A stretch of DNA of 64,000 nucleotides from Patescibacteria group bacterium (lineage in GTDB: Bacteria; Patescibacteriota; Patescibacteriia; JBHPGJ01), in the NCBI GenBank assembly GCA_042570545.1, contig JBHPGJ010000004.1, positions 2,223 to 66,222 on the forward strand. Reading direction: 5' to 3'. The position numbers and the translations under genes were made by a program. Of this stretch, positions 1 to 64,000 are shown piece by piece. The notes beneath the pieces are model-generated. The model had not been told where the DNA came from. It ran no database searches and was given only the letters and a program-made list of their open reading frames with translations. Positions within the stretch are counted from its first letter, which is position 1, and each line of letters opens with the position of its first letter.

Positions 1-127
1 GCCATAAGCGGTCCATATTAGGCGTCTTAGCCTGACTGATAGCATTCCCCTTACCGGGGGGCGCCATGCCCCAGCCATCAAGAATAAGTAACACCGCCGG
101 AAAGTGAGGTTTCTTATGTTTGGGCAT
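1..127 (-). CDS. gpmI: 2,3-bisphosphoglycerate-independent phosphoglycerate mutase, N-terminal fragment (runs off the window start)
   Basis: Reverse-strand ATG at 127 gives [42 protein letters not shown], the conserved iPGM N-terminus (LLILDGWG). It overlaps the eno stop and sits downstream of pgk-eno. Confidence 0.55.
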
Positions 128-1385
128 GAGGTGATATTTCTTTTTCAATTTCTAATAACCGGTTGTATTTAGCAAGTCTCTCTTCTCTGGCCAGAGAGCC
201 CGCTTTTAAATAGTCAGCACCAATGGCTACTGCCAGATCGGAGATGAATGCATCATTTGTTTCACCTGAGCGATGAGATACGATTACTTTAAAATCATTC
301 TCTTTTGCCAGGCGCAAGCACTCTATGGCTTCACTGATAGTGCCAACCTGGTTTGGTTTTATAATAACCGCATTAGCTGCTTTTTTGCTAATACCTTTCT
401 GAAGCCACTTAGTCTGAGTTACAAACAAATCATCACCAACCAACATCATCTTATCTCCTAAGCGACCGGTCATCACCCGCCAGCCTTCCCAGTCATTTTC
501 TGTTAATCCGTCTTCAACTGATATTAGTGGGTATTTTAGCCGCCAATCATTATACAGCTGAATAAGTTGCTCTGTAGTATAAGTTTGTCCCTCTGGGCGG
601 AGCGCGTATCGGCCTTGCCCGCTAAAAAACTGACTAGCGGCGGCATCTAAGGCAATTTTGATGTCATCTCCCGGTACATAGTCGGCCTTGGTCATAGCGG
701 CAATAATAAATTCAAATGCCTCTGTATGGTTTTTTAATCGAGGAGCAAATCCGCCTTCGTCACCAACGGCAACAGAATATCCTTCATTACTGAGCAATCC
801 GGCCAGACGGTGAAAAACCTCGGCTCCGCGATCGAGATTTTCTTGAAATGTATTACTATCCGGTACGATCATAAATTCCTGAATAGATAACCCAGAATCA
901 GCATGTACGCCGCCATTTAATATATTAAACATCGGCTTGGGTAAATTCCATAATTTGTATTTGGGAGCATAGGTTTGCCGTAAATATTTATATAGCGGTA
1001 TTTTCTCATTTTCAGACGCTACACGCGCCAAAGCCAATGAAACTGAAAGCAAGGCGTTGGCTCCCAGGTTCGTTTTATTTTCTGTACCATCCAACTCGAT
1101 CAATTGTCTATCAAGCTTCCTAGTATCATCCACTGATTGGCCTTTTAAAGCTTCGTTAATAGTGGTATTTACATTACTTACCGCCTGCAATACACCTTTA
1201 CCGTCATAGCGTTTATCACCATCGCGTAACTCCAGAGCAGCCCGAGAGCCTGTTGAGGCTCCGGATGGCACAGAAGCCTTGGCATCTACCTTATTACTTA
1301 GGGTAACTTTAGTCTGGACTGTGGGATAACCCCGAGAATCCAGGATTTCCATTGCGTCAATTGATCTAATGGTTACTTTGGCCAT
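114..1385 (-). CDS. eno: enolase (phosphopyruvate hydratase)
   Basis: 423 aa with full-length enolase signatures ([34 protein letters not shown]) in a glycolytic operon context. Confidence 0.95.
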
Positions 1386-2570
1386 TTATTTTTCTCGCTT
1401 TAAATACTTAAGCCCAGGCAAAGTTTTGCCTTCAAGAAAATGCAACATAGCTCCGCCACCGGTAGATATAAAATCATATTGGTTAACCAGTCCGGCTTTT
1501 TTAACAGCGGAAATAGTATCGCCGCCACCAATGATACTTCTGGCTCTGGTTTTAGCTATTGTCTGCGCAATGCTTTTGGTACCTTTATTGAACATGGCAA
1601 CTTCACACAGCCCCATTGGTCCGTTCCAAACAATAGTTTTGGCTGATCTTATATATTTCTTAAATAGTTCAATGGTGTCAGGACCTATATCATAAATGAT
1701 TTCATGATTACCGACATTGCCTACGGCCCTTATTTTTGAAGAAATTTTCTTGTTACTACTAGTCACGATGACATCAATGGGGATGATAACGTTGTTCTTA
1801 AGAAAAGCCTTAGAACGCAATATATCCACCATCTCCTCTTCAAACAGTGACCGGCCGACTGTATGACCCTGGGCCTTAAAAATTGTGTTGGCCAAAGCGC
1901 CGCCCAGCAGTATGTATTCAAAATCGTTGGTCAACCTTTTTATTAATTCCAGACGGGTCGATACTTTTACCCCACCAATAATAGCCAGTCGGGGTTTCCT
2001 TGGTTTACAAAATAATGACGTTAACTCTTCCAACTCCGAACAAAGTAAAAACCCAGAGTAGCTAGGCAGATGTTTCTGTAGCAGTGCCAATGAGGCAGCT
2101 CGTCTATGTATCTGGGCAAAGGCATCGTTGACAACCACATCGCCCAAACGTGATAATTTTTTGGCTAATTGCTTACTGGCCTTTTGTTCACCGGTTTCAA
2201 ATCTTATGTTCTCCAGCATTATTATTTCACCCGGTTTCATCTTAGCGATCTCTTTTTCTACTTTTGGTCCAACACTTTCATTAAGTTTCTTTACCGGTCT
2301 TTTAATTAACTGTGATAATCTTCGAGCTACTGGATCTAATTTAAATCTTTTTTCTCTTTTTTTTGGCCGGCCTAACCAAGTCAGAATTATTACTTTAGCT
2401 TTTTTCTTCAACAAGTAACGCAATGTCGGTATGGTGGTTTTAATCCTGATATCGTCAGGTACGACAAAACTTCCGCCTCTTTTTTTTAGCGTAAAGTCGT
2501 AGGCCGTCCGGAATATGACCCTCTTTCCGCTGACATCAATCCCTTTAATTGTTTTAATTTTTTTCTTCAT
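1386..2570 (-). CDS. pgk: phosphoglycerate kinase
   Basis: 394 aa with PGK motifs (VNDAFAQIHRRAAS, WNGPMGL, GGGAMLHFLEGKTLPG). It abuts eno. Confidence 0.92.
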   Translation of the reverse strand: MKKKIKTIKGIDVSGKRVIFRTAYDFTLKKRGGSFVVPDDIRIKTTIPTLRYLLKKKAKVIILTWLGRPKKREKRFKLDPVARRLSQLIKRPVKKLNESVGPKVEKEIAKMKPGEIIMLENIRFETGEQKASKQLAKKLSRLGDVVVNDAFAQIHRRAASLALLQKHLPSYSGFLLCSELEELTSLFCKPRKPRLAIIGGVKVSTRLELIKRLTNDFEYILLGGALANTIFKAQGHTVGRSLFEEEMVDILRSKAFLKNNVIIPIDVIVTSSNKKISSKIRAVGNVGNHEIIYDIGPDTIELFKKYIRSAKTIVWNGPMGLCEVAMFNKGTKSIAQTIAKTRARSIIGGGDTISAVKKAGLVNQYDFISTGGGAMLHFLEGKTLPGLKYLKREK

Positions 2571-2637
2571 TTTTTAGTTTTAATAAACATATTATAACAA
2601 AAAAAAGCTCTGCTGACAAAGAGTTATTATTCAGCTT

Positions 2638-3072
2638 TTAGCCTAAAAATTTGATAACTTGGTCAATTAATTGGCTGGGGCTGGTATCGGTTTTGATTAA
2701 ATATTTATCCACTCCCAGACTCTTGGCTCTTTTAACGTAGATATCGTTATCCAAATTCGTAAGCACAAACACATGAGCATCGTGGGTAATATCACTTTGC
2801 TTGACCAGCTCTAAAATATCAAAACCAACCGGATGCTCATACTCGATCACCAAGTCGTTAGAAACTGGAATTATCAGATCAAGCAGTATTAACGGCGGCT
2901 GGTGCTTGAACAGCAAATCCAGAGCCTCTTCTTTGTTTGTCGCTACCAATAATGAGTAGTCAGTGTTTTTAAAAGCTGCTTGATAGACCTTGTTGATCAA
3001 CGGCTCATCCTCGATCAATAGTACCGTTGCTTTGGTCCTACTTGATTTTTTCTTTAGCTTCATTTTTATCAA
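2638..3072 (-). CDS. single-domain response regulator (CheY-like receiver)
   Basis: 144 aa with the receiver-domain pattern (VLLIEDEPLI...LILLDLIIP, conserved Asp and Lys). It overlaps the upstream histidine kinase by 35 nt. Confidence 0.7.
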   Translation of the reverse strand: MIKMKLKKKSSRTKATVLLIEDEPLINKVYQAAFKNTDYSLLVATNKEEALDLLFKHQPPLILLDLIIPVSNDLVIEYEHPVGFDILELVKQSDITHDAHVFVLTNLDNDIYVKRAKSLGVDKYLIKTDTSPSQLIDQVIKFLG

Positions 3073-5830
3073 TTAGTGTTTTAATTGGAACTTTAAACTG
3101 GAAAGTACTGCCTTTATTTTGCCCTTCCGATTCTACCCAGATCATACCACCGTGTCCTTCAATAATTTTCTTGGCGATAAACAAACCCAACCCGGAGCCA
3201 TCCGGATGTATCCGGGCAATACCTGAGCCGCGTACAAATTTATTGAACAATTCACGGGCATCAGAAGGCTTAATCCCCACACCGGTGTCTTTGAAAGTTA
3301 CATGTATGAAACCATCGGTTTTTTCGGCCAGTATTGTTACCGAGCCTTTGGCCGTATATTTAATAGCGTTGTCCAGAAGATTTAAGACCACGTCTTTTAG
3401 TTTATCCTCATCGGCAGTAATGTCGGGTAGCTTTGTCTTGGGTTTTTTATAAATTATTTTTATTTTCTTCTTGTCCGCCACTTTTTCAACTTCTTTGATC
3501 TGACTCTCAATAACCTCATTAATATCCGTTTGTTTAAGGTCGATCTCAAATTTCCCCGCTTCAATTTTAGACACATTTAGAAATAGATTTATCAGCCGGA
3601 TCATCCGCTGGCTCTCGCTCAATAAATCGATAAGAATCTTTGAATGCTTCGGCTCAAGCTTGCCAAAGTCGCCAGACGTCATCATTGATAAGTAGCCCAT
3701 AATGCCGGTCATCGGCGTCCTTAACTGATGTGAGGCAATGGAAACAAATTCAGTCTTGGCTTGATCCAGCTGCTGTAGGTGCATGTTGGCTTCTTCTAGT
3801 TGTCTATTAGTAACTTTTAATTTTTCAAATAAGTTTAGATTGCGAGCGACGATACCAACTTGGTCAGCGACAGTTTCCAGCACCTCAATCTCCCTCTCCG
3901 ACAGCTGATCTCGCGTTTTAGCCGAAGCTATATCCATCACGCCAATAACTTTGCCTTCGGAATAAAGTGGTATGGCAATTACTGTTTTAACACCCAATAT
4001 TTTATTGATAGTAGCCATGATCGGCCGAGGCACCGGTGGGGAGAAAAACTCGGTCATATTGTTACCGATCTTAATTTGTTTTTCCTTGATAGCCATACCA
4101 TCAAGGGTGGTGTCCTTATCTATTTCTGAGTAATAATCATACAGCGGTTTGGGCAGCAGTCTTATGGCCTTCTTGGTTAAGGCGGTTTCAGTAACTGCTG
4201 CCGGATGTATTCTTCTCGTCTCCGGCTCGATATATAGCAGCATGGCTCCGATATAATCCAGTTCATTAGCCAGGCTGTCTACAATGCTTTGGTTTACTTT
4301 ATTGAAATCAAGCGTTTCAGTTATAATTTTTGTTATACGCTGTACGGCCACCAGGGAAACGTTGCGGTCTTTCAACTCGGTGGTCGCTTGGTCGACCTTT
4401 TCTTTTAAGGTCTCAGAAAAATCCTTAACTTCACCAAAAAGCTTGGCCTTCTCAATAGCGGTAGCGATCTGCGGTCCGATGACATTTAAAAGCGCCAGCT
4501 CCTCGGCCGAGAAGCTATCGCCTGATCTTTTAGACCCTAGGGTAAGTACAGCACTTAATCGACCTTCGCTAAAGACCGGGCTGGCCAGCGAGGCATCGAT
4601 CATTTCAAAATCATGCCTTGATCTTTCCAGCTCCTGCTTCTCCGCTTCATTATTCGTATCTTCAATCCTTTTTTCTAAACTTTCTAAGATTGACGGGTGC
4701 TGTTTGATCTTCAGATATCTTATCAGTGCACTATGCTCACTTAAACAAAGATCTTTTTTATTCGGTGCTAGCATCTGGCTGCAATATTCCCCATTCTTTT
4801 CCAGCATTAGTATATCAGCGTGTTTTAATTTCAAACCTTCAGATAGGGACATAGAGACTGATCTTAATAATGGATGTAGTTCGTATTCCTTGTTGATTAT
4901 CTCTGACAACTGCTGTGATAAAATTTGATAATCAATTTTTGCTTTAAAGAATATGGCATCTGTAGCTTTTGATAACCAGCGTTTAAGAGGATCCAAACCA
5001 ATAACAATTAATAACGCGCCAATTACTGACATTATTATCGTATTGGCTCCAAACACCTCCGTGAATAGCGTTGTTGACATTAAAATAATTACGCTAAATG
5101 CTGCGGAGACAAACAATACAAGTAAAAAGTATATTATTGACCTAGATATAATAGCTCTAATATCCAGTAGTCTATGTCTTACAATTGCGTATGCAGTAAA
5201 GCTTGAAAATATTAAGAAACTATATATTCCAATACGGCTTATTTCTTTTCCCAACTCTGCGATTTGTGGCAATATTAAATTGGTTAGCAAAGCAACAAAT
5301 GAGGTGATGCTGAGGCCCCACAACATATAGGAGATTTGTACTTTGCTTATTCCCGATGCTATTTTTCGTTTTTTGAATAATATAAATATTCCATACACTA
5401 TATATAATAATAGTATAGCCGCATATAATGGATATAAGTTTCCTGACTCAACTCTAATCCCATCACTATAGAAAGTAACATTTTTAATTATTAAAGGGGT
5501 AAATAATAACAAAAATATAACTAATATAGGAGCGAGTCGATAAAAAGCAGTAATTGTCTTACCAGTCTCTTGCCTTGGAAAATTTTTAGCAAATTGTACA
5601 AAACTAAAACCAAGTAACGCAGCTAATGCAAAATCAAGTCCAACTAACAGATTAACCATTTCAATGTTTCTGGATTCTTCTTCAATAAATGTGACAACAC
5701 TCCACCCAACCATTGCTAGCAGCATTATTGCAAAATAAATATTTGTCTTATTAAACCTAGATCTTCTATAGACTAAACCTGCGACAAATAAATTTACTAG
5801 TACGACTGTTATTAATAAAATTATTCCCAT
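3038..5830 (-). CDS. sensor histidine kinase with N-terminal multi-TM sensor, GAF-like region, HisKA and HATPase_c
   Basis: 930 aa with about 7 N-terminal TM helices, an H-box (ASHQLRTPMTGI), N/G boxes (DTGVGIKPSD...GSGLGLFIAKKIIEGHGG) and coiled-coil/GAF-like stretches. Confidence 0.85.
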   Translation of the reverse strand: MGIILLITVVLVNLFVAGLVYRRSRFNKTNIYFAIMLLAMVGWSVVTFIEEESRNIEMVNLLVGLDFALAALLGFSFVQFAKNFPRQETGKTITAFYRLAPILVIFLLLFTPLIIKNVTFYSDGIRVESGNLYPLYAAILLLYIVYGIFILFKKRKIASGISKVQISYMLWGLSITSFVALLTNLILPQIAELGKEISRIGIYSFLIFSSFTAYAIVRHRLLDIRAIISRSIIYFLLVLFVSAAFSVIILMSTTLFTEVFGANTIIMSVIGALLIVIGLDPLKRWLSKATDAIFFKAKIDYQILSQQLSEIINKEYELHPLLRSVSMSLSEGLKLKHADILMLEKNGEYCSQMLAPNKKDLCLSEHSALIRYLKIKQHPSILESLEKRIEDTNNEAEKQELERSRHDFEMIDASLASPVFSEGRLSAVLTLGSKRSGDSFSAEELALLNVIGPQIATAIEKAKLFGEVKDFSETLKEKVDQATTELKDRNVSLVAVQRITKIITETLDFNKVNQSIVDSLANELDYIGAMLLYIEPETRRIHPAAVTETALTKKAIRLLPKPLYDYYSEIDKDTTLDGMAIKEKQIKIGNNMTEFFSPPVPRPIMATINKILGVKTVIAIPLYSEGKVIGVMDIASAKTRDQLSEREIEVLETVADQVGIVARNLNLFEKLKVTNRQLEEANMHLQQLDQAKTEFVSIASHQLRTPMTGIMGYLSMMTSGDFGKLEPKHSKILIDLLSESQRMIRLINLFLNVSKIEAGKFEIDLKQTDINEVIESQIKEVEKVADKKKIKIIYKKPKTKLPDITADEDKLKDVVLNLLDNAIKYTAKGSVTILAEKTDGFIHVTFKDTGVGIKPSDARELFNKFVRGSGIARIHPDGSGLGLFIAKKIIEGHGGMIWVESEGQNKGSTFQFKVPIKTLIDKNEAKEKIK

Positions 5831-5833
5831 TAT

Positions 5834-6508
5834 TTATATTTTAAAAAATAATGATAAGAACTTGCCAACCACTCTGCCCAATTTTTTATTCCTTAAGAAA
5901 AAAGGATTTTTCCAAATTAATTGAATTCCGTAATTCATACTTTGATAATCTTTAAAATAATTCGGGATAATCTTACCTATCATAAGTCCCGAATTTTTAT
6001 AAAACCTTAGCTCTGGATCAAAAGGTTCACCATCTTGTGTAGTTTTTTTTGCGTACGTGTTCGCATCCATTTCATCAGAAAATTTATAGTAACCCGGTAG
6101 TCTTCCTCCAAGAACTCCGTATTGGATATTTTTCCTAATTGCCATTTTGCCAATTTCCTGCAACAGTTTTCTGGCAACCCCCTTATTTTGCGCTGATGAC
6201 TCCACGCTTAGATCAACTCCAAACACTACATTACCCCGTTGATTATGAACATTTTTAATATAACCGTTATCAGTTAATTCATACCATGTCTTACAAGGTT
6301 TACTAAAATCATAAATAATAATCTCAGCAGATACTACTCCAATGATGTGATTATCAATCAATGCAACTAGTTGGCCCTCCGGAAATATTTTTATTCTTGA
6401 TTCAAACATCCTTTCGTCAGCTGCCATTTCACTCGACCATGCGTTATTTTCAACATTTATGATTGAAGAAATATCAGATAGCTGCGCTTTTCTTACTTTT
6501 AATTTCAT
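5834..6508 (-). CDS. GNAT-family N-acetyltransferase (putative)
   Basis: 224 aa. The acetyl-CoA binding-like motif (QNKGVARKLLQEIGKMA) and fold pattern resemble GNAT. It lies 4 nt from the HK start. Confidence 0.45.
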   Translation of the reverse strand: MKLKVRKAQLSDISSIINVENNAWSSEMAADERMFESRIKIFPEGQLVALIDNHIIGVVSAEIIIYDFSKPCKTWYELTDNGYIKNVHNQRGNVVFGVDLSVESSAQNKGVARKLLQEIGKMAIRKNIQYGVLGGRLPGYYKFSDEMDANTYAKKTTQDGEPFDPELRFYKNSGLMIGKIIPNYFKDYQSMNYGIQLIWKNPFFLRNKKLGRVVGKFLSLFFKI

Positions 6509-6999
6509 ATTGGTTTACGATTTCTTAGCGGTAATGTGCCAATAATCATAACAATTACTATTTCGGTTATAGCCGCTAAAGTAATATATATGGGCAGCTT
6601 ACCCCACCCGGCAGTAATTAAATATATCCATGGTACAATTGCTGCAATTCTATTCATCATTAACCCTGTGTACATTGTCTTTCCTTCGACTTTAGCTTTC
6701 TTGAGTTTAAACTTTTTAATATCCTTAAATTTAATCTTAAATATTCCACTTCCCTTAAGCATTAAAAATATACCTAAAATAAAGAATATTTCTGAAATTG
6801 CAAAAAACCAAGCAATAACCACCAGGCTAACTCCATATTTTTCATTTATTACATTAGAAGCAAAAATTATTTTATCAATAAAAATTGTAACTAAAATAAG
6901 CAATATAATTATTGCAGTAATCTGGTATCTCCTTTTTCTCCTGATTATATGGTCGAAAGTATTTTCTAGAAAATTTTTTATTCCATTAAACATAAACAT
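6505..6999 (-). CDS. hypothetical membrane protein
   Basis: 164 aa with 4 predicted TM segments. It overlaps the next gene by 4 nt (operon-style) and is preferred over the antisense ORF at 6536..7006. Confidence 0.35.
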   Translation of the reverse strand: MFMFNGIKNFLENTFDHIIRRKRRYQITAIIILLILVTIFIDKIIFASNVINEKYGVSLVVIAWFFAISEIFFILGIFLMLKGSGIFKIKFKDIKKFKLKKAKVEGKTMYTGLMMNRIAAIVPWIYLITAGWGKLPIYITLAAITEIVIVMIIGTLPLRNRKPI

Positions 7000-7092
7000 G
7001 ATTTGAAGAAATGTTTAAGATATTTACTGAAAGTTTTTTAATTATACCATAAAAATGGCCAAATATCTACTTAAATAACTGGCATTTTTTAT

Positions 7093-7785
7093 TTAATTAA
7101 TTCTTGTTTTTCGAAAAATTATATAACTTGCAAAGCCCAACCATGCCACCGATGATGCTGGTCCAATAAAGTCGTAAGAATTAACTTGCCCCTGACCGAT
7201 CCAAGGTAATAACAAATTTGTAGTAATGCCAAATGCCGATGAAATTATTACACCAATCAATAAGTATTTAAGCTGCCAACGATGGATTCCATCACTATGT
7301 CTGAACTTTTTATATAAATTTATAAACGCCCAACCCCAAAAAGCAATAAAATAAAAGGCAAATAAATGATATGCCGAGCCGTAAAATATTTGATATGGTG
7401 CTTCATATTCAAAACCTTTAATAAATAAATCAGTAAATATTATTACCAATATAAAAATAATCGTGGGCACAAATAATATCAAATAATTTTTAATAGTAAT
7501 TATTTTTTCTTTAAAAGGAAAAACCCATGAGAATAGTAAAAAAGTTGCTAATATAAAAAGTGCAGCGATAAATGTAAAATTCCACCAAAACCATTTAAGA
7601 GACTCGTCGACACTTATATATCCAAATCCATTACTAAATACCCAAAAAGCAACAAATAATGCAAATAATCCAAACGAGATAGAAATTTCACTACGTGTTT
7701 TTCTCACCAATATATATAGCGCTAGAATAAATTCCACCGCGGCGATTGGTATTAATAAAAAATTACCCCAGAATATTATATCCAT
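7093..7785 (-). CDS. multi-pass membrane protein resembling the N-terminal 7TM sensor module of the adjacent histidine kinase
   Basis: 230 aa, about 7 TM helices. The spacing and composition parallel HK residues 1-230 (Arg/Lys after TM1, W/F-rich helices). Confidence 0.45.
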   Translation of the reverse strand: MDIIFWGNFLLIPIAAVEFILALYILVRKTRSEISISFGLFALFVAFWVFSNGFGYISVDESLKWFWWNFTFIAALFILATFLLFSWVFPFKEKIITIKNYLILFVPTIIFILVIIFTDLFIKGFEYEAPYQIFYGSAYHLFAFYFIAFWGWAFINLYKKFRHSDGIHRWQLKYLLIGVIISSAFGITTNLLLPWIGQGQVNSYDFIGPASSVAWLGFASYIIFRKTRIN

Positions 7786-7849
7786 TTCTCAATATTAATT
7801 AACATTTTAATTCCTCTTCAAAATAATATAACTAGAAAATCCCAACCAT

Positions 7850-8760
7850 ATCAATGACGAACTTGGTCCAATCCATCCCCATCTACTATATGATGTCAGT
7901 GGTAAAATAAATCCCCCGTCAGTAGATGAGAAGCTGGAGGGAAATCGGATACGGGATCCGCACAGGCTTCACGACATCTGATGTCGACGGGCGGTCTTCT
8001 CTCTATCTAAAGAATCGGCAGCCCCGCCACGGCGTAAAGCAAATTTTTTAGTCTCCGCTTAGATACGACCGTGGCAGGGCGATGGTGTATATTCACCAGA
8101 GATTAAAAATATGATAATAAATAATTATTGTCAAAAATAAGACCCGTAGCAATGGGTCAGACGATCCCAGCCCCTGATATGGGAGTCGCTTGAACAACTG
8201 CTACGGGCAAATAACTGCCCGACTGTCTTGCTCCGCACGTCCCCACGCGCCATCTCCTCCGTCACTAGGAACCCCGCTCAACAGTCGGGCATAAAGAATA
8301 ACTTTGCCCACATATTAACTGTTATAATTATTCTGTCAAGTAATAAAAAGGCCCGTCGCTAGGCAGATAGTGAGTAAGGTGGGGAGGAAGTCCTTGCCTC
8401 ACAAAAGCGCAGCGACGGGAATCGGATGACCTGACCGGCACAACAATCCAAGGGGGATTACCTTATGTAGAAGATTGTTCACCGGCCAGGCCGAAAAAGA
8501 ATTGGGCTCCTGTTAGAAATCCCTGATACACTTTGTGCTATTAACCCCACCACCTCCTTTACCGATTTAGGTGGTCAACAGAAGTCAGCTACCCAGGAGC
8601 CCAAAAGGATAAATAAGGGTTGGCACATACCAGCACCGTTGTCTCAATGTTGTTGCTGTCTTTTTACCACCTCACCAGCCGACCCTTATTATTTATGAAA
8701 ACTGAACGGCTTGTACAAGTTAATATTAATAGAAATTTCTGTCAAGAAAAAAACCCATCT
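7850..8760. ncRNA. candidate large structured noncoding RNA (family unassigned; strand undetermined)
   Basis: About 1.1 kb with no ORF of 60 aa or more, and visibly GC-richer than the flanking AT-rich coding sequence. Nested complementary stems are present (CCCGACTG 8218-8225 / CAGTCGGG 8282-8289; CCCGTCGCT 8352-8360 / AGCGACGGG 8411-8419; GACCC...GGGTC 8141-8158; hairpins GGGCA-loop-TGCCC on each side of the first stem). GGGAAaTCGGAT occurs at ~7940 and ~8417. Confidence 0.35.
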
Positions 8761-8798
8761 AAGGGCTTACGATAAATAATTTATAAAAAATTATTCTA

Positions 8799-8885
8799 CT
8801 ACCACCTTGCTTTGGCAGCGAATAAAACCACTCCCAGCAGAATCAGTCCGATTATCACTCCCATTATTTGACCTTGGGTAACCAT
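8799..8885 (-). CDS. candidate 28-aa hydrophobic micropeptide (MVTQGQIMGVIIGLILLGVVLFAAKARW)
   Basis: ATG at 8885 and TAG at 8799-8801 give a single TM helix. TTGACA and TATAAT hexamers lie immediately upstream (13-nt spacer, suboptimal), so it could be leaderless. Below the ORF-track size cutoff. Confidence 0.2.
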   Translation of the reverse strand: MVTQGQIMGVIIGLILLGVVLFAAKARW

Positions 8886-8922
8886 GGCTATATTATATCA
8901 GTTTATTTAATGTCAGCCAATG

Positions 8923-9534
8923 TTATTTATTTTCCGACTTTGGCTTAGCTGGTTTGTTGGTCACTGCTTTATCCGCTTGTCTGCGTCCTAGCTCGGCCGC
9001 TATGCTATCCACCCAAGCACCAACACCTACTCCCGTAAGTACTATAGCAATAAATATAATAAGCAGATTAATAAGCGGCTGATCGATGTTCTTATAGACG
9101 GCAAAGACAATGGCCCCTATCCAGGAAAAAAGTGAAATAACACCACTGACAACACCACGGGTCTTGAGTTGATAGTATTTATCAGTTGCTTCCTCATGAA
9201 ACAGCGGTGTCAGCTCCTGGATGCGCGGTCCGACGCGGAGATTGAGATAGACGCCATTGGCTACCAGCAGCAGCACCAAGATCAGTTTCATCTGGAACCG
9301 GGCATCAGTCAGGTAATAATCCGGCCTCTCAGCTGTTAAAAATATCCCTGAGGTGATCAGAAGAATTAAACCCACCCACACCATCATGGACATTATTGGC
9401 GAGAATTTGACTAAAAAGTGTGAATATTTCTTCTCTCGTTCATATATAAACCACATCACATCAACTACAAATACCGAGCCTAGACTTATAGCTAAACCTA
9501 TAAAATGAATTAACAACCAGGTAGCGTGTGCCAT
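8923..9534 (-). CDS. hypothetical integral membrane protein
   Basis: 203 aa with 5-6 TM helices. No recognisable family. Confidence 0.5.
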   Translation of the reverse strand: MAHATWLLIHFIGLAISLGSVFVVDVMWFIYEREKKYSHFLVKFSPIMSMMVWVGLILLITSGIFLTAERPDYYLTDARFQMKLILVLLLVANGVYLNLRVGPRIQELTPLFHEEATDKYYQLKTRGVVSGVISLFSWIGAIVFAVYKNIDQPLINLLIIFIAIVLTGVGVGAWVDSIAAELGRRQADKAVTNKPAKPKSENK

Positions 9535-9575
9535 ATTGGGATTAATTATAAGTTAATTATTCAAAAAAGTGAATA

Positions 9576-9625
9576 ACAAAAACACCTTGATAAAGGCCGG
9601 AGCCGTCTGCCAAGGTGCTTTTGTT
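9576..9625. terminator. rho-independent terminator hairpin, bidirectional
   Basis: The CACCTTG (9584-9590) ... CAAGGTG (9611-9617) stem is flanked by an A-run upstream and a T-run downstream. It sits between the small acidic ORF and the 8923..9534 gene. Confidence 0.55.
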
Positions 9626-9643
9626 AATTGAATAAAGATACTT

Positions 9644-9739
9644 CTATTCAGCCGGTGCTTCAGGAGTAGCTTCTTCCTCCTTCTTCTCTTCAGTACCTTC
9701 GCCTTCTGTTGTAGGCTGATCCATTGTCTCTTCGTCCAT
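9644..9739 (-). CDS. candidate 31-aa highly acidic peptide (MDEETMDQPTTEGEGTEEKKEEEATPEAPAE)
   Basis: A perfect SD AAGGAGG lies 8 nt upstream of the ATG at 9739, the stop is TAG at 9644-9646, and the terminator follows. Below the ORF-track cutoff. Confidence 0.3.
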   Translation of the reverse strand: MDEETMDQPTTEGEGTEEKKEEEATPEAPAE

Positions 9740-9906
9740 TGTTTTCACCTCCTTAGGGTCTATCTATTAAAACGCTTCCAAATAAATATTGATTTAGAAG
9801 CAATTAATATAGCGATACTATATTACGCGTAAAATATTGTCAATAGTATTTTCAAATATTTCCAACCGCCGGCGACTCCGGTGTCAAGCTGGTTGTTAAC
9901 AATTAA

Positions 9907-10134
9907 TTATTCCTTATCTTCTTCCAGTTCAGAAAATTTCTTCTTGATCGATTCTACCCTATTCTCTACCTCTGACAATTTGGTTTTTAGTTCCTCTGCT
10001 ATTTTAAGACCGCGCTCAAACTTGACCAAACCTTCTTCCAGGTCAACTGACTCATCATCAAATGACTCAGCGATTTTTTCGAGCTCATCAAACTTATGAG
10101 CGAAGTTGAATTTTGGTGATTGTTTCTTAGTCAT
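9907..10134 (-). CDS. xseB: exodeoxyribonuclease VII small subunit
   Basis: 75 aa, helical, with an XseB-like pattern (ESFDDESVDLEEGLVKFERGLKIAEELKTKL). It overlaps xseA by 8 nt. Confidence 0.8.
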   Translation of the reverse strand: MTKKQSPKFNFAHKFDELEKIAESFDDESVDLEEGLVKFERGLKIAEELKTKLSEVENRVESIKKKFSELEEDKE

Positions 10135-11383
10135 AGGTTTTCTTGGTTTCAGAGATTATATTACCTGATGCCAGCCGAGTGCGCAACTTGTCGCCGGTCT
10201 TGATCTGGCTGGTTTTTTTTAGCGGTTTATTAGCCGGTCCGTAGGTAATGCTATAGCCCCGATCCATTGTCGCTTGCGGTGATAGAGCTTTAAGTAATTT
10301 TAATAATCTAGTTAATTGATCTTTCTTTAGTCTGACTGATTGTTTGATACCAAAACACAATCTATCATTCAGCCTGGTCAACGAGTCGGCAGAAGATAAA
10401 AGTGTCTGACTATAGGCTGATAATTTTATTCGCATACTTTGTCTGAGCTGGCCATATCTCTCCTGCCAGCGTCTAGGTCCGCGGACGATATTGCCGATAG
10501 CCTGACTGAGTCTCTGATTGCCGGTTTCTACCGCACTATAAAACTGACGGTAGATAGTTAGTTCAAAATTATTTACCAAGCTCAAGATATCACTCTTATC
10601 AGGCGTGACTGACTCAGCCGCATTGGACGGTGTGGCAGCCCTAAAGTCAGCTACCAGATCAGCTATTGACCAATCGCGCTCATGCCCCACGCCTACGACT
10701 ACCGGAATATCAGAGGCAAATATTGCTCGAGCTACTTTTTCTGAATTAAATGACTGTAGGTCTTCTAGCGATCCCCCGCCCCTGGTCAGGATAATCGCTT
10801 CCACTCCAGTACTTTTTTGAAAATATTTAAAAGCCTGCAATATGCTGCCAACCGAGGCATCGCCCTGAACCTGAACCGGAAAAAACTCAATAATCATGCC
10901 TGTCCAACGATTATTTAGTACCCGCAAAACATCATTATAGGCGGCGGCATCAGGCGATGTTATCAAGCCAATACGGCCCGGAAAGCGCGGCAGTGAACGC
11001 TTGCGCTCGGGGGCAAATAAGCCTTCTTTTATTAGCTTGTTTTTCAATAACTGCAGAGCTTTAGCCAGGGCGCCCTCACCCACAGGTCGTACTTTGACAG
11101 CTCGCAAGTGAAAACCAGAATTTTTTTTAAACAAAGACGGTGAGCCGATCACTTGAACTTCCATGCCATCTTCTAGCTCCACATCAAGCTGATAATCGAG
11201 CATAAAAACCGTCAGCCGTGATGACTCGTCCTTGATCTCAAAAAAAATAAGCTTATTACCCGCTGACCGCTGACGAAACCCGGTGATCTCTCCCTGGACA
11301 ACCACGGTGCCAAAAGTAGCACTCAAAGAATCCCTGACCAGATCATTGAATTCAGCTACCTTATAAACTCTGGCCTTATTCAT
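10127..11383 (-). CDS. xseA: exodeoxyribonuclease VII large subunit
   Basis: 418 aa with an N-terminal OB fold (VVVQGEITGFRQRSAGNKLIFFEIKDE) and the catalytic-domain motif RGGGSLEDL...VGHERD. Confidence 0.9.
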   Translation of the reverse strand: MNKARVYKVAEFNDLVRDSLSATFGTVVVQGEITGFRQRSAGNKLIFFEIKDESSRLTVFMLDYQLDVELEDGMEVQVIGSPSLFKKNSGFHLRAVKVRPVGEGALAKALQLLKNKLIKEGLFAPERKRSLPRFPGRIGLITSPDAAAYNDVLRVLNNRWTGMIIEFFPVQVQGDASVGSILQAFKYFQKSTGVEAIILTRGGGSLEDLQSFNSEKVARAIFASDIPVVVGVGHERDWSIADLVADFRAATPSNAAESVTPDKSDILSLVNNFELTIYRQFYSAVETGNQRLSQAIGNIVRGPRRWQERYGQLRQSMRIKLSAYSQTLLSSADSLTRLNDRLCFGIKQSVRLKKDQLTRLLKLLKALSPQATMDRGYSITYGPANKPLKKTSQIKTGDKLRTRLASGNIISETKKTYD

Positions 11384-11628
11384 TTCTTAAACCATCCGTG
11401 GTGCTTCTTCTGGACATAGACTATGTCCCACCATATCGTACCGACCCACCAGCCAAAAGCGATCCCGCCCAAAGCAATAATTATCCCAAAAGGCAGATGA
11501 TACGTCGGATGCCAGAAGGTCCAGGATATGCCGCTATTTAGTAAAAGTGTTTCTACTACTGAGTGGACTATAAAACTAAGTAAAAACCCGCCAATAGTAG
11601 ATATGATTATGTAGGTTTTTCTTTTCAC
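11380..11628 (-). CDS. small membrane protein (2 TM), hypothetical
   Basis: 82 aa. Its ATGA overlap with the xseA start suggests translational coupling. Confidence 0.4.
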   Translation of the reverse strand: MKRKTYIIISTIGGFLLSFIVHSVVETLLLNSGISWTFWHPTYHLPFGIIIALGGIAFGWWVGTIWWDIVYVQKKHHGWFKK

Positions 11629-11658
11629 TTGGTATAGGATATCATTTTTTCGTCTATC

Positions 11659-11692
11659 TGAAAAATCCCGCGTGAAGATTCTTGGCGGGATT
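11659..11692 (-). terminator. rho-independent terminator downstream of the small zinc-ribbon ORF
   Basis: On the minus strand the stem AATCCCGC (11664-11671) / GCGGGATT (11685-11692) has a 13-nt loop and is followed by TTTTTC. Confidence 0.5.
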
Positions 11693-11739
11693 CTTCAGTG
11701 TAAAGAGTTATACATTTTTTACCTTTCTATTCTCCTTAC

Positions 11740-11910
11740 TTACTCGCTGAGTCTAGGACTCGCCTGTTTTTCAAGGCACTGCTGGCAAATACGAGGTCTG
11801 TCCGACCGCCGGCCGCAGAAACCACAGCGATACCTAGGTATGCCAACGAGATAATACTTGCTAATTTGTTTCTCAGTCAAAGTTTTTAGAAGGTCTTGTT
11901 TGGTCTTCAT
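11740..11910 (-). CDS. candidate 56-aa CxxC-x9-CxxC zinc-ribbon protein (MKTKQDLLKTLTEKQISKYYLVGIPRYRCGFCGRRSDRPRICQQCLEKQASPRLSE)
   Basis: A perfect SD AAGGAGG lies 4-5 nt upstream of the ATG at 11910, the stop is TAA at 11740-11742, and a terminator lies 48 nt downstream. It is missing from the ORF track because it is under 60 aa. Confidence 0.5.
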   Translation of the reverse strand: MKTKQDLLKTLTEKQISKYYLVGIPRYRCGFCGRRSDRPRICQQCLEKQASPRLSE

Positions 11911-12273
11911 GGGGCCTCCTTTGCCTTATGACTAAGGAGCTGCTCACAGACTGCCGGACTATAGATAACGTTTATTACTTCAAGTGTATGCCAGGCTGAC
12001 CACATCCGCTTACCAGTTGGGCTGATATACGTAGGATCAGTGTTGTGTGAAAATTTGACTTGAGCACGTTAAAACAGCTGTCTATGAACAGCTCCCTAGC
12101 CACCTCGTCCCGACTTGAGACCAAAAAACCAAGATAATTCTAAACCTCTTCTCTGGGAGCAGTGATACGGGTTTTCAATGTACCGCCCTTGCTGTGATTA
12201 CCCTAGGAGTAGAGATTTTTTTTTGGTTTTTGCTTTTACTAATTATTATTTAATTGTCTAACAACACCAGAAC
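11911..12273 (-). promoter_or_regulatory. long untranslated leader; possible cis-regulatory RNA or ncRNA
   Basis: About 360 nt lie between the promoter and the SD with no credible ORF. Composition is mixed and there are multiple short inverted repeats. Confidence 0.3.
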
Positions 12274-12280
12274 ACTTTCC

Positions 12281-12310
12281 AGTATAGAACAGTAATTTTA
12301 AAGTTGTCAA
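12281..12310 (-). promoter_or_regulatory. sigma70-like promoter (TTGACA-N18-TATACT) driving a ~360-nt leader upstream of the zinc-ribbon ORF
   Basis: On the minus strand, TTGACA is the RC of 12305-12310 and TATACT the RC of 12281-12286. The predicted TSS is ~12274 and the first ORF start is at 11910. Confidence 0.45.
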
Positions 12311-12319
12311 GCCTCTTAT

Positions 12320-12709
12320 CTACAGTTTACTTCTTTCTATCATTATACAGGCTCCAGAAGCCATTGCTAAAATACCGTTGGCCACACATTTCTGTCTGAT
12401 CGCTTCACTCTCAGCACCCGGTTGGAACCACATTTTCTTGATGCCCAGCAGTTTGGCTTCGTCAATTATTTTCAGACCTACTTCTGGCGGGACAACCGCC
12501 ACCGCTACATCTGGCATATTGGGAACTTCTTTCAAGGACGGATAGACAGATATTCCTTCTATTTCATTGTACTTGGGATTTACACCGACTACCTGATAAT
12601 CACCATCATTGAGATCCATCAAGACCTGGTAACCGTATTTAGACTGGTTGGTAGTAGCGCCAACTACGGCGTAGTGATAACTGTGATTAATAAAATCTTT
12701 TGGTTTCAT
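12320..12709 (-). CDS. CoA-binding domain protein (YccU-like)
   Basis: 129 aa with the CoA_binding_2 pattern (YAVVGATTNQSKYGYQVLMDL...VAVVPPEVGLKII). Confidence 0.7.
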   Translation of the reverse strand: MKPKDFINHSYHYAVVGATTNQSKYGYQVLMDLNDGDYQVVGVNPKYNEIEGISVYPSLKEVPNMPDVAVAVVPPEVGLKIIDEAKLLGIKKMWFQPGAESEAIRQKCVANGILAMASGACIMIERSKL

Positions 12710-12712
12710 AGG

Positions 12713-13300
12713 TTAAACAAATCCTAGCAATATTGCTGTCGTGCCAATGATACCATGAGATAAACTTACGGCATAGATATTTGGCTGTTTTAGATATGTC
12801 CAGGTCCAATACATACCCAGAATAAAAGTTGCCACCGATATTTCTGGCTGTAAACGATAAGTATGTAGCAGGGAAAACATCAAGCCGACAATGACAATGA
12901 TCAGAACCTTGCTGTTTATTATCCTTTGTAATCTTCTTGATAAATATCCCTGAAAAGCAAATTGCTGTGAAATCACTCCGATCAGAAAATAATAAACAAA
13001 AAAGACCGTATTCCACCAAATATCCGGCCGGCCCTTTATAAAATAAACTACGATCAACACTGAAGCGATAAGCAACGTACCAGGCAGAAAAGCTTTGATT
13101 GATAAGATAAAATTATCTCGCCGCAAGCCAAGTTCTTTTAAGGTGATCCTTCTTTTTATTATTAAAATAATAATTATTAATAAGGCTGCTTCCATAATCC
13201 AGTAACGCCAAAGCAGCGGTAATATTCGAAAGGTGAATAAAGCCACTGGCAACACAAGTAAAAATAGTGCCTCTAATATGATACTGACTCTACTACTCAT
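12713..13300 (-). CDS. membrane protein with CPBP (CAAX protease-like) motif arrangement; catalytic EE replaced by QQ
   Basis: 195 aa, 5-6 TM. Motif 1 is SQQFAFQGYL (canonical EExxxR), motif 2 is FSLLH and motif 3 is SHGIIG. Confidence 0.35.
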   Translation of the reverse strand: MSSRVSIILEALFLLVLPVALFTFRILPLLWRYWIMEAALLIIIILIIKRRITLKELGLRRDNFILSIKAFLPGTLLIASVLIVVYFIKGRPDIWWNTVFFVYYFLIGVISQQFAFQGYLSRRLQRIINSKVLIIVIVGLMFSLLHTYRLQPEISVATFILGMYWTWTYLKQPNIYAVSLSHGIIGTTAILLGFV

Positions 13301-14045
13301 TAAAAAGTACTTTTTGACATGTGCTATCTATACATTGTGCTATGTAGTTGGTGTTCTTATATTCACCCGGACAAGCCGAGGAGACGCAATTATCAATTGA
13401 TTGCTGCAGCTCCTGCAAGGATTGTAAATTTACTGCTACATATTCGGACTGGGCGTAGTCTTGTACTTCACAAAGTGGCCGATAGCAGGTTTCGTCGGTT
13501 AGATTTTTATTCACTATTGTGCAATCATTGCTGATCGAACATTTTATCGTTACCTGACCATCAAAATAAGTCAGCGGCAGCTCATCCTCGGGTCCATACT
13601 CGATACAAGCACAAGTACACTGGCCGGCCAAACACTCGAACATCGTACTAGTACTAGCCGGACAACTTACATTATCACAATATGTTGAGCAATCATTGCG
13701 AACTGTGCATTCACGGGCTGGCCCAATCGAATTAATATTTACACTGGTTGAATTGGAACTGTTGCTGGTGTTAATATTGACGCTAGAATTTGTGTTTGTA
13801 TTAATTATCAAACCCTGATTATTATTTTGACCGACGTTGGTATTACCAACTTCAATTAAATTGGTATTACTTATCGTATTCAACTGTTCGGCCAAGGCTG
13901 CAGCTTCGGCTCGGCTCTTGGCCAGGGCAACATTCAATTTATCCGTACCCTGCTTGTTTAAAACTATCGTACCTAAAACAAAAACCGTCAATGCCAACAC
14001 TAAGCTAATTGATAATATATTAAAAATGCTTTTTTTGTTTTCCAT
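13293..14045 (-). CDS. secreted/anchored Cys-rich protein with N-terminal signal-anchor, coiled coil and Asn/Ser/Thr-rich linker
   Basis: 250 aa. The C-terminal ~150 aa contain about 20 Cys in spaced CxxxC / C-x-C patterns. It belongs to the surface-protein operon. Confidence 0.5.
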   Translation of the reverse strand: MENKKSIFNILSISLVLALTVFVLGTIVLNKQGTDKLNVALAKSRAEAAALAEQLNTISNTNLIEVGNTNVGQNNNQGLIINTNTNSSVNINTSNSSNSTSVNINSIGPARECTVRNDCSTYCDNVSCPASTSTMFECLAGQCTCACIEYGPEDELPLTYFDGQVTIKCSISNDCTIVNKNLTDETCYRPLCEVQDYAQSEYVAVNLQSLQELQQSIDNCVSSACPGEYKNTNYIAQCIDSTCQKVLFNE

Positions 14046-14065
14046 TTAATAATTATCTGAGTTAA

Positions 14066-14710
14066 TTATTTGAACTGTACAGATTCCTTGATCAGGTCAA
14101 ATACATGGACGGCTTGTTCATATTCTTCAGCTTTGGCCAGAGCAACTATTTGGTATAAGGTACCCTGATAGTATACATTAATGACCTCAACTTTCCAGAT
14201 ACCATCACTACCAATTATTAATTCTGAAATTGCCGGCTGACCGCCGATTAATATCTGCTCCGTTCCGGTAGTAAAATCTTCGGGTGATTTATAATATGTC
14301 TCGTAGGTCTGCTGACAACTTAATAGATCACCGCACTGATCATCGTCTATGGTCATCACTGAAAAGCGTGAGCCGCCATAATTATTGCAAACAAAACCAC
14401 CCATATCAACATCTTCATCATCAAGCACTGACTGAGGCCGGTCTAGCTGCATACAGCCGGGCGGGTATTTAAAAGATATTTCTTGTCCACTAAGCGAGAA
14501 TCGGCTCCACTCATCATCATCAAAATTCTTGATACTATAGTCGGGCTGACTATTGATGTTGGTATTAACAGAGACGTCAAAAGTTTGAAATAAATAAATA
14601 ACAATAAATATGGCTACCAAGGCTAGTATAACAATCCCAAATACTATTTGTGTTGTGGCTAGTGGATTATCGTTAAATTTATTTTTTTTATCATATACTG
14701 ACTCAGGCAT
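14066..14710 (-). CDS. membrane-anchored extracytoplasmic protein, hypothetical
   Basis: 214 aa with a single N-terminal TM (FGIVILALVAIFIVIYLF) and an acidic ectodomain. Confidence 0.5.
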   Translation of the reverse strand: MPESVYDKKNKFNDNPLATTQIVFGIVILALVAIFIVIYLFQTFDVSVNTNINSQPDYSIKNFDDDEWSRFSLSGQEISFKYPPGCMQLDRPQSVLDDEDVDMGGFVCNNYGGSRFSVMTIDDDQCGDLLSCQQTYETYYKSPEDFTTGTEQILIGGQPAISELIIGSDGIWKVEVINVYYQGTLYQIVALAKAEEYEQAVHVFDLIKESVQFK

Positions 14711-14757
14711 ATTATTTGCTGTAGCTGTTTATATTGAATAATATCTTCTCAACCATG

Positions 14758-15855
14758 CTAGTAAATGATTATAGTGCTCATAATATCATCCAACATTTCT
14801 AAGCCTGATAACTGCTGATCACCGGTTGGGACAAAACCGCTGATGGTATATCTCTTATCATTTACTATGGTTCCTATAACAATAGCTCGGGAACTACCTT
14901 CAACCTGGCTGTCAGTAATTAACTTCTTAAATTGTTTATCATTTATTATGGCATAATCACAAGACAAGACAGTCTCGTACTCCGGATTACTGCTGTCGCA
15001 GCTGATGACATTTTCAACGGTGTTATTATCAGAGTTATTATAGATAGCAAAATCGGCTTTTATCATACCGTCATCCAGCCCGCCGCGACCGGCTGCCTGG
15101 GTCGTATCCCAATTGGTTAAGATCCAGCTAAAGACATCATTTATCTGGGATTCACTGCCTATGAACCATCCCTCCGTGGGATACTTAAAATTCAAAGATC
15201 CATCACTGCTATTATAAGTCTGCCAATCAGCTGTTGGATCTTTAAAAAACTGAAAAGTAGTCAAGACTTGCGCCAGTTCAGGATAATCTTCAACATAAAC
15301 AGTCGCCCAGGCTAATTTGATAAAACCGTCCACGGTTGGAAAATAAACCGCATCTAACTCGGTTAATCCCAGTTCCAATTGTCTAGTTACATCAAGTCCA
15401 TTAATTGTTTCGGTTCTTGTATCCGATACATCAGTGGTCACCATTGTATCAACAAATTGCATTGTTACGGTCGGCGCCAACTCCGGTGATGATTCGGTGC
15501 CGGCGTCAGTCGGATAAACTTGAGTAAAGGTCGGCTGTACGTTCTTAGCCCAGCCTAGGGGGTATTTTATAGTGTAGTTATATTCATCATTTGTATAAGC
15601 CAACCAGTTGGTCGTATTGGCTGCCGAGTTGGTGTTAATCAGGCTGGTGTTGGTAACGATAGCAGTATTTGTATTTTCTGTGGTTCGGTTGGTATTTAAT
15701 ATGGTGTTGTTTGTGGCGACTGGAGTATTGGTATTAACATTAGTATCATTATCAACCTCCAGCTTGAACCACACCATAGCACTTACCACAGCTAAGGAAA
15801 TCACAGCGATCACAATTACCGCAACGATATGAATATAGGCTTTTTGGTTAATCAT
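14758..15855 (-). CDS. surface protein, paralog family A (N-terminal anchor MINQKAYIHIVAVI..., Thr/Asn-rich linker, C-terminal globular domain)
   Basis: 365 aa. The conserved N-terminus is shared with 15858..16997 and 20440..21936, followed by a low-complexity TNTN linker. Confidence 0.55.
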   Translation of the reverse strand: MINQKAYIHIVAVIVIAVISLAVVSAMVWFKLEVDNDTNVNTNTPVATNNTILNTNRTTENTNTAIVTNTSLINTNSAANTTNWLAYTNDEYNYTIKYPLGWAKNVQPTFTQVYPTDAGTESSPELAPTVTMQFVDTMVTTDVSDTRTETINGLDVTRQLELGLTELDAVYFPTVDGFIKLAWATVYVEDYPELAQVLTTFQFFKDPTADWQTYNSSDGSLNFKYPTEGWFIGSESQINDVFSWILTNWDTTQAAGRGGLDDGMIKADFAIYNNSDNNTVENVISCDSSNPEYETVLSCDYAIINDKQFKKLITDSQVEGSSRAIVIGTIVNDKRYTISGFVPTGDQQLSGLEMLDDIMSTIIIY

Positions 15856-15857
15856 AA

Positions 15858-16997
15858 TTAGCGATAAAACAATAGACTATCAACTATTTTATTGAAAGTA
15901 TTTAGAGAACTAATGCTATTGTAGCCATGATAATACAGCTGATACTGATCGCCGCCGAAGTCAAAGAAAACATAGGCTGCCTCTGTACCAGCGGACGGTG
16001 CTGGCCCCTCAACGTCCTTGAAGGTGCCGATTACTCTGGTAGCTGGCCGGCCACCGACGGTAATTTCTGTCCTCTCGGTCACATTTAGCGCATCGGCCAC
16101 GCTCTGTATTTCTGATTCAGTGGTGCTTTCACCCTGGAATATTTTAATATTTATTCGGGTTGATCCGCCGGCATTGCAGATGGGAGCATAGGCATCATCT
16201 ATATACAGACCAGAGTAATCAGAACCGCAAGTGGTGATAGACCAATCGGGTGGATAAGCAAAGGTAAAGCCATAGGTTTCATTGTCTTGAGTTGGCCAGT
16301 TGGGCTTGTCGGCGACGGTAAAATCAAATATATCAACTAATTGCAGAAATTGCGCATGCGAAGGAGTCTGATCGGCAAACTCAGTCTTGGCATCAAACTC
16401 AATACCCCAGGTAGCGGCATTGTACGAGAAGAAGTAGTAATCAACCATTGATTCAAAGGCTCCCAATACTCTCGTCTGGTTCGCATCGTGGGTTCCCTGT
16501 ATACGATAGCCATCAACTCCGAGAATCTTAATTGGTTCTGGAGTTAAACCACCTGACATACTCTCGGCAAATGTCAGTAGATCGTTCTGAAAGTGATATG
16601 AGACTATGCCTATAGATCCTGGACCAACCGCATCAGTATACAACGCACTGTCTTTGTTTGGATTAGCTTCTGACGCTATTCGAATAATGCCGGCCAGTCC
16701 CCCGTTTTCGTGCCACTTAACTTCGGTATCCGGTGGATACTTAAATGTAACTCCAAGAAAATCATTAGTATAAGTATGCCAGATGGCGTCTTCCCTAACC
16801 GAAACATTGGTATTGATTATCGATTGATTGGTATTCTGATTACTGCTCGGTTCGTCTTTGCTTATACCTACGGTTGTGTTAGTATCGTCAATTTTATCTA
16901 CTTCGGTTTTAAAATAAACCATGGCGGCGACTACCGTAATAGCGATAGCGCTGATCGTTATTACGGCGACAATGTGCGTAAAAGCTTTTTGATTCAT
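15858..16997 (-). CDS. surface protein, paralog family A (MNQKAFTHIVAVI... anchor)
   Basis: 379 aa with a 3-nt intergenic gap. Same N-terminal module and a divergent C-terminal domain. Confidence 0.55.
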   Translation of the reverse strand: MNQKAFTHIVAVITISAIAITVVAAMVYFKTEVDKIDDTNTTVGISKDEPSSNQNTNQSIINTNVSVREDAIWHTYTNDFLGVTFKYPPDTEVKWHENGGLAGIIRIASEANPNKDSALYTDAVGPGSIGIVSYHFQNDLLTFAESMSGGLTPEPIKILGVDGYRIQGTHDANQTRVLGAFESMVDYYFFSYNAATWGIEFDAKTEFADQTPSHAQFLQLVDIFDFTVADKPNWPTQDNETYGFTFAYPPDWSITTCGSDYSGLYIDDAYAPICNAGGSTRINIKIFQGESTTESEIQSVADALNVTERTEITVGGRPATRVIGTFKDVEGPAPSAGTEAAYVFFDFGGDQYQLYYHGYNSISSLNTFNKIVDSLLFYR

Positions 16998-16998
16998 A

Positions 16999-19548
16999 TT
17001 ATTGTTCTACCCAATATAATATCTCCAGCGAGCTAACGTGTGGTTTGTTATCAATATTATCGGTCGACATCACTATTCGCCAACTTAGTTCATTACCGGT
17101 AGTGGTAAATTCATGTTTTTCATCATGAGATACTTCAAACCAATCGGCGCCGCGATTATTACTCAGATAATACTTGATCGAAGCCCCCTCGGGTACATTA
17201 TGATCAATTTTAACAGTCGCTGACAATACATTATTAGTCAGCTGAGGATTTAAGGTGAACTGTTCGGCAAATTGCTCTAATGGCACGCCCGCACGATCAG
17301 CCTGCATAATTAGCGTCTGGGAGCCGAGTAAGAAGTTGGGTGACGAATAGTGCATACCATATATGTCATGCGGTATGGCATATGACACATCAATAACATT
17401 ATCTTCCCTGTCTATGATATTAAGCTGCTGACCCTGCTTGCCGGATACAGCAATATTACCTTCCTCGCCAGTAATATCACCAACAGTAACACCATCAAAG
17501 CCCTTAAGGACGTTGGTCAATGGGGTTGCTTTCACCCGGTTATATTCTGCTAGCTGTAAGATGGGGTCATCGGTTTGCCAGGCAATCCACCAGAGTAGAT
17601 TATTTACCACAATTCCAGCTGGTTCTAGGTCCTTGTAAGCAATGAAGTGATCCGAAACATCCGTCAATGTTTTACCGTTATACTCTAGCATCGTACCCTT
17701 ACCGGCAAATAGCCACCGTTCACCATTATGACCTATCTCAGATATTAAGGTGCTGTCTGTTAGCAAGCTACTGCTAACCGTAGTCACCTGTCCAAATCTA
17801 TCGATCTTGCCAAACAGTGCTGGTACGTTGGTATTGTCACAGCCACTGGTAATAAACAATACAAAGTTTCCGGTCACATCATTGCCCCGACTTAGGTAAT
17901 AAGGGTAATCGCAAGCCCGGGGCGAGAAATCATGCAATATAGTTACACTGTTGCCACTATACTTTAACAATCGTTGCCGGTTGCTAATTATGTAATCAGT
18001 GCCGTTCCATTCAAAATCCACCTTATCGCCATTGGTTATAAAGTCGGGAAGTTTATCAGTGATATCGGTAAATTGCGTGCTGACTAAATCGTATTTTACT
18101 ACGCGGTGCACCCGGTCCCAGCGGCCAACGGCGATCAGACAATACCGGCCATTGCAGTCAATATTTGATATTTCCGTATGGCCGTCTTGGGGATAAAGCA
18201 ATAAATCACTGGATAAAATTTCGATTGGATAATCATGCAGTTCTAGTTTTCCGTCTTGTGAATTCCAGACAGCCCGGTCGTTACCGATTTGCCCACCACT
18301 CTTGAATTCCTGCAAATAACTGTAATGATCCTGTACGACCGTGCTGAATTCAAAAGTCGTTAAAATTTCTGCCTGAAGATCACTATTAGCACGCAGGGTC
18401 TGTTCTTCACACGAGGAAAAAGCTATCTGCAAGGTAAACATACCCCGAGGAGTATGAGTAGATACCCAACCACAGCCAGCATCGCCTTCAATATACTGCC
18501 AGCCTGGTTGATTGCCTACCTTAACGACCGTTGGTTCACTTACCGGGCCATAGACGCCAATCACGCTGCTGGCTTTTACCGGCCGATCAAAGATATTAAT
18601 ATTTATTGATCCGGTATCATTGGTAAAGCTGACCGTTTTGGCGGTGGCGTTTTCAGCTTGGGTAAATTCGGCTGGGTACTTGAAAGAAAAGCCAAACGTT
18701 TCATTGGTATGAGTTGGCCAGTCTTTGCTAACGTGATTATCCAGGGTGATATCACGAATAGTTTTTATTAGAGTTTTAAAATCATCAAGTTTTGCCAGTA
18801 CATCTTCATCATAATTCTCATTTATGATCTGTCCAACTGCATCACTGGCCTTGGTAACCAGATCCAGCCGCTGGGATTCGTTATCTGTTTCCCAAGTACC
18901 AAATTCATCACCCAATATATAGGTAGCCACAACATTACCGTAAGCACGGTGAGGTATGATGGCGCGGTAAATCAGCGCTGACTGACCGTTAAATTGACCA
19001 AGTTCATAAAATTCTACTGCCGTATGGGTATTGGTGCTTAATTTCTCTACTTTAAAAATATCATCAAAATCAGAATTTAAAATATTATATAATTCGTCTA
19101 CGCTTAGATTCAGATCCAGTGGTTTGGTATATTGGGTGTTGTGCCAAGTATTCTCAAGTCGGCCATAGTGATTATCCTGCTGACTCATCGCCAGATTATA
19201 ATCTCCGATAGTTAAAAATACAGATTCCCACTGATCTGACGGATCGGCGTCAGGATTTTCTACCACTCCAGAATAAGCCTCTTTTACCTCGGCTGAAGAT
19301 GGATGTTGAAATGTGGTATTCAGATCACTATTGGTATAGAGCTCCCAACTACTGTCAACCAGGGATGAGGTGTTGGTATTATTAACATTGGTCGTTACTA
19401 CGGCCGGTGTTGTCGCCGCCCGCTCATCAGCCTCGCCTTTATACCAAATCATTACACCCGCCATACTAAGAGCAATAACGCCGATAGTGATAGCGACCGC
19501 TATATGGATAAAGCCTTTTTTATTTTTCATCTTATTAATGTTACTCAA
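16999..19548 (-). CDS. large surface protein (849 aa), paralog family A (anchor KKGFIHIAVAI...)
   Basis: The N-terminal anchor has a pilin-like KG|F junction, followed by a Thr/Asn-rich linker and a large ectodomain. Confidence 0.55.
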   Translation of the reverse strand: MSNINKMKNKKGFIHIAVAITIGVIALSMAGVMIWYKGEADERAATTPAVVTTNVNNTNTSSLVDSSWELYTNSDLNTTFQHPSSAEVKEAYSGVVENPDADPSDQWESVFLTIGDYNLAMSQQDNHYGRLENTWHNTQYTKPLDLNLSVDELYNILNSDFDDIFKVEKLSTNTHTAVEFYELGQFNGQSALIYRAIIPHRAYGNVVATYILGDEFGTWETDNESQRLDLVTKASDAVGQIINENYDEDVLAKLDDFKTLIKTIRDITLDNHVSKDWPTHTNETFGFSFKYPAEFTQAENATAKTVSFTNDTGSININIFDRPVKASSVIGVYGPVSEPTVVKVGNQPGWQYIEGDAGCGWVSTHTPRGMFTLQIAFSSCEEQTLRANSDLQAEILTTFEFSTVVQDHYSYLQEFKSGGQIGNDRAVWNSQDGKLELHDYPIEILSSDLLLYPQDGHTEISNIDCNGRYCLIAVGRWDRVHRVVKYDLVSTQFTDITDKLPDFITNGDKVDFEWNGTDYIISNRQRLLKYSGNSVTILHDFSPRACDYPYYLSRGNDVTGNFVLFITSGCDNTNVPALFGKIDRFGQVTTVSSSLLTDSTLISEIGHNGERWLFAGKGTMLEYNGKTLTDVSDHFIAYKDLEPAGIVVNNLLWWIAWQTDDPILQLAEYNRVKATPLTNVLKGFDGVTVGDITGEEGNIAVSGKQGQQLNIIDREDNVIDVSYAIPHDIYGMHYSSPNFLLGSQTLIMQADRAGVPLEQFAEQFTLNPQLTNNVLSATVKIDHNVPEGASIKYYLSNNRGADWFEVSHDEKHEFTTTGNELSWRIVMSTDNIDNKPHVSSLEILYWVEQ

Positions 19549-20473
19549 TAAACCTAAAGCTATTGGTCATCTCAGGATCCAGCGGTTCAAAATCCTCGGT
19601 GGCAAATGAAGATGCCTGGCCCAAATCCCAGGTCACTGCTATATTACCATCGGGATAATACTTAACTACAAAGGCGTAGTTTAAAAAACAACCTGAATCC
19701 GGCCCACCTGAATTAATAGCTACGTCAAATACACCAGCTTGTAAATCAGATTCTGTCTGTGAATCAACGTTGCATACGCCAGTTCCAAAATTTGTATCCA
19801 CGAAATCATTTAACTCACTATCATTTGTCACCGTGGCGGTCTTAAAATGCCAAGTCTGAGGCGGATCACTGCTTAACCTTTCATAGCTGTTGTTAACCAG
19901 ATTACATTCGGAAAAATTATGCGTTCCGTCTGCCTCTTCAGTTTCGCCACTTAATTCGTATAGAGATTCTTGAGCAATAATTACTGAATCATCTCCCTCA
20001 AAAGTTTTTACCGGCAACATCCCACCGGTCGGCCGATAAGAATCTGTTTGCCACTCGCAGCCGGCATAGCCAAACCAGGCTTGCTTGGGAATGTTCAGAT
20101 AAAAGCCCAGGTCATTATTGGTATATCTATTCCACGTGTCATCAATGCTCTCGGTTGTGGAGCCGGTCAAAGTTACTGCCGTGTTGGTATTTACAGTAGT
20201 GTTGGTATCGGTCCTTGATATGTTTGTATTTACAGGCTGAGTATTCGCTGTCTCGGGTAAGCTATTAATATTTTCTTCTACTTGCTTCTGCTCATCAACA
20301 TTCTGCTGGTAGACGATAACTGCTGACAGTAACACTACTGTCACGCCGAGTATCAGGCCGATAGCTAATAGGTTGGTCAGTCCCTTTTGATTGGTCATAG
20401 ATTTTTTATTAATTATTTTAGGTAGCTTGGTTAATATTTTTATGGTACAGATGTATATGACTCTAAGATACAC
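19541..20473 (-). CDS. surface protein, paralog family B (anchor MTNQKGLTNLLAIGL...)
   Basis: 310 aa. The first ~54 aa are nearly identical to those of 21963..22643. A C-terminal ...NSFRFIE motif is shared with 20440..21936. Confidence 0.55.
   Translation of the reverse strand: MYLRVIYICTIKILTKLPKIINKKSMTNQKGLTNLLAIGLILGVTVVLLSAVIVYQQNVDEQKQVEENINSLPETANTQPVNTNISRTDTNTTVNTNTAVTLTGSTTESIDDTWNRYTNNDLGFYLNIPKQAWFGYAGCEWQTDSYRPTGGMLPVKTFEGDDSVIIAQESLYELSGETEEADGTHNFSECNLVNNSYERLSSDPPQTWHFKTATVTNDSELNDFVDTNFGTGVCNVDSQTESDLQAGVFDVAINSGGPDSGCFLNYAFVVKYYPDGNIAVTWDLGQASSFATEDFEPLDPEMTNSFRFIE
20312..20473 (-). repeat. direct repeat copy 1 (5' end of family-B surface gene)
   Basis: ctattaatattttcttctacttgcttctgctcatcaacatt...ggtcat matches 22485..22643 at roughly 85% nucleotide identity. 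Confidence 0.8.
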
Positions 20474-21936
20474 TTGAGAGTATCGCGCATAGGTTCATAA
20501 TCTGTATATAAAGTGGATTCGTCGGGTGTAGAGCCGTACTCTATGCTGGTACCGTCAGCTAAAGTTATATGATTGGTTTCGTTCTTATACATTAATGTAG
20601 TGCCGGCCAGTCCAGTTGCGGGGTCTTCTGATACATAAATATTACCCGTGCCAGTGTAGCTTGCACCATCGATGTTCAGCGCATCAGTTCGGGGTATTTG
20701 ATCGATAATAACGCCAACACCAGATCGCTGACAAATAACACCAGCTGCGTTATTTTCCGGTGCGCTTATGCTAACATAAGCCGCATTATTAATGTATATT
20801 TTTACACAAAGTTCGTTGCCATATACGGCAAACTTATCGGCAAATGTCATGCCGGCAGCTACTTCATCCGGGGACAGGCTGAAAGCATTCTCTTCAAGGA
20901 GGGTTATTGTAGATGTCGGCGGGTGCATTACTGAATAGTTATATGTGTTGTTGGTATAGGTTGACCAGCCGTCAGTGCAAGTGGCCACTTCATCAGCCGC
21001 AGTGTTGGTGTTTGTTGTTCCTGTTTCTTCATCATCCATTAAAAAACGGAAGCTGTTTACCATACTTTCGTCATACGAATAAAATCCGGCTTCGCTGGCG
21101 AAATCAGCCGGGTCAACTGCCCAAAAATATGGTTCCTGGCCCAGATTCCAACCCACTGCTTTCCCTAAACCAGGGTGGTAAAGTAATTGATAGACATAAT
21201 TTACCGGGCACTTTGTCTCGTCAAGGTCAAGTTCGTCACCTTCGATGGTAACGTCAAAAACTCCAGCCTGATGGTCCCAGGCCGTCTGACTGCCCAGCGA
21301 ACAACCTTCGCCCCATTTGGACTTAATAAAACTGTCCAGTTCCTCATCATTAGAAACATCGGCGAAATCCAATTTCCAACCATCCCAAAAATAACTTTCC
21401 TTCGTGACGTCCGCTAAATCTACGTTGATTCGTTGACAGCCGGCAAAGGTCATACTGCCATCGGGTAACTCAGTGCCCTCAGTTAATTCGAAATAATGGT
21501 CTCGCGTGATATAAAAGGTATTTGCGTCATCAAGATATAAAGATGACACCATACCTTCAGACAAGCTAAAATTCCCATGCCCATCATCGCCACAGCTTCC
21601 AGCGTAGACATAAAAGTACTGGGGTAGGCGTATTGAAAAACCATTACTTTCATCGGCATATAAGCCAAGGTCAGCCTCGCTTGGGCCGCCTTCAGGCACC
21701 GTCGTCCCCTCCAGTGTCTGGGTGTAAGTTTGTCCATTGGCTACACAGGTCCAGGGCGACTGTTCATCATTGACCGGATAACCGGCGGCAACGCACTTAT
21801 CAAATGTATTAATAGTATCAGCCGTAGGCAGTTTATTCGCTTCTGTTTTAAACCACAACATAGCACCGACGGCTCCAGCAGCGATAACAGCAATGAAGAT
21901 GACAGCAACAATGTGGGTAAAGGCTCTTTGGTTCAT
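20440..21936 (-). CDS. surface protein, chimeric paralog (family A anchor plus family B C-terminal domain)
   Basis: 498 aa. It carries the MNQRAFTHIVAVI anchor, a DKCVAAGYPV module shared with 55952..56554, and a QAGVFDV...NSFRFL domain shared with 19541..20473. Confidence 0.55.
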   Translation of the reverse strand: MNQRAFTHIVAVIFIAVIAAGAVGAMLWFKTEANKLPTADTINTFDKCVAAGYPVNDEQSPWTCVANGQTYTQTLEGTTVPEGGPSEADLGLYADESNGFSIRLPQYFYVYAGSCGDDGHGNFSLSEGMVSSLYLDDANTFYITRDHYFELTEGTELPDGSMTFAGCQRINVDLADVTKESYFWDGWKLDFADVSNDEELDSFIKSKWGEGCSLGSQTAWDHQAGVFDVTIEGDELDLDETKCPVNYVYQLLYHPGLGKAVGWNLGQEPYFWAVDPADFASEAGFYSYDESMVNSFRFLMDDEETGTTNTNTAADEVATCTDGWSTYTNNTYNYSVMHPPTSTITLLEENAFSLSPDEVAAGMTFADKFAVYGNELCVKIYINNAAYVSISAPENNAAGVICQRSGVGVIIDQIPRTDALNIDGASYTGTGNIYVSEDPATGLAGTTLMYKNETNHITLADGTSIEYGSTPDESTLYTDYEPMRDTLKCILESYTSVP

Positions 21937-21962
21937 AGTTTATTAGTTAGTGTTGAACATAA

Positions 21963-22643
21963 TCATCCAGCAAAGCTGAATGAGTTATAAAAATCCTCAA
22001 AATTAGGTTCAAGTAAAGCGGCGTTGCTGATTACATAAACACGATCAAGCAACTCGACAAAGACGAGTATATAATCACCAACGCTGCCATCAATCGATGA
22101 GCCGGTAGCTTTAAGCGCATCGGCGCCAGATATCTCAATATTATCTTTGGTAATAGTAAGCCCTTCTAATTTGTCTGCTATATGGGCATCAATGAATCCT
22201 TCGCTATTTTGGTATTCAATAATATTCCACTGATAATCAATATTACCTATATAAAAAGCAGTAGCATTTAATATCCCGTTTGCACCCACCTGTTCTTCAT
22301 TTACTGACCATCCAGATGGGTACTGAATAGCAAAATTATTTCCATTATGCGTCTGCCAGTCAGTATAAACATCAATATCCGGCAAATCAGTTACGCTGGT
22401 ATTGGTTAGCGAGGTGTTGGTTATGTCGGTGTTTACAACTACAGTTGTATCAGTATCGGCTGTTGAAGTATTTGCATTTGTGTGCTGACTATTTACTGTC
22501 TTGGGCAAACTATTAATATTCTCTTCTACTTGCTTCTGCTCATCAACATTCCGCTGGTAGACAATGACCACTGATAACAAAACCACCGTTACGCCTAGCA
22601 CCAGGCCAACGGCTAACAGATTGGCTAATCCTTTCTGGTTCAT
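21963..22643 (-). CDS. surface protein, paralog family B (anchor MNQKGLANLLAVGL...)
   Basis: 226 aa. Its 5' ~160 nt are about 85% identical to 20312..20473. Confidence 0.55.
   Translation of the reverse strand: MNQKGLANLLAVGLVLGVTVVLLSVVIVYQRNVDEQKQVEENINSLPKTVNSQHTNANTSTADTDTTVVVNTDITNTSLTNTSVTDLPDIDVYTDWQTHNGNNFAIQYPSGWSVNEEQVGANGILNATAFYIGNIDYQWNIIEYQNSEGFIDAHIADKLEGLTITKDNIEISGADALKATGSSIDGSVGDYILVFVELLDRVYVISNAALLEPNFEDFYNSFSFAG
22485..22643 (-). repeat. direct repeat copy 2 (5' end of family-B surface gene)
   Basis: Near-identical to 20312..20473. Most differences are synonymous or conservative. Confidence 0.8.
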
Positions 22644-22669
22644 GTTTTTTATACCTCCTGTTTATTTTT

Positions 22670-23437
22670 TTAGTTTGTGAATTGGAAAGTAGAGAGGATT
22701 TGTTCCCACAAGATAATATCACCAGTACCGAGTGTATCTTCGTAAAAAGTCATGACAAAAGCTTGCGTACCGTCATCTAAACAATATTCATTTGGATAAC
22801 TATAGATTTCGTCCGGTGTCCCATCTAGCTGGACCTTATTAACTAGCTTTACGCCTGGCAGGGAACCGATGGTAATGGAGCTTCGAGATATTTCCTCAAG
22901 TACAAACGGGGTAGACGCATAGTTATCAAAACATGACTGGCCCTCATTTAACCGCACTGGGCCAGGTGAAAACTCGGCTATCTTAACTGAGTTCTCATCA
23001 CTGAAAACTGAAGAGCCATTAAATGACCAAGTAGCCGGATATTTTAAACTAAAGTTAACCATTGGCAAGCCTCCTCCGGGATAGCTGTTCCAATCAGTTG
23101 TGGTAAAAGTTCCGTTATAATCGATATTAATCGATTCGTAAGTTTGCCAGTCGGCCAATTCATTCGTTGAGGTATTTGTATTTGTGGTCGTTATGGCCGT
23201 ATTAGTATTAAAGGTCAACGAGTTGGTATTACTGACTGTGGTATCTGTAGTATTGGTGTTAATCTCATTATCAGCCGAACGGGTCATATTGAACTCATTT
23301 ATCTCATCCAGAGCATGGATCAAGCGGTCGGTGCTGATTTTATTTAAAATTACCGTTGATAATACAAAAACGGTAAGTGATAAAATAAGCCCCTGCAAAA
23401 TCAGTATTGTCAGATAGGGCGTTTTTTTGTTGGCCAT
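22670..23437 (-). CDS. surface protein, first gene of the array (signal-anchor, coiled coil, Thr/Asn-rich linker)
   Basis: 255 aa. A 124-bp AT-rich putative promoter region lies upstream (23438..23561). Confidence 0.5.
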   Translation of the reverse strand: MANKKTPYLTILILQGLILSLTVFVLSTVILNKISTDRLIHALDEINEFNMTRSADNEINTNTTDTTVSNTNSLTFNTNTAITTTNTNTSTNELADWQTYESINIDYNGTFTTTDWNSYPGGGLPMVNFSLKYPATWSFNGSSVFSDENSVKIAEFSPGPVRLNEGQSCFDNYASTPFVLEEISRSSITIGSLPGVKLVNKVQLDGTPDEIYSYPNEYCLDDGTQAFVMTFYEDTLGTGDIILWEQILSTFQFTN

Positions 23438-23561
23438 ATTAAATATATTAATCTTCTTGTTGCTTTTTAAGCCATTTCCAGAATTTTATGACCTATATTT
23501 TACCATTAATCTCATCATAAATAAAATACATTGATAATATTTTACTATAATATTTATACAA

Positions 23562-24872
23562 TTATTTCTTCAGCCAGTCGCTACTTTGCCTTACTAATAA
23601 TTCCGGTGCGCGGAGCGGTTCGGCCATTATACGCTTCACCATTTTTTCCATACGGCTAATCTGTGATCCTTTAATTAATATTATATCGTCCTTATTAATT
23701 TGGTGCTGTAAATATTTACCGGCCTCAGTAGAATTGGTAAAGATTTTAATCTTGTCAGCCGCTAGACCGGCTTTTCTTGCCTCCTGTGAATATATACCGG
23801 CCAGCTCGCCTACCGCTAATAACATATCAGCTTTCTGGCCGACTTTTTTACCGACGAGTTTATGCCCCTCACCAGCATAGTCGCCTAATTCTGCCATATA
23901 ACCTAAGGCGGCAATTCGTCTTTTGGTTTTAGGAAAATTCCCTAATGTATCCAGAGCGGCCAGGGCTGCTTCGGGAGAAGAATTATAACTGTCGTCAATA
24001 ATGAAAGCATTATTAATTGCTGGTATTAATCGCATTCGGCCGGGTGGTGATACGTAATTTTCTAACCGGGCAGCTGTGTCCGGCAAGCTTAAACCATAAG
24101 CTATACCAATTGCTGTCGCGGCCAGGGCGGCATAAACTTGCTGTTTACCAATTACTCCAGGTAGAATAAAATCTTGTTTATTACCCTCATAATTGACTTG
24201 AAAGCTTGTTCCTTGCAGTTTTTCCTGCCGAATACTATCCGGCTGGGCGATAGCACTGCTTTGCAGTTTTAGTTTCTGTGCTTTGATTTCATTTATTTTA
24301 TCAAAACCGTAAGTGGTCAACTGCACATCAATTGGTGTTTTTAACTTGCTGATAGTTTTATCGTCACCATTGATCACGCCAAAGCCATCCTCGGGCAGGT
24401 TGGTTATTAGTTTCTTCTTTTCTTCTATTACCGCTTCCATGGTTTTAAAAAATTCTAAATGAACCGGCGTAATAGCGGTAATCACGCCTATGCGGATCGG
24501 TGCAATGCTAAGCAGATAGTCAATGTCACCGGTTTTTTCGGCGCCCATTTCCAACACTAATATCTTGGGATAGTCATGCGGCCAGACAGCTAGCCAACAA
24601 CCTTTGATAATCTCCTTTAGCCAACCAAAAATATTAGCCCCGTGCACTTGACCATCAATAATAGCTAAGGGTAGACCTAACTCATTGTTATAATTACCTA
24701 CACTCTGACGTATGTAAAAACGTTGGGCCAATACACAACTGATGGCTTCCTTGGTGGCTGTTTTACCGACCGTACCGGTGACGCCAATAACATCAGGTTG
24801 ATAACGCCTGACAATCCGCCGGGCAATTGAACCCAATATTTTTTCTAGTAGCTTCTGTAGCCGTTGCTTCAT
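23562..24872 (-). CDS. murF: UDP-N-acetylmuramoyl-tripeptide--D-alanyl-D-alanine ligase
   Basis: 436 aa with the Mur ligase P-loop GVTGTVGKT, the MurF-type GNYNNELGLPL motif and LEMGA. It belongs to the dcw cluster. Confidence 0.8.
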   Translation of the reverse strand: MKQRLQKLLEKILGSIARRIVRRYQPDVIGVTGTVGKTATKEAISCVLAQRFYIRQSVGNYNNELGLPLAIIDGQVHGANIFGWLKEIIKGCWLAVWPHDYPKILVLEMGAEKTGDIDYLLSIAPIRIGVITAITPVHLEFFKTMEAVIEEKKKLITNLPEDGFGVINGDDKTISKLKTPIDVQLTTYGFDKINEIKAQKLKLQSSAIAQPDSIRQEKLQGTSFQVNYEGNKQDFILPGVIGKQQVYAALAATAIGIAYGLSLPDTAARLENYVSPPGRMRLIPAINNAFIIDDSYNSSPEAALAALDTLGNFPKTKRRIAALGYMAELGDYAGEGHKLVGKKVGQKADMLLAVGELAGIYSQEARKAGLAADKIKIFTNSTEAGKYLQHQINKDDIILIKGSQISRMEKMVKRIMAEPLRAPELLVRQSSDWLKK

Positions 24873-24911
24873 AATGCCAGACTACCACTGCTGAAGATTT
24901 TTTTCAAAAAC

Positions 24912-26657
24912 CTATTCCACGGTTATTGATGGTGGAATATTCAAATAATTAACTAGCCAGGCAGCCATCTCACCAAACAATGGAGCGGCTGAACTCTCAG
25001 CGGCCTGTACATCACGCGGTACATCTATCTTGGCCAGCATGACAAACTGCGGATCGGTAGCCGGTGCGAAGCCGGCAAAAGAGCCAATTGTCCTATTTTC
25101 ATCATAACCAGCTCCGCTTTCCTTTGGTATTTGAGCGGTACCTGTCTTGCCAGCTACAAAGTAGCCTGGTACACCCGCTCTCTTACCGTGTCCATTCTGA
25201 ACAACGCTTACTAACATAGCTGATATCGTTCTGGCCGTGCTGGGTTGGATTACTTGACGGATCGATTGTGGCTCGGTCTTTATTACGGCGCCGTTTGGTT
25301 TGTGTATCTCATCAATTATGTATGGCTTCATTAATGTACCACCGTTAGCAATAGCTCCATAGGCGGTCACCAGCTGAAGCGGAGTAACTGTTATACCCTG
25401 GCCAAATGAAGCAGTAGAAGTGTATAAATCTCGATGTAGATTTAAGGTAGATATATCGCCCCCGTTTTCTGATTCTAATTCAATGTTAGTCTGCAGACCA
25501 AATCCATAAGCCTTGACATACTGCTCAAAGAGCACGTCGCCTACCTGGCGGGCGGCGAAAATTGCTCCCGTATTAATTGATTCTTCCAGCACCTGAGTCA
25601 TCGTCTGCTGGCCATAGACTTTATTTTCATAATTTTTAATCGTGTATCTACCTATTACTTCTTGTCCTTCGTCAACAAAGGTTGTCTGCGGTGTAACTAC
25701 TCCCAGGTCAATCGCCGCTGACATTGTGATCGGCTTGAAGACTGAACCAGGCTCGTAGGTATAGAAAGTGGACGGATTAAGAAATAAATTGATATTTTCC
25801 ACTTCATTATAATTATTTGGATCAAAATCGGGCGAGCCGCACATGGCCATTATGGCACCCGTTTTCGGATTTATTATTATCAGGCTACCGCCATCAGCGC
25901 CATGTCTTAGTACCGCCTCATTCAGTCGCTGACAAGCTTGATATTGAATATTTCGATCAATGGTTAGCACAACATCGTCCCCGTCCTGAGCTTCTTCGAT
26001 GCTGGTCGTACCAACGGTTATCCAATTGCCGCCGGCATCGCGCTCTATATTCAATTCACCGTACTTACCCGCCAGCTCTTCTTTGTAATAACCTTCAATA
26101 CCATATTGTCCAATTCGATTTTCACCATCGTTACCTAGAAAGCCTATAATATGTGAGCCGATGTTTTTCTCGGGATAATATCTATCGGGCTCAATCTGAA
26201 AATGAAGACCCTCTAACCCTAAATTTGAAATATATTCTTTGTATTCAGTGGTAAGGTTGTGGGCCACCGGTTCATAAATATCATCAACTTTTCTCAATCG
26301 ACTTAACACCGCTTCTGTATCAATGTCTAAAATCTGTTCCAATTGATCTACTACTTCATCCGGTTCGGTTATTTGCTTAGGATTAGCATATAACAGATAT
26401 GTATTTTCATTAAGGGCCATTGGAAATAACTTTTCACTATTATAATCCCGAGCATATACTTCACCCCTGATCGGCACTAATCGTTCATAAATACGGTGCT
26501 GATCGTCGGCCAGCGCAGCATAGACGCCATGCTCAATTATTTGTAAATTAAAAAGCCGGAACAAAATAAAACCAGCAAAAATTATCAACAATCCTCTTAA
26601 CAATGACAGTCGATCGATTTCACGCCGGCTTTTATTACGGCTTTTTCTCTTTACCAT
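24912..26657 (-). CDS. ftsI: peptidoglycan D,D-transpeptidase (PBP2/FtsI class)
   Basis: 581 aa with an N-terminal TM and the SVFK (SxxK), SIN (SxN) and KTGT motifs. It belongs to the dcw cluster. Confidence 0.88.
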   Translation of the reverse strand: MVKRKSRNKSRREIDRLSLLRGLLIIFAGFILFRLFNLQIIEHGVYAALADDQHRIYERLVPIRGEVYARDYNSEKLFPMALNENTYLLYANPKQITEPDEVVDQLEQILDIDTEAVLSRLRKVDDIYEPVAHNLTTEYKEYISNLGLEGLHFQIEPDRYYPEKNIGSHIIGFLGNDGENRIGQYGIEGYYKEELAGKYGELNIERDAGGNWITVGTTSIEEAQDGDDVVLTIDRNIQYQACQRLNEAVLRHGADGGSLIIINPKTGAIMAMCGSPDFDPNNYNEVENINLFLNPSTFYTYEPGSVFKPITMSAAIDLGVVTPQTTFVDEGQEVIGRYTIKNYENKVYGQQTMTQVLEESINTGAIFAARQVGDVLFEQYVKAYGFGLQTNIELESENGGDISTLNLHRDLYTSTASFGQGITVTPLQLVTAYGAIANGGTLMKPYIIDEIHKPNGAVIKTEPQSIRQVIQPSTARTISAMLVSVVQNGHGKRAGVPGYFVAGKTGTAQIPKESGAGYDENRTIGSFAGFAPATDPQFVMLAKIDVPRDVQAAESSAAPLFGEMAAWLVNYLNIPPSITVE

Positions 26658-26697
26658 AAAAAATTAGTAATACGATTTAACCATTATTAATAAACTA

Positions 26698-27081
26698 CTA
26701 TGGCTGTACAGCCACGGCGCCGCCGCTGACGTCTAGATACTCAATCGTATCTGTCTGTACTAATTGTAGATCACTTATTTTGCTTTCTACTTGAGATAAA
26801 GACTGCAAATTAGCCACCCTTAACTCTAGTTGACCGTTTTGTAGTCTAAGTTCATCAACTTCAGTCCTCAGATCATCTAAGGCAAAGCCGCCAGTGGCCA
26901 CATTATTTATTATGACAATATAAGCCAGCCCCATAACAATCACCAGGATAAAAACAATATATCTAAGTTTTGGTTCGATTTTTCCCAAAGATAGCCTTTT
27001 AACAAAAGATTGATTAGCTGGTTGATTAAAGTTTGTCATAATTTTATTTTTATATGATTTCGGCACAGCGTAATTTCGCAC
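26698..27081 (-). CDS. ftsL: cell division protein FtsL-like (TM plus coiled coil)
   Basis: 127 aa with a single TM followed by a leucine-zipper-like coiled coil. It sits between rsmH and ftsI. Confidence 0.55.
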   Translation of the reverse strand: MRNYAVPKSYKNKIMTNFNQPANQSFVKRLSLGKIEPKLRYIVFILVIVMGLAYIVIINNVATGGFALDDLRTEVDELRLQNGQLELRVANLQSLSQVESKISDLQLVQTDTIEYLDVSGGAVAVQP

Positions 27082-28018
27082 TACGACTGGCCGGGTTTTT
27101 ATTTATTTCTTCTTGTTTTGGTATTTGTGGTTTTTTGGTAAGTATTTTTAATCTGGCCTCATGATCACAAACGCACTTTGGCAGACTTGGTGGACAGATA
27201 CAATCTTTACTTTCAGCTTTAAAATATTTTTTAACGATTCTATCCTCAAGAGAGTGATAACTTATCACTACCAAGCGGCTACCGACGCCCATTATAGAGG
27301 TGAGACTTTTTAAGCCACCATCTAATTCCCCTAACTCATCATTGACAGCGATACGCAGTGCTTGAAAAATTTTTGTGGCGGGATGTCTTCCGCCAATCCA
27401 TGGTTGCCGTGATTTGGTCTTTAGCTTTTTTTTATACACCCCGTCTATTATCTCGGTTAATTGTTTGGTTCTGTTAATCGGCTCTAGCTTTCTAGCAACA
27501 ACTATCTGGCGGGCGATAGGGACGGCTTGACGTTCTTCACCGTAGTCTTTAAATATTTTTATTAATGTGGCAAGGGACGATTTATTTATAATTAGCTCGG
27601 CTGTTTTTTCAGATGATGAATCAAACCGCATATCAAGCGGTTCATCTTTTAGAAAGGTAAATCCTCTCCCGGTAAAACGGAGCTGATCCAGTGAGAGGCC
27701 AAGGTCCAATAATGCTCCGCTAAAATTAATAGTATTAAATAGTTCATCATTTTTTATTATTTGTTTTACTTCAGAATATTTTTTTTGAAATAAATATACC
27801 CGAGATCTATATTGATGTAATTTTTGTTCAGCTAATCTTACTGCGCCATGATCACGATCGAACCCTAATAATATCCCTCGCGGTTTAGTAAGCCTCAGTA
27901 ATTCTTCGGCGTGTCCTCCACCTCCAACTGTTGCGTCAATATAATTTTTGTCCGTTGCCGGCTTCAACCAGCCCAATACTTCCGACACCATTACCGGTGT
28001 GTGGCTACTGTTGGACAT
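27050..28018 (-). CDS. rsmH: 16S rRNA (cytosine1402-N4)-methyltransferase RsmH/MraW
   Basis: 322 aa with HTPVMVSEVLGWL...YIDATVGGGGHAEELL. It lies immediately downstream of mraZ. Confidence 0.92.
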   Translation of the reverse strand: MSNSSHTPVMVSEVLGWLKPATDKNYIDATVGGGGHAEELLRLTKPRGILLGFDRDHGAVRLAEQKLHQYRSRVYLFQKKYSEVKQIIKNDELFNTINFSGALLDLGLSLDQLRFTGRGFTFLKDEPLDMRFDSSSEKTAELIINKSSLATLIKIFKDYGEERQAVPIARQIVVARKLEPINRTKQLTEIIDGVYKKKLKTKSRQPWIGGRHPATKIFQALRIAVNDELGELDGGLKSLTSIMGVGSRLVVISYHSLEDRIVKKYFKAESKDCICPPSLPKCVCDHEARLKILTKKPQIPKQEEINKNPASRSAKLRCAEII

Positions 28019-28030
28019 TTTTAAAACGAT

Positions 28031-28462
28031 CTAAACGCTTAACTCATCTAACGCTTCAGCAATATCACTTGAACTTTTTTCACTATCACCCTTGTATTGC
28101 TCCCAGCTGGTGGCGTCCCAGATCTCCAACCGGTCGGAAACTCCAGCTATTATGGTTTTCTTTTTTAATTCAGCGTAACTTCGAAGGTAATCCGGCAGAA
28201 TGATTCTGCCCTGTTTGTCTAATTCAACTTCCATCGCCCCGGTTAACATTAACCTGGCAAAAGCTCTGGTATTTGATTTGGATATAGGTAATTTTGATAT
28301 TTTATCTGCTAATTCTTCCCAAGCTTCTTTTGTATACAGTGATAGACAATTATCAATACCGCGCGTTACCACCGCTCCTTTAGCAAAAGCTGGCCGAAAC
28401 CTAACCGGTACGGCGATTCGACCCTTTTGATCAAGCGAATGATGATATTCTCCAATAAACAT
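28031..28462 (-). CDS. mraZ: transcriptional regulator MraZ
   Basis: 143 aa with the duplicated MraZ domain (MFIGEYHHSLDQKGRIAVP...KQGRIILP). Confidence 0.92.
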   Translation of the reverse strand: MFIGEYHHSLDQKGRIAVPVRFRPAFAKGAVVTRGIDNCLSLYTKEAWEELADKISKLPISKSNTRAFARLMLTGAMEVELDKQGRIILPDYLRSYAELKKKTIIAGVSDRLEIWDATSWEQYKGDSEKSSSDIAEALDELSV

Positions 28463-28496
28463 TTAATATTACAGAAATTTATTTGTTTAACATTGT

Positions 28497-28637
28497 TTAT
28501 CCACCGATTCATATGTTTTTCCCCACTTTTATCCACAAATCACCTTACATAACCATTTTATACCACAATAGACCTTATGTCAAGAAAATTGTGTAGTATA
28601 TTTACCACCCATTTCATTACTTATGAGTTATCCACAT
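28497..28637. promoter_or_regulatory. three same-orientation TTATCCAC(A/C) DnaA-box-like 9-mers, alternatively MraZ-type GTGG repeats, in the mraZ/lexA divergent region
   Basis: TTATCCACC at 28497-28505; TTATCCACA at 28529-28537 and 28629-28637. On the mraZ strand these are GTGGATAA, together with a GTGGgg repeat 10 bp away (28523-28526). Confidence 0.35.
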
Positions 28638-28644
28638 AATAATA

Positions 28645-28674
28645 TTGACTTTCGGTTTTTATTCGGTATATAAT
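28645..28674 (+). promoter_or_regulatory. lexA promoter TTGACT-N18-TATAAT; lexA mRNA probably leaderless
   Basis: TTGACT at 28645-28650 and TATAAT at 28669-28674. The ATG at 28681 lies 6 nt after the -10 hexamer. The ORF-track TTG start at 28645 is the -35 hexamer. Confidence 0.5.
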
Positions 28675-28680
28675 TTCTAC

Positions 28681-29295
28681 ATGGCTCCAATATTACCCAA
28701 AAAGAAAAAAGAGTTACTCGCCTTTTTAAAGGATTATATTAATAACAATGGTTATGCTCCTACTCTAACTGAGATAGCCAAACATTATGGCCTATCCTCA
28801 TTAGCTACGGTGCATGAACATTTATCTTTCTTGGAGCAACGCGGATTTATAAAAAGAGATAAAAGCCAAGCCAGGGGTATATCGGTTAAAGAAAATTTGG
28901 TAGAGAAAAAAAATATTGGCGGAGTACCATTGCCCCTACTCGGTACGATTACTGCTGGCGCGCCAATTGAAGCAATTGAAGATCGTCAAGACAATATTAC
29001 TGTTCCACAAGAAGTACTTGGCAACAAAGAATCATATTTACTTAAAGTTAAGGGAGACTCAATGATAGAAAGTAATATATCTGATGGTGATTACGTTATT
29101 GTTGAAAAGACCAGCACTGCCAAGAATGGTGAAATGATAGTTGCTCTGCTTGACGATGGTTCAGCAACACTGAAAAAATTCTACAAGCAGAAAAGTAATA
29201 TTAAATTACAACCAGCCAATAAAAATTATAATCCACTAATTGTACCCAACGTTGCTATCCAGGGTCGGGTTTTGGGAATAATTAGAAAGTACTAA
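28681..29295 (+). CDS. lexA: LexA repressor (S24 peptidase)
   Basis: 204 aa from the ATG at 28681 with an N-terminal wHTH (YAPTLTEIAKHYGLSS), the cleavage region AGAPIE, catalytic Ser in GDSM and Lys in TLKKF. Confidence 0.9.
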   Translation: MAPILPKKKKELLAFLKDYINNNGYAPTLTEIAKHYGLSSLATVHEHLSFLEQRGFIKRDKSQARGISVKENLVEKKNIGGVPLPLLGTITAGAPIEAIEDRQDNITVPQEVLGNKESYLLKVKGDSMIESNISDGDYVIVEKTSTAKNGEMIVALLDDGSATLKKFYKQKSNIKLQPANKNYNPLIVPNVAIQGRVLGIIRKY

Positions 29296-29330
29296 ATTTT
29301 TTAATTATCAACTTCGGTTATTATTCGGTC

Positions 29331-30455
29331 ATGAATAAAAGTAAAATAATTCACTTATCAATTGACTGTTTCTTCGCCTCGGTGGAACAAGCTGAGCACC
29401 AGGATTTGACCGACCGGCCGGTGGCGGTGATTGATGTCAACAATAGATTTATTGTAAGTCTCAGTCCACAAGCCAGGACTCTTGGTCTTCGTAAAAACAT
29501 GTTATTATCAGCGGCCATAAAAAAATCCCCCACAACCAGATATTTGCGTGGTGATATAGCTCTGTACCAAAAATATTCTGAAATATTTTATAAAATACTT
29601 TATTCATATACTGACAATATCGAGCCGCTTACCTTAGATCAGGCCTACATTGACATGGGCGATGTTACTATCAAGCAATGTCAGCAAATGGTTAATTCCA
29701 TCCGCCAAAAATTTCAAACACAACTAAACTTAACTGCCAGATTCGGCATAGCTCAAAATAAGATAACAGCTTACATTGCCTGCCATAGCCAGAAACCAAA
29801 CGGTAATACATATGTAAACTTCGGACAAGAGAAAAAGTTTCTAAATAGTCTAGACATTTCTAATTTACCGGGAATCGGAATCCGTACTCGCCGAGCGCTG
29901 CAAGGTTATGGCATAAAGACTCTTCGTCAGTTAGCCTTGGCGCCTGATAATTTTTTAAAAGATGAATTTGGTTCTCCCGGTTTGAGATTAAAAAATTTAG
30001 CTGGCGGTAATGACAATAGACCTATTCAAAAAATAAATCGAACCAAAACCATATCAAGACTACAGACAATAAAACCTACACGTAATATTTGGCAAATTTA
30101 TTCAGTGATTAACGATCTGTGCCTACAATTATCTCATCAGTTGAATAATCAATCTCGTCAAACTACTAAAATATCCCTAGTTCTATATTTCAACGATAAG
30201 GCTAAAAGACAATCTATTAAAATTCCATTTCCAATACATAACAAACAAGATATTGAAAAATATGCATTGAAAATACTAACCCAACAATTAATAAATGGAA
30301 ATAATATAACCAAGGTTGAAATAAAGCTATTAGAACTAACAGCTAATATAAAGGAAAATTATTTTTTTAATAACACACTTTCTTCGATTCAAAACATACA
30401 GCATTCAATGTCGTTATTGTATCACCGCTTTGGTTGGCGCTCGCCGGTTATTTAA
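29331..30455 (+). CDS. dinB: Y-family DNA polymerase (DinB/Pol IV-like)
   Basis: 374 aa with the catalytic IDCFFASVEQ and LDQAYIDM motifs and the HhH motif LPGIGIRTRRAL. It is co-directional with lexA. Confidence 0.85.
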   Translation: MNKSKIIHLSIDCFFASVEQAEHQDLTDRPVAVIDVNNRFIVSLSPQARTLGLRKNMLLSAAIKKSPTTRYLRGDIALYQKYSEIFYKILYSYTDNIEPLTLDQAYIDMGDVTIKQCQQMVNSIRQKFQTQLNLTARFGIAQNKITAYIACHSQKPNGNTYVNFGQEKKFLNSLDISNLPGIGIRTRRALQGYGIKTLRQLALAPDNFLKDEFGSPGLRLKNLAGGNDNRPIQKINRTKTISRLQTIKPTRNIWQIYSVINDLCLQLSHQLNNQSRQTTKISLVLYFNDKAKRQSIKIPFPIHNKQDIEKYALKILTQQLINGNNITKVEIKLLELTANIKENYFFNNTLSSIQNIQHSMSLLYHRFGWRSPVI

Positions 30456-30870
30456 TTATTTTTGCTCTTTTCTTTTTAGATTTTGTTAAATGTGGTGGAC
30501 GGCCATAATATGGCACAATAGAAACACCTATTTTTTTATTTTTCAACATTTTTTCTGCTTTTAAAATAAAATCCTTAAAATTATCTACTCTGTCACTTCT
30601 TATTGATATTATTGGTATTTTTAATAATAACGCTAGGGTGTTGGCAGTAACTATGCCTACTCTTACTGATGTAAACGGGCCCGGTCCATTTACTACGGCT
30701 ATGCCAGAAATATTCTGAAAATTTTTATTCTGTTTCTCAATAATCTTTACTATGTTCGGCAGCAACAGTTTTGTGCTAATTGCATTATCAGTTAATCTAA
30801 CAATTTTTTTTACTGAACCAAACTTCAATAAAATACGGTCCGGTTTAGTTGTATCAATAAAAAGATTCAC
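30448..30870 (-). CDS. tsaB: TsaB/YeaZ-like (Kae1/TsaD-family N-terminal domain) protein
   Basis: 140 aa with the motif IAVVNGPGPFTSVRVG (TsaB GPGSFTG(L/V)RIG). Shorter than typical TsaB. Confidence 0.5.
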   Translation of the reverse strand: MNLFIDTTKPDRILLKFGSVKKIVRLTDNAISTKLLLPNIVKIIEKQNKNFQNISGIAVVNGPGPFTSVRVGIVTANTLALLLKIPIISIRSDRVDNFKDFILKAEKMLKNKKIGVSIVPYYGRPPHLTKSKKKRAKIIK

Positions 30871-32042
30871 TATAAATATAGATTTATTAATTGCCGAGCT
30901 ATTTTGGTTATATTCATTTGTAATGCTTTTTTAGGCGATACCCAGCAATAATCAGTGTGTTCCCAATTTAATCCTATACCTGTCCTTTTAGAATCAATAA
31001 TAAATAGAGTAAGAACCCAATTAATATCAAATTTTTTGTTATGTATTTTTTGATCATTTATTTCTTTAATAATCTTTAAGTATTTTCTGCTCAATCCCAC
31101 TTCCTGCTTTATTTCTTCATATATTTGATTATCCGGCTTTGTTTTTTGGTCTAGAAATCCTCCGACCATAGACCACTTGCCTCGATCGGAAAACACTTCA
31201 TAACTTCTTTTCATTAATAAAATGTTTTTTTTGTGCCGTATAATAGAAATTACGCCCGGTATTTTATCTCGACCAACTGTATACTTAGCAAACTCTGTCA
31301 CATCGCGCACCAGGCGTTGGCCGCCTTTACCGATCGGAAAATTATGTCCCACGCCTCGATAAATATTGATTTTTTTAAACTCACTATCACAGTATTTATA
31401 TAATTGTTGACTGTCATCCATGGGTATCCACCGATCTTTACTACCATGAATGATTAAGGTTGGTACTCTTATCTTCTTGGCTGACAAAAAAATATTGTGA
31501 TTTTTAAAATCATTAAAAAATTTCTTTGAGAGTTTATAGACGCCCCCTCCATGAGGGTTTGGAATGTTTACAGTTGATTTACTTTTTAGCTCATCCAGAT
31601 ACTCTTTAAAATAATTATTATGAGTTTTGTCCAATTTTGCTATGGGTGCGATAGCAATTAAACTATTTATAAACTGTTTTTCCTTAGCGGCTGCCAATAA
31701 AACTACTGCGCCACCCATACTATGGCCAATCACCGCTACCCTTCTTACTCCCCTTGTTCGTAAATATTTTACAGCGTCGATCGTTTCGTTAATTTGTTTT
31801 GTATAAGTTAAATCTTGAAACCTGCCGTCTGACTGCATATTACCCCCAAAGTCAAAACGCAGCGCCCACAGCCCTGACCGGGCTAATTGATAGCCCAGTT
31901 GTGGTATGAAATTGAAATCTTTACCACCTTGCATACCATGGCATAAAATAACTCCGCCGGTTGATTTTTTTATTGGCTGATGCAACACGCCAGCTAATTT
32001 CTCACCGTATCTATTCTTAAATTTAACTAGGCTGGTTTTCAT
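30870..32042 (-). CDS. fusion protein: N-terminal alpha/beta hydrolase plus C-terminal Nudix hydrolase
   Basis: 390 aa. The N-terminal part has HGMQGG and GHSMGG (GxSxG nucleophile elbow). The C-terminal part has the Nudix-box-like GGFLDQKTKPDNQIYEEIKQEVGL. Confidence 0.6.
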   Translation of the reverse strand: MKTSLVKFKNRYGEKLAGVLHQPIKKSTGGVILCHGMQGGKDFNFIPQLGYQLARSGLWALRFDFGGNMQSDGRFQDLTYTKQINETIDAVKYLRTRGVRRVAVIGHSMGGAVVLLAAAKEKQFINSLIAIAPIAKLDKTHNNYFKEYLDELKSKSTVNIPNPHGGGVYKLSKKFFNDFKNHNIFLSAKKIRVPTLIIHGSKDRWIPMDDSQQLYKYCDSEFKKINIYRGVGHNFPIGKGGQRLVRDVTEFAKYTVGRDKIPGVISIIRHKKNILLMKRSYEVFSDRGKWSMVGGFLDQKTKPDNQIYEEIKQEVGLSRKYLKIIKEINDQKIHNKKFDINWVLTLFIIDSKRTGIGLNWEHTDYCWVSPKKALQMNITKIARQLINLYL

Positions 32043-32958
32043 TACTGTATTTATCTTTTATTCTTTGATTCAATATGGTCACTCTGGCAATGGCTAACAG
32101 CAACACAGCGCCCCCAATTAATTGCATTGGCACCAATGATTGCTCTAAAATTATCCAGTTTATTATCACGGCTGATAAGGGCCAGGTAAGCTCAGCAATT
32201 GTGGCAACCGATGCTTTTGTTTTAGCCAGTCCACGATAGTAAATCAATAATGCAAAAGTACCCGGTATTAATACTATTAATAATAATTTAATAAATTGAT
32301 CTGAGGTAAGCTGACCAATTAAATTTGTATTGCCCTGCCATAATAATATGGCAAATAGGGCTACGGCTCCGCCACCTAGTCGTAAGGCTGTTAACTGATA
32401 ATATGATATTCGTTTCAGAACTATTCGGCCAAAGACAGTTGAGCCACCCCAGAAAAATGCCGCGATCAAGGCATAGAATATTCCTATAGCGCCCCCCTCA
32501 TAAATACTTAGGTTGGGAAGAATATCTGGAAATGATACCAAATAAGCACCGCCGATAGCTAAGAACGCCCACCACCAGAAATTTTTTGGCATTTTCTCAT
32601 GAAGAAAAATAGTGGCCAGCATAATCGCTATCAGTGGTTGCGTTTTCTGTAATAAAATAGCCACTGAAGGTGATACATGCGAAAATGATGCTGTAAAAGC
32701 TAGGGTGGCTATTACCGATCCGCCAATAGTTATAAAAAGAAAAGCCCCCCATTCTTTTACTGACAATCTTTTTAATAATTTTACAGCCTTCCAAATAAGT
32801 GGCAGTAAAATTAGTGCACCTAAAGCATGCTCGGCAAATACTATCATAGTTGCAGATATTTGCTCAGTAAGTGGAAATCGAAATACCGTATCAGTGCTCC
32901 ATAATATAGCCGCAATAATTATAAACACTGGGCCAGCTATAGAAATATATTTTTTCAC
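32023..32958 (-). CDS. EamA/DMT-family transporter
   Basis: 311 aa, 10 TM helices, two EamA-like halves. Confidence 0.7.
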   Translation of the reverse strand: MKKYISIAGPVFIIIAAILWSTDTVFRFPLTEQISATMIVFAEHALGALILLPLIWKAVKLLKRLSVKEWGAFLFITIGGSVIATLAFTASFSHVSPSVAILLQKTQPLIAIMLATIFLHEKMPKNFWWWAFLAIGGAYLVSFPDILPNLSIYEGGAIGIFYALIAAFFWGGSTVFGRIVLKRISYYQLTALRLGGGAVALFAILLWQGNTNLIGQLTSDQFIKLLLIVLIPGTFALLIYYRGLAKTKASVATIAELTWPLSAVIINWIILEQSLVPMQLIGGAVLLLAIARVTILNQRIKDKYSNENQPS

Positions 32959-33521
32959 AACTTTAATCCAAACTTATTTAATAATATTATATTGGGGTGA
33001 TCCAATATTGCTATGAGAAATCTATCTGTCAAATTATGACGATACTGAAATTCAGCTTTTGACATAGTGGTGTATGATATTTCATGGTCTACGTCTTTTT
33101 GTACCGCTGATATCATTCTTTTTACCCGGCCTTTATTTACGGTACCAACGATTAATAAGTCGGTCAGTGTGTGTGTTTGTGAAGTAAAAAAACCAGTCAA
33201 AATCAAAGCCTGTAATCCTTTTAGTTTTGATAGTTTCTGCAGGGCTGAGCGTTCATGAAATAATTGTGCTTTAAAGAATAAATCTTTCAACTCTTTAAGG
33301 ATTGGGAATTTACTGTCAATTTTATAATATTTCTTTGTTCCAGCGCCCTCGCTTATCAGCAGTCCAACCTGAATTAAGTTGTTGAGTTCGCGGCGGACAG
33401 AGTGTATGTGTCCACCAATTGATCGAGTCAGCTCCCGAGTATAATAAGACTGTTCCGGATTATTTAGAAATAGTCGGAGAAGTTTGACGCGTGTTCTTGA
33501 GCTAAATAGTTGTTCAAGCAT
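32955..33521 (-). CDS. winged-helix DNA-binding protein (putative transcriptional regulator)
   Basis: 188 aa with an N-terminal HTH (YYTRELTRSIGGHIHSVRRELNNLIQVGLL). It is divergent from the 33634 gene. Confidence 0.35.
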   Translation of the reverse strand: MLEQLFSSRTRVKLLRLFLNNPEQSYYTRELTRSIGGHIHSVRRELNNLIQVGLLISEGAGTKKYYKIDSKFPILKELKDLFFKAQLFHERSALQKLSKLKGLQALILTGFFTSQTHTLTDLLIVGTVNKGRVKRMISAVQKDVDHEISYTTMSKAEFQYRHNLTDRFLIAILDHPNIILLNKFGLKL

Positions 33522-33633
33522 ATAAGTCTATCTAACTAGCTTAGTATAGCTGATAGTGAAACCAAGTGACAAGGGTTAATTGTAATTTTAGCTCATTTTT
33601 AATACAATTAGATAGCTATCACTATACACTCAC

Positions 33634-35874
33634 ATGACAAATGACAACAATGAACTGAGTTTGGCCGCCGATAAACTAATCTTATCGGACCCAACTTATT
33701 CTCGCCGTACTATACACGCTGAGATAAGTACGCCTTCAGCAAAAGATGAGCGCATCTTGGGAAGGTTGTTTTTTGTCTTAGAAATTGAAAATACTAACGA
33801 CGATAATACCACTTTATTTCACGACTTCCAAACTTCTATAACTAACGCTTATTATCGCAACCGAGAGGGTTCGATAGAATTATCATTCGAACGAGCAGTA
33901 CAAGAAGGCAACAACATCATCAGAAGACATTTGACCGAAATAAATAAAGATATTATAAATAATTTTAATGGTTTAGTGGCTGTCATCCATGAAAATGAAT
34001 TACATCTAACATCTGTCGGCAATATCAATGCTTTCTTGTCTCGGGGTTCTCGTATTATGGAGATTATCGACCACCCAGAAAGTGAAAAAGTAAATCCAGT
34101 AAAATTTTTTTCACACTTAGTATCTGGCGAAGTTCAAGTTGGCGATAGAATATTATTCAGCACTGCCAGCATACTTGATTACCTATCCCAAGAAAAAATT
34201 CGACAAATAATAAGCGGTACTACGACAGCTAATGCAATTTTTACTCTGGAATCATTATTAAAAGACAGCCTACATCAGTCTTCGTTTGCCGCTATTATAG
34301 TCGGCTTACAAACTGGACAACAGCTAGCGAGGCCTCAGCCTACCTCGCCGGCCAAGCCACTTATGGCTCAATCATCTATTGACGAACTTAATGCCAAATC
34401 ACGATATACATCTGAACTCCTGCGACCATCAGTTAGGCCCAAAATAAGAGAATGGCTTGCTAATACCGGCTCATCAGTTGCCAGCTTCGCTCGCACACGA
34501 TTACTTCGCAAACCGCCAAAACGACGACTTGAGCAAGTTGGTCAACCAATACAAGGAGATGCCTTACAATCTCATCGTGACCGACGAACAAAATTATTAA
34601 TTATCTTTAAAAAATTCTTTCAAATTGTATATCAAGGCATTGTTGGTACTTTTCAAGTTATTGTAAGAATTTTTCGACGGCCAAAGTCAGTAAAAGAGAG
34701 AATAGAGGAGCTGCCCGTCTCAACCAGCGACCAAATTAACAAATCAGTCTTATCATTTAACAGACTAAACCGCACCCAAAAAAGACTATTGCTTAGTGTG
34801 CTGATATTAATTTTTATCTTCTCTATTAGTGTTGTATGGCGCGGTGCGTCGCAAGAGGGTAAATTAAGTGACGAACAAAAAGTCAATCTTCAAAATACTA
34901 TTGAAGATAAACTTTTCACTGCATCATCGGCTATAACATATGGTGATGAAGCTGGCGCCATTGCTCTTTTGGATGAGGTAGCTACTCTAGTTGAAGATTA
35001 CCCCGATCGCAATAAAGAGGATAGCAATCAGCGCCAGTCATGGTTAGCTACTATTAACAGTGAACGAGAAAAGACAAAACACATCACTACCATTGAGTCG
35101 CCGCAGATAATCAGTGACCTGACAGCTGCTCAAATAAGCACACCAATACAAGATATGGTTTACCAAGATGGTAATATTTTTACTGCCAATAATGACATGC
35201 TGATTATGGTTTCACCTGAAGGTACTTTGGAAACATTCGACATACCTGAGCACGAAGGCGCAATATCACAATTGAGTTCTATAGGCTTAAATATTGTATT
35301 ACTACTGACCGATCAGGGTCAAATTATTGAATATAATACTATTGCTAAAGATTTTGATACCTATGATGTACCATTTGCAAATCAAGATAGACTAATAACC
35401 GATTTCTCCACTTATGAGAATCGAGTATACTTCTTAGATACAAAGAATAACCAAATCTTTAGGCATCCTCGAGGAGCAGCTGGTTATGGTGATGGCTCGG
35501 CTTGGTTAAGTGATGCTGATTTTTCTGTCAGCGAAGCTCAAGCAATAATGGTTGATGGCAATGTATATGTGATCAATCGACAAGGAATTATTACAGAATT
35601 GTTCCAGGGTCAAGCTCAGGATTTTTCTTTATCGATTGTTGATCCAGCCTTAGAGCACTCAAGTGCATTTTGGACTGATGTAGGGTCAAATTTCATTTAT
35701 TTATTAGATCCAGTTGGTAATAGATTAGTTATATTCACAAAGTCAGGAACCTTAAAAGATCAGTATGTATCACCGGCCTTCAACGGCGTACAATCACTGG
35801 CTGTGGCTGAAGAAAATTCAAACGTCTATATCCTTAACGGCAGTACTATATACCTGGTAGACTTAAATCAATAA
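33634..35874 (+). CDS. hypothetical bitopic membrane protein with a cytoplasmic N-domain and an extracytoplasmic beta-propeller-like C-domain
   Basis: 746 aa with a TM near aa 385. The C-terminal region has repeated blade-like segments (YVINRQGII, IYLLDPVGNRLVIF). Confidence 0.45.
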   Translation: MTNDNNELSLAADKLILSDPTYSRRTIHAEISTPSAKDERILGRLFFVLEIENTNDDNTTLFHDFQTSITNAYYRNREGSIELSFERAVQEGNNIIRRHLTEINKDIINNFNGLVAVIHENELHLTSVGNINAFLSRGSRIMEIIDHPESEKVNPVKFFSHLVSGEVQVGDRILFSTASILDYLSQEKIRQIISGTTTANAIFTLESLLKDSLHQSSFAAIIVGLQTGQQLARPQPTSPAKPLMAQSSIDELNAKSRYTSELLRPSVRPKIREWLANTGSSVASFARTRLLRKPPKRRLEQVGQPIQGDALQSHRDRRTKLLIIFKKFFQIVYQGIVGTFQVIVRIFRRPKSVKERIEELPVSTSDQINKSVLSFNRLNRTQKRLLLSVLILIFIFSISVVWRGASQEGKLSDEQKVNLQNTIEDKLFTASSAITYGDEAGAIALLDEVATLVEDYPDRNKEDSNQRQSWLATINSEREKTKHITTIESPQIISDLTAAQISTPIQDMVYQDGNIFTANNDMLIMVSPEGTLETFDIPEHEGAISQLSSIGLNIVLLLTDQGQIIEYNTIAKDFDTYDVPFANQDRLITDFSTYENRVYFLDTKNNQIFRHPRGAAGYGDGSAWLSDADFSVSEAQAIMVDGNVYVINRQGIITELFQGQAQDFSLSIVDPALEHSSAFWTDVGSNFIYLLDPVGNRLVIFTKSGTLKDQYVSPAFNGVQSLAVAEENSNVYILNGSTIYLVDLNQ

Positions 35875-35884
35875 TGTAATATTC

Positions 35885-35917
35885 AAAAAACACTTCATAT
35901 TTGAGGAAGTGTTTTTT
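35885..35917. terminator. bidirectional rho-independent terminator
   Basis: The AAAAACACTTC ... GAAGTGTTTTTT hairpin lies between the convergent 33634 gene and rplL. Confidence 0.55.
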
Positions 35918-35927
35918 GATTTAAGTG

Positions 35928-36368
35928 TTATTTTAAGATTACTTGGCCACCGGCTTCTTCCAGTTTTTTCTTCATACTTTCAGCATCCTCTTTATTGGCA
36001 CCTTCGACAACAACCTTTGGGGCTGAGTCGACAAGATCCTTGGCTTCCTTTAGACCTTTTTCTGTAATTTCACGGATCACTTTAATTACCGAAATTTTAT
36101 TTGCTCCAGCATCGGTCAACTCTATGTCAAAAGAATCCTTCTCCTCGGTAGCTTCACCACCGGCCTCTCCCCCAGCTACAGCGGCTACTACCGGCGCAGC
36201 TGCGGTAACACCAAACTTATCTTCCAGTATCTTTACTAATTCAGACAAATCCAGCACAGACATTTTTTCTATTTCAGAAACAATTGATTTAAATTTTTCT
36301 GGTACTTTTATATCAACTGATTTTTTATCTTCCTTTTCGTCAGTCGATTCATTATTATCTTCGGTCAT
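35928..36368 (-). CDS. rplL: 50S ribosomal protein L7/L12
   Basis: 146 aa with an Ala/Gly-rich hinge and the C-terminal domain [24 protein letters not shown]...GGQVILK. Confidence 0.95.
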
Positions 36369-36387
36369 TTATTTCTCCTTCAAAATG

Positions 36388-36915
36388 TTAATTAGTTTTA
36401 TTATGTATCGCTTTAAGTGCATAAAGTAAATTTCGCATTGTGCCGCTCAGCACGTTAGCCAGTCCGCTTATTGGGGCCTTGATGGTCCAGATAGTCTTGA
36501 TTAGCATATCACTAGCTGAGGGCAGCAGTGCTAATTCGTTAACCTTATCTGTGTTAATAAACTTACCGTTCATAACACCACCGAATAATTCAACTTTTTC
36601 TTCATTAGCTTTAGAAAACTCATGTAATAGTCTAGCCGGAGCCACTTCGTCATTATAGCCAAAGGCCACAGCAATGGTACCGGTGTAATCGTCTAATGGA
36701 ACATCCTCAATCTTTGCCTTCTCCAAGGCTAGTTTTAAAAGTCTTTTTTTTACAACCATTAGATCCACTTTTTCTGCCCGCATTTGGCGACGCAGGGTCA
36801 GCGATTCATTTACCCCAATATCATTTATTGATGAGATTACCATGGTCTTCACTCGCTCAATCTTATTGACGATTGAATCAATTTCTTCTTCTTTTTGTTG
36901 TCTTGTCTTAGCCAT
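36388..36915 (-). CDS. rplJ: 50S ribosomal protein L10
   Basis: A start at MAKTRQQKEEEI (ATG RC at 36913-36915) matches the L10 N-terminus. The ORF-track start at 36951 would sit inside the leader stem. Confidence 0.9.
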   Translation of the reverse strand: MAKTRQQKEEEIDSIVNKIERVKTMVISSINDIGVNESLTLRRQMRAEKVDLMVVKKRLLKLALEKAKIEDVPLDDYTGTIAVAFGYNDEVAPARLLHEFSKANEEKVELFGGVMNGKFINTDKVNELALLPSASDMLIKTIWTIKAPISGLANVLSGTMRNLLYALKAIHNKTN

Positions 36916-36951
36916 AAAAAAATGACGTTTAGATAACGCCACAGATAACAA

Positions 36952-37045
36952 TTATTTAGTGTTGCCTTGGCAAGGTGGATTATTATATCCTTTGTCGGAC
37001 CCTCGCTGTCTGTGGCGAAAATTTGTGTGCTTATGAGACTACATC
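36952..37045 (-). promoter_or_regulatory. structured rplJ 5' leader (candidate L10-leader autoregulatory element)
   Basis: On the minus strand a long-range stem CGCCACAGACA ... TGTCTGTGGCG encloses about 65 nt directly upstream of the rplJ start, with TTGACA further upstream. Confidence 0.4.
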
Positions 37046-37075
37046 AGTATGAAATATATGTCAAGCACTAAGTTA

Positions 37076-37759
37076 TTATCTAATAGTAGTACCCTCAAAT
37101 TTATCTTTTTCTAGGATGATTTTCTTCAAATTATTTAGGTTCTTACCTCGACAAATAATTACTTCAATACGTTTCTTTTTAGCATATCTGGCCGCTGTCG
37201 GATCAAATGGCCAGCTACCCCGGGGCTTGTAGGGCCCTACTTGCTTAATATATTCCTTCCATTGCATATTTTTTATCGGTTTTGCTTTGGGGTATTTATC
37301 AGGATCGGCTGTGTAAACATACTTAATATCAGAACAGTTTATCACTTTATGACATTTCAGTTTGCTGGCCGCTAATACTGCATCATAGTCGCTTGAACAA
37401 CCTGGCCGCCAGCCACCGCCTATCGTTATTGGTTTTTTACCAATAGTTAAACGACTGTAATCATAGATGATTGAACTATTAGCATCAGCACCAAAAAACT
37501 CCTTAAGTAAACTGGCATTTAACCACGTGCTATGAATACCAATCCAATCAAGTGATTTATCTGATCTAATGTTCAATTTATTCGCTGCCCTTACGTACTT
37601 TCTATTAACTTCTCCGCCTCCACAAATTATCACAAATTTATAACCATGTTTGATTAGATCCCTAATTAGGGTACGAAATTTTTTTAAAAAAGTGACATCA
37701 ATATCATTGGGAATAATCAATGAGCCACCCAAAGATAAAACTACAGTTTTATTCTTCAT
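37076..37759 (-). CDS. pyrH: amino-acid-kinase-fold protein, archaeal-type UMP kinase-like
   Basis: 227 aa with VVLSLGGSLI and VIICGGGEVNRKYV (the GGG..R.Y motif of archaeal UMPK). Confidence 0.55.
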   Translation of the reverse strand: MKNKTVVLSLGGSLIIPNDIDVTFLKKFRTLIRDLIKHGYKFVIICGGGEVNRKYVRAANKLNIRSDKSLDWIGIHSTWLNASLLKEFFGADANSSIIYDYSRLTIGKKPITIGGGWRPGCSSDYDAVLAASKLKCHKVINCSDIKYVYTADPDKYPKAKPIKNMQWKEYIKQVGPYKPRGSWPFDPTAARYAKKKRIEVIICRGKNLNNLKKIILEKDKFEGTTIR

Positions 37760-38778
37760 AAGTATTTACTCTTATTCTCTTTGTGTTCTTCGAAGTTCTT
37801 ACTAAATACGGTCGTACCGTCCGGCTTAGTCAGGAAATACCAATAATTATTTGATTCCGGATATATAGCTGCCCGGATCGATGACAGCGATGGATTGGTA
37901 ATGGGTCCGGGCGGCAGGCCACGATATAAATAAGTGTTATATGGAGAATCTACCTCAAGATCATCAGCTGAAGCAGCTGGAGTAGATTTTCCGGTGATAT
38001 AGTTGACCGTTGAGTCTGCTTCCAGGGCGATGCCCGCTTCTAACCGTCGCCAAAAAATATCAGCAGCAATTTCTCTATCTCGATCAGTTCTCACCTCCTT
38101 CTCGATGATTGAGGCCATAATTAAAATCTCATAAAAACTATTACCACTTGCCTCAATGTCAGCCATCACATCTTCACTTATTTTATCATGTAGCGCATCA
38201 AGCTGTCGCTGAATAATACTGGCAGCCGAAGAGTCTTTAAATATACGATAAGTATCAGGAAACAAATACCCTTCCAAATTAGCACTAGCTGGTTTACTGC
38301 CTAGTAGAGTATATTCTTTACCTGGTATAAGATCTCTCGAATCACTTGTATTAACCGCTGCTAAAAATTCTTCAGCCGACATAATTCCTTGCTCGGATAA
38401 ATAGGTCGCGATTTCATTACTATTCCAGCCTTCTATAAATTTAACTACCCGCTCATTGGAAATCGTCTGACCACCGGACAATACATTTACAATTTGTTGA
38501 ACGCTCATATTGCGCTGCAAATTAAAATTACCAGCCTGTAGTTCACTACTTGCTCCTTCTAACCAGACATATGTTTCAAAAACAAAAGTTGATTCAATAA
38601 AATCCTCATCTAACAACTCAGTTGCTATTCTTTTCACTCCCCAACCCTGCTCAACGATAAAGTCTACGGCCGTATTATCATTTCCATGAGGTTTGGTTAC
38701 AGACCGGATTGCCAACCAGAAAAAAACAGCAATTAGCAATATGATTATGAGAATAATGAGTAATTTATTTCGAGACAT
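37756..38778 (-). CDS. mltG: endolytic murein transglycosylase MltG (YceG family)
   Basis: 340 aa with an N-terminal TM and the signature EGYLFPDTYRI. Confidence 0.85.
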   Translation of the reverse strand: MSRNKLLIILIIILLIAVFFWLAIRSVTKPHGNDNTAVDFIVEQGWGVKRIATELLDEDFIESTFVFETYVWLEGASSELQAGNFNLQRNMSVQQIVNVLSGGQTISNERVVKFIEGWNSNEIATYLSEQGIMSAEEFLAAVNTSDSRDLIPGKEYTLLGSKPASANLEGYLFPDTYRIFKDSSAASIIQRQLDALHDKISEDVMADIEASGNSFYEILIMASIIEKEVRTDRDREIAADIFWRRLEAGIALEADSTVNYITGKSTPAASADDLEVDSPYNTYLYRGLPPGPITNPSLSSIRAAIYPESNNYWYFLTKPDGTTVFSKNFEEHKENKSKYL

Positions 38779-38780
38779 CT

Positions 38781-39863
38781 TTATAAATATTTATATTGCT
38801 TTCTTTGTTCTAATTCTTCAACTATTTTTTTCACATCACCCGAATATTCTTTTGAACAGATTAATAGCGCGTCACCGGTATCGACAATTACCACTCCGGA
38901 AAGCCCAACAACTCCAGTCATTCTTTTAGTATCACCGTAAACTAAACTATCTGATACGTTCTTTAGTATAACATTATTGGTAGTAATATTTTTATTGCCT
39001 GGTTTTAATATGTTTTTTACCAGGTACCACTTACCGGTATCACTCCAACCATATGATCCCGCACAAACAGCAATATTTTTTTCTTTACCAATTATTGCTT
39101 TTTCAATACTTATCGCCGGCATTGTCCGATAAAGCCTGCCAATAGTTTGTGAATAGTTTTTATGATCATAAGAAAGCTGGATTTTAAGAAGTTTATTGTA
39201 AATCGTTGGTTGGTGTTTTTCAAAAAGCGATAATATGGTTGATGTTTTCCATATATATAAACCAGTATGGGCAAACACGTTGTTTTGTTTTAGCAATTTC
39301 TTAATACGAAATAATTTAGGTTTTTCTATCCAGCGGTGGGTATTGAATATGGTTTGTCTTCCAAATTTACCTAAAGCCTTACCCAGTTCTATATAACTCA
39401 GACCGGTATCGGGTACTTTTAAATTTGAAGCTAAAGTGACTATCCTAAAAGGCTGTTTTTCAATATATCTTTCCGCTGCTTTTAGGGCACTTCTAAAGCC
39501 ACTAACATTGGTAAAAACATCATCCACCGTCAGGCTGGCAATCACCGGATCTATCGATCCGGTGGCCGCTTGAATAATAACCGATTCTAGTCCAATAGCT
39601 GGTCCGGTGTTTCTGCCGATGGGTTCGGCAATAATATTTTTCTTAGGAACTTTCGGGACCAATTTTTTCACGGTGGCAATAAATGGCTCGGTTACTGAGA
39701 TATAAATATCATTCCAACCATTAACTGCTGGTCGAATTTCATTTATTTTTTCTTCCAGCAAAGATCGCTTACCTAATAAAGGAAGAAATTGTTTTGGCGA
39801 CTGGCGCCGTGATAGAGGCCAAAGCCTGGTGCCGCTTCCTCCAGCACGAATAACTATTTTCAT
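38781..39863 (-). CDS. mannose-1-phosphate guanylyltransferase (nucleotidyltransferase)
   Basis: 360 aa with the N-terminus MKIVIRAGGSGTRLWPLSRRQSPKQF (sugar nucleotidyltransferase G-loop). Confidence 0.75.
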   Translation of the reverse strand: MKIVIRAGGSGTRLWPLSRRQSPKQFLPLLGKRSLLEEKINEIRPAVNGWNDIYISVTEPFIATVKKLVPKVPKKNIIAEPIGRNTGPAIGLESVIIQAATGSIDPVIASLTVDDVFTNVSGFRSALKAAERYIEKQPFRIVTLASNLKVPDTGLSYIELGKALGKFGRQTIFNTHRWIEKPKLFRIKKLLKQNNVFAHTGLYIWKTSTILSLFEKHQPTIYNKLLKIQLSYDHKNYSQTIGRLYRTMPAISIEKAIIGKEKNIAVCAGSYGWSDTGKWYLVKNILKPGNKNITTNNVILKNVSDSLVYGDTKRMTGVVGLSGVVIVDTGDALLICSKEYSGDVKKIVEELEQRKQYKYL

Positions 39864-39991
39864 GATAATCCAGTTAATAAATTATTGGCATTCGTACTAC
39901 CAAAGCTAGTATTTAAAATATTTTTCGTCCTGTTTATAAGGACGGTCGAGTATAGTCTAATCACATTATTTAGTAATATCATAACTGAAAA

Positions 39992-40525
39992 TCATAGTTT
40001 ATGTTTTAGTCTTGCAAATTTAAGAACGGCGTATCCGACTTCTCCACCAATAAATTTATTATTCCATGCCATGGCTATGGCTTTTTTTATTGGTACCCAC
40101 AGAAGTTTAATGTCTTCATCAAAATCGGGTTTTGCTAAGCCGGCCTTGTAATCCAAAGTATAATAATAATACCGATCCCAACGTGAGGTTCCCCCGCTAT
40201 TAGCAACAAATAATTCTGTCAACTTGACTGGTCTTAGTCCAGTTTCTTCTTCCAGTTCTCTACCGGCTGCTTGTCGCGGTGATTCTCCTATATTGCGAAG
40301 TCCACCTGGTAATTTGTAGGCATAGTCTCGCCTGCCAGTCCTATATTCCTGGTTAATTAACAATCGCCATTTCTTATCAATAACTAAAACTGCTGCTGAG
40401 TCATTTTTTTCAATAACTTCATGCCATATAGTTCTACCGTTTGTTAACCGTACACTTTCCTCGCGGACAGTATATATTTTGCCTTTATATGAAATCTTTG
40501 AAGCGAGTATTTTGGGGGTAACCAT
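39992..40525 (-). CDS. Nudix hydrolase
   Basis: 177 aa with a canonical Nudix box GGLRNIGESPRQAAGRELEEETGL. Confidence 0.8.
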   Translation of the reverse strand: MVTPKILASKISYKGKIYTVREESVRLTNGRTIWHEVIEKNDSAAVLVIDKKWRLLINQEYRTGRRDYAYKLPGGLRNIGESPRQAAGRELEEETGLRPVKLTELFVANSGGTSRWDRYYYYTLDYKAGLAKPDFDEDIKLLWVPIKKAIAMAWNNKFIGGEVGYAVLKFARLKHKL

Positions 40526-40533
40526 GTGATACT

Positions 40534-41211
40534 CTATTTTACCAAAGGTACGAATTGAAAGCCAGGTATCCTTTCCTCAATCAATTTACCTGATCTTTTT
40601 TTCAGTAAAACAACGTCTTGCAATGACTCGTCTCCTAGAAGAATATTCAGTTTTCTTCGATGAGATCTTATATCATTATCAATATTATGACCTACCGGCA
40701 ACACCATTCTCCCGTTATCAGCTAATTGATCAATTAATTTTGAAGGAATCTCTTTTACTGCTGCAGCTACGTGAATATTATTAAATGGGGCCAGAGCCGG
40801 CAATCCCTGGTAACCATCTCCGTGTATTAATTTTATGTTTTTTAATTTAATCTTTCTAATATTAGCCTGGGCCAAAGTTACTAATTCCTCGATTCGTTCT
40901 AAACCAAACACTTGGCCTTGTTGACCCACACAAACTGACAATAAGGCCGCTGACCAGCCCGAACCAGAACCAATATCAAGTACTTTGTCCCCGGCTTGAG
41001 GTTGAAGCAGCTCAATCATGATGGCGACGGTAGTCGGCTGAGAAATTGTTGCTTCATGGCCAATGCTTAGCGGTGCGTCAATATCGGCTTGGTGTCGATC
41101 TTCGGGCAATACAAAATCACTCCGATCAATTTTATGAAAAGCCGCAATTATTGAGTCTGTTTTCAGTACTCCATTTGCTACTAAATCATTTATTAGTTGA
41201 CTATATGACAT
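40534..41211 (-). CDS. pcm: protein-L-isoaspartate O-methyltransferase
   Basis: 225 aa with TISQPTTVAIMIELL and the SAM motif VLDIGSGSGW. Confidence 0.9.
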   Translation of the reverse strand: MSYSQLINDLVANGVLKTDSIIAAFHKIDRSDFVLPEDRHQADIDAPLSIGHEATISQPTTVAIMIELLQPQAGDKVLDIGSGSGWSAALLSVCVGQQGQVFGLERIEELVTLAQANIRKIKLKNIKLIHGDGYQGLPALAPFNNIHVAAAVKEIPSKLIDQLADNGRMVLPVGHNIDNDIRSHRRKLNILLGDESLQDVVLLKKRSGKLIEERIPGFQFVPLVK

Positions 41212-41267
41212 CTAATTGGTAAATAGTATGTTACCAGTATATCAATTTTCAAGTTTATCGCTAATAT

Positions 41268-41888
41268 ATGGAAGCTGATAAAACATCATCAATAAAACCA
41301 AAAAACTGGCGTCGGTGGCTAGGTATTTCACTTATGACCATAGGTGCGGCTATCATTATATATCCCCTCTGGCCAGTAATCCGGTATGAGATATTACGCC
41401 CTGAGCCCAGCTTTCCCTACGCTACAAAATTGAGTGCTAATCCTGAATTATTTCATCTACCAGAAATTAATACTAAATCAGAATTTATCCCCCAGGACAA
41501 CCGACTTGTCGTTCCTAAAATTGGCGTTGATATACCCATAACTGAAGGAGCTGATGAAAATGCTTTATATCGTGGCGCTTGGCGTATCCCCTATACATCA
41601 AATCCGATTGATGGTGGTAACACTGTTTTATCAGCTCATCGATTTCAATATACCGCTGGTCCGATGACCTTTTTTCTATTACCTAAATTAGAACCAGACG
41701 ATACTTTTATTGTCTATTGGCAAGGCCAAGAATACGATTATCAAGTTACTGATAAAAAAGTTGTTCATCGAAGTGAAGTAAGCGTATTAAACAACACCGA
41801 AAGCCCGCAAGTGACCCTCTTTACCTGCACCCCGGTTTATCAAAGAAATTCGGAGTGGCGCTTAGTTATTATTGGCGAGCCCATATAA
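41268..41888 (+). CDS. sortase-family transpeptidase
   Basis: 206 aa with an N-terminal TM, a catalytic His region (LSAHRFQY) and the TLFTCTP cysteine motif. Confidence 0.65.
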   Translation: MEADKTSSIKPKNWRRWLGISLMTIGAAIIIYPLWPVIRYEILRPEPSFPYATKLSANPELFHLPEINTKSEFIPQDNRLVVPKIGVDIPITEGADENALYRGAWRIPYTSNPIDGGNTVLSAHRFQYTAGPMTFFLLPKLEPDDTFIVYWQGQEYDYQVTDKKVVHRSEVSVLNNTESPQVTLFTCTPVYQRNSEWRLVIIGEPI

Positions 41889-41924
41889 AAAAACTCTAAG
41901 TTATATGGATTTTCATCAATGGGA

Positions 41925-41953
41925 TTGACAAAATCGCAATTTTGTAGTACAAT
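41925..41953 (+). promoter_or_regulatory. sigma70-like promoter TTGACA-N17-TACAAT upstream of the CAP-domain gene
   Basis: TTGACA at 41925-41930 and TACAAT at 41948-41953. The ATG is at 41974. Confidence 0.4.
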
Positions 41954-41973
41954 TTCGTGTTAATATTGAAACT

Positions 41974-43404
41974 ATGAAATCTAGCAGCAACAAAAAAAGA
42001 AGACTCCATCATCGGGCGAAAAAGCACCTGCACCATTTTTTTATTCCTCATGAGGGCAATAATTATCACCCGCACTCTATACGCCGACCATCATTACGAA
42101 TATACAGTGCAATTTTAATTTTTAGTAAAATATTTTTAGCTGTATTTTTATTTCTTCTTTACCCATCACCTGCCCAATTCTCCAGTCTCAGCACCTCGAA
42201 CATTGTATCACTTACTAACAGTTCACGAGCTGAAGCAAATTTGGGTGCGCTGTCCGTAAGCTCCCAGCTAACCTCAGCCGCCGAGGCCAAAGCTAATGAT
42301 ATGCTGGCCAGAGACTATTTTGCCCACACCACACCTGACGGCAAACCCTTCTACAAGTGGGTACAAGAGGCGGGATATAGTTATTCCTTATCCGGTGAGA
42401 ATTTAGCTTTAGATTTTTCCAGCGCCGAATCCGCTCATAATGCATTAATGGCTTCTACTTCTCATCGCGACAACATTCTTAATCCAAAATTTAAAAACAT
42501 CGGTTTAGCCGTAGTCAGCGGTGATTTCAATGGTCGTGATACTTTTGTTTTAGTTGAGTTGTTCGGTAATCCTTATCAAGAGCCGGTACCAGAACCAGAG
42601 CCTGAGCCGGTACCAGAACCAGAGCCTGAGCCGGTACCGACCGAAATAACCCAGGTACCAGAGGCCCCACAGCTAGCAGCTAAGTTCGTATCCCAATCGG
42701 ATGACAGTATTGATGTTATCTTGGGACAAGAAGCAGCCTTCGTTATCAATTATCAAAACGTTGGTGAATTAGAATGGACCAACGACGGTGAAAAAAGAAT
42801 TGATGTGAACCTGGCTGATCCCGCTGATCGAACAAGTCTATTTATCCATCAGGATTGGCTAAATGCCAGTCAGCCTACTTCACTAATTGAAGAATCTGTA
42901 GTAACTGATGATACTGGCACCTTCCGTCTCCCATTACAGGCCCCGGAAATTCTAGGTACTTTTTCTGAATCTTTCAGTCTGGTAGACAATAGTAAAAGTC
43001 AAATTGAAGGTGGACAATTTACTATTCCGGTGAGAGTACATAATCCCATCTTAACCATTACCAGAAGCTTGGCTTCAACGGTGGAATTTCAAAATGAACC
43101 GGTACTACTATATTCAGCCGAGGAGCTTAATCGTTTGCTAAGTACAAATTCTGAATTACAGACCGGTCAAGTGCTAGCCAGTGAAGATAGTCCACAACAA
43201 GCAATAAATATTGCAAACACAATCTTCTGGGCAATATTTATATTCCTAGTAATTGTTCTGGTATTTAACTTACTTGTCGAAGTTAGGGTACAACACTCAC
43301 ACGCTATCTTCCATACTGTTTTGGTGCTAATAATGGCCGGTTTGATGTTAGCCGTTAAATTACACTTCGTCGAAAACCTACCAACAATGATGCAAATAGT
43401 ATAA
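41974..43404 (+). CDS. membrane-anchored CAP/SCP (PR-1-like, YkwD-type) domain protein with a PEPEPEPV linker and a C-terminal TM
   Basis: 476 aa with the CAP motifs HTTPDGK...GENLA...HRDNILNPKFKNIGLAV, then (PEPEPEPV)x2, then an ectodomain and a C-terminal hydrophobic helix. Confidence 0.65.
   Translation: MKSSSNKKRRLHHRAKKHLHHFFIPHEGNNYHPHSIRRPSLRIYSAILIFSKIFLAVFLFLLYPSPAQFSSLSTSNIVSLTNSSRAEANLGALSVSSQLTSAAEAKANDMLARDYFAHTTPDGKPFYKWVQEAGYSYSLSGENLALDFSSAESAHNALMASTSHRDNILNPKFKNIGLAVVSGDFNGRDTFVLVELFGNPYQEPVPEPEPEPVPEPEPEPVPTEITQVPEAPQLAAKFVSQSDDSIDVILGQEAAFVINYQNVGELEWTNDGEKRIDVNLADPADRTSLFIHQDWLNASQPTSLIEESVVTDDTGTFRLPLQAPEILGTFSESFSLVDNSKSQIEGGQFTIPVRVHNPILTITRSLASTVEFQNEPVLLYSAEELNRLLSTNSELQTGQVLASEDSPQQAINIANTIFWAIFIFLVIVLVFNLLVEVRVQHSHAIFHTVLVLIMAGLMLAVKLHFVENLPTMMQIV
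42581..42639 (+). repeat. 24-bp tandem repeat x2.4 encoding PEPEPEPV
   Basis: agccggtaccagaaccagagcctg is repeated at 42581 and 42605, with a partial third copy. Confidence 0.85.
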
Positions 43405-43407
43405 GTT

Positions 43408-43425
43408 TGACAACCCGGGTTGTCA
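43408..43425. promoter_or_regulatory. perfect 18-bp palindrome TGACAACCCGGGTTGTCA (terminator hairpin and/or operator overlapping a -35-like TTGACA)
   Basis: It starts 4 nt after the stop of the upstream gene. TATATT/TATTAT -10-like hexamers lie 15-17 nt downstream, and the next ATG is at 43472. Confidence 0.4.
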
Positions 43426-43471
43426 GCTATATTATTTAGATACTCTCAATATTAACAATTATCTTTAAAAT

Positions 43472-44473
43472 ATGAATAAACTCAAACTGGCTGGAGGGGC
43501 CATCATGCTTTTCCTTAGTGTTTTCGTATTAACCCAACCAGCAAAGGCAGCAGTATCCTATGACCTAAGTCCTACCTCGGCTGAAATAAAAGCTGGAGAA
43601 TCGATTCAGTTTAATGTTATTAAGACATCGGCTGAGATAGAAACCAACGTAACTGATCTGGCTAAATTTGATGAAAACGATCCGATTGGAAACATGACCA
43701 GCAATAAATACAATGCTGGTCAAGCTGGCAATTGGACGATAACTGTCAAAATTGATGACCAAGTTTTAAAAGCAAAAATTAGTGTTTCTGTCGGTGAGGC
43801 AGCTAGGATAAAGATAAGCCCTTCGGCCGAAACCACCGATATAACAATTGGTCAAACACAGCAGTATGAAGCTGAAGCTTTCGATAAATTTAATAATAAA
43901 TTAGATAGCGATCAGATAAAGTGGTCTGGCGCTTATAGCTTGGGTACGATCGATGACAACGGATTGTTTACGGCTCAGCGTCCAGGCAGTAGCCAAATAA
44001 TTGCTACCGCTGATCAAATAATTGCCGTGGCACCCATTACCGTCGTCAGAATAATACCAGTAGAGGGTGAAAATACTAATGGTCAGGATTCAGCTGATAC
44101 AAATACTAATGAAGAATCAGCCATCGAAACAGACGTTACCGAAGAAAGTGCAGAACAATCTGAAGTTCTGGCGACTTCTGAGGAAACCAAGATAGACAGT
44201 AATTGCTCATCTATGCCCTGGTGGGCCTGGTTACTATCAAGTATCGGCTTCTTAGCTATAATTCATATCTATCATTACTTTATAAGAAAAAATAAAGCCA
44301 ATAATCTATTAATTGTTACGTTAGTCGCCGTGGTAGCCGCTGTTTGGCTGTATTACGCTTTCCGCTGTGGTGGTGAATATCCATGGGTAGTCTGGCTAAT
44401 TATTATCGGCTCATTGGTCATTACTCTATTGCGACCCAGATCATTTGAGGCTCAGTACGGCGAAGACCTGTAA
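43472..44473 (+). CDS. secreted Ig-like (Big_2-type) domain protein with an acidic linker and a C-terminal membrane anchor
   Basis: 333 aa with a signal peptide MNKLKLAGGAIMLFLSVFVLTQPAKA, two beta-sandwich-like segments and a C-terminal TM (WWAWLLSSIGFLAIIHIY). Confidence 0.5.
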   Translation: MNKLKLAGGAIMLFLSVFVLTQPAKAAVSYDLSPTSAEIKAGESIQFNVIKTSAEIETNVTDLAKFDENDPIGNMTSNKYNAGQAGNWTITVKIDDQVLKAKISVSVGEAARIKISPSAETTDITIGQTQQYEAEAFDKFNNKLDSDQIKWSGAYSLGTIDDNGLFTAQRPGSSQIIATADQIIAVAPITVVRIIPVEGENTNGQDSADTNTNEESAIETDVTEESAEQSEVLATSEETKIDSNCSSMPWWAWLLSSIGFLAIIHIYHYFIRKNKANNLLIVTLVAVVAAVWLYYAFRCGGEYPWVVWLIIIGSLVITLLRPRSFEAQYGEDL

Positions 44474-44484
44474 ATCTCATTATA

Positions 44485-44510
44485 AAACCCCCGCTAAGAC
44501 GGGGGTTTTT
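44485..44510. terminator. bidirectional rho-independent terminator
   Basis: The AAAACCCCCG-ctaaga-CGGGGGTTTTT hairpin lies between the convergent 43472 gene and uppP. Confidence 0.7.
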
Positions 44511-44512
44511 GG

Positions 44513-45313
44513 TTAGGTAAAAAACAATAATAAAATAATTCCCAGGATTATTCGATACCAAGCAAATAGATATAGTTTATGATTGGTTAAATATTTTAAC
44601 AGCCAGGCAATGGCTATCCAGCCAAATATAAAAGCGGTGGCTATGCCTATCATCCACACTGAAATATCTTCACTGTTCAAATTAAGAGCGGATAAATCCA
44701 CAAACTTTTTCAAACCAGCTCCGAAAATTACCGGCAAAGCAAGCAGAAAAGAAAATCTGGCAGCGGTAGCCCGTGATAAACTTAATCCCATTCCGGCAAT
44801 TATGGTTATGCCCGAACGCGATGTACCCGGTATCAAAGCTATTGCTTGAGCCAAACCAATTATAATACTATCTAGCCATTTTATATCTGTCAGTTGTCTT
44901 TGCCCCTTGGCCCATTTCTCAATGCCTAACATTAATAGCCCTATAATTATCAACATGACAGCGACTGGGGAAACTGTACGAAACGCACTATCAATTACTT
45001 CTTCATAGAAAAATCCAATTAACGTAGCTGGTATGGTACCCAACAATAGCAACCAGGCCAAGTATTTTGGATAATCTTTATTTTCACGATTGCCATTAAC
45101 AAATGATCTTAAAATATTAAGCAAGTCTTTTCTAAAATAAACCAGCAGAGCAAACAAGGTGCCAATATGTAGCGACACATCAAAGCTAAGAGACGTTTCT
45201 CCGTTAACTGAAAATAATTCATGTAATACTACTAAATGTCCAGAACTAGATACGGGAACAAATTCTGTTATCCCCTGTACAACACCGAAAATAATTGCTT
45301 CAATTATATTCAT
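44513..45313 (-). CDS. uppP: undecaprenyl-diphosphatase
   Basis: 266 aa with the BacA signatures GITEFVPVSSSGHL and PGTSRSG. Confidence 0.92.
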   Translation of the reverse strand: MNIIEAIIFGVVQGITEFVPVSSSGHLVVLHELFSVNGETSLSFDVSLHIGTLFALLVYFRKDLLNILRSFVNGNRENKDYPKYLAWLLLLGTIPATLIGFFYEEVIDSAFRTVSPVAVMLIIIGLLMLGIEKWAKGQRQLTDIKWLDSIIIGLAQAIALIPGTSRSGITIIAGMGLSLSRATAARFSFLLALPVIFGAGLKKFVDLSALNLNSEDISVWMIGIATAFIFGWIAIAWLLKYLTNHKLYLFAWYRIILGIILLLFFT

Positions 45314-45327
45314 AAAGTAAATCAGTT

Positions 45328-45765
45328 ATGAATATACCATACTTATTAATAATACCAATAATAGTAGGCGGTATCACTCAGATAATCAAGTTTATTGTCG
45401 ATGGTGTCCGTAATAAATCATGGGACATTAAAGTACTAAAAAGCTACGGCGGTATGCCTTCGGGTCACGCTGCTTTTGTTGTTTCTTTGGCGACAATTAT
45501 TGGTCTAGATCAGGGCTTGGCTTCTCCTGCATTTGCCATTACCGTTGTATTTGCTCTTATTATTATTCGCGATGCTGTTGGATTGAGAATGTATCTTGGG
45601 CGTCACGGTAAAACCATTAATCGACTTACCCGCCTCTTGCCTGAGGATGAACAGTTTCGGTTTCCCGTATTACGAGAGAGACTGGGACACAATTACAGCG
45701 AAGCCACTGTCGGTGGTATTATCGGTTTAGCTCTTGGTTATTTGTTCTACCTATTACTTATGTAG
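45328..45765 (+). CDS. divergent PAP2-family membrane phosphatase (YuiD-like)
   Basis: 145 aa with GGMPSGHAA...RDAVGLRMY. Compare the divergent-PAP2 motif GGMPSSHSA. Confidence 0.6.
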   Translation: MNIPYLLIIPIIVGGITQIIKFIVDGVRNKSWDIKVLKSYGGMPSGHAAFVVSLATIIGLDQGLASPAFAITVVFALIIIRDAVGLRMYLGRHGKTINRLTRLLPEDEQFRFPVLRERLGHNYSEATVGGIIGLALGYLFYLLLM

Positions 45766-46627
45766 ACTGACATAACGGACAATAGTGTGTACCGCGTCCG
45801 GCGACACGTATTTTTTTTATTTTGGTTCGACAACGATGACAATTCTGATTAATACGATTATAAACTTTTAAATAGGGTTCATACCCTCCGCGGCTCCCAT
45901 CGCCTCTAGTATAATTGCGAACAGTAGTACCCTTAGATTTTATGGCCATCAACAATATGTTCCTGATACATTTATAAAGTTTATTTGCCTCAGCGTGTGA
46001 TAGCCGACCACTCAGCCTACTAGGCTTAATTTTGGCACAATATAATGATTCGTCAGCGTAAATATTACCTAAACCGGCGATATTTTTTTGATCCAATAGT
46101 AGTGCTTTTAAAGGTCGTTTTTTATATCGGCGACTGAGCTGCCACAGCAGCTTGGGTGAAAATTCATTTGACAATGGCTCTGGTCCCAGCTTAAGCTCTG
46201 CCACCAATCTATCAGCTTGCTTATCTGATAATATTTTTACCCAACCAAATTGTCTGAGATCGTTATGGTATAAAGTTGTTTTGTCAGATAAATAATAAAT
46301 TACGTGAGTATATTTATTAGGCGAATTAGTAATACCAGTTGCCAAAGTATGGCCACCGGCTAGAATTTTATTGCCTTTTTGCCATATCAATTGTCCCGTC
46401 ATTTTTAAATGTATCAACACTCGCCAGTTATTATTTAACTGAAAAATTACGATCTTAGCCCGCCTATTAATCGACATGATCTTCTTGCCGTTTACAATTT
46501 TGTTAAATTTGCTTGACGATAAGTTGGCAATTTTCGGCAAATTTATTTTTACACGCTTAAATTTTCTACCCACCAATCGACGACGCAGGTCACGAACGAC
46601 AGTCTCAACTTCTGGTAATTCGGGCAT
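45758..46627 (-). CDS. mutM: formamidopyrimidine-DNA glycosylase
   Basis: 289 aa with the N-terminus MPELPEVETV, an H2TH domain and a C-terminal zinc finger CHRCRTKI...CPLCQ. Confidence 0.9.
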   Translation of the reverse strand: MPELPEVETVVRDLRRRLVGRKFKRVKINLPKIANLSSSKFNKIVNGKKIMSINRRAKIVIFQLNNNWRVLIHLKMTGQLIWQKGNKILAGGHTLATGITNSPNKYTHVIYYLSDKTTLYHNDLRQFGWVKILSDKQADRLVAELKLGPEPLSNEFSPKLLWQLSRRYKKRPLKALLLDQKNIAGLGNIYADESLYCAKIKPSRLSGRLSHAEANKLYKCIRNILLMAIKSKGTTVRNYTRGDGSRGGYEPYLKVYNRINQNCHRCRTKIKKIRVAGRGTHYCPLCQST

Positions 46628-46881
46628 TATTTCCTTTTAACTCCCAATTTTAATAATTCTTTTTCTATCGCATGTGCCAGTCGATTACCGACGCCCGGTA
46701 TTTTTTCCAAACCCCTCAACCAGGAGCGCTGATATATTACATCTACGCCTTCGGGGTGACTTTCCAATGCTTCAGCGGCACGGCGTAAAGCAATTATGCG
46801 GTATACTACCTTACCTTGCCGTTCAAGTAAATCAGCTTTGGCGCGGAAAATTTCGGCAATTTTCTTATTTATATCTATCAT
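46627..46881 (-). CDS. standalone helix-hairpin-helix protein resembling the PolX N-terminal 8-kDa (dRP-lyase-like) domain
   Basis: 84 aa. IAEIFRAKADLLERQGKVVYRIIALRRAAEALES...IPGVGNRLAHAIEKEL parallels the PolX 8-kDa domain, including a GIG-type HhH. Its stop overlaps the fpg start. Confidence 0.45.
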   Translation of the reverse strand: MIDINKKIAEIFRAKADLLERQGKVVYRIIALRRAAEALESHPEGVDVIYQRSWLRGLEKIPGVGNRLAHAIEKELLKLGVKRK

Positions 46882-47213
46882 TACTCACTTAGAAATGTAG
46901 CTCCCGCCTCCATCTCCACCCAGTTGTCTCCCCCTTCATCCCGATAGGCTTTAAAGGTAAAAGTTTTTTCGGTGTCCGATGTTAAATATTCAATTGTTTT
47001 CTGACTACCGATCCTTCTGGCTCCAACTGCCTTGGTGCCGAGAACCAAGGGCTTGCCGGTAAATTCCAGCTTCATCCGACCTAGCGGTCCAGCAAAAATG
47101 ATCGTTTCTACTGTTCCGTCAGGGATATTTTCTAAAGGTAAAGTTTCGTGTTTTTCTATTTCGAATTTATCTTTTACTAAACCAACTATTTCTTGCCATT
47201 TTTCATCGGTCAT
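46881..47213 (-). CDS. hypothetical protein
   Basis: 110 aa with no recognised motifs. It overlaps its neighbours by 1-4 nt, consistent with an operon with fpg. Confidence 0.4.
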   Translation of the reverse strand: MTDEKWQEIVGLVKDKFEIEKHETLPLENIPDGTVETIIFAGPLGRMKLEFTGKPLVLGTKAVGARRIGSQKTIEYLTSDTEKTFTFKAYRDEGGDNWVEMEAGATFLSE

Positions 47214-47638
47214 ATTTTTTCAATTAATGATAAGAATTGACTGGTGCCCTCTCCGGTCACGTTTTCTTCATCACGTGAAAATTCTAAATCGTCTTTTATA
47301 GATAGCGATGAATAAAAATCATAACCTTCTTCGTCCGCTATAGTTGCCGTACGTTCTAAACCTTTTTCTGTACATTGATTACACCTTGCCATCCCATCGC
47401 GCCAATTATGACTGTGCCGATCAGACACCTGAGACATCGATTGCTTTAATAAATTCAATTTAAGTAATTCCGCTACTCGCTGAACACCAGCCTCATCTTT
47501 TTCTTCATCCACTTTATCCTTAGGACCTGCTTGAAAAAATAATAAAGTAACTTTAAATTCATCTAGCAGTTTGTTTAGCTGTGTTAACACTTTGGTCGGA
47601 TGGGTGACATGGAGCAGTAAACTGGGCTTAAACGTCAT
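47210..47638 (-). CDS. hypothetical protein
   Basis: 142 aa containing SDRHSHNWRDGMARCNQC. No confident family assignment. Confidence 0.4.
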   Translation of the reverse strand: MTFKPSLLLHVTHPTKVLTQLNKLLDEFKVTLLFFQAGPKDKVDEEKDEAGVQRVAELLKLNLLKQSMSQVSDRHSHNWRDGMARCNQCTEKGLERTATIADEEGYDFYSSLSIKDDLEFSRDEENVTGEGTSQFLSLIEKI

Positions 47639-47723
47639 AGTATAGTAATCATATCAAATGCCCCGGCAACTGTCAGCCAATAACAAAAACAGGCTCAATA
47701 AGCCCATTATTATTTAATAAATA

Positions 47724-48413
47724 TTAATGCCCAAATCGGCGGTGTCGATTTTCGTAGTCTGTCAGTACTTCATCCAGATCTTTTTCTGTAAATGCCGGCC
47801 ATGGTTTTTTTATAAAATACAATTCGCTATAAACTGATTCCCAGGTTAAATATCCAGACAGACGCTGTTCACCACTGGTGCGAATTACAATATCTGGATC
47901 TGGCAATGATGGACTGTAAAGATTATTATCAATTAAATTTTCTGTGATCTGAGCTGAGGATTTTTTCATTTTTACTATCTTCTTAACAGCGTCGACGATC
48001 TCTGCTCGACCGCCATAATTAATGCAAATGTTTAAAATCCCATTAGTGTTGTTTTTGGTTAATTCGACGGCTCGATTTATGGCTTGCTGTATATTCTCTT
48101 GTAAGTCCTTCAGACGGCCAGAGAACATCATGCGAATCCCCTTTTCGTGCATTTCTTGAGTGTCATTTTCAATTGCCGAGTGTAACAAGCGCATCAGATA
48201 ACCGACTTCTTTTTTGCTGCGGTTCCAATTCTCAGTAGAAAAAGCATAGACAGAAAGAATCTTAACTCCTCTCTTTAGACACCAGTCGCCAACTTTTTTT
48301 ATCTTGTTATATCCGCGCTGATGCCCCTGCAAAGTAGGCAATCCGCGCTTTCTCGCCCATCGACGATTACCATCCATGATAATGCCAATGTGGTAAGGTG
48401 CTTTATATGCCAT
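47724..48413 (-). CDS. uppS: undecaprenyl diphosphate synthase (cis-prenyltransferase)
   Basis: 229 aa with HIGIIMDGNRRWA and ENWNR. Confidence 0.92.
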   Translation of the reverse strand: MAYKAPYHIGIIMDGNRRWARKRGLPTLQGHQRGYNKIKKVGDWCLKRGVKILSVYAFSTENWNRSKKEVGYLMRLLHSAIENDTQEMHEKGIRMMFSGRLKDLQENIQQAINRAVELTKNNTNGILNICINYGGRAEIVDAVKKIVKMKKSSAQITENLIDNNLYSPSLPDPDIVIRTSGEQRLSGYLTWESVYSELYFIKKPWPAFTEKDLDEVLTDYENRHRRFGH

Positions 48414-48518
48414 AATAATTTAATTTGAGCCTTAATTATAACCAGACGGGACAAATCGTCAAGCCAGCAGATTGACATAGTGCCGGTTGTTAGTTACTTT
48501 AAAAACACTTTATCATTG

Positions 48519-48595
48519 CGGGGTATGGCGCAGTTGGCTAGCGCGCACGCTTCGGGTGCGTGAGGTCGCCGGTTCGAGTCCGGCTACCCCGACCA
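48519..48595 (+). tRNA. tRNA-Pro (anticodon CGG), CCA encoded
   Basis: Hand-folded cloverleaf: acceptor CGGGGTA/TACCCCG, D-stem GCGC/GCGC, anticodon stem CACGC/GCGTG with loop TTCGGGT, T-stem GCCGG/CCGGC with loop TTCGAGT, discriminator A, CCA. Confidence 0.9.
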
Positions 48596-48608
48596 AGTAA
48601 AAAAACGT

Positions 48609-49430
48609 ATGAAAATATTAAAAACCAGTGGTCAAAAAGAAAAATATGATAAAAGTAAATTAAGACGTTCTTTGATTAGATCCGGCCTCTCCCAACGACA
48701 GGCAAATAATATAGTCACTCGGATAACAAAAAACATCCCAGCTGAAAGTTCGACTGATTTTATCTTTAAAAACGCTCAACGCGAATTGATTAAAGAAGAT
48801 CCGGTCACTGCCTACCGTTATAATTTAAAACGAGCGATCACAGAATTGGGCCCAACCGGGTTCCCATTTGAGCAATTAATTAGCCGAATACTCAATGCCC
48901 ACGGTTACTCTACCCGGGTTGATGTAATGGTTAACGGATATTGTGTGCAACATGAAGTCGATGTAATTGCCAAAAAAGACAATCGGGAAATATTGGTCGA
49001 AAGTAAATTTCACAACCGACCGGGCACCAAGACCGATGTTGGAGTATTATTATATTCTCACGCCCGATTTCAAGACATTATTAAGGCTCGAAATAAAAAT
49101 AAATTTACCCGGCACGAGGGTTGGGTTGTTACCAATACTCAATTTACTACTCAAGCATTAAAATTTTCACGTTGTTCCGGAACTAAGGCGGTTAGCTGGT
49201 CTCATCCGACCGGATCAGGTCTTAAAGAATTAATTGAGTCTAAAGGGATCTATCCAGTAACTGTCATACCCCAATTATCAGCAGCCGATAAACAAAGATT
49301 ATTTAAAGCTAATATCGTTCTGCTATCAGACTTTATTAAGTACCCCCCTAACCGGTTAGCAAAAATCATCCAAATAAATATAAATCGGATAAAATATTTT
49401 CAAGCTATTGCTAAGGATCTAACCGTTTAG
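48609..49430 (+). CDS. ATP-cone domain fused to an Mrr-like (PD-(D/E)xK) restriction endonuclease domain
   Basis: 273 aa. The N-terminal part has an ATP-cone-like pattern (ILKTSGQKEKYDKSKLRRSLIRSG). The central part is Mrr_cat-like (HEVDVIAKKDNREILVESK). Confidence 0.5.
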   Translation: MKILKTSGQKEKYDKSKLRRSLIRSGLSQRQANNIVTRITKNIPAESSTDFIFKNAQRELIKEDPVTAYRYNLKRAITELGPTGFPFEQLISRILNAHGYSTRVDVMVNGYCVQHEVDVIAKKDNREILVESKFHNRPGTKTDVGVLLYSHARFQDIIKARNKNKFTRHEGWVVTNTQFTTQALKFSRCSGTKAVSWSHPTGSGLKELIESKGIYPVTVIPQLSAADKQRLFKANIVLLSDFIKYPPNRLAKIIQININRIKYFQAIAKDLTV

Positions 49431-50365
49431 TCTGATAGCTTGTTTAAAAAGTTAACCGCTGAAAGCAGCGCGCTTACACCTTGTCCAGTAGCAACTGCAA
49501 TTTGCTTGTAGGGTATATCAGTTACGTCGCCAGCTGCGAACAGTCCAGGAATGTTTGTATGACATTCTTTGGTTACAATTATCTCGCCTGTTTTATTTTT
49601 TTCTACTTCATCAGAAACCAGATCTGAATTGGGAATCATACCGATGTGTACAAATAAACCCTCAATATCTTTTAGTTCGATCTCTTTATCATTTTTATCG
49701 GTGTAAATTAATCCCGATACCCTCTTATCGCCCAATAAGTGGGTGGTCTTGGCATTGTAAATAACTTTTATTTTATTATTAGCCTCTACTTTACTAATCA
49801 GTGTATTATCACCTCTGAAGGTTGGGTTTTTATTAATCAAATATACTTTTGGCGATAGCTCGGCCAGCATAAGAACCGATTCTAGAGCCGAGTTACCTCC
49901 GCCAATGGTGGCAGTAATTTTATTTTTGAATAATGGTCCATCACAAGTAGTACAATATGACAAACCTTTGCCCTTAAGCTTTGATTCTTCAGGCACCGGC
50001 AAAACACGCGGATGGATACCGGTGGCAATTATTACTGTTTTTGAGGTGAGCACTAATTCTTTATTATCCTTCCTAGCTAAGATATTAAATCCACTTTCGC
50101 TTTTTTCAACTTTATCTACCTGTACCATCTGCTCGATTTTAACCTTATAGTATTCTAATTGCTCAATGAATTTTTGAGTCAATTCAATCCCGTTGGTATG
50201 CTTTATTCCTGGATAATTTTCTATCTCACCGGAATTAATTACTTCGCCGCCGATATCTTTGCTGATTACCAAAAACTTCAAATTACGACGAGCGGCATAA
50301 ATTGCTGCCGACACACCGGCAGCCGAGGCGCCAATTATTATCAAGTCATGGTTATCATTATTCAT
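49427..50365 (-). CDS. trxB: thioredoxin-disulfide reductase
   Basis: 312 aa with an FAD motif GASAAG, the redox CTTCDG and an NADPH-binding motif. Confidence 0.9.
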   Translation of the reverse strand: MNNDNHDLIIIGASAAGVSAAIYAARRNLKFLVISKDIGGEVINSGEIENYPGIKHTNGIELTQKFIEQLEYYKVKIEQMVQVDKVEKSESGFNILARKDNKELVLTSKTVIIATGIHPRVLPVPEESKLKGKGLSYCTTCDGPLFKNKITATIGGGNSALESVLMLAELSPKVYLINKNPTFRGDNTLISKVEANNKIKVIYNAKTTHLLGDKRVSGLIYTDKNDKEIELKDIEGLFVHIGMIPNSDLVSDEVEKNKTGEIIVTKECHTNIPGLFAAGDVTDIPYKQIAVATGQGVSALLSAVNFLNKLSD

Positions 50366-50906
50366 CTTTTTTTTTGCTTGGTTGGCTTAATTGCTCAATC
50401 CACTGACGGTATAATTTTGAACCTAGGGAGCCGGTTACTTCAGCCGGACCCAAATCGTTGAGATCGCCCCATTTCCAATCTGAATAATAAGTTATATCTG
50501 GACGACCGGTTTTTTTTATACTCAACTGGCCCCTCGCTTCAACTCGCCACAATTCCAGGTGTAGATTATAAGTGACCCGATCGGCCTCCCCTTGCGACAG
50601 CATCTCTAGGGGTTTAATCGTCAGTCCCAGTTTATCCTGTCCAATCCTTATTATCGCTTGTTCGAACGATTCATTTTCTCCTAAAGTAGCCGCGGGAAAT
50701 CCCCAGCAATTACATGAGACATCAGTCGGATCATCCGGTCGCATAGCCAAAAATACCTGCTGATTGTCTTTAGGATTATTAAATACTATGGCTACAGCCT
50801 GCCTGTCCTTATCTGCATTACCGGTCAATTTATCAGGGTTATCTGATAGCTTGTCGTTATGTTTTTCACTATTTTTATTCATATCTGGGTGCCAGTATGT
50901 TAACAA
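50358..50906 (-). CDS. hypothetical protein, possibly a degenerate Nudix fold
   Basis: 182 aa. GFPAATLGENESFEQAIIRIGQDKLGL only loosely matches a Nudix box. Confidence 0.3.
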   Translation of the reverse strand: MLTYWHPDMNKNSEKHNDKLSDNPDKLTGNADKDRQAVAIVFNNPKDNQQVFLAMRPDDPTDVSCNCWGFPAATLGENESFEQAIIRIGQDKLGLTIKPLEMLSQGEADRVTYNLHLELWRVEARGQLSIKKTGRPDITYYSDWKWGDLNDLGPAEVTGSLGSKLYRQWIEQLSQPSKKKDE

Positions 50907-51018
50907 AATTATTTCGTTGAAGCTAGTACGAATATGATTTTTTATTTAACGTTAGCCAAATAATACCCCTTTTATCACCATTTCAAAATACTTTTCCTTC
51001 CCTGTGGACAGTGAAAAC

Positions 51019-51048
51019 TTGGCTTTTTTTGGGGTTTTTCGCTATAAT
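51019..51048 (+). promoter_or_regulatory. sigma70-like promoter TTGGCT-N18-TATAAT for the HU gene
   Basis: TTGGCT at 51019-51024 and TATAAT at 51043-51048. SD AAGGAG lies at 51076-51081 and the ATG at 51089. Confidence 0.55.
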
Positions 51049-51088
51049 GTTCATAAGATAAATAATTAATAACCAAGGAGAAGCCCAA

Positions 51089-51370
51089 ATGGCCAAAATG
51101 ACTAAGTCCCAACTAATGGCTCACCTGGCTGAAAAGTCCGGCATGTCAAAAAAAGATGTGCAGGAATTTGTAGAAATGATGGTCGGAGTAGCCTATGAAG
51201 AGACTAAGACCAACGGCGAATTTACCATTCCTGGACTCGGCAAGCTGGTGAAAAAGCATCGTAACGCCCGTCAGGGTCGTAACCCAGCCACCGGCGAAAC
51301 TATTCAGATTCCTGCCAAGACAGTGGTAAAGTTCCGTATCGCAAAAGCTGCCAAAGAGTCGATTCTGTAA
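51089..51370 (+). CDS. hup: DNA-binding protein HU
   Basis: 93 aa with the HU/IHF fold signature (MAKMTKSQLMAHLAEK...GKLVKKHRNARQGRNPATGETIQIPAKTVVKFR). Confidence 0.92.
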   Translation: MAKMTKSQLMAHLAEKSGMSKKDVQEFVEMMVGVAYEETKTNGEFTIPGLGKLVKKHRNARQGRNPATGETIQIPAKTVVKFRIAKAAKESIL

Positions 51371-51388
51371 GTTAATTATCTATTATGC

Positions 51389-51417
51389 AAAAAGACCTAT
51401 TCTACGTGGGTCTTTTT
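51389..51417. terminator. rho-independent terminator after the HU gene (bidirectional; the downstream gene is convergent)
   Basis: A stem AAAGACC/GGGTCTTT with a T-run. Confidence 0.55.
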
Positions 51418-51428
51418 GATATATCCGT

Positions 51429-52133
51429 TCAACTTCGATCTAAATATTTCTTTCTTTTGATTTCAGGAAATTTTTCAATAGCATAGCGCAACATTGTACG
51501 CGGCATTTGCTGATGATATTTCTTTAAGAAATTTTCTTCGATATTAATATCTCTTTTACCCACCTCACGCAACATCCAGCCGACAGCTTTATGAATCAAA
51601 TCGTGTTTGTCATCTAACAGTAACTTTGCGAGCCTTAGGGCGTCAGCGTAATCATTATTACTGATGAAGGTAAAGGTGGCCAGGATAGCCATACGGCGTT
51701 CCCACAAACTTTTTGATCTAGCTAACTTATACAGAATATCTCGCTGCCGGTCTAATAAATATTCACCCATAATATTTGGCGTGGTTACATCCACTAGATC
51801 CCAATTATTAATGTACCTGGTATTTCTTAAATACAGCTCATATATTTTCTTTCTACCAGATAGCGTTTCGGTTTTATAGCGATAGGTAAAAATTAACAGG
51901 GCCGTCAGCCGATATTCATGTATCTTACTGTGAAGTAACTTTACGACTTCGGTATTGCTTAGGTCTTTATACCTCTTAGCGACTTGTCTTTGAATTGGTA
52001 CTTTTATACCTATAAATACATCGCCCTCGCCATATTCACCCCTGCCCGTTTTAAAAAAACGCTGAAGCAAGGCCGCCTGCCTTTTATCAGCCAGTTTGTT
52101 TAAATCTCTTTTGATATTTTCTAGACCGGACAT
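51429..52133 (-). CDS. DNA alkylation repair protein (AlkD/AlkC-like HEAT-repeat glycosylase family)
   Basis: 234 aa with LQRFFKTGRGEYGEGDVFIGIKVP and a later NNWDLVD. The helical-repeat pattern is typical of the family. Confidence 0.65.
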   Translation of the reverse strand: MSGLENIKRDLNKLADKRQAALLQRFFKTGRGEYGEGDVFIGIKVPIQRQVAKRYKDLSNTEVVKLLHSKIHEYRLTALLIFTYRYKTETLSGRKKIYELYLRNTRYINNWDLVDVTTPNIMGEYLLDRQRDILYKLARSKSLWERRMAILATFTFISNNDYADALRLAKLLLDDKHDLIHKAVGWMLREVGKRDINIEENFLKKYHQQMPRTMLRYAIEKFPEIKRKKYLDRS

Positions 52134-52134
52134 T

Positions 52135-53925
52135 TTACAACTGAGATACGTCTATAACCCTTACCTGTGGACCGCCATTGCTTCGGGGTACTACCACTAC
52201 TTCATCAACTGAATCACCATCAACATCACCGCCGGCAATATTCACACCGCCAGTAAAATTAGTACCAAAGGCAAAGAAATTTTTCTGCAAAATTTCTTTA
52301 TTATTAAACACCTTTACCAATGGCGTAGCTTCAATTCCCCGACTGACCAATATTTCCTTTTGACCGTCGCCATCAACATCTACGCCGTCTACATCAACCC
52401 CGCCGCGATACCCCGAATCAAAAGCATAAAATCCTGGTGATACTCTTTTAACTTCATTTGGTTTGATCTGAAATATTTGTACATGTGGTGCTCCAAAATG
52501 TGGTCCAGTAACTATCTCATCTGCGCCGTCTCCATTCATATCGATTGTCGTAACATTAATACCACCGCGAAATGAAGGGTCGTAAGCGAAGAAATTTACG
52601 GCTGCTTTGCCATTAATATCGTAAACCAGAACGTGGGCACCGCCACCTTGTCGGGCAGCTACCACTATCTCCGCCTTACCATTACCATCGGTGTCACCGC
52701 AGGATAAATTAATACCTCCTAAAAATCGCCCATCTAATACCGTAAACTCACTAAGCAACTTGCCTTCCCAAGTATAGATTCTGGCAATTGGCCAGCCCCC
52801 TCTTCCTTGGGCGGTGACAATCTCATCATAGCCGTCATTATTCACATCGCAGGCAGAGACAGTTACGCCATTTCTTAAGTTTCTATCAAAAGCAAAAAAA
52901 TCATTTTTTAATTTTCCCAAGTAATTATATATTCTAACGTGCGGCCCTAAGCCATCATCTGTGCCAAAGATTATTTCTTCGCGGGCATCACCACGAACAT
53001 TACCGGTTGATACTTGGTATCCACCGCGTAGTTTTGGATCATAGGTGAAGAATGATTGGGAAGCCGGAGCTACAGCTGCCACTTCCTGAGTTTCGGCAAA
53101 TACTAAAGCATTGGGCAGATTACGGCCAGGTCCGGCTTTATATTGGCCGTCATAAAACAAGGACGACGAACCACCGCCATCGAGATTAACGGCGTGATCC
53201 ATATTTAAAGCCATCATTACATTAGCTAGGTCCGGAACGGTTGCGCCGTTAGCCACAATTAAATACATACTACCTCCCTTAAATCCAATACCGGAGCGGT
53301 TTGATTTTACTGACAGCTGTTTGCTGTCCATATAGAACTGTCTGACAACTAATTTGCCCTCATATACTAATGTCGGGCCATTGGAAATGGCAGCTTGCAA
53401 TGTAGCACCGGTCTGATTTTCAAACCCACTTACACTAGCTGTCTTGCCTGGCCAATCATTGGCGTGTTTGTACAAATAAAAATTATTGTTGGTATCAAAA
53501 GCAATGGCTGCTCCTTCTTCGCCATTAAACTGGTTTTTATAAGAATTAGTAAACTGCCGTGTTAATGAATGATACCACATCCAAAAATATGATCCCTCAC
53601 CACCGGCACAGCTAGAATAATCAGCTGGACAAAAATAACTGCCATTGATAGCTGCAAAGCCATTAACTTGATCGACATAACTCCTAAGTGGATATACTGA
53701 ACAAGTTGTGCAATCACCCGAAGTGCCAGTCAGACTATATATTTGTAAATTCGGATTAGTTAAGTTTATTCTTACGCTACGAATAAAAAATGTCCCCGAA
53801 GCAGTACTAACATTTAGTTCTTCATAGCCTGAGTTGGTACCCGCCTTAGCGTCGGACGATAATACAAGCACACCAACGAGGGCTAAAATAAACAATATAA
53901 TTAACCTTGAGGAAGCTAATTTCAC
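52135..53925 (-). CDS. secreted protein: phosphodiester glycosidase (NAGPA-like) domain plus C-terminal FG-GAP beta-propeller repeats
   Basis: 596 aa with a signal peptide, then GFKGGSMYLIV...ALNMDHAVNLDGGGSS, then repeated D-x-N/D-x-D-G-x-x-E-I/V motifs (DVNNDGYDEIV, DTDGNGKAEIVV, DMNGDGADEIV, DVDGDGQKEILV). Confidence 0.6.
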   Translation of the reverse strand: MKLASSRLIILFILALVGVLVLSSDAKAGTNSGYEELNVSTASGTFFIRSVRINLTNPNLQIYSLTGTSGDCTTCSVYPLRSYVDQVNGFAAINGSYFCPADYSSCAGGEGSYFWMWYHSLTRQFTNSYKNQFNGEEGAAIAFDTNNNFYLYKHANDWPGKTASVSGFENQTGATLQAAISNGPTLVYEGKLVVRQFYMDSKQLSVKSNRSGIGFKGGSMYLIVANGATVPDLANVMMALNMDHAVNLDGGGSSSLFYDGQYKAGPGRNLPNALVFAETQEVAAVAPASQSFFTYDPKLRGGYQVSTGNVRGDAREEIIFGTDDGLGPHVRIYNYLGKLKNDFFAFDRNLRNGVTVSACDVNNDGYDEIVTAQGRGGWPIARIYTWEGKLLSEFTVLDGRFLGGINLSCGDTDGNGKAEIVVAARQGGGAHVLVYDINGKAAVNFFAYDPSFRGGINVTTIDMNGDGADEIVTGPHFGAPHVQIFQIKPNEVKRVSPGFYAFDSGYRGGVDVDGVDVDGDGQKEILVSRGIEATPLVKVFNNKEILQKNFFAFGTNFTGGVNIAGGDVDGDSVDEVVVVPRSNGGPQVRVIDVSQL

Positions 53926-53928
53926 AAT

Positions 53929-54168
53929 TTATTTCTTTATTACCACAACTGTACAATTAGTGGCCACAGCTGCTACGGCGCCGACAGCAGCCAATATTGG
54001 AGCGATCAATGCCCCTACCACACCGATAGTAACAGGAATCTCCAGGATTGGTTCGTCTTTATCGTTTTTAATAATAATCCGACGAGCATTGCCTTCCTTG
54101 ATCAAATGCTTAACCTTGGCGACGACATCATCGCCTGACACTTTAAATTCTTCTTGGTTTTGGCTCAT
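53929..54168 (-). CDS. small membrane-associated protein (DUF4342-like)
   Basis: 79 aa. IKEGNARRIIIKNDKDEPILEIPVTIGVVGALIAPIL resembles the DUF4342 pattern. Confidence 0.45.
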   Translation of the reverse strand: MSQNQEEFKVSGDDVVAKVKHLIKEGNARRIIIKNDKDEPILEIPVTIGVVGALIAPILAAVGAVAAVATNCTVVVIKK

Positions 54169-54284
54169 TTGTTTATAATAATAATATTATTATTAATAAT
54201 AACACATAAATTCAACATTAAAGAATATTTATCCAATCAACAACAGCTGAATTGCCTAATACAGCTTAATATTGATAAATTATA

Positions 54285-55871
54285 CTAATATAAATCTTCT
54301 TTTTTCTCACGCTGATAAGCTCCCCAATCTTCCAGGGCTTCGATTACCACTTTCAGTGGTGCTTCGATGATACTGTCAAGTACAAATAAAAATAAATTAA
54401 TTTTTGGAGATTTGTCCGATATCCACCGTCCCATATGAATTACAGGTACGGTGAAAAAATCGATTGTAAAAGTAAATATATTTGTTCGTTTGCCGACAAT
54501 AATAAGATCTCTTACCTCGCCCCGGAGCTTAACACCAAAGAAGCTGATCACGGTAAAGAAGAATATAAATATCATACCACTGACAATGTTAAAATTCAGC
54601 AACGTCATGGCCCAGATTAACAGTCCATATGACAGCAGGAAAGTAATTGCGTATATGGCCCTGAACAATCCGGTCATAAAAGCACTGCGGCCAAATGATT
54701 TTCGTTCCTTACCCAGAAAACCAGATTTTGGTTCTCGGCGTACTACTTTCATAAACTGTTCAACTATGCGGTCGGTGTTTTTCTTCGATGGCATGGTTAT
54801 TGAAACAGCAATGATAAACATCAGTACTGGATGAAATATGGCATTAATTATCAGTGGCGTGTAATTTGTTGTATGAATAACGAACATGTCATAGGGCAGC
54901 TCCAGCAACAAAGCTAACAGCATCTTAGTGATAAAGATATAAATGATTGCCCGGACATAACTTCGTCTAAGTTTTATTTTTGCTCGCTTATATCTTTTGT
55001 TACAGGCTATTCTTATTTGCTCTTCTAGGTCTTCTGGATCATCGAGTAAGCTCTCAAAATTTCGGCCATACTTTTCCATAACATCGCCCAATACGTTAAA
55101 GAGTATTGAATATCGTTTTACATATCTTAATATGCGACCGCTAAGTGGATGGTCAACCTGATTATCAATATATTTTTTATAGGTTGCAAAGTGCTGAGCA
55201 AAACTATCAAGTGACTCTTGTTCACCTTTAAACCAGCCCGGTAAAATAAATTTCAATATGTGGTATCTGACTATAGCTGGATCTGATTTTATTAATGCCC
55301 GGTGAATACCAATAAATATTTGGTAATTGCTTTCCTTGGGATCGGTTATGTCTTTTGACAGATCGATGTCTTGCCGCAACACCCGATACATACACTCCAC
55401 CAGGGCTTCCTCGCGTTTATGAGATACCAGGTGATGATCGATCTCGGTCGATAGCACCGACAGCAGCCAATTTGATGTTTTTTGTCTTTCCTTAGTTAGC
55501 CGATTTGGGGCCACGCTTTTCAGCAGCGATAGATATTTTGCTATAATGGCATCGATCTCGCCGGTTATCGACTCCGGCAACTGATTGTTTTTAAGATACC
55601 TGGCTCGTATCAATTCTGATAATAAAAGGCGGCCAAAGTCCTTTTTTCGACCTTCGTTATATATCCGCCGCTTGAGCATGCGCTCGATGGCGTTTTTTCT
55701 CAGCAGATGTTCATCTTTGTACTCAATAGCATTACGGATCCGCTCGTAAACGTAAGCCAAACGACTGATTGTCATTTGGACATTAATTTTCTGTTCGTCG
55801 CTGTCGGCTTGCCTTTTGGGCTCCTCCTTATATGCCAGTAACAGCTTTTGGATTGGCTGAGATATTCGCAT
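54285..55871 (-). CDS. hypothetical protein: cytoplasmic helical N-domain plus C-terminal polytopic membrane domain
   Basis: 528 aa, about 6 TM helices after residue ~300. Confidence 0.5.
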   Translation of the reverse strand: MRISQPIQKLLLAYKEEPKRQADSDEQKINVQMTISRLAYVYERIRNAIEYKDEHLLRKNAIERMLKRRIYNEGRKKDFGRLLLSELIRARYLKNNQLPESITGEIDAIIAKYLSLLKSVAPNRLTKERQKTSNWLLSVLSTEIDHHLVSHKREEALVECMYRVLRQDIDLSKDITDPKESNYQIFIGIHRALIKSDPAIVRYHILKFILPGWFKGEQESLDSFAQHFATYKKYIDNQVDHPLSGRILRYVKRYSILFNVLGDVMEKYGRNFESLLDDPEDLEEQIRIACNKRYKRAKIKLRRSYVRAIIYIFITKMLLALLLELPYDMFVIHTTNYTPLIINAIFHPVLMFIIAVSITMPSKKNTDRIVEQFMKVVRREPKSGFLGKERKSFGRSAFMTGLFRAIYAITFLLSYGLLIWAMTLLNFNIVSGMIFIFFFTVISFFGVKLRGEVRDLIIVGKRTNIFTFTIDFFTVPVIHMGRWISDKSPKINLFLFVLDSIIEAPLKVVIEALEDWGAYQREKKEDLY

Positions 55872-55951
55872 CTTGATTAATTGAAACTAACAAAAAAGGT
55901 TAAGAAAATCAAGCCCTATTCTAGTGAGCTCACTTTCAACTTTTTATCTTT

Positions 55952-56554
55952 CTATTGGGCCAAAGGCCCAAAATCAACCGGTACTATCAATTGATCATCA
56001 TTTTCGGCTAGGCCTGAGGGATTGCTTTTATTTAGATGTAATTCACCCGGACCATAGGCGGTGTCATCAAATTCCAAAGTGGCACTAAAAGGTACAAAAT
56101 CCTCAGTCATCCAATCACGCTGGGCAGTGGCAACTGTCTGACCAATTATATTGCCCTCAACATCAACTATGTCAACTGAGAAACTGCCTTCAAAAAACCA
56201 CGTCCCCCGAGCATCCCCGGCCATAAGCACGGGACTGGTAACAATATCACCCGGCCTTGGGCTACCCAATTTTATTAAATCTGTTTTTTCCAATTCATTG
56301 CCGATCACTTCGATAAAAGTCTCGCCTTCGGGGGTACGGCAAGTACGGGGATAGGATTCAGCCACCGGATAACCAGCATCAAGACAGTCATTAAAAGTTA
56401 TTATCGGACCACCACCAGTATTGGGTGTATTTGTATTAGAAACTTCTTTATTGTATTCACTTTTAAAATAATAAATCACCCCGATCATGGACAAAGCAAT
56501 GATAACAATAGCCACCACGGCACCGATGTAAGCTAGGCCTTTTTGGTCTTTCAT
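55952..56554 (-). CDS. membrane-anchored surface protein (same family as the 14.7-23.4 kb array)
   Basis: 200 aa. It has the anchor MKDQKGLAYIGAVVAIVII, a TNT linker, and FNDCLDAGYPV...TC, which matches the FDKCVAAGYPV...TC module of 20440..21936. Confidence 0.5.
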   Translation of the reverse strand: MKDQKGLAYIGAVVAIVIIALSMIGVIYYFKSEYNKEVSNTNTPNTGGGPIITFNDCLDAGYPVAESYPRTCRTPEGETFIEVIGNELEKTDLIKLGSPRPGDIVTSPVLMAGDARGTWFFEGSFSVDIVDVEGNIIGQTVATAQRDWMTEDFVPFSATLEFDDTAYGPGELHLNKSNPSGLAENDDQLIVPVDFGPLAQ

Positions 56555-56577
56555 ATTATTGTTTATTAATAATGAAA

Positions 56578-57012
56578 TTAAGCTGCTTTGGCTTGTTCGT
56601 CTTCCGACAAATTCATTTCTTTTGCCAGTACATCCATTTCATCAGCCACTTTACCAAGTTCAGTCATTAAAACTTCTTTATCGTTTCCCTGACTGTCACT
56701 TTCTAAGTATTCGGTCATAATTTCGTTGTAGCGCACTTTAAGACCATCATAGCGGTCATTCAAATCCAATGCCTCGGTATGTGCCTGTTCTTTCATCCGG
56801 TCAATATCTTTTTGGATTTGATCGGGATGTGAACCAGTTATTTTATGCACAAATACATCAAATGCTTTAGCAATTTTTCCAACAGTTTCTCCGCCAATTT
56901 TTCTAGCATAAAAAGCGTTAGCTTCAATATCGCTGGCAAACTGATCACGACGCTTTATTTCGGCGTCAATTTCTTTCCTCCCTGGCGCCCCTCCTGATTC
57001 TGGATTAGGCAT
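56578..57012 (-). CDS. hypothetical cytoplasmic helical protein
   Basis: 144 aa, charged, no TM. Confidence 0.45.
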   Translation of the reverse strand: MPNPESGGAPGRKEIDAEIKRRDQFASDIEANAFYARKIGGETVGKIAKAFDVFVHKITGSHPDQIQKDIDRMKEQAHTEALDLNDRYDGLKVRYNEIMTEYLESDSQGNDKEVLMTELGKVADEMDVLAKEMNLSEDEQAKAA

Positions 57013-57048
57013 ATAATTGATTTTAATGCTAAGTGTTGTTGATTATTA

Positions 57049-58233
57049 TTATATCGAATTAAATATATCTTGAAAAATAGCTTTAGAAGCGTCGTCAGTA
57101 GCCATCGGCCCAAGAGGTTTCAATTCATCCTCGGGAGCCTTTTTATCGTCTTTTGTCCCCCCGCCAGGCGAAGTTAAGAAATTCCTCCCAGTGTAGAAAA
57201 TTTTCTCAGCGCCGAATGACACGGCGCGTTGCGTACTCGACTTTAGCTGTGCTGCATTTACCGACTGGTCATCGGAGATGAAAGTTTCTGCCTCAGTAAC
57301 CCAGACGGGTTTATTAATACCAAAATCACTCAAAAGCGCGGCGTATGGTTCAACGTTAAGCGATTTATAATCATCGTTGGAAATACAGTGTACGTTAGCA
57401 ATATCAAATGCCTCCAGGGCCCCCGCTACGGTGAGCACATTCCGATAGAAACTCAGGAATTCATTATTGCCACCAGCCGCGCCAGCGATGAGTATCTGGG
57501 CGCTGTTATCAGCTGAGCGAATGGCCTTGCTCGTGTTGATCAACAACTCGGCATACTGCCCAGGTGTTCCCACCCAGAATTGAAGTCCATCTGTTATTTC
57601 AGAATTAGCATTTAAATCAGGCTCATTCATCACTTCCCAATGCTTTATCGGGGTTATTAGATCGGGCATATCATTAACTCCATCACCATCATATCGTTCT
57701 ACTAACGCTTCAACCCATTTCTTATACTTTTCAGTATTTGCCGGTGGGCAGCGAAGCCTTCCAAATTCAGCAACAAATTCCTCTCCTGTCGCTCTACAAT
57801 CACCCAAATAATATTCCTGATCTGCCTTATTGTAATGCCATAGTGTTATCAGCAATTGTATGTCAGCTTCTTGTGCGTCTTTTACAATTTCGTCTGTCTC
57901 AGTAAAAACTATCGTGTCACTTTCAATATCCGGCTGCATATCTCCCCAGATAAATGGTCCAGGATGAGGGCGCGCCCAACCGGCTCCTATGTTGCGTATA
58001 TCTTGTAGCTCTTCTGGACCCGGGCCAGAGAGAAAGCCAAAGCGATCGTCAGCTGGGGTGGTTGGCGGTATGTACGAAGACAACTGATCATCAACGATTT
58101 TATTATCTTCCTGCTGGTCATCAACTTGCAGTTGATTTGTATTATTATCCAGTCTGTCCATAAAAAACCAGATTATTAAAATAATGCCAAAAACAAAAAC
58201 TATTGTGACAATCAGTGCTAAAGATTTATTCAT
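57049..58233 (-). CDS. secreted/anchored glycoside hydrolase, clan GH-A (GH5-like)
   Basis: 394 aa with an N-terminal TM, an acid/base-like HWEVMNEPD and a nucleophile-like PVWVTEAETF. Confidence 0.5.
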   Translation of the reverse strand: MNKSLALIVTIVFVFGIILIIWFFMDRLDNNTNQLQVDDQQEDNKIVDDQLSSYIPPTTPADDRFGFLSGPGPEELQDIRNIGAGWARPHPGPFIWGDMQPDIESDTIVFTETDEIVKDAQEADIQLLITLWHYNKADQEYYLGDCRATGEEFVAEFGRLRCPPANTEKYKKWVEALVERYDGDGVNDMPDLITPIKHWEVMNEPDLNANSEITDGLQFWVGTPGQYAELLINTSKAIRSADNSAQILIAGAAGGNNEFLSFYRNVLTVAGALEAFDIANVHCISNDDYKSLNVEPYAALLSDFGINKPVWVTEAETFISDDQSVNAAQLKSSTQRAVSFGAEKIFYTGRNFLTSPGGGTKDDKKAPEDELKPLGPMATDDASKAIFQDIFNSI

Positions 58234-58265
58234 GGTTATAATATTAATAATTTCTTGGTGACTAG

Positions 58266-59405
58266 CTAAAGAACCAGAAACGGCACACCAATTCTAGAAA
58301 ATGATACCGGGATGCTAAATGGCCCCACCTCGATTTCACTAAATTCTTGGGTTTCAAGATCGTAGATGATTGCCAACCTGATTTTCGCCAGTTCATCAGG
58401 TAATTTACTGGAGACATAAACCAGCACCTGGCCTCTATCCTCGGCCACATATACGGACTCTTCATCAGTCTCTAAATCAATTTCTAATAAACCTTCTTCC
58501 TGACCATCGACTGGATAACGGTCCACAAATATAGTACTGTCTTCTTGAGAGATCAAATATAGTGCGGTGTCGCCGCGAAATATATTATTGGCGGTAAGTT
58601 CGGCAACCACTAGGTCGCTGTATAGCGGGCTAAATGTCTGGGTAACCGGATCAAAAGTGTAAATCGTCATTATTCGCTGTCCGGTGGGTTTGAAATTTAT
58701 CAGCAGCAAACTGTCACCAACGCCATACAATGATCCCCGGTCTTCATAGCCGGTAAAAGTCAGAACTTCGTCGGCAGCAGCACTGCTATTCATATTCTTA
58801 GCCATTAATTTCCCGTAGCTGGTTACCAACCTGGTCAAACTATCAGTAGTTACCGGTGTTGTGTAATACAAAATATCACCAGCAACAGCAAAACTACCCG
58901 AGCTGAAGCTAATATTTGTGCCTGTTCTTTTACCATCTTGGGGATCAAGCTCAGTCAGGTCCCAACGGGTATTGTCAGCCGCCCAGTCGCTGCCCCAGTC
59001 AGTCAACAGAAATAATCTGCCATTATTAGTGTAGGGATATTTTGATTGTTTTGAATATGATTTTGAAGTATATGATGCTAGGCCATCATATTGATCAAGT
59101 TCCGGTAGCTCCCTGACAATAACACTGCTGGAAGATTCCCAGCTAACATCATAGGTTCTTAGACGCTGCTGTACAGTGCCCAGGCTTTCTCGATAAAACA
59201 GCGCGATACTACCGGGTGGTATGGTAGTATCTTCGGTATTGGTGTTGGATTCGGTATTTGTTACCGGATTTGTTGCTGTATTGGCTGTGACCGTATTTAC
59301 CGGGGTAACTGTATTATTCTGACTGCTATTTCTAGTAACGAAAAAATATAACGCAGTACCAATAGCTACTATTATTATTACAATTATTATGGGAGCTTTT
59401 TTCAT
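58266..59405 (-). CDS. membrane-anchored surface protein with Thr/Asn-rich linker and beta-rich ectodomain
   Basis: 379 aa with the anchor MKKAPIIIVIIIVAIGTALYFF followed by TNT repeats. Confidence 0.5.
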   Translation of the reverse strand: MKKAPIIIVIIIVAIGTALYFFVTRNSSQNNTVTPVNTVTANTATNPVTNTESNTNTEDTTIPPGSIALFYRESLGTVQQRLRTYDVSWESSSSVIVRELPELDQYDGLASYTSKSYSKQSKYPYTNNGRLFLLTDWGSDWAADNTRWDLTELDPQDGKRTGTNISFSSGSFAVAGDILYYTTPVTTDSLTRLVTSYGKLMAKNMNSSAAADEVLTFTGYEDRGSLYGVGDSLLLINFKPTGQRIMTIYTFDPVTQTFSPLYSDLVVAELTANNIFRGDTALYLISQEDSTIFVDRYPVDGQEEGLLEIDLETDEESVYVAEDRGQVLVYVSSKLPDELAKIRLAIIYDLETQEFSEIEVGPFSIPVSFSRIGVPFLVL

Positions 59406-59505
59406 TTTATTTATGCTTGCATTATATCATTTATGACAAGTCAAAGACACCACACAAAAGTAATGAAATGTTATATATAATGAAGTTTTTAATCCAAGTA
59501 TAGTC

Positions 59506-59751
59506 TTACTGCTGCTGCTGTGGTGGTGGTGGCGACGGCGGAGACGGAGGTTCTTCTGTGTTTTGGGGTGGCGTTTGTCCTTTTCCCCTAGACATAAGCG
59601 CAACTAATGGTCCTCCAACTAGCCAGATAGCTAGCATTATTACAACCCCAATGGTCGTGGTATATACATCGGTTAGAACACCGATAAGCAAACCAATTAA
59701 TCCCAAGCCAAACATCAGTCCCCCTATGGCTGTTCGATTACCTTTACCCAT
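59506..59751 (-). CDS. small membrane protein with Pro/Gln-rich C-terminal tail
   Basis: 81 aa with two TM helices and a C-terminal PPSPPSPPPPQQQQ. Confidence 0.35.
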   Translation of the reverse strand: MGKGNRTAIGGLMFGLGLIGLLIGVLTDVYTTTIGVVIMLAIWLVGGPLVALMSRGKGQTPPQNTEEPPSPPSPPPPQQQQ

Positions 59752-59847
59752 ATAATAATAGGTTAATTTATTAGTATCTTCATTATATCAAAAGTAGGCA
59801 AATCAACAAACCAATTCATCTGAAAGATAATGATAGCCAACCTTGAT

Positions 59848-60777
59848 TCAAACGTAGTGATTTAGAAATTTTATTATTTTCTCTGGATGTTCGCCCACGT
59901 AATTATAGGTATCAAATCTTTTCATCTTGCCCTTAATCACCCAGAATTCTTTTTTGGCTTTGGTCAGATCATAAAAGCTTTTTACATCAGCTACTGTACC
60001 CCAAGGATCACTGGCCGCCTGAATATAAAGAGTAGGGATTTTTATCTGGTGGGCAAAGCGGCAGGGTGACATTTGTGGTAATTCATAACCGCCTTGCAGC
60101 TTGGCCATTTTGCCGGTCAACCAAATAAATATTGAAGTTAAAAATGAACCAGCGAATTTTTTCAAATAGCCGTTGGCCGTCACCGCCAATGATGTTGGCT
60201 GGATAGCAATCAAACATTTTGGCATAGTAGTCTTATCCAACATAGTAATAAAGGCATTGGCCCCCATACAGAACCCGACCAAGCCGATGTGATCAGGATC
60301 CACTTCCGGTCGTGATTTCAAATAAGCCAAAGCGCCTAAGGCATCTTGGGATTCATTAACGCCGATACCCGTGATCCCCCGTCCGCTCTCGCCATGATTT
60401 CGGAAGTCAAACATGAGACTTGAATAGCCAGCCTTATTAACTTCTTTGGCTGTTGTCAGCATATCAACTGGGGTATTATATAACTTAAGCCAGCCTTGGT
60501 TCTTGGGCTCAAAGCCATGTCGATTAAAGGTAAAAGGATGGCTGATTAAAACTGCTTTTTTGGTGGCCCCGGGTATAAACCAACCTTTGATTTTTATACC
60601 ATCGGTGCTTTTAAATTCAACTTCTTCATATTTAAGTCTATAATCTTTGGGAGTACGAATAATTGGCTGGCGGTGTGATCGCACCAATTGTCTGGAGTAA
60701 ACAAGAGCAGAAAAGAAAAGTAATAAAACAATTGCCCCAACAATTATTAATAGGCTGATCAATATCGCATTTACCAT
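59848..60777 (-). CDS. alpha/beta hydrolase (dienelactone hydrolase/BAAT-like, Cys nucleophile)
   Basis: 309 aa with an N-terminal TM and a nucleophile elbow GFCMGAN. Confidence 0.55.
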   Translation of the reverse strand: MVNAILISLLIIVGAIVLLLFFSALVYSRQLVRSHRQPIIRTPKDYRLKYEEVEFKSTDGIKIKGWFIPGATKKAVLISHPFTFNRHGFEPKNQGWLKLYNTPVDMLTTAKEVNKAGYSSLMFDFRNHGESGRGITGIGVNESQDALGALAYLKSRPEVDPDHIGLVGFCMGANAFITMLDKTTMPKCLIAIQPTSLAVTANGYLKKFAGSFLTSIFIWLTGKMAKLQGGYELPQMSPCRFAHQIKIPTLYIQAASDPWGTVADVKSFYDLTKAKKEFWVIKGKMKRFDTYNYVGEHPEKIIKFLNHYV

Positions 60778-60842
60778 AAAGCTATTATATCAAATATGCC
60801 ACACATACAGAATTGCGCTTTATTTTTATTAAGCCAAATTTA

Positions 60843-62045
60843 TTACCAGCGTTTACGTTTTGGACGCGAACGATTACGTGAAAAATTTCGTCGCTGGTAA
60901 CTCTTATTAGGTGATGACGACCTTGGTATAGATGACCCCTCACCAACTATTAACTGAGTCCGTATCAGCCGTTCGATGTCCTTAACGTCACGTTGTTGGT
61001 CTGGAGTAGCAAAGGAAATCGCTTTACCCTTTTTCCCAGCTCGTGCGGTTCGCCCGATACGGTGCACATAATCATCGGGCGTGCCCGGCAAATCATAGTT
61101 AATAACTACCTCGATATTGTTCACGTCAATTCCGCGAGCTGCAATATCAGTTGCTACTAGTATTTGATGTATGCCTTTTTTAAATCCTTCAATTGCCATA
61201 GTACGTTGGCCTAAGCTAAGATTTGAATGGATCTCAGACGCCTTGTGTCCCATGCCACGGATAGTAGTAGCCAGCTTTTTCGCCCCCCACTTGGTGCGAG
61301 TAAATATGAGGATCGATCCAGAAAATCTTCCTAGGATGGTCTTAAGCATATTTCGTTTTTCGTTGGCGGCCAGAAAAATAACTTCCTGATCGATTTCCTT
61401 AACTGTCGTGCCCGGCTGCGCTATTTCTACGCGTAACGGCAGGCTCATGTGCTGGTTGGCAATAGCGACAATTGACTGTGGCATAGTCGCCGAAAAAAGC
61501 ATCGTCTGCCGCCTTCTGGATGTGCGGACAATTATCTTTTCTATCTGTGGCGCAAATCCCATATCGAGCATCCGGTCAGCTTCATCCAGAACCAAAATCT
61601 CAACACCCCGAAGCAGCACCTTGTTCTTCGAGAGATGATCAATAAGTCTTCCTGGTGTTGCTATGATAATGTGCGGCATGGAGTTAAGCGCGCGTTTCTG
61701 TGGGCGTATGGACACTCCGCCGACGATGAGTGCTGTTTTGAGTCCGAATGATCTACCAAAGCGTAAAAGCACTTCGTTGACCTGAGCAGCTAGTTCACGT
61801 GTTGGTACCAAAATAAGCCCTCTCGTTTTTAGGCGAGCGATGTTTTGCATCATGGGTATACCAAAGGCGAGTGTTTTGCCCGTTCCGGTTTGCGCTATGC
61901 CTATCAGGTCTTTCCCTTCAATCGCCAAAGGTATGGTTTTTGCCTGGATGGGTGTCGGTGTTTTAAAACGACTTTTTTCCAGTATCTGAAGTAACTTAGG
62001 AGCTATTCCAAGTCCATAAAAATTTGAAGCTGATTCGTTGGCCAT
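60843..62045 (-). CDS. DEAD-box ATP-dependent RNA helicase
   Basis: 400 aa with the Q motif, AQTGTGKT, PTRELA, DEAD, SAT and HRIGRTARAG, plus a basic C-terminal tail. Confidence 0.92.
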   Translation of the reverse strand: MANESASNFYGLGIAPKLLQILEKSRFKTPTPIQAKTIPLAIEGKDLIGIAQTGTGKTLAFGIPMMQNIARLKTRGLILVPTRELAAQVNEVLLRFGRSFGLKTALIVGGVSIRPQKRALNSMPHIIIATPGRLIDHLSKNKVLLRGVEILVLDEADRMLDMGFAPQIEKIIVRTSRRRQTMLFSATMPQSIVAIANQHMSLPLRVEIAQPGTTVKEIDQEVIFLAANEKRNMLKTILGRFSGSILIFTRTKWGAKKLATTIRGMGHKASEIHSNLSLGQRTMAIEGFKKGIHQILVATDIAARGIDVNNIEVVINYDLPGTPDDYVHRIGRTARAGKKGKAISFATPDQQRDVKDIERLIRTQLIVGEGSSIPRSSSPNKSYQRRNFSRNRSRPKRKRW

Positions 62046-62112
62046 ATACTAATAATAAAATGATAAGAGCAAAGGGCAATGACTTACTAATACAATAATT
62101 ATTGTTATTTCT

Positions 62113-62661
62113 CTATTTCTTCTTCCCAACCACTTTCTTTACTTTCTTTCTGGCGACTTTCTTTGCCGTCTTCTCTTTTAATTCAGCTTTCTTTGGTTCA
62201 GTTTTTTTCTTAGTCGCTCCATTTTCTAGCAAACTTATTACCTTATCCAATTTATTGCTCAGCGCTTCCATTTGTTCTGATAGTTTATTGCTTCCGCCAC
62301 TATCTCTATCTCTGCCACTATGTCTGCTTCCACCGCGTCTATCGCCCTGTCTATCATCTTTTTTAAAACAGTCGCTACAGAATATTGGCTTTCCACCAGT
62401 AGGTTTAAATGGTACTTCTGCTTTCTGTCCACAATTATCACAAACTGCCGTGTGCATCCGCCTATCACCAGATCTACTAAAACTACGATCTCCTGACCGG
62501 CCTTGGTTGCGTCCATCTGATCTACTCTGGTATTTATCTTTTTGTTGACCAAAGCAGTTATTACACAGGACCGGTTTACCGCCAGTTGGCCGGAATGGTA
62601 CCTCACATTTCTGGCCGCAATTGCTGCAGGTTGCTTGAAACATTTCTTTTTTGTCGTACAT
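62113..62661 (-). CDS. tandem CxxC-x17-CxxC zinc-ribbon protein with a Lys-rich tail
   Basis: 182 aa containing two copies of C-x-N-C-G-Q-K-x-E-V-P-F-(R/K)-P-T-G-G-K-P-(V/I)-x-C-x-x-C-F, with exactly 17 residues between the CxxC pairs. Confidence 0.7.
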   Translation of the reverse strand: MYDKKEMFQATCSNCGQKCEVPFRPTGGKPVLCNNCFGQQKDKYQSRSDGRNQGRSGDRSFSRSGDRRMHTAVCDNCGQKAEVPFKPTGGKPIFCSDCFKKDDRQGDRRGGSRHSGRDRDSGGSNKLSEQMEALSNKLDKVISLLENGATKKKTEPKKAELKEKTAKKVARKKVKKVVGKKK

Positions 62662-62689
62662 ATTATTCTTAGATTAGTTATTTATAATA

Positions 62690-62884
62690 TTATTTTAAAA
62701 TTTCCTTTACTCTTCCAACTTCTCCTGATTCCAATCGAACTTTTATACCATGCGGATGGTTGGCTGAATTAGTCAAAACATCTAGGACTATCCCCTCTGT
62801 TAGCTGTCCAGTTGCTTGATCCATTTTTTTAACCACGGCCACACGCTGACCTGGATATATATCTTCTCGACTGTTTCCGTCCAT
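62690..62884 (-). CDS. YwbE-family small protein (DUF2196)
   Basis: 64 aa. GQRVAVVKKMDQATGQLTEGIVLDVLTNSANHPHGIKVRLESGEVGRV matches the YwbE pattern. Confidence 0.6.
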   Translation of the reverse strand: MDGNSREDIYPGQRVAVVKKMDQATGQLTEGIVLDVLTNSANHPHGIKVRLESGEVGRVKEILK

Positions 62885-62931
62885 AACTCCATCCTACTTC
62901 CAAACCTCTAACTTTTCAAGCTTTCTGGACT

Positions 62932-62952
62932 AAAAAACGGTTCGAGCCGTTT
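62932..62952 (-). terminator. rho-independent terminator for the 62986..63567 gene
   Basis: On the minus strand the hairpin AAACGG-CTCGAA-CCGTTT is followed by TTTTTT. Confidence 0.6.
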
Positions 62953-62957
62953 ATAGT

Positions 62958-62982
62958 GGCAGGGGTGGAGGGAATCGAACCT
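62958..62982 (-). other. tRNA 3'-end-like fragment (T-loop plus acceptor 3' strand plus CCA) without a 5' half
   Basis: The minus-strand sequence is GGTTCGATTCC-CTC-CACCCCT-G-CCA. No complementary acceptor 5' strand or T-stem lies upstream. It sits 3 nt after the stop codon of the adjacent gene. Confidence 0.35.
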
Positions 62983-62985
62983 AGG

Positions 62986-63567
62986 CTAAATACAATCTTC
63001 TTTATTCACAGAGAAAAAGTAGGTTTGAGTTGAGTTTTCTACTTGATATGAATATTCCATATCGACACCACGGTCTAAGATATCAATTCTTGTTTCCGCG
63101 GTTTGACATAGTGACGGCATAATATTGTTTTTCAGCAACTCATCATTGTATCGACTTTCATCAATATCATGGAGTGTGTATTCGTACCGAATAGCGGTGG
63201 GTGTAGCAACAATATTCGTCGCTCGTGTTACCGGATCCAGATCCACTGGAAAGGTCGTCTCGCTTGTTACTGTCTGAACGAGTTCTTGGATAAAGTCTAG
63301 TTTTTCGCTATCGCTTAATTCGTCAGTCGTGGTCGTATTTGTATTTGTTGTGTTGGTTACCGAAGTGGTGTTGGTGTTGGCTGAGATGCTGGTATTTAGA
63401 TTAGCCGCGGCTGTGTTGGTATTTGTGGTGGTCGTCGTATTTGTTGTATCAGTTACAGTGGCTGTATTTGTGCTTGTCTCCGCTGTATCATTACCTCGTG
63501 TAAACACAAAAATGCCGCCGCCAATCACTATGATTCCCACGACCACAATAATGATTGTTTTATTCAT
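62986..63567 (-). CDS. membrane-anchored surface protein with a long Thr/Asn-rich linker
   Basis: 193 aa with the anchor MNKTIIIVVVGIIVIGGGIFVF, TNTN repeats and a C-terminal ~80-aa domain. A TATAAT (RC of 63608-63613) and an SD-like AAGGGGGA lie upstream. Confidence 0.5.
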   Translation of the reverse strand: MNKTIIIVVVGIIVIGGGIFVFTRGNDTAETSTNTATVTDTTNTTTTTNTNTAAANLNTSISANTNTTSVTNTTNTNTTTTDELSDSEKLDFIQELVQTVTSETTFPVDLDPVTRATNIVATPTAIRYEYTLHDIDESRYNDELLKNNIMPSLCQTAETRIDILDRGVDMEYSYQVENSTQTYFFSVNKEDCI

Positions 63568-63778
63568 TTTCCCCCTTTTTTATCTATTTATTATTCTCTG
63601 TGAGTACATTATACACCGAGAATGAGGATATGAACACCACTTCACATTAATAAAAATCATTAAAAATCAATAGGGTGGCAGGGCATCGTGGAAGCTGTCA
63701 GAACTTCCCAATTTCTTCTGCAGTGTTCTGATCATATCCAAGTAAACGATTTCATTATGCCCGTAATATTAATCAATT

Positions 63779-64000
63779 TGTTTTTTTGTCCGCTACGATG
63801 TTTGAATAGGAAAGACTCCGAGTGGAATATTTAATCAACTCTTCCGGATTCTGGCGCCATTCGCCGCGCCACAAATCTCTGATTTCCTCGGCAATACTTT
63901 TTTCTTTAATCAGTATCTGTTCCTTGATTGGATTAAGAAAAATTGATTCATCCTCACCCTTACTGTTTTTTTTAGCGATTTTGTGAAGTCCATTATTGGC
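63779..64000 (-). CDS. C-terminal part of an unidentified ORF entering from beyond the window end
   Basis: The minus-strand open frame from 64000 runs to a TGA at ~63779 (…IAEEIRDLWRGEWRQNPEELIKYSTRSLSYSNIVADKKTN). It is absent from the ORF track and its identity is unknown. Confidence 0.2.

Follow-up and report, generated by a model that had tools for sequence, protein, structure and literature searches.

A probable tandem array of three small RNA genes in the largest intergenic gap of a 64-kb Patescibacteria sequence

Sibling trans-acting small RNAs (sRNAs) are encoded in tandem as LhrC1-4 in Listeria, Qrr1-5 in Vibrio, and PrrF1/F2 in Pseudomonas, and are roughly 100-150 nt long. In tandem sibling small RNAs a conserved single-stranded seed base-pairs with the target mRNAs, in most cases assisted by a chaperone. 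The large ornate RNAs, by comparison, are made as one transcript of 200 to >800 nt, and long ORF-free GC-rich regions with stems are the classic signature for large structured RNAs. The Patescibacteria (CPR) are bacteria of ultra-small size that have few regulators and for the most part lack cultured members, and our literature search found no paper on such small RNAs or RNA-based regulators in this group. DIMPL and related genome-wide screens use GC-rich intergenic regions to predict structured noncoding RNAs (PMC6429828, PMC8723152, PMC11109978).

Here we describe an ORF-free block in a contig of a Patescibacteria group bacterium (a MAG with NCBI locus tags ACFL04_) from a lineage that has rarely been sampled. 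The stretch of 64,000 nt that was analyzed is referred to as the window, and all coordinates are window positions unless a related locus is named. Judged from the DNA sequence, the block is probably a compact array of three sRNA genes, units A, B, and C, which lie in tandem on the minus strand, would be transcribed independently of one another, and are likely trans-acting. The set of RNAs appears to be lineage-specific and fast-evolving within a small Patescibacteria clade.

The intergenic gap and its predicted transcription units

The largest ORF-free gap of the window (7786-8922, 1137 nt) contains no ORF of at least 60 aa, as the original prediction had noted, and is by far the largest noncoding gap in the 64 kb. 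The longest ORF within it is 51 aa (8620..8775, plus strand). The gap is nonetheless partly coding, in that a gene for a conserved membrane peptide of 28 aa lies at its upstream end (8885..8799, minus strand). Pfam searches with the nine ORFs of 30-51 aa in the gap gave no match at E ≤ 1, and the block had no similarity to phage or plasmid records. On these two grounds a pseudogene or mobile element, which had been named as the alternative to an RNA, was rejected. The GC content is 0.43-0.52 over positions 7800-8700, as compared to 0.22-0.35 in the immediate flanks, and the predicted GC enrichment therefore holds against the flanks. It does not hold against the window, which has a mean GC content of 0.40; because some coding stretches (10.5-11.4 kb) likewise reach 0.45-0.52, the block is GC-rich only locally.

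The stems that had been picked out by eye were all recovered. Positions 8216-8226 and 8281-8291 form a perfect 11-nt inverted repeat, 8352-8360 and 8411-8419 form the closing stem of a 68-nt hairpin, and 8141-8158 is a terminator-like hairpin. The recurring motif was also located, with copies GAGGGAAATCGGAT (7937-7950) and GACGGGAATCGGAT (8414-8427) that are 86% identical, a two-copy match that is weak evidence alone. The expectation of structure beyond chance was borne out by folding of the minus strand, where no dinucleotide shuffle was as stable as unit A, B, or C (z = -3.3, -3.8, and -3.45, respectively). The free energies of the units, -0.34 to -0.43 kcal/mol per nt, also exceed in stability those of coding sequence (mean -0.23, extreme -0.32). 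In nine of the 11 units of four loci, the fold of the sense strand is more stable than that of the antisense strand, by up to 34 kcal/mol (13.5 kcal/mol for unit B). The predicted folds are serial independent hairpins, four in unit A and two in unit B, with unpaired ends, and no long-range helix crosses a unit border in the minimum-free-energy folds.

A promoter search of positions 7000-9600 gave 19 promoter-like sites as compared to 7.8 ± 2.9 in shuffles, and the AT-rich gaps inside the block coincide with predicted promoters (Table 1). All three units have a perfect TTGACA -35 box, a 16-17-nt spacer, and a TANNNT hexamer, situated in an AT-rich gap upstream of the GC-rich unit. The promoter of unit B has 10 of 12 consensus matches, while the -10 hexamers of unit A (TAACTT, three of six matches) and unit C (TATTTT) are weak. 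The 3' end of every unit is a long hairpin followed by a U-run, and the next promoter begins about 0-6 nt beyond. The promoter of unit A, for instance, starts 2 nt past the U-run of the upstream terminator, and the last two T of the unit B U-tract are the first two T of the unit C -35 box. At 65-105 nt, the terminal hairpins far exceed typical intrinsic terminators. A separate sigma-70-type promoter, with the consensus -35 box TTGACA, would drive each unit, and transcription would stop where a long GC-closed hairpin (CCCGUNG.../...CNACGGG) gives way to the U-run. These signals suggest one promoter and one intrinsic terminator per copy, the arrangement of tandem sibling small RNAs.

Table 1. 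Predicted features of the array and its borders, listed in the direction of transcription
Feature	Position	Strand	Description
Promoter of 28-aa peptide gene	8920-8892	minus	Promoter search
28-aa membrane peptide gene (MVTQGQIMGVIIGLILLGVVLFAAKARW)	8799..8885	minus	Synteny anchor directly upstream of the array, separate from the RNAs
Terminator of 28-aa peptide gene	8768-8751	minus	Terminator search
Unit A promoter	8717..8745	minus	-35 TTGACA (8745-8740), 17-nt spacer, -10 TAACTT (8722-8717)
Unit A, ~365 nt	8345..8710	minus	Fold -126.9 kcal/mol, z = -3.3
Unit A hairpins	H0 8690-8612, H1 8604-8502, H2 8492-8428, H3 8419-8352	minus	Predicted fold
Unit A linkers	AUUCUUU 8502-8496	minus	AUUCUUU between H1 and H2; AUCCGAUU between H2 and H3
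Unit A 3' end	U-run 8349-8345	minus	CCUUUUU after H3
Unit B promoter	8312..8339	minus	-35 TTGACA (8339-8334), 16-nt spacer, -10 TAATAT (8317-8312)
Unit B, ~170 nt	8133..8305	minus	Fold -72.2 kcal/mol, z = -3.8
Unit B parts	Leader 8299-8293, H1 8291-8216, terminal hairpin 8207-8143	minus	Leader AUUCUUU; linker AGUUAUUU between H1 and terminal hairpin
Unit B 3' end	Hairpin tip 8158-8141, tract 8140-8133	minus	Tip scores as terminator, then UUAUUUUU tract
Unit C promoter	8106..8134	minus	-35 TTGACA (8134-8129), 17-nt spacer, -10 TATTTT (8111-8106)
Unit C, ~195 nt	7904..8099	minus	Fold -71.7 kcal/mol, z = -3.45 (-2.0 on plus strand)
Unit C parts	5' mini-hairpin 8097-8084, H1 8080-8021, linker 8015-8009	minus	Linker AUUCUUU + GAUAGAGAG
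Unit C 3' end	Terminal domain 7994-7913, tract 7911-7904	minus	Closed by CCCGUCG/UGACGGG (an inverted repeat), then AUUUAUUUU
Promoter-like site of HisKA_7TM membrane gene	7825..7854	minus	TTGATA, 18-nt spacer, TATATT; marks array end
HisKA_7TM membrane gene	7785..7093	minus	Downstream of array; Pfam HisKA_7TM, E = 2e-17

Related loci and conserved structure

Only three related loci (L001-L003, from GCA_043802545.1, SRR16630573, and SRR22387999) were found in the searched collections, with XseA proteins 57-63% identical to that of the window. In this clade the array is preceded by xseA, xseB, a gene for an acidic peptide, and the 28-aa membrane peptide gene. All three loci share the gene order, and in each of them the 28-aa ORF is followed, on the same strand, by units with a TTGACA box and a terminator. 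The content and order of the units vary among the genomes. In L001, a sigma-factor gene lies between equivalent units, of which U1 is at 13.9-14.4 kb and U5 at 16.07-16.27 kb of that locus; L002 has a different arrangement, beside SSB, in which a homologue of unit A with its own promoter follows a terminated upstream unit. An acidic ORF of ~105-135 aa is present in L001-L003 and missing from the window, which indicates gene turnover at the locus.

The peptide gene accompanies the array in four of four loci, with a mean column identity of 79% in the peptide alignment. At the DNA level, its 28-aa ORF is the sole part of the gap for which blastn and nhmmer found conservation, which is clear in two of the loci (L002, L003) and weak in the third (L001). 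Between the RNA units of different loci, blastn and nhmmer found no significant similarity. Their primary sequence is barely conserved, a single 14-mer (L002-L003) was the only shared k-mer, and MAFFT alignments of whole units were unreliable, with units misaligned.

Wider searches did not extend the set. An exact look-up of the two flanking proteins returned no record, the 203-aa neighbor protein matched only itself, and a profile of the ~110-aa acidic protein matched only the three known copies. Three further loci with ~50% XseA identity (L004-L006) lack the synteny. The 28-aa peptide used as an anchor in genome contigs gave 24 pattern matches, of which zero were confirmed, and a DNA anchor for its ORF had no match in metagenome or genome contigs. 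The clade is therefore absent from those contig collections, and covariation was assessed over four loci.

Stem alignments for unit A H1 and the terminal hairpin were excerpted by hand from hairpins predicted per sequence and therefore lean towards pairing, and the statistics are thin because there are only four loci. Read with this in mind, the closing stem of unit A H1 is 95.5% paired over the four loci, with compensatory changes at 4 of 11 pairs; its covariation score was reached by 0 of 500 shuffles, and slid controls were 25-50% paired. H1 is not a terminator, and it retains its 5' context UUUUGGGG together with the compensated stem in all four genomes. The terminal hairpin, in an alignment of the same kind, is 97.9% paired over six units, with five of eight pairs compensatory.

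Relatedness among the units was apparent from a covariance model built on the single sequence of unit B. This model matches H2 and H3 of unit A (its 3' two-thirds) at 23 bits (E ~1e-5), as compared to 9.1 bits for the best noise, and A and B are therefore siblings, as in tandem sibling small RNA systems. Unit B would be the counterpart of the 3' two-hairpin module of unit A, to which A adds two 5' hairpins. The best two matches of the model in L001, where no targets were pre-chosen, are units U1 and U5, on the correct strand. Unit C has only the type of terminal hairpin and the AUUCUUU motif in common with A and B, and its orthology is weak, with local similarity to L001 U2 and L002 Y only. 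From the sequence, the block looks like several RNA genes arranged head to tail, with A and B clearly related and C a possible further member by its terminal hairpin and motif. Some of the orthology, that of unit C above all, may be merely similar architecture.

The motif AUUCUUU, although A/U-rich and of low information, is the commonest 7-mer in the 11 units, with seven occurrences as compared to 0.38 expected (Poisson P ~1.6e-7, ~18-fold enriched). It occurs exactly once in each unit of the window and lies mostly in predicted single-stranded linkers. C-rich and GGA motifs are not enriched in the units. We infer that units A, B, and C act as trans-acting regulatory small RNAs, in which the stable hairpins would provide a scaffold and terminator and the conserved single-stranded AUUCUUU linker would be where an RNA-binding protein or mRNAs make contact. 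This role could possibly be shared by C-rich loops, for example CUUCCUCCCCAC in H3 of unit A.

Alternative explanations and known RNA families

A first alternative denies the block any RNA function. It would then be either fast-decaying intergenic DNA, left over from lost genes or from duplicated terminator/promoter modules and rich in hairpins by accident, or a set of strong terminators and promoters that insulate the neighboring genes. Sequence conservation between loci is indeed very poor, the unit content and order and the acidic ORF are subject to change, and terminator hairpins are naturally alike and can appear to covary. However, CPR genomes are compact, yet this gap is by far the largest of its kind in the 64 kb; no residual protein similarity is left in the block; and a full promoter and terminator are kept for each unit with no gene between. 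The compensated stem of the nonterminator hairpin H1, held among genomes whose XseA is as diverged as stated above, and the enrichment of AUUCUUU in the units are likewise at odds with decay or insulation, which we consider unlikely.

Less likely again is that the units belong to an undescribed class of structured CPR RNAs that act on translation. In that case the RNAs would mimic or sequester ribosome-binding sites or the 3' end of 16S rRNA. This proposal draws on the Shine-Dalgarno-like AAGGAGGUGGUGGGG in A-H1, the anti-Shine-Dalgarno-like C-rich loop CUUCCUCCCCACCUU in A-H3, and the AUUCUUU linker. Units of L002 and L003 also have a hairpin with a G-rich, Shine-Dalgarno-like GGUGGGG heptaloop. 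The same hairpin module occurs in a sigma-54-driven RNA family of unrelated high-GC bacteria, which has no Rfam match, and because of this presence it might be a widespread unrecognized RNA module. The sigma-54 family itself, found with the pattern CGAGAGGTGGGGTC, was rejected for the window, where its model matches nothing; in L002 the model covers only the 32-nt hairpin (15 bits, E = 0.18). Translated small ORFs behind the Shine-Dalgarno-like motifs were also rejected, since by eye the spacing to the start codon is wrong, and the candidate small reading frames are, again by eye, not conserved between the window and L002.

Regulation of the adjacent small genes in cis, with the units as a type I antitoxin for the 28-aa peptide or as leaders or 3' UTRs, is very unlikely. 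Type I toxins are typically small single-helix hydrophobic peptides, and a type I antitoxin RNA is antisense or extensively complementary to the mRNA of the small hydrophobic toxin. A single-helix hydrophobic peptide gene with its own predicted promoter and terminator does lie immediately upstream of the array in four of four loci. The units, however, are downstream of and codirectional with this gene, neither antisense nor divergent, and their best complementarity to the peptide mRNA is 12 nt at 83%. No hydrophobic ORF is antisense to the units, and the amino-acid conservation of the peptide is as for a normal membrane protein. Because each unit is bracketed by its own putative promoter and terminator, the units are neither leaders nor UTRs. 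A Csr/Rsm-type sponge, which would have many GGA motifs in hairpin loops, was rejected as well: GGA occurs 3-5 times per unit as compared to 2.8-5.1 expected, and few of the copies are unpaired.

The original prediction considered two or three housekeeping RNAs packed together. Our analysis agrees that the block most likely codes for RNA and not for protein, with several RNAs in close succession; the housekeeping identity is not supported, and highly diverged RNase P RNA, tmRNA, SRP RNA, or 6S RNA is a highly improbable explanation. The hallmarks of these RNAs are the conserved CR-I and CR-V regions that form the long-range P4 helix in RNase P RNA; a tag reading frame and a tRNA-like domain with a T-arm, for which the 5' and 3' ends pair, in tmRNA; a domain IV hairpin that is capped by a conserved GNAR tetraloop and contains internal loops of both the symmetric and the asymmetric kind in SRP RNA; and a 150-200-nt rod with paired 5' and 3' ends and a large central bubble in 6S RNA. 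The folds of the units are beads on a string, with no 5'-3' pairing, P4-type helix, tRNA-like domain, bubbled rod, or domain-IV-type loop.

The Rfam search that the original prediction had proposed matched no family. No Rfam 15 family was credibly matched at E ≤ 10 by the 1.25-kb block or by the units scanned one by one (threshold about 12-15 bits for the units), and at the gathering threshold over the whole window there was no match for the block. In the three related loci there was no Rfam match at E ≤ 1. All that these scans gave was junk of 12-15 bits. RNase P RNA (RF00010/RF00011) was accordingly without a match at E ≤ 10 in the block or in unit A alone (~12-13 bits). An RNase P-like string, GGGGAGGAAGTCC, lies on the plus strand opposite the C-rich apical loop in the terminator hairpin of unit A and is simply complementary to that loop; a GAGGAAGUCC-like string likewise occurs only on the plus strand, inside the local 68-nt hairpin, and has no counterpart in the homologous hairpin of L001. 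ARAGORN found no tmRNA in the window, Rfam was negative for tmRNA, and no tRNA-like domain was seen in the folds. SRP RNA was rejected for lack of an Rfam match at E ≤ 10 and of a domain IV motif, by eye, in any hairpin, and 6S RNA for lack of an Rfam match and because unit B has two hairpins and unit A four, with unpaired ends.

On the side of diverged housekeeping RNAs, the sizes fit roughly (unit A, with ~365 nt, is in the range of RNase P RNA or tmRNA, and unit B, with ~170 nt, in that of 6S RNA), and the Rfam scan found no housekeeping RNA elsewhere in the 64 kb. This stretch of a roughly 1-Mb genome is, however, not expected to carry housekeeping RNA genes, and the paralogy of A and B is unexpected for different housekeeping RNAs. 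CPR RNAs are known to escape standard models, as in 10 of 35 circular CPR genomes whose RNase P RNAs fall below the Rfam cut-offs; those RNAs, however, were still recovered by RF00010 at lowered thresholds (PMC8172020), and no such family emerged here even at about 12-15 bits with the units searched singly.

Finally, one large ornate RNA of about 0.9-1.1 kb, of the ROOL/GOLLD/HEARO type as first proposed, of the OLE type, or new, with the AT-rich stretches as linkers, would account for a long ORF-free, locally GC-rich block with many nested stems but is hardly tenable, given the three consensus -35 boxes at unit borders, each behind a hairpin and U-run, the serial hairpins with no long-range helix across the borders in minimum-free-energy folds, the sigma-factor gene that splits the L001 units, the separate promoter of the unit A homologue in L002, and the lack of an Rfam 15 match to ROOL, GOLLD, HEARO, OLE, or raiA at the gathering threshold or at E ≤ 10.

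Comparison with described systems

If the array of small RNA genes is as predicted, it offers concrete candidates for an RNA-based regulatory layer in the CPR, with counterparts in three related genomes; were the RNAs to act on translation, they would represent compact RNA-based control in an organism with very few protein regulators. For annotators, the locus is a warning that the largest "empty" gap on the contig probably holds three genes. Its practical value is limited, since the clade comprises only four loci and many bacteria have small RNAs that are specific to their lineage.

The locus has the same signature as the regions singled out by DIMPL-type screens, a genome of modest GC content in which a long intergenic region has a higher GC content than the sequence around it. 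Such screens yield mostly riboswitches and other cis-regulatory motifs upstream of genes, whereas the window units would be free-standing RNA genes with their own terminators and have no Rfam motif. The diverged CPR RNase P RNAs (PMC8172020) come from the same group of organisms and likewise escape standard thresholds. In contrast to the window units, which have no RNase P signal at any of the thresholds used and an incompatible architecture, those RNAs are still picked up by RF00010 and have retained the conserved core.

The closest parallel is with LhrC, Qrr, and PrrF, to which the window units have no sequence or Rfam relationship by the Rfam scans. The host, a Patescibacteria (CPR) bacterium, is unlike theirs. 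The units are also larger, 170-365 nt as compared to roughly 100-150 nt, have unusually long terminal hairpins, and vary in length with the number of extra hairpins at the 5' side. What the window array has in common with these systems is its organization: a single intergenic region contains several paralogous sRNA genes in head-to-tail order, every copy comes with a promoter and a Rho-independent-type terminator (predicted here), the stems vary around a short shared single-stranded motif (here AUUCUUU), and the family is apparently restricted to one lineage with quick turnover.

The ORF-free block and its three units

Nowhere in the 64-kb window is the gap between long ORFs wider than at 7786-8922 (1137 nt; the runners-up measure 691 and 592 nt). 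As the original prediction had it, neither strand of this block holds an ORF of at least 60 aa, the longest being 51 aa, and Pfam gave no match for any of its nine ORFs of 30-51 aa. Comparison of the block with phage and plasmid records revealed no similarity. The predicted GC enrichment stands with respect to the flanks (0.43-0.52 across 7800-8700, 0.22-0.35 immediately outside), but the contrast is only local, given a mean of 0.40 for the window and the equally high GC of some of its genes. The stems reported earlier are present (see table), as is the repeated motif GGGAA(A)TCGGAT.

The AT-rich gaps in the block are predicted promoters when read on the minus strand. Each has a perfect TTGACA -35 box, a spacer of 16-17 nt, and a TANNNT hexamer (TAACTT for unit A, TAATAT for B, and TATTTT for C), and lies 0-6 nt after a GC-closed hairpin with a U-run; between units B and C, two T are common to the U-tract and the -35 box. 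The adjoining promoters and hairpins therefore delimit three predicted small RNA genes, units A, B, and C. Upstream of the array is a gene for a 28-aa membrane peptide (8885..8799, minus) with its own promoter and terminator.

Relative to dinucleotide shuffles, the units fold with z-scores of -3.3 (A), -3.8 (B), and -3.45 (C), and no shuffle was as stable. Per nt, their stability (-0.34 to -0.43 kcal/mol) exceeds that of all thirty 200-nt coding segments sampled on the same strand (mean -0.23, extreme -0.32). Helices can fold on either strand; in 9 of 11 units from four genomes the sense strand was the more stable (margin 13.5 kcal/mol for unit B, 23-34 kcal/mol for the units of related loci L002 and L003), as is expected when the transcribed strand carries G-U pairs. 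Combined with the promoter and terminator positions, this fixes the predicted strand of the array as minus.

Coordinates of predicted features (window positions unless a locus or contig is named) and loci of the related XseA proteins
Feature	Position	Strand	Detail
-35 box, unit A	8745-8740	minus	TTGACA, perfect
-35 box, unit B	8339-8334	minus	TTGACA, perfect
-35 box, unit C	8134-8129	minus	TTGACA, perfect
Unit A	~8710-8345	minus	hairpins H0, H1, H2, H3, then CCUUUUU
Unit B	~8305-8133	minus	two hairpins, then UUAUUUUU
Unit C	~8099-7904	minus	mini-hairpin, H1, terminal domain, then AUUUAUUUU
HisKA_7TM membrane gene, downstream of array	7785..7093		own promoter-like site 7854-7825
Inverted repeat	8216-8226 / 8281-8291		11 nt, perfect
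Closing stem	8352-8360 / 8411-8419		
Terminator-like hairpin	8141-8158		
AUUCUUU, unit A	8502-8496		exactly one per window unit
AUUCUUU, unit B	8299-8293		exactly one per window unit
AUUCUUU, unit C	8015-8009		exactly one per window unit
H1 closing stem, window			GGGCUCCUG / CAGGAGCCC
H1 closing stem, L002			GGGGUCAUG / CAUGACUCC
H1 closing stem, L003			GGGGUUGAG / CUCGACUCC
H1 closing stem, L001			GGGGUUCCG / CGGAACCC
XseA relative P0003	L003		63% identical
XseA relative P0004	L001		62% identical
XseA relative P0005	L002		57% identical
~300-nt element	L007 10604-10907	plus	
~300-nt element	L008 903-1208	minus	
~300-nt element	L011 1468-1771	minus	
~300-nt element	L014 335-637	plus	
~300-nt element	L016 65-368	minus	
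~300-nt element	L015 4-116	plus	

Related loci, conserved helices and kinship of the units

Among several billion protein sequences, the XseA encoded at 10127..11383 has only three close relatives, at loci L001-L003; the next matches are ~50% identical, several labelled Kerfeldbacteria, and in the three of these that were looked up (L004-L006) the synteny is absent. The order xseA, xseB, small acidic ORF, 28-aa membrane ORF, and tandem TTGACA/terminator units is common to all four loci. The 28-aa ORF, the only part alignable between loci as DNA, always adjoins the RNA array and is 50-71% identical across the loci; its product, a single helix (…GLILLGVVLFAAKARW) below the size of our list of ORFs of at least 30 aa, gave only a sub-threshold Pfam match to a transmembrane domain. 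In L001-L003 an acidic ORF of ~105-135 aa follows the membrane ORF; the window is without it. Searches with a peptide anchor, a DNA anchor, and an acidic-protein profile found no further relatives.

No two genomes agree in which RNAs the island contains or in how these are ordered. L001 (13876-16270, plus) is the most complete relative; there, a sigma-70-family factor gene (~15.09-15.74 kb) splits a series of five promoter/terminator RNA units (U1-U5). In L002, the gene directly downstream of the unit A homologue is ssb, whose structured leader measures ~170 nt (L002 7670-7845). In L003, a perfect 15-bp inverted repeat (CCCCCACACCAATTG ... CAATTGGTGTGGGGG; 2866-2947, plus) reaches from directly after the unit terminator to the contig end and may mark a further unit or an assembly edge.

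Hairpin H1 of unit A was found in all four loci. Its 5' context is kept (UUUUGGGG, in L001 UAUGGGG), as are the A/U-rich linker and GG after it and the order H1, linker, H2, linker, terminal hairpin, and its closing stem varies in sequence between loci with pairing kept. A terminal hairpin closed by CCCGUNG.../...CNACGGG, with U-rich sequence after it, is common to units A, B, and C, L001-U1, L001-U5, and L002 unit Y. In the excerpted H1 alignment 95.5% of cells are paired and 4 of 11 pairs changed on both sides, and in the six terminal hairpins the values are 97.9% and five of eight compensatory pairs, counts that show retention with sequence change rather than an unbiased test, both stems having been cut from hairpins predicted per sequence with the pairing partly built in. 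The H1 covariation score was 0.65 versus 0.33 in shuffles, none of 500 reaching 0.65, and a slid-partner control gave only 25-50% pairing.

A covariance model from unit B alone (R1) was searched without filters against both strands of ~200 kb of sequence. After unit B and its reverse strand, the best match was window 8344-8505 (minus, 23 bits, E ~1e-5), which is H2 and H3 of unit A. The two best L001 matches, both on the correct strand and spanning whole units, were 14282-14448, in the 3' part of the unit A homologue U1, and 16076-16266, which is U5; the top match outside the RNA clusters scored 9.1 bits. By these matches, units A and B are siblings and the family exists in L001. Unit C has only weak counterparts: L001-U2 shares with it GAUAGAGAG and a terminal domain, and local alignments gave z of 1.7-4 against L001-U2, L001-U4, and L002-Y. 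The commonest 7-mer in the 11 units is AUUCUUU, with 7 copies in 2630 nt where the rest of the sense-strand sequence predicts 0.38 (Poisson P ~1.6e-7; ~0.003 after correction for all 7-mers). Of these copies, four fall just 5' of a hairpin, in linkers or leaders predicted to be single-stranded.

Other candidate elements

A 31-aa acidic ORF (9739..9644, minus; MDEETMDQPTTEGEG...) has a strong AAGGAGGUG ribosome-binding site, its own terminator and, upstream, a pair of TTGACA boxes spaced 44-47 nt from each other (promoters at 9887 and 9843, minus); the ORF and paired -35 boxes are kept in L001, L002, and L003. In the window, but in none of the other loci, a 203-aa membrane protein gene (8923..9534, minus) separates it from the 28-aa ORF; among 5.8 billion protein clusters this protein had no homologue but itself, and Pfam gave only sub-threshold CopD and DUF2214 matches. 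At 12310..11911 (minus), a consensus promoter (TTGACA, 17-nt spacer, TATACT) precedes ~365 nt without an ORF, which hold a long hairpin closed by AAAACCAA/UUGGUUUU, and a 56-aa zinc-ribbon-like ORF with a AAAGGAGG site lies 3' (11910..11740). This stretch may serve as a long structured leader or encode a further small RNA.

A scan of JGI metagenomes with a 20-nt pattern (CGAGAGGTGGGGTCWCGWAW), built on a 14-mer (CGAGAGGTGGGGTC) common to L002 and L003, led to six contigs of high GC (~0.6) that share a conserved element of ~300 nt. The gene upstream of the element ends in ...LLSKIKRYNIQ*, resembling the C-terminus of a sigma-54 activator. After that gene come a sigma-54-type promoter (TTGGCATACGGGTTGC) and a structured RNA that holds a UUCGAGA[GGUGGGG]UCUCGAAAAUUG hairpin, the same as in L002 unit X, and ends in a long closed domain and a U-run. 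Rfam gave no match to the element at E<=0.1; a model of it matched L002 only in the 32-nt hairpin and nothing in the window. The element may represent an undescribed sigma-54-dependent small RNA family.

Interpretation of the array

Taken together, the analysis demonstrates, at the level of predicted features, three promoter/terminator-bracketed, strongly structured, non-coding units, the paralogy of A and B, and syntenic counterparts with compensated helices in the related genomes. Units A, B, and C would be transcribed as separate small RNAs. They appear to form a sibling array of lineage-specific bacterial small RNA genes, new and unannotated examples of a familiar kind, an assignment drawn from the sequences of four loci. 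Hairpin-rich intergenic DNA of no function, or a mere set of insulating terminators, is an unlikely alternative. Locus-linked regulators, e.g., type I antitoxins of the adjoining 28-aa peptide, are very unlikely.

The original prediction, a large structured RNA or packed housekeeping RNAs, was right in calling RNA, and several RNAs; the identities it offered did not hold. Diverged housekeeping RNAs are hardly tenable. Rfam 15 detected only tRNA-Pro at 48.5 kb in the whole window, only a 15.5-bit microRNA artefact in the block at E<=10, only 12-14-bit artefacts in the units taken one by one, and nothing in the three related loci at E<=1, and ARAGORN found no tmRNA. Diverged CPR RNase P RNAs can score under Rfam cut-offs and were recovered by the same model with thresholds lowered (PMC8172020), whereas for units A-C the signal is nil. 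Nor does the architecture fit, since the modelled hairpins, unlike those of housekeeping RNAs, are serial and independent, with unpaired ends and no long-range helix. A plus-strand RNase P CR-I lookalike (GGGGAGGAAGTCC) was rejected as merely the complement of the C-rich A-H3 apical loop. One large ornate RNA has only the slightest chance.

Provided that the units are RNAs, they might act in trans as riboregulators, a suggestion that we make tentatively and with low confidence. C-rich loops (CUUCCUCCCCAC, A-H3) and Shine-Dalgarno-like G-rich elements (AAGGAGGUGGUGGGG, A-H1) hint at interplay with ribosome-binding sites, which stays speculation because these motifs showed no statistical enrichment. 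The host group makes the array moderately interesting, since literature searches brought up no account of such small RNAs in CPR bacteria. A short single-stranded motif between variable stable hairpins is as would be expected of a seed or protein-binding site. Trans action would fit because this motif is common to the copies and because units A-C resemble in their predicted organisation LhrC, Qrr, and PrrF, which are tandem sibling small RNAs.

Follow-up and report, generated by a model that had tools for sequence, protein, structure and literature searches.

Tandem arrays of surface-protein genes are known from small-genome and host-associated bacteria, as in the variable lipoprotein loci of mycoplasmas, where surface-tethered proteins combine conserved N-terminal targeting or anchor parts with divergent exposed parts. 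Modules of the PsbP/Mog1/DcrB type, a second point of reference for this study, are non-enzymatic and bind proteins or ligands, many of them in locations other than the cytoplasm. Here, we analyzed a 64,000-nucleotide stretch of DNA (the window) from a Patescibacteria group bacterium (GCA_042570545.1, JBHPGJ010000004.1:2223-66222), in which a first-pass annotation had described a ten-gene operon of paralogous anchored surface proteins at positions 12713 to 23437. The reading we favor, with a confidence slightly above even, is that nine genes for signal-anchored modular proteins expanded in tandem within one lineage through old duplications and module exchange at linkers, with the products binding or scaffolding at the cell envelope or surface.

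The minus strand carries ten tightly packed, co-directional ORFs (g01 to g10), whose coordinates match the first annotation exactly, and the NCBI locus tags ACFL04_01545, ACFL04_01570, and ACFL04_01575 agree with the gene calls. After correction of two starts (g07, ATG at 20398, matching the database protein P0004; g06, ATG at 19530), neighboring genes are spaced by −8 to +47 nt. The limits of an operon are unreadable from sequence, with the co-directional string running from mraZ to a CoA-binding gene and mraZ-rsmH-ftsL-ftsI-murF lying directly upstream of the array.

The anchored array proper comprises nine genes rather than ten, as g01 (12713..13300, 195 aa), whose first 8 nt also form the end of g02, was rejected as a family member: it encodes a polytopic CPBP/Rce1-like membrane protein with five helices and a match to Pfam PF02517 (E=4e-13). 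Active CPBP or type II CAAX proteases carry the motifs EExxxR, FxxxH, and Hxxx(D/N) (PMC12260438). With motifs placed by spacing and eye and not from a printed profile alignment, g01 shows QQFAFQ at motif 1 and HGIIG at motif 3, both degenerate, next to an intact motif 2 (FSLLH), and does not have the full motif set of the active proteases. Degenerate CPBP motifs also occur in SpbR, SpdC/LyrA, and LnsB of Staphylococcus aureus, with which g01 shares no sequence relationship past the family level. SpbR, SpdC, and LnsB act non-catalytically on membrane partners, SpbR by binding and inhibiting type I signal peptidase (PMC12260438), and the g01 product may similarly act on the adjacent anchors without cleaving them. 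None of 40 other loci paired a CPBP gene with an array of anchored proteins.

Nine of the ten genes encode a short basic N-terminus (5 to 6 residues), a single uncharged stretch of 25 to 30 residues, and mostly an acidic flank after it, which bears out the proposed basic N-terminus and single hydrophobic helix; topology was read by simple hydropathy and charge rules, not by a trained predictor. Lipoboxes and C-terminal LPXTG motifs with a membrane helix are absent from all nine anchored proteins. The window contains a sortase gene outside the array. The ectodomain cysteine counts of the nine genes are all even (16, 4, 2, 2, 6, 4, 10, 0, and 2). An Asn/Thr/Ser-rich linker (at least 0.6 in a 25-residue window) follows the anchor in six genes; a Thr/Asn or Asn/Ser linker had been expected in every gene, but it is weaker in g05 (0.56) and g03 (0.36) and lies between modules in g08. 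It is thus supported that these are outward-facing, membrane-anchored proteins whose genes are truly clustered in a Patescibacteria genome.

Three anchor classes were distinguished. Class A, 'MNQKAFTHIVAVI', is common to g04 (15754-15855), g05 (16899-16997), and g08 (21838-21936), with 56 to 64% identity over 36 aa, and has a more distant relative in g06 (19423-19530). Class B, 'MNQKGL(T/A)NLLA', is shared at 81% identity by g07 (20255-20398) and g09 (22503-22643, including a juxtamembrane segment). Both of these types had been recognized in the first-pass annotation, but their number had been put at two; g02 (13953-14045) and g10 (23339-23437) form a third class, C, with 50% identity, and the anchor of g03 (14579-14710), which has a longer N-terminus, is unique. 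The identities of 56 to 81% extend to positions that are not hydrophobic and to 16 juxtamembrane residues in a row. For the g07/g09 anchor, pS is 0.66, dS about 1.6, and dN 0.10; synonymous sites in the shared anchors are saturated, and the similarity is therefore not due to recent gene conversion. Judged from these substitution patterns, the anchors are old and kept by purifying selection. N-terminal anchors of like kind were also seen on a GH5-like protein in the window (57049-58233) and, together with a Thr/Asn linker, on a serpin encoded in a related locus, L003.

The leaders resemble those of type IVa pilins, e.g., MKAQKG/F (the slash marks the junction). Seven window proteins, namely g04 to g09 and the one encoded at 55952, carry a 5- to 6-residue leader ending in K/R-G/A that is directly followed by F/L/Y and a hydrophobic helix (MNQKA/F, MKNKKG/F, MTNQKG/L, and similar). 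A leader M-x-(N/K)-Q-K-[G/A] cut before F/L/Y would make the products pilin-like modular subunits, tip adhesins, or membrane-retained prepilin peptidase substrates, and the modular type IV pilins PilB/PilC of Streptococcus sanguinis and Glu5-less tip pseudopilins such as GspK likewise join a basic leader ending in Gly/Ala to Phe/Leu, a helix, and a bulky functional module. A polar residue (H/N/Q/Y) conserved at +3, purifying selection on the anchor beyond the need for hydrophobicity alone, and a like junction before unrelated ectodomains elsewhere (P0002, P0003, L002, L003, and L017, in the form 'GF(T/A/V)LPI') also point this way. We nevertheless regard this explanation as improbable. Glu is absent at +5 (positions +2 to +5 read THIV, IHIA, TNLL, or ANLL), Pfam N_methyl gave no match at E<=1, and the helix is followed by a low-complexity linker instead of a pilin globular domain, while a genuine pilin in the related locus L032 has the canonical GFTLIE. 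The G/A junction is missing in g02, g03, and g10, and the window ORFs scanned included neither type IV pilus genes nor a prepilin peptidase. A strict junction regex, which misses some leaders of this kind, matched 5 of 144 members of the QAG family described below, two or three of which look like lipoproteins.

A module recognized by QAGVFDV...NSFRF (here named QAG) had been proposed to occur in more than one gene, and g07 (19541..20398, 285 aa) shares it with g08. In g07, the linker occupies 20144-20254 and the QAG domain 19544-20140; in g08 (20440..21936, 498 aa), the domain lies at 21034-21678. The two copies are 32% identical over 209 aa (E=1e-22), so that the proposal was confirmed. The domain is about 205 aa long, has four conserved cysteines, opens with D.TWN.YTN..LGFS..P, contains the motifs Q.GVFDV, NY, and W.LGQ, and ends with EM..SF.F. 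A profile built from 61 members of the family, as defined in the present analysis, matches g07 (E=5e-70) and g08 module 1 (E=2e-62), and a search of 1.84 billion cluster representatives yielded 689 clusters (at 50% identity) with E<=1e-3, 141 of them at E<=1e-30, from Patescibacteria and Anaerolineae. Pfam models match 0 of the 61 members, and NCBIfam models match neither g07 nor g08. QAG is therefore a large, widespread domain family without a Pfam or NCBIfam model and the uncatalogued part of the array.

An N-terminal membrane helix is present in 134 of 144 full-length QAG members, and lipoboxes occur in some. Other proteins carry QAG in fusion with S-layer homology (SLH) domains, FGE-sulfatase, or PsbP-like modules. 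The AlphaFold2 model of g07 QAG (pLDDT 96, pTM 0.90) had no Foldseek match in the PDB, the PsbP-like fold included, and QAG shares only its first 19 columns with the bracketed modules described next; a derivation of the modeled domain from the PsbP-like fold would be conjectural.

Most non-QAG modules are bracketed by W..YTN..GFSF.YP at their opening and ..(S/T)F.F at their end, at odds with the earlier view of a different C-terminal domain in each gene. Two such modules each are found in g04 (14758..15855, 365 aa; Thr/Asn linker 15613-15753, modules 15238-15612 and 14761-15234), g05 (15858..16997, 379 aa; 16311-16790 and 15861-16307), and g06 (16999..19530, 843 aa; 18733-19356 and 18343-18732), the last with a C-terminal region of about 447 aa (17002-18342) that has neither a Pfam match nor a PDB sequence match. 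Single modules are present in g03 (14066..14710, 214 aa; short linker, module 14069-14518), where the module opens with the variant motif W.RF......ISFKYP and ends with ESVQFK, in g09 (21963..22643, 226 aa; linker 22368-22502, PsbP/DcrB-like module 21966-22367), and in g10 (22670..23437, 255 aa; Thr/Asn linker ~23156-23284, module 22673-23155), which opens with WQTY.../W..Y..NFSLKYP and ends with STFQFTN.

The second module of g05 (residues 236-374) is a Pfam PsbP_2 (PF18933) match with 38 bits against a gathering threshold of 27 (E=2e-9). With 12.8 bits, g06 remains below this threshold, and the search gave no match in g03, g04, g07, g08, g09, or g10. The opening motif in g05, g06, L017, P0029, and P0050 falls on PsbP_2 profile positions ~40-70. 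Weaker similarities connect g04 to NCBIfam PsbP (E=0.001) and to a 270-aa protein of L003 (E=8e-5), the second modules of g05 and g06 to each other (31% identity over 91 aa, E=3e-5), and the module profile to PsbP 1v2b as its best PDB match (E=0.19). Iterative sequence searches did not link the modules other than that of g05 past the motif of ~20-30 aa. Foldseek searches with a poor AlphaFold2 model of g09 (pLDDT 57) returned PsbP, CyanoP, DcrB, Tsi3, and EagT6 as top matches (E ~0.02, probability 0.99), which are only suggestive. Overall, most bracketed modules look PsbP/DcrB-like. They differ from the described PsbP_2/PsbP/Mog1/DcrB (DUF1795) superfamily in that most fall below any family threshold and that they follow a membrane anchor and Thr/Asn spacer in sets of one to three, within an array of nine genes.

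Orphan immunity genes commonly occur in diverse tandem arrays. With Tsi3 among the top fold matches of g09, the array directly downstream of the mraZ to murF genes, and a related array, L003, starting with the anchored serpin, a protease inhibitor, the proteins could form an extracytoplasmic immunity or inhibitor set that neutralizes incoming cell-wall hydrolases or other toxins. The Tsi3 match, however, stems from a low-confidence model of a functionally promiscuous fold, no cognate toxin genes lie nearby, and no sequence similarity to known immunity families was found, which makes such a role very improbable.

It would also be conceivable that unrelated secreted-protein genes merely lie side by side and resemble each other through signal-peptide and low-complexity composition. 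Pairwise ectodomain comparisons are mostly not significant, and N-terminal membrane anchors, in several cases with a Thr/Asn linker, also occur on the unrelated proteins at 58266 and 62986, the GH5-like protein, and the serpin. However, the opening motif regex matches 7 times in the 3,315 aa of cluster protein and once in 15,694 aa elsewhere, an enrichment of ~33-fold (Fisher P=4e-5), with 0.02 matches expected from shuffles. Together with the conservation of non-hydrophobic and juxtamembrane anchor positions and the similarities within the QAG and g05/g06 module pairs, this already refutes a chance assembly as far as anchors, QAG pair, and motif brackets are concerned, and we give this explanation almost no credence.

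For the preferred expansion by duplication and module exchange, the distribution of parts is informative. Class A anchors carry PsbP-like modules (g04 to g06) or QAG (g08), class B anchors carry QAG (g07) or a PsbP-like module (g09), breaks in similarity lie within linkers, and modules stand behind other anchors in other genomes, all in agreement with the modular shuffling first suggested. The suspected chimera at 20440..21936 also proved to be composite: g08 consists of the class A anchor, a C..AGYPV..TC loop (21739-21807), the QAG domain, a TNTNT linker (20986-21033), and a third module (20443-20985) that is 63 to 65% identical to P0002 and P0003, whose N-terminal parts differ, so that it is preceded there by other anchors and modules. 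The loop, which had been taken for a recombining module DC(L/V)(D/A)AGYPV...TC, is indeed present in g08 and in the protein at 55952, but only in these among ~500 sequences examined. Of three further family members proposed, the one at 55952 is homologous, while those at 58266 and 62986 agree in architecture and composition only, with no homology to array proteins detected.

The 16-cysteine module of g02 (13293..14045, 250 aa; Asn/Ser linker 13722-13883, module 13296-13721) resembles a 142-aa protein encoded beside a g08-like gene on L001 (38% over 52 aa, E=4e-6 to 8e-6), and this module type recurs on L001 and L003. Arrays of neighboring genes with one common anchor were found in other Patescibacteria, in L017 (8 genes), L021 (6 genes), L008, L032, L033, and L038.

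Cultured Patescibacteria are epibionts, and in Southlakia envelope and adhesion proteins are essential (PMC10633639). The array could accordingly provide a diversifying or phase-varying repertoire of host-attachment adhesins, with modules that bind the host-cell surface and antigenic or specificity variation arising from the array. The extreme divergence of the non-QAG modules, which had only self matches among 5.8 billion proteins, is the behavior of fast-evolving surface proteins, and the array exceeds the single copy seen in other genomes. Yet the region shows no signals of switching, and the diversification or phase-variation locus initially proposed was not substantiated. Simple-sequence tracts, tandem repeats, invertible segments, and template/variable repeat pairs were not found in the region, nor was a reverse transcriptase among the window ORFs scanned. 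The longest homopolymer measures 8 to 9 nt and lies away from gene starts, inverted repeats reach at most 28 nt with 71 to 80% complementarity, and the sole long direct DNA repeat (221 nt) is 74% identical. The locus thereby differs from the mycoplasma loci, as it lacks repeats, invertible promoters, or homopolymers as switches, its paralogs are ancient with saturated dS, and its anchors are membrane helices, not lipoboxes. In addition, QAG genes of other Patescibacteria are often single copy among housekeeping genes (ribosomal-protein, aspS, and ftsZ neighborhoods), a setting that a general cell-envelope role fits at least as well as strain-specific adhesion. A variable adhesin repertoire is therefore unlikely in our view.

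In the tandem expansion that we favor, each protein would be signal-anchored, with a cytoplasmic N-terminus and most of the chain outside the cell. It is built of four parts: a basic leader of 5 to 6 residues, a membrane helix of one of the three anchor classes, a spacer, and one to three modules. The extended Thr/Asn/Ser-rich spacer, where present, as is usual, probably takes the globular part through the cell wall. The modules would be of a non-enzymatic, binding type, most of them within or derived from the PsbP/Mog1/DcrB-like superfamily, while QAG, carried by two of the genes, occurs across Patescibacteria and Anaerolineae on cell-surface proteins that are anchored or lipid-tethered. Old duplications and module exchange at linkers would have given rise to the array, with purifying selection holding the anchors. 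We read the locus as an already known type that has expanded in this lineage and that includes one uncatalogued domain family, and we infer that its proteins bind or scaffold at the cell envelope or surface.

Exactly ten minus-strand ORFs occupy positions 12713-23437, from g01 (12713-13300) to g10 (22670-23437). The first-pass annotation had described them as a packed set of ten anchored surface protein genes, which applies to nine of them, whereas g01 encodes a CPBP/Rce1-like protein with five predicted helices. The listed starts of g06 and g07 were too long and were corrected to ATG codons at 19530 and 20398, respectively, the latter in agreement with the database protein P0004. With these starts, the intergenic distances are 26, 26, 41, 10, 1, 2, 47, 20, and -8 nt, the last value reflecting an 8-nt overlap of the g01 start with the g02 stop. 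The array is immediately preceded by mraZ, rsmH, a gene resembling ftsL, ftsI, and murF and is followed by a gene for a CoA-binding-domain protein, the start of which is 3 nt past the last array gene. The upstream genes represent a truncated dcw cluster (23562-28462, minus strand), in which the anchored array directly after murF replaces the usual mraY-murD-ftsW-murG continuation.

The surroundings are those of an ordinary chromosome, with housekeeping genes such as eno, pgk, lexA, mltG, uppS, uppP, and fpg and genes for a 7TM histidine kinase, a Y-family polymerase, L10/L7-L12, and a sortase in the window. The product of g08 (20440-21936) is ACFL04_01570, encoded on a 91-kb contig of a metagenome-assembled genome (locus-tag prefix ACFL04). 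Exact look-ups retrieved no public contig containing g05 or g08, and a scan with murF across 185,579 species genomes yielded no close relative. An origin of the array as a mobile island was rejected, since its G+C content is unremarkable (0.39 to 0.45) and neither an adjacent tRNA gene nor an integrase was found. The sole tRNA gene in the window, for tRNA-Pro (48519-48595), is immediately followed by a gene encoding an N-terminal ATP-cone fused to an Mrr_cat restriction-endonuclease-like domain (48609-49430, plus strand).

All nine products of g02 to g10 start with 4 to 14 residues of net charge 0 to +3, followed by one uncharged stretch of 25 to 30 residues with an acidic flank behind it in seven of the nine. 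Their ectodomains contain even numbers of cysteines (16, 4, 2, 2, 6, 4, 10, 0, and 2), and lipoboxes, C-terminal helices, and LPXTG motifs are absent from all nine. Charge, helix, flank, and cysteine pattern are as expected if an uncleaved signal anchor carries a disulfide-bonded body outside the cytoplasm. Six of the genes encode strong Thr/Asn/Ser-rich spacers, those of g03 and g05 are weaker, and g08 has an internal one. The architecture proposed at first pass, i.e., a short N terminus, one hydrophobic helix, and a spacer, was thus confirmed for the nine products, although spacer strength varies. At the sequence level, they show the features of N-in/C-out anchored ectoproteins with shuffled modules, the junctions of which lie inside linkers.

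Comparison of the N-terminal helices revealed both of the anchor types that had been claimed, here named class A (g04, g05, and g08; 56 to 64% identity over 36 residues) and class B (g07 and g09; 81% identity), but also a third, class C (g02 and g10; 50% identity), and an anchor in g03 that is unlike any other in the array. Looser members of class A are g06 (39 to 44%) and the distant gene at 55952 (33 to 42%). The likeness of g07 and g09 covers the helix plus a charged juxtamembrane segment of 16 residues (NVDEQKQVEENINSLP) and ends within the linker. In the DNA, this similarity appears as the sole long repeat of the region (221 nt, 74% identity). Across 57 codons, synonymous changes have reached saturation (pS of 0.66, dS of about 1.6) at a dN of 0.10, indicating that the common anchors are old and held by purifying selection rather than products of recent conversion.

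The region was also considered a plausible phase-variation or diversification locus, for which no support was obtained: the array region contains neither tandem repeats nor substantial inverted repeats nor a pair of template and variable repeats, and no homopolymers of ≥9 nt occur at gene starts. The locus gives no evidence of a new mechanism of surface variation, and the functional interpretation had overreached on this point as well as on host attachment.

The "QAGVFDV...NSFRF" module that had been noticed in g07 and g08 is indeed common to both (32% identity over 209 amino acids, E = 1e-22) and is here named the QAG domain. A profile built from these two sequences was searched against 1.84 billion cluster representatives and matched 689 clusters (at 50% identity) at an E value of ≤1e-3, 141 of them at ≤1e-30. 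A typical member has 280 to 300 amino acids and consists of an N-terminal helix, a linker, and a C-terminal domain of about 205 residues with four conserved cysteines. The helix is present in 134 of 144 full-length representatives, and some carry lipoboxes. Named members come from Anaerolineae, Gracilibacteria, Saccharibacteria, Buchananbacteria, and Minisyncoccales, and fusion partners include S-layer homology (SLH) domains, FGE-sulfatase, and PsbP-like modules. Their sources label these proteins solely as "hypothetical protein" or, in the case of the fusion with FGE-sulfatase, with a name that refers to the fused enzyme. No Pfam model matched any of 61 members tested, and no NCBIfam model matched g07 or g08. 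An AlphaFold2 model based on a 61-sequence alignment was obtained with high confidence (pLDDT of 96, pTM of 0.90), and neither Foldseek with this model (best E value of 0.1, TM score of at most 0.26) nor a sequence-profile search identified a match in the PDB. The near-invariant residues are aromatic residues, Gly, Cys, Asn, Gln, and one Asp, and no catalytic-type constellation is conserved among them. A phage origin was rejected, as 2.9 million viral contigs yielded no relative of the domain. The QAG domain defines a large uncatalogued extracytoplasmic domain family of 689 or more clusters (50% identity).

A second kind of module, bracketed by the opening W..YTN..GFSF.YP(..W) and the ending ..(S/T)F.F, occurs in g03, g09, and g10, twice each in g04, g05, and g06, and as module 3 of g08. 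A regular expression for the opening, which overlooks several visible variants, matched 7 times in the 3,315 residues of the array proteins versus once in 15,694 residues elsewhere and 0.02 times in shuffled array proteins. Module 2 of g05 scored above the Pfam threshold for PsbP_2 (38 bits; cutoff, 27) and matched module 2 of g06 at an E value of 3e-5. A profile of ten modules found PsbP (1v2b) as its best match in the PDB (E = 0.19), and a low-confidence model of g09 (pLDDT of 57) retrieved almost solely PsbP, CyanoP, DcrB, Tsi3, and EagT6 (E values from 0.02). Word-index homolog searches with g05 module 2 and the ten-module profile returned self matches only, and sequence methods connected the bracketed modules by nothing past the opening motif. 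On these grounds, a PsbP/DcrB-like identity is shown for one module and is probable for the remaining ones. A common origin with the QAG domain is not regarded as shown, because the QAG profile, profile-profile comparison, and jackhmmer link the two by a motif of about 20 amino acids only.

The earlier reading of g08 as a chimera held up, as this protein unites a class A anchor, a C..AGYPV..TC loop, a QAG domain, and module 3. The latter shows 63 to 65% identity to the database proteins P0002 and P0003, whose upstream parts differ. The Cys-rich module of g02 resembles a protein encoded next to a g08-like gene on another contig (L001). PDB sequence searches with g08 module 3 and g01 gave nothing useful. 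For the C-terminal region of g06 (residues 397 to 843, about 447 residues; 17002-18342, minus strand), no match was found in Pfam or among PDB sequences and no homolog among the sequences gathered here. In a 580-amino-acid protein on the fetched locus L003, a bracketed module is likewise followed by a tail of comparable length, the sequence of which is unrelated to the g06 region.

The product of g01 matches the Pfam Rce1-like/CPBP family (E = 4e-13). Motif 1 reads QQFAFQ (residues 112 to 117) where EExxxR is expected, motif 2 is intact (FSLLH, residues 142 to 146), and motif 3 reads HGIIG (residues 182 to 186) where Hxxx(D/N) is expected. In Staphylococcus aureus, CPBP homologs with degenerate motifs act non-catalytically, and one of them, SpbR, binds and inhibits signal peptidase (PMC12260438). 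Judging from its motifs, g01 is probably a non-catalytic CAAX-protease homolog comparable to S. aureus SpbR and SpdC. A conserved partnership of CPBP and QAG proteins was rejected, since none of the 7 plus 35 QAG loci fetched contains a CPBP homolog. As the pairing is not conserved, a role of g01 directed at the anchors, by analogy with SpbR, is put forward as a hypothesis only.

Arrays of this type are found in other genomes. In the related Patescibacteria genome GCA_043817315.1 (L003/L004; JBDRGY010000004.1, 6911-11933), four consecutive anchored genes inserted between NiFe-hydrogenase genes encode, first, a membrane-anchored serpin with a Thr/Asn linker and then a bracketed module with a long tail, a Cys-rich module with a QAG domain (54% identical to g07), and a Cys-rich module with a bracketed module. 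This context differs from the position after murF, and the arrays are thus not syntenic. Elsewhere in Patescibacteria, the QAG gene is often single and located among ribosomal-protein genes, by aspS, or near ftsA/ftsZ. Near-identical neighboring anchors on differing ectodomains were observed in arrays of eight (L017) and six (L021) genes and in pairs (L008, L032, L033, and L038). On the metagenome contig Ga0210057_1010175 (L017, 123-10261), six of eight consecutive genes share a nearly identical anchor at their start, K(K/Q)xGF(T/A/V)LPIAILIAVILIAAGGAGYYFYK, and the ectodomains are unrelated: the QAG domain occurs twice, besides a TPR protein, a Kre9/KNH-like Ig domain, and a PrsA/SurA-like PPIase whose N terminus is a different one. 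The beginning "GFTLPI" resembles a degenerate pilin motif. Given this recurrence, the array studied here is an expanded case of a common arrangement in Patescibacteria, and the N-terminal anchor, several times with a Thr/Asn linker, is a general display route for extracytoplasmic proteins in these organisms.

Such general use explains why the genes at 58266 and 62986, proposed as further family members, look alike, yet no homology was found. The third candidate, at 55952, shares the class-A-like anchor and the C..AGYPV..TC loop, which also occurs in g08, and its main domain is Gmad2. It belongs to a second small group of anchored genes (55952-59405, minus strand), in which 55952 combines anchor, loop, and Gmad2 Ig-like domain, 57049 encodes a GH5-like protein with an anchor and a spacer that is not Thr/Asn rich, and 58266 has a Thr/Asn linker and an ectodomain without assignment. 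The group is interrupted by a gene for a 144-amino-acid protein without membrane helix (56578-57012). The genome also has another kind of surface-display route, represented by a sortase gene (PF04203, E = 6e-26) followed by genes for a CAP/SCP-domain protein (476 amino acids) and a Big_2 Ig-like protein (333 amino acids) at 41268-44473 (plus strand). These two proteins end in hydrophobic segments and are likely substrates of the sortase. Two large ORFs, 33634-35874 (plus strand, 746 amino acids) and 54285-55871 (minus strand, 528 amino acids), have no Pfam match; for the latter, five helices are predicted in the C-terminal half.

That neighboring genes keep the same anchor under purifying selection despite differing ectodomains, recurrently across Patescibacteria, argues for a sequence-specific role of the anchor. 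One conceivable role is that of a sorting signal akin to class III (prepilin-type) signals without Glu5, in which a leader of 5 to 6 residues with K-[G/A] at its end precedes F/L/Y, position +3 is polar, and the helix and juxtamembrane segment are constrained in sequence. It would mark a Patescibacteria-wide class of surface proteins carrying cargo on a pilin-like helix, the array would supply alternative binding modules delivered by one dedicated processing or assembly route, possibly to pilus tips, and g01 would be an anchor-binding partner. The leaders MNQKA|F, MKNKKG|F, and MTNQKG|L do resemble those of type IVa prepilins and recur across genomes, but the array proteins lack Glu5, the N_methyl signature, and a pilin domain, and a scan of the window ORFs revealed no nearby pilus genes; we consider this scenario improbable. 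More generally, the constrained anchor sequences suggest a specific interaction within the membrane, and a role in sorting, processing, or complex formation is a directly testable proposal.

PsbP/Mog1/DcrB-type domains are non-enzymatic binding modules. Together with the lack of a catalytic-type constellation in the QAG domain, this makes a binding or scaffolding function in the envelope or at the cell surface the most likely one for the array proteins, in which spacers of 30 to 60 residues would push the modules outward through the wall. Their targets may be either the cell's own envelope components or structures of a host. Patescibacteria need contact with host cells, and their surface proteins are mostly unannotated. 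The feature is real, was reasonably well described at first pass, and belongs to an already known kind, the paralogous surface-protein array. What the locus mainly adds is an uncatalogued domain family and the pattern of anchor sharing; many "orphan" surface proteins here are assembled from a few module types (PsbP/DcrB-like, QAG, Cys-rich, and a fourth type) joined at low-complexity spacers.

Follow-up and report, generated by a model that had tools for sequence, protein, structure and literature searches.

A predicted MraZ operator and DnaA-type single boxes at the divergent mraZ and lexA promoters of a Patescibacteria genome

The 218 bp spacer that separates the divergent mraZ and lexA genes of a Patescibacteria bacterium, studied here within a 64 kb stretch of DNA (the window), is best read, with a probability of about 0.6, as combining an MraZ operator with DnaA-type single boxes that stand at two unlinked promoters. 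According to this reading, the spacer would hold two classes of protein site, which share the core CCAC/GTGG by coincidence. The first class would be the MraZ operator, in which direct GTGG boxes recur every 10 bp shortly after the mraZ -10 hexamer; an oligomer of MraZ bound there would repress its own operon, mraZ-rsmH-ftsL-PBP. Such repression by MraZ of its own operon occurs in E. coli, B. subtilis and Mycoplasma. The second class would consist of single 9-mers, (A)GTTWTNCACA(G), one of them (box 3) at a fixed 8 bp upstream of the lexA -35 hexamer, which DnaA would occupy in the role of a transcription factor, thereby coupling the division operon and the SOS repressor gene to the state of replication. 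Anatomy, conservation, positions and statistics are observations, and the protein bound at each site and the sign of its regulation are predicted on that basis. The coupling of replication with division is a long-standing question in bacteria, and the Patescibacteria are mostly uncultured organisms with tiny genomes and few regulators, in which gene regulation is barely known.

The minus-strand gene at 28031-28462 encodes MraZ (Pfam MraZ, 1.1e-40), is 100% identical in its product to an NCBI Patescibacteria MraZ, and heads the gene order mraZ-rsmH-ftsL-PBP. The plus-strand gene at 28681-29295 encodes LexA (Pfam LexA_DNA_bind 1.3e-16, Peptidase_S24 3.5e-32) and the next gene, at 29331-30455, encodes a Y-family polymerase (Pfam IMS 6e-31). 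A consensus scan placed two back-to-back sigma-70-type promoters in the spacer. Transcription of mraZ is predicted to start at about 28548, and that of lexA at the ATG at 28681, hence the lexA mRNA would be leaderless. In relatives, TTGAC is kept at the mraZ -35 site (alignment columns -48 to -44). The promoter elements and candidate sites are, in order along the spacer:

28497-28505, minus strand: box C, (G)GTGGATAA, the same site as box 1 (TTATCCACC), 22 bp downstream of box B
28517-28526, minus strand: predicted MraZ box B, GTGGGGAAAA, containing the GTGGGG singled out in the original prediction
28527-28536, minus strand: predicted MraZ box A, GTGGATAAAA, overlapping box 2 (TTATCCACA, 28529-28537)
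28537-28546, minus strand: first repeat position, degenerate (AAGGTGATTT), one period (10 bp) before box A
28555-28560, minus strand: mraZ -10 hexamer TAAAAT, from the consensus scan (columns -25 to -20 in relatives)
28563-28566, minus strand: GTGG in the promoter spacer, three periods (30 bp) upstream of box A
28578-28583, minus strand: mraZ -35 hexamer TTGACA, from the consensus scan (11/12, spacer 17 nt)
28601-28609, minus strand: extra GTGG, GGGTGGTAA, noted from sequence only, 42 bp further upstream than the promoter-spacer GTGG
28628-28636, plus strand: lone 9-mer TTATCCACA, box 3, reading toward lexA
28645-28650, plus strand: lexA -35 hexamer TTGACT, from the consensus scan (11/12, spacer 18 nt)
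28651-28666, plus strand: TTCGGTTTTTATTCGG direct repeat filling the lexA -35/-10 spacer, predicted LexA operator
28669-28674, plus strand: lexA -10 hexamer TATAAT, from sequence and consensus scan

The original prediction had drawn attention to three co-oriented TTATCCAC cores in this spacer. The cores are real, all on the plus strand and within 140 bp: box 1 (TTATCCACC) lies at 28497-28505 and box 2 (TTATCCACA) at 28529-28537, both on the plus strand, while box 3 (TTATCCACA), formerly placed at 28629-28637, lies 1 bp to the left, at 28628-28636. Compared with the DnaA-box consensus TTWTNCACA given in PMC7561715, from which the preference of the Patescibacteria DnaA may differ, boxes 2 and 3 are perfect matches, as had been claimed, and box 1 departs at position 9, where its C is outside the stringent consensus. 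The count of TTATCCAC that had been proposed as a check gave 5 copies in 64 kb on both strands, against a shuffle mean of 2.36, and three of these five fall in the mraZ-lexA spacer. None of 300 first-order Markov simulations gave three copies together, the largest cluster per 150 bp being two at most, and a Poisson estimate for at least three copies clustered anywhere in the window is about 2e-5. Allowing one mismatch in the 9-mer, no enrichment was seen across the 64 kb window (20 found, 20.6 expected). The 9-mer signal is a local cluster and no genome-wide habit. CCAC tetramers number six in 28463-28680, all on the plus strand, against about 0.8 expected, and GTGG is absent from the plus strand of that interval. 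The other two TTATCCAC copies, at 2705 and 16250, and likewise a site at 2747, were rejected as regulatory sites because all lie within long ORFs; the ORF at 2638-3072 is found just downstream of a histidine-kinase gene.

The part of the spacer next to mraZ has the anatomy of an MraZ operator. CCCCAC at 28521-28526 reads GTGGGG on the mraZ strand, and together with box 2 it forms a pair of GTGG boxes with a 10-bp period just downstream of a near-consensus mraZ promoter. The original prediction had left the choice between DnaA, an MraZ operator or both; it is partly supported, the MraZ operator having strong support for box 2 and GTGGGG. Boxes A and B lie 19-43 bp downstream of the mraZ -10 hexamer, their distance to the ATG at 28462 being 55-74 bp, with box A at about +13 of the predicted transcript and box B exactly 10 bp from it. 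A comparison of mraZ upstream regions, also suggested at the outset, found the GTGG pair almost invariant in 62 of 81 Patescibacteria regions, the 20-mer GTGGATAAAAGTGGGGATAA being present there with at most two mismatches and at a fixed spacing from the promoter. GTGGA of box A and GTGGGGA of box B are invariant in 59/59 aligned relatives, a figure that is partly inflated since the loci were picked by the 20-mer itself; A precedes GTGG in 47/59 and 48/59, respectively, and the fourth G never varies. Relatives follow a fixed layout of -35, GTGG, -10, then GTGGATAAAA-GTGGGGATAA-N12-GTGGATAA, and of the 100 copies of GTGGATAA present in 453 kb around 80 related mraZ loci, 96 are in the 500 bp that precede mraZ. 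The degenerate position upstream of box A is a perfect GTGG in 16 of 60 relatives and AGGGTGAAAA in most others. The GTGG just upstream of the mraZ -10 hexamer is also kept in relatives and may be bound by MraZ as well. Against the operator definition applied here, which asks for at least three direct GTG(G/T) boxes with 6 nt between them (10-bp period), the window operator contains two perfect consecutive boxes, one degenerate box (AAGG) and, 30 bp upstream, a further GTGG in phase.

Known MraZ operators offer close parallels. In the E. coli Pmra promoter, AGTGGGAAAT-TGTGGGGCAA-AGTGGGAATAAGG is nearly superimposable on the Patescibacteria AGTGGTAAAA-AGTGGATAAA-AGTGGGGATAAG, and box B is comparable to the E. 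coli AGTGGGAATAAGG. B. subtilis has three GTGG[A/T]G repeats (MBRs) and M. genitalium four AAAGTG(T/G) boxes. The window shares with these systems direct GTGG repeats with a 10-bp period and an A-rich 5′ flank, located between the promoter and mraZ, together with a cognate MraZ that retains K13, R15 and R86. The roles of these residues and of the DXXXR motifs are given in PMC12957436. The window MraZ carries both DXXXR motifs in addition to K13, R15 and R86, and residues D11, K13, R15, D82 and R86 are invariant in an alignment of 28 sequences that includes it. However, the window differs from the known repeats in having only two perfect consecutive boxes with a degenerate third, an additional conserved box C 22 bp further downstream, and GTGGs in phase inside and beside the promoter hexamers. 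Furthermore, the Patescibacteria spacers between repeats are near-invariant across the phylum, which makes box A a look-alike of a DnaA box.

Box C and the 9-mers found further upstream of mraZ behave differently. At the exact spacing, box C reads GTGGATAA in 32/60 relatives and is within one mismatch of TGTGGATAA in 42/60; its flanks resemble those of the lone 9-mers (CTGTGGATAAC), unlike the AAAGTGG boxes, and it is probably a class 2 site in the mraZ leader. Most mraZ promoters of relatives have a lone 9-mer upstream, whose degeneracy, TTWTNCACA, follows the pattern of DnaA boxes and is unlike that of the MraZ boxes. When 8-mers in the region preceding the mraZ -35 were counted without bias, TATCCACA came up in 29/70 loci (0.58 expected) and ATCCACAG in 17/70 (0.25 expected). 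The matrix of these distal sites, seeded with TTATCCACA and built from the best site per locus in 62 of 70 loci, is T53 T59 A49/T11 T61 C51 C59 A56 C59 A60, loosest at positions 3 and 5 and with A at position 9 in 60/62. The degeneracy expected for DnaA (positions 3 and 5 loose, CACA tight) is thus found in the distal and the lexA lone boxes; it is mixed for box C, which is weak at position 9 (T in relatives, that is A at DnaA position 9, in only 34/59 loci), and it is absent from box A, which mostly has T at position 9. The distal 9-mers can face either way (46 versus 16), lie at a distance from the mraZ -35 that varies from 2 to about 170 bp, and are retained in lineages whose operator repeats lack ATAA. 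Taken together, relatives often have 4-6 DnaA-like boxes within 250 bp.

At the lexA promoter, box 3 lies just upstream of the -35 hexamer, as had been claimed, with a gap of 8 bp, which corresponds to -53 to -45 of lexA and about -80 to -88 of mraZ. Among 86 lexA upstream regions, 31 carry the TTCGGTTTTTATTCGG element, a TTCGG direct repeat, in the -35/-10 spacer, and this element is probably the LexA operator; a Patescibacteria SOS study is among the cases of LexA recognizing a direct repeat (PMC7739468). In these 31 promoters, the 9-mer, with at most one mismatch, is found at the same place in 13, when about 0.16 would be expected by chance. In these 13 promoters, 8-9 bp mostly separate the 9-mer from the -35, its orientation is constant, and the placement holds whether or not mraZ adjoins, lexA being adjacent to mraZ in only 5 of 80 loci. 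The loci with the 9-mer belong to Komeilibacteria, Uhrbacteria, Saccharimonadales and other Patescibacteria; other lexA promoters have CTGTGGATAAC just downstream of the -10, and the 9-mer is absent from about half of lexA promoters. Box 3 agrees as well with the distal 9-mer that relatives carry ahead of mraZ; relative to the promoter, the position of the single box is fixed at lexA and variable at mraZ. Because of this placement at lexA and of the lone DnaA-type 9-mers flanking mraZ promoters, the three boxes are at least two classes of site and not one periodic array. All three 9-mers are conserved control sites.

These positions suggest that DnaA reads both the mraZ and the lexA promoters, and several known systems resemble the proposed arrangement. 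According to PMC2533591 and PMC8203912, the yllB(mraZ)/ftsL promoter of B. subtilis is occupied by DnaA in vivo and is under its negative control. The promoter of this corresponding operon, yllB(mraZ)-ylxA-ftsL-pbpB, carries DnaA boxes that tie FtsL and division to the state of replication, although binding was established there by ChIP (Goranov et al. 2005, via PMC2533591 and PMC8203912), while it is deduced here from sequence. In E. coli, the TTWTNCACA box TTTTCCACAG lies just upstream of the mioC promoter and reads toward it, and DnaA as well as MraZ reportedly bind this DNA (Eraso et al. 2014, via PMC4446571). However, mioC is another gene, next to oriC, and its repeats and DnaA box are not an autoregulatory operator. 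The E. coli uvrB and recN genes were reported to be co-regulated by DnaA and LexA (Wurihan et al. 2018, via PMC8203912) and, like the lexA promoter with its predicted sites, combine a DnaA box and a LexA operator in one SOS promoter; the difference is that the promoter is here that of lexA itself, with a direct repeat TTCGG-N6-TTCGG and a 9-mer 8-9 bp from the -35. Finally, the high-affinity R1 and R4 boxes of E. coli oriC both read GTTATCCACAG, an 11-mer that the extended consensus of these lone boxes reproduces exactly, flanks included, but the window lacks an origin context, a DUE, a cluster of at least five boxes and a nearby dnaA. Among the papers searched, none links DnaA boxes to the mraZ promoter in its title or abstract.

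A somewhat unlikely alternative is that all the sites belong to MraZ: box C, the distal 9-mers and the lexA 9-mer would be MraZ sites, GTGGATAA would be the optimal box of the phylum, oligomers bound to the operator would loop to the lone boxes, and lexA would belong to a small MraZ regulon. Every box contains GTGG, box A is itself GTGGATAA, ATAA also follows the last repeat of E. coli, and the GTGG boxes of the window are in helical phase at 28566, 28536, 28526 and 28504. In addition, cryo-EM found an MraZ octamer on a single box and longer spacers are tolerated (PMC12957436), and E. coli MraZ, whose site overlaps the mioC DnaA box, represses mioC approximately 12-fold (PMC4446571). However, the lone boxes have T rather than A before GTGG in 60/62 cases against 9/59 for operator boxes, a variable fourth G and no AAA flank, and so differ from operator boxes exactly where the preferences of DnaA and MraZ diverge. 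They also occur in either orientation and are strongly conserved at all nine positions, which exceeds the needs of a 4-bp MraZ core, while single boxes of Mycoplasma bind weakly, with a stepwise drop as boxes are removed (PMC12957436). The converse alternative, in which all the boxes, A and B among them, would form a DnaA cluster repressing the division operon, with an incidental GTGG period, is very improbable. Box A matches DnaA at 8 or 9 of 9 positions, box B′ (TTATCCCCA in relatives) at 8/9, and DnaA binds the mraZ-operon promoter of B. subtilis (PMC2533591, PMC8203912), but the invariants of boxes A and B are the 10-bp GTGG and the AAA flank, as in the E. coli, Bacillus and Mycoplasma MraZ operators. 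Moreover, beyond the usual T at position 9, box A has lost position 2 in 11/59 loci (GTGGATGA), box B of the window reads TTTTCCCCA, with 2 mismatches, some lineages have GTGGGGAAAA or GTGGTGAAAA repeats without DnaA-like operator boxes, and the cognate MraZ retains its DNA-reading residues.

Still more improbable is an origin of replication, or a datA-like locus for the titration of DnaA, in place of transcriptional control, as three DnaA-like boxes within 140 bp in the window, and the 4-6 often present in relatives, could indicate. The boxes are tied to promoter positions at mraZ and lexA, and upstream genes are mostly co-oriented with mraZ (61 versus 13). An origin-type DnaA-box cluster is unsupported, the GC skew being negative in all 32 bins of the window, with no sign change and no dnaA; signature and tblastn searches found no DnaA-like gene in the window or in 160 related loci. 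The origin thus appears to lie outside the window. The boxes may nevertheless titrate DnaA as a side-effect. In one CPR genome, just DnaA box-like sequences were described near the origin (PMC4736985). A motif-only query for a Patescibacteria DnaA returned only Bacillaceae proteins, and the top DnaA match, P0121, sits in an rnpA-yidC-jag / dnaA-dnaN neighborhood. Finally, chance clustering in an AT-rich spacer is of negligible probability: the 9-mer with one mismatch is at chance level across the window, but no simulation out of 300 placed three copies in 150 bp, and conservation at 80 mraZ and 31 lexA loci is 15- to 80-fold above background density, so that the comparative data already refute it.

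GTGG is part of any consensus DnaA box, so that under the preferred reading, an MraZ operator with DnaA-type single boxes, boxes A and C may be places of competition or cooperation between MraZ and DnaA. More broadly, and only tentatively, DnaA could be a phylum-wide transcription factor of Patescibacteria, whose small regulon would include mraZ-rsmH-ftsL-PBP and lexA and would be read through single high-affinity boxes of the R1/R4 type, with the CACA end facing the promoter, interdigitated with MraZ repeats, where DnaA and MraZ would compete or co-occupy to form a replication-division-SOS node. The DnaA-coupled control of division and SOS genes that had been proposed is in this sense not demonstrated, while the position of box 3 and the lone TTWTNCACA 9-mers lend it comparative support. 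The role of DnaA as a transcription factor in cytokinesis is described in PMC8203912 as still minor or unclear. The analysis provides a phylum-conserved map of predicted cis-elements: an MraZ operator, a direct-repeat operator for LexA, and a 9-mer of DnaA type with fixed places in two promoters that are not linked. Should DnaA indeed bind, the DnaA-ftsL link of B. subtilis would look ancient and widespread, and the overlap of MraZ and DnaA sites, seen once at the E. coli mioC gene, would be a designed feature and no accident. If MraZ alone binds, its regulon would extend to lexA, which would also be new.

Other explanations of the 9-mers were rejected. An invertible promoter with inverted 11-mers disagrees with the phylum-wide conservation, the direct orientation in the window and the lack of an adjacent recombinase. 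No known RNA was found upstream of mraZ by Rfam in 20 loci or the window, save tRNAs elsewhere. The 9-mers were also rejected as part of the terminators of upstream genes, the lexA-promoter copies having no hairpin and T-run. A hairpin and T-run coincides with or follows roughly half of the distal boxes, an arrangement that looks like compaction rather than function.

The mraZ and lexA genes of the window, part of a Patescibacteria (CPR) contig, are transcribed divergently from promoters that a consensus scan found to be near-consensus, and all three DnaA-box-like 9-mers of the original prediction are present in the spacer between them, the third lying 1 bp from where it had been placed. The features are as follows.

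27050-28018, minus strand, rsmH
28031-28462, minus strand, mraZ (Pfam MraZ, 1.1e-40)
minus strand, same side as mraZ and rsmH, FtsL-like gene
minus strand, PBP gene (assigned from the ORF and the context in the original prediction, no Pfam scan)
28497-28505, box 1, TTATCCACC
28529-28537, box 2, TTATCCACA
28583-28578 and 28560-28555, minus strand, mraZ promoter (-35 TTGACA, 17-nt spacer, -10 TAAAAT)
28628-28636, box 3, TTATCCACA
28645-28650 and 28669-28674, plus strand, lexA promoter (-35 TTGACT, 18-nt spacer, -10 TATAAT)
28651-28666, direct repeat TTCGGTTTTTATTCGG, filling the lexA -35/-10 spacer
28681-29295, plus strand, lexA (LexA_DNA_bind and Peptidase_S24)
29331-30455, plus strand, Y-family polymerase gene

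The 9-mers are enriched as a local cluster. Their 8-mer core occurs five times in the 64 kb (2.4 expected), with three copies within the mraZ-lexA spacer and the remaining two within long ORFs. None of 300 Markov simulations placed three core copies inside 150 bp, and the Poisson estimate for such a cluster in the entire window is ~2e-5. The spacer has six CCAC tetramers, all sharing a single strand, where ~0.8 would be expected. The enrichment that the original prediction had asked about holds for the exact core; with one mismatch permitted, the 9-mer occurs at chance level across the window.

The region upstream of mraZ was compared among 80 Patescibacteria mraZ loci (453 kb in all), in which GTGGATAA occurs 100 times on the mraZ strand, 96 of these within 500 bp upstream of mraZ. 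The common layout reads [GTGG]TTGAC, ~12 nt, GTGG-TG-TAAAAT and ~9 nt, followed by (GTGGTnAAAA or AGGGTGAAAA), GTGGATAAAA, GTGGGGATAA, 12 nt and (C)TGTGGATAA(C). In 62 of 81 upstream regions, the 20-mer GTGGATAAAAGTGGGGATAA appears with up to 2 mismatches. The window, reading AAGGTGATTT-GTGGATAAAA-GTGGGGAAAA-N12-GTGGATAAAC, fits this layout exactly, so that box 2 corresponds to the repeat named box A, a GTGGGG motif of the original prediction to box B, and box 1 to box C. GTGG is invariant in boxes A and B at 59 of 59 loci, which were themselves chosen by the A/B 20-mer. The repeats of the E. coli MG1655 mraZ promoter (TTGACA...AGTGGGAAAT-TGTGGGGCAA-AGTGGGAATAAGGGG...ATG) nearly superimpose on the consensus of Patescibacteria, and there too ATAA follows the last box. 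MraZ reads its box with Lys13, Arg15 and Arg86 (PMC12957436). Three GTGG[A/T]G repeats, needed for repression, make up the B. subtilis operator (bioRxiv 2022.02.09.479790). The window MraZ, 100% identical to an NCBI Patescibacteria MraZ, retains D11, K13, R15, D82 and R86. Boxes A and B are predicted to form the MraZ operator, a reading that the original prediction had rightly offered for box 2 and GTGGGG. They lie at about +13 to +32 of the predicted mraZ transcript (start ~28548), a position that would suit repression by occlusion or roadblock.

A second class consists of lone boxes, single 9-mers outside the A/B array. In an unbiased 8-mer count at 70 loci, taken over the 250 bp preceding the mraZ -35, the top non-homopolymer words were TATCCACA (29 loci, 0.58 expected), TTATCCAC (25 loci, 0.64 expected) and ATCCACAG (17 loci, 0.25 expected). 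At least one 9-mer with up to one mismatch is found upstream of mraZ in 50 of 62 loci, at a distal density of 4.5/kb versus a background of 0.30/kb. The matrix of the best distal site per locus (62 sites; T53 T59 A49/T11 T61 C51 C59 A56 C59 A60), which was seeded with the consensus on mraZ loci picked by the A/B 20-mer, equals TTWTNCACA, which PMC7561715 uses as the consensus of DnaA boxes and which may not be that of Patescibacteria; as in DnaA boxes, positions 3 and 5 are the loosest. T precedes GTGG in 60 of 62 lone boxes but in 9 of 59 boxes A/B, where A is usual. Unlike boxes A/B, lone boxes have a variable fourth G and no AAA flank. They occur in both orientations (46 versus 16) and are kept where the operator repeats read GTGGGGAAAA or GTGGTGAAAA (L064, L071, L072, L076, L055).

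Of 60 loci, 32 have box C as an exact GTGGATAA, and in 42 it is within one mismatch of TGTGGATAA at identical spacing. It shares the CTGTGGATAAC flanks and loose positions 3 and 5 of lone boxes, but is weak at position 9, with T in 34 of 59 loci, which makes it intermediate. Box 1 of the window is this element, a conserved addition to the mraZ control region.

A T-run follows within 60 nt after 25 of 49 distal boxes, many of which overlap a terminator-like hairpin, in its stem or its loop, that belongs to the co-oriented gene upstream (L076, L058, L020, L068, L077, L022, L055, L024, L025, L056, L060, L063, L078). In some lineages, TGTGGATAA-N3-TGTTGATAA, a tandem pair of 12-bp period, occurs between 230 and 530 bp upstream of mraZ (L040 ~2517, L053, L052 ~1442, L069 ~2468); the long hairpin-rich leader after it had no Rfam match. 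In E. coli MG1655 (L081, 89,389-89,401), CTGTGGAAAATAG (TTTTCCACA, fitting TTWTNCACA) lies ~190 bp upstream of the MraZ repeats, which may be chance (~0.02 expected).

Only 5 of the 80 mraZ loci have lexA nearby. Scanning metagenomes with a LexA alignment added 80 loci, and 86 lexA upstream regions were compared (Komeilibacteria, Uhrbacteria, Saccharimonadales and unclassified Patescibacteria). TTCGGTTTTTGTTCGG-like direct repeats lie exactly between -35 and -10 in 31 of the 86 and are probably the LexA operator of Patescibacteria; PMC7739468 cites the SOS study on Patescibacteria as one example of direct-repeat recognition by LexA. A 9-mer (up to one mismatch) stands just upstream of the -35 in 13 of these 31 promoters (~0.16 by chance), mostly oriented toward lexA with a gap of 8-9 bp. 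In L038, where the lexA promoter lies 2.3 kb from mraZ, TTATCCACA stands 9 bp ahead of the lexA -35, an arrangement like that of the window. Several promoters without the upstream 9-mer (L089, L094, L104, L122) have CTGTGGATAAC 11-22 nt after the -10. Box 3 is an element of the lexA promoter that is conserved and, by its sequence, of the DnaA-box type. The 9-mer thus recurs throughout the phylum at two unlinked promoters, those of lexA and mraZ, which are seldom neighbours; this implies a factor that acts in trans on a small regulon. MraZ operators and DnaA-type transcription-factor boxes are known kinds of element; a 9-mer at a fixed position in lexA and mraZ promoters across Patescibacteria is apparently undescribed.

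The downstream CTGTGGATAAC of lexA promoters is at the same distance from the -10 as box A of mraZ, and the CACA end faces the promoter at both lexA positions. The window lexA start is predicted on the ATG at 28681, the -10 ending 6 nt before, so its mRNA is predicted to be leaderless, versus leaders of 20-100 nt at other lexA loci. In the Saccharibacteria chromosome of L023, where lexA-polY is directly upstream of mraZ, two tandem boxes TTATCCACAGTTATCCAC (421-445) abut a -35 (TTGACG) and a TTCG-type LexA operator, the lexA ORF following ~390 bp downstream.

For the three boxes, the original prediction had proposed DnaA, MraZ or both; the MraZ reading is right for box 2 and GTGGGG, and box 3 has the sequence of a DnaA box. 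DnaA at the lone boxes is given a probability of roughly 0.5. In its favour, their consensus agrees with the DnaA box at all nine positions and has the right degeneracy, and DnaA is known to bind a lone consensus box with high affinity. The extended lone box GTTATCCACAG equals R1 and R4 of E. coli. PMC2533591 and PMC8203912 report in vivo binding and negative regulation of the yllB(mraZ)/ftsL promoter by B. subtilis DnaA, and PMC8203912 also reports that E. coli SOS genes are co-regulated by DnaA with LexA. That MraZ alone would read these sites seems rather unlikely. In its favour, GTGG lies inside every lone box and a single box can hold an MraZ octamer; against it, MraZ binding drops stepwise upon box removal, whereas lone boxes are single sites (for octamer and removal, PMC12957436). 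Also for MraZ, PMC4446571 describes an E. coli MraZ site that overlaps the DnaA box of mioC. This box, TTTTCCACAG, immediately precedes the mioC promoter (L163). Co-occupancy or competition of DnaA and MraZ is a real possibility.

An origin of replication at the cluster, for which dnaA, oriC and a GC-skew minimum had been suggested as landmarks, is very unlikely given the one-sign skew and the lack of a DnaA match. GC skew is negative in all 2-kb bins of the 64-kb window and the cumulative skew drops monotonically, with no switch; no DnaA signature or tblastn match was found in the window or any compared locus. On near-genome-size contigs (0.46-0.95 Mb), mraZ has relative positions of 0.51 (L038), 0.47 (L054), 0.52 (L071), 0.48 (L075), 0.55 (L076), 0.60 (L023) and 0.83 (L029), within 5% of the midpoint in 5 of 7. 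The dcw cluster may be terminus-proximal, if contigs break near the origin.

Elsewhere in the window, a run of long ORFs lies downstream of a Mur ligase gene (14758-23437, minus strand). Six of them matched no Pfam family at E<=0.001 (14758-15855, 16999-19548, 19541-20473, 20440-21936, 21963-22643 and 22670-23437), and ORF 15858-16997 has a weak PsbP_2 match and nothing else. At 30870-32042 (minus strand), an alpha/beta hydrolase domain (residues ~17-257) is fused to a C-terminal NUDIX domain (263-386); the adjoining ORF 30448-30870 encodes a short, 140-aa member of the TsaD/TsaB family.
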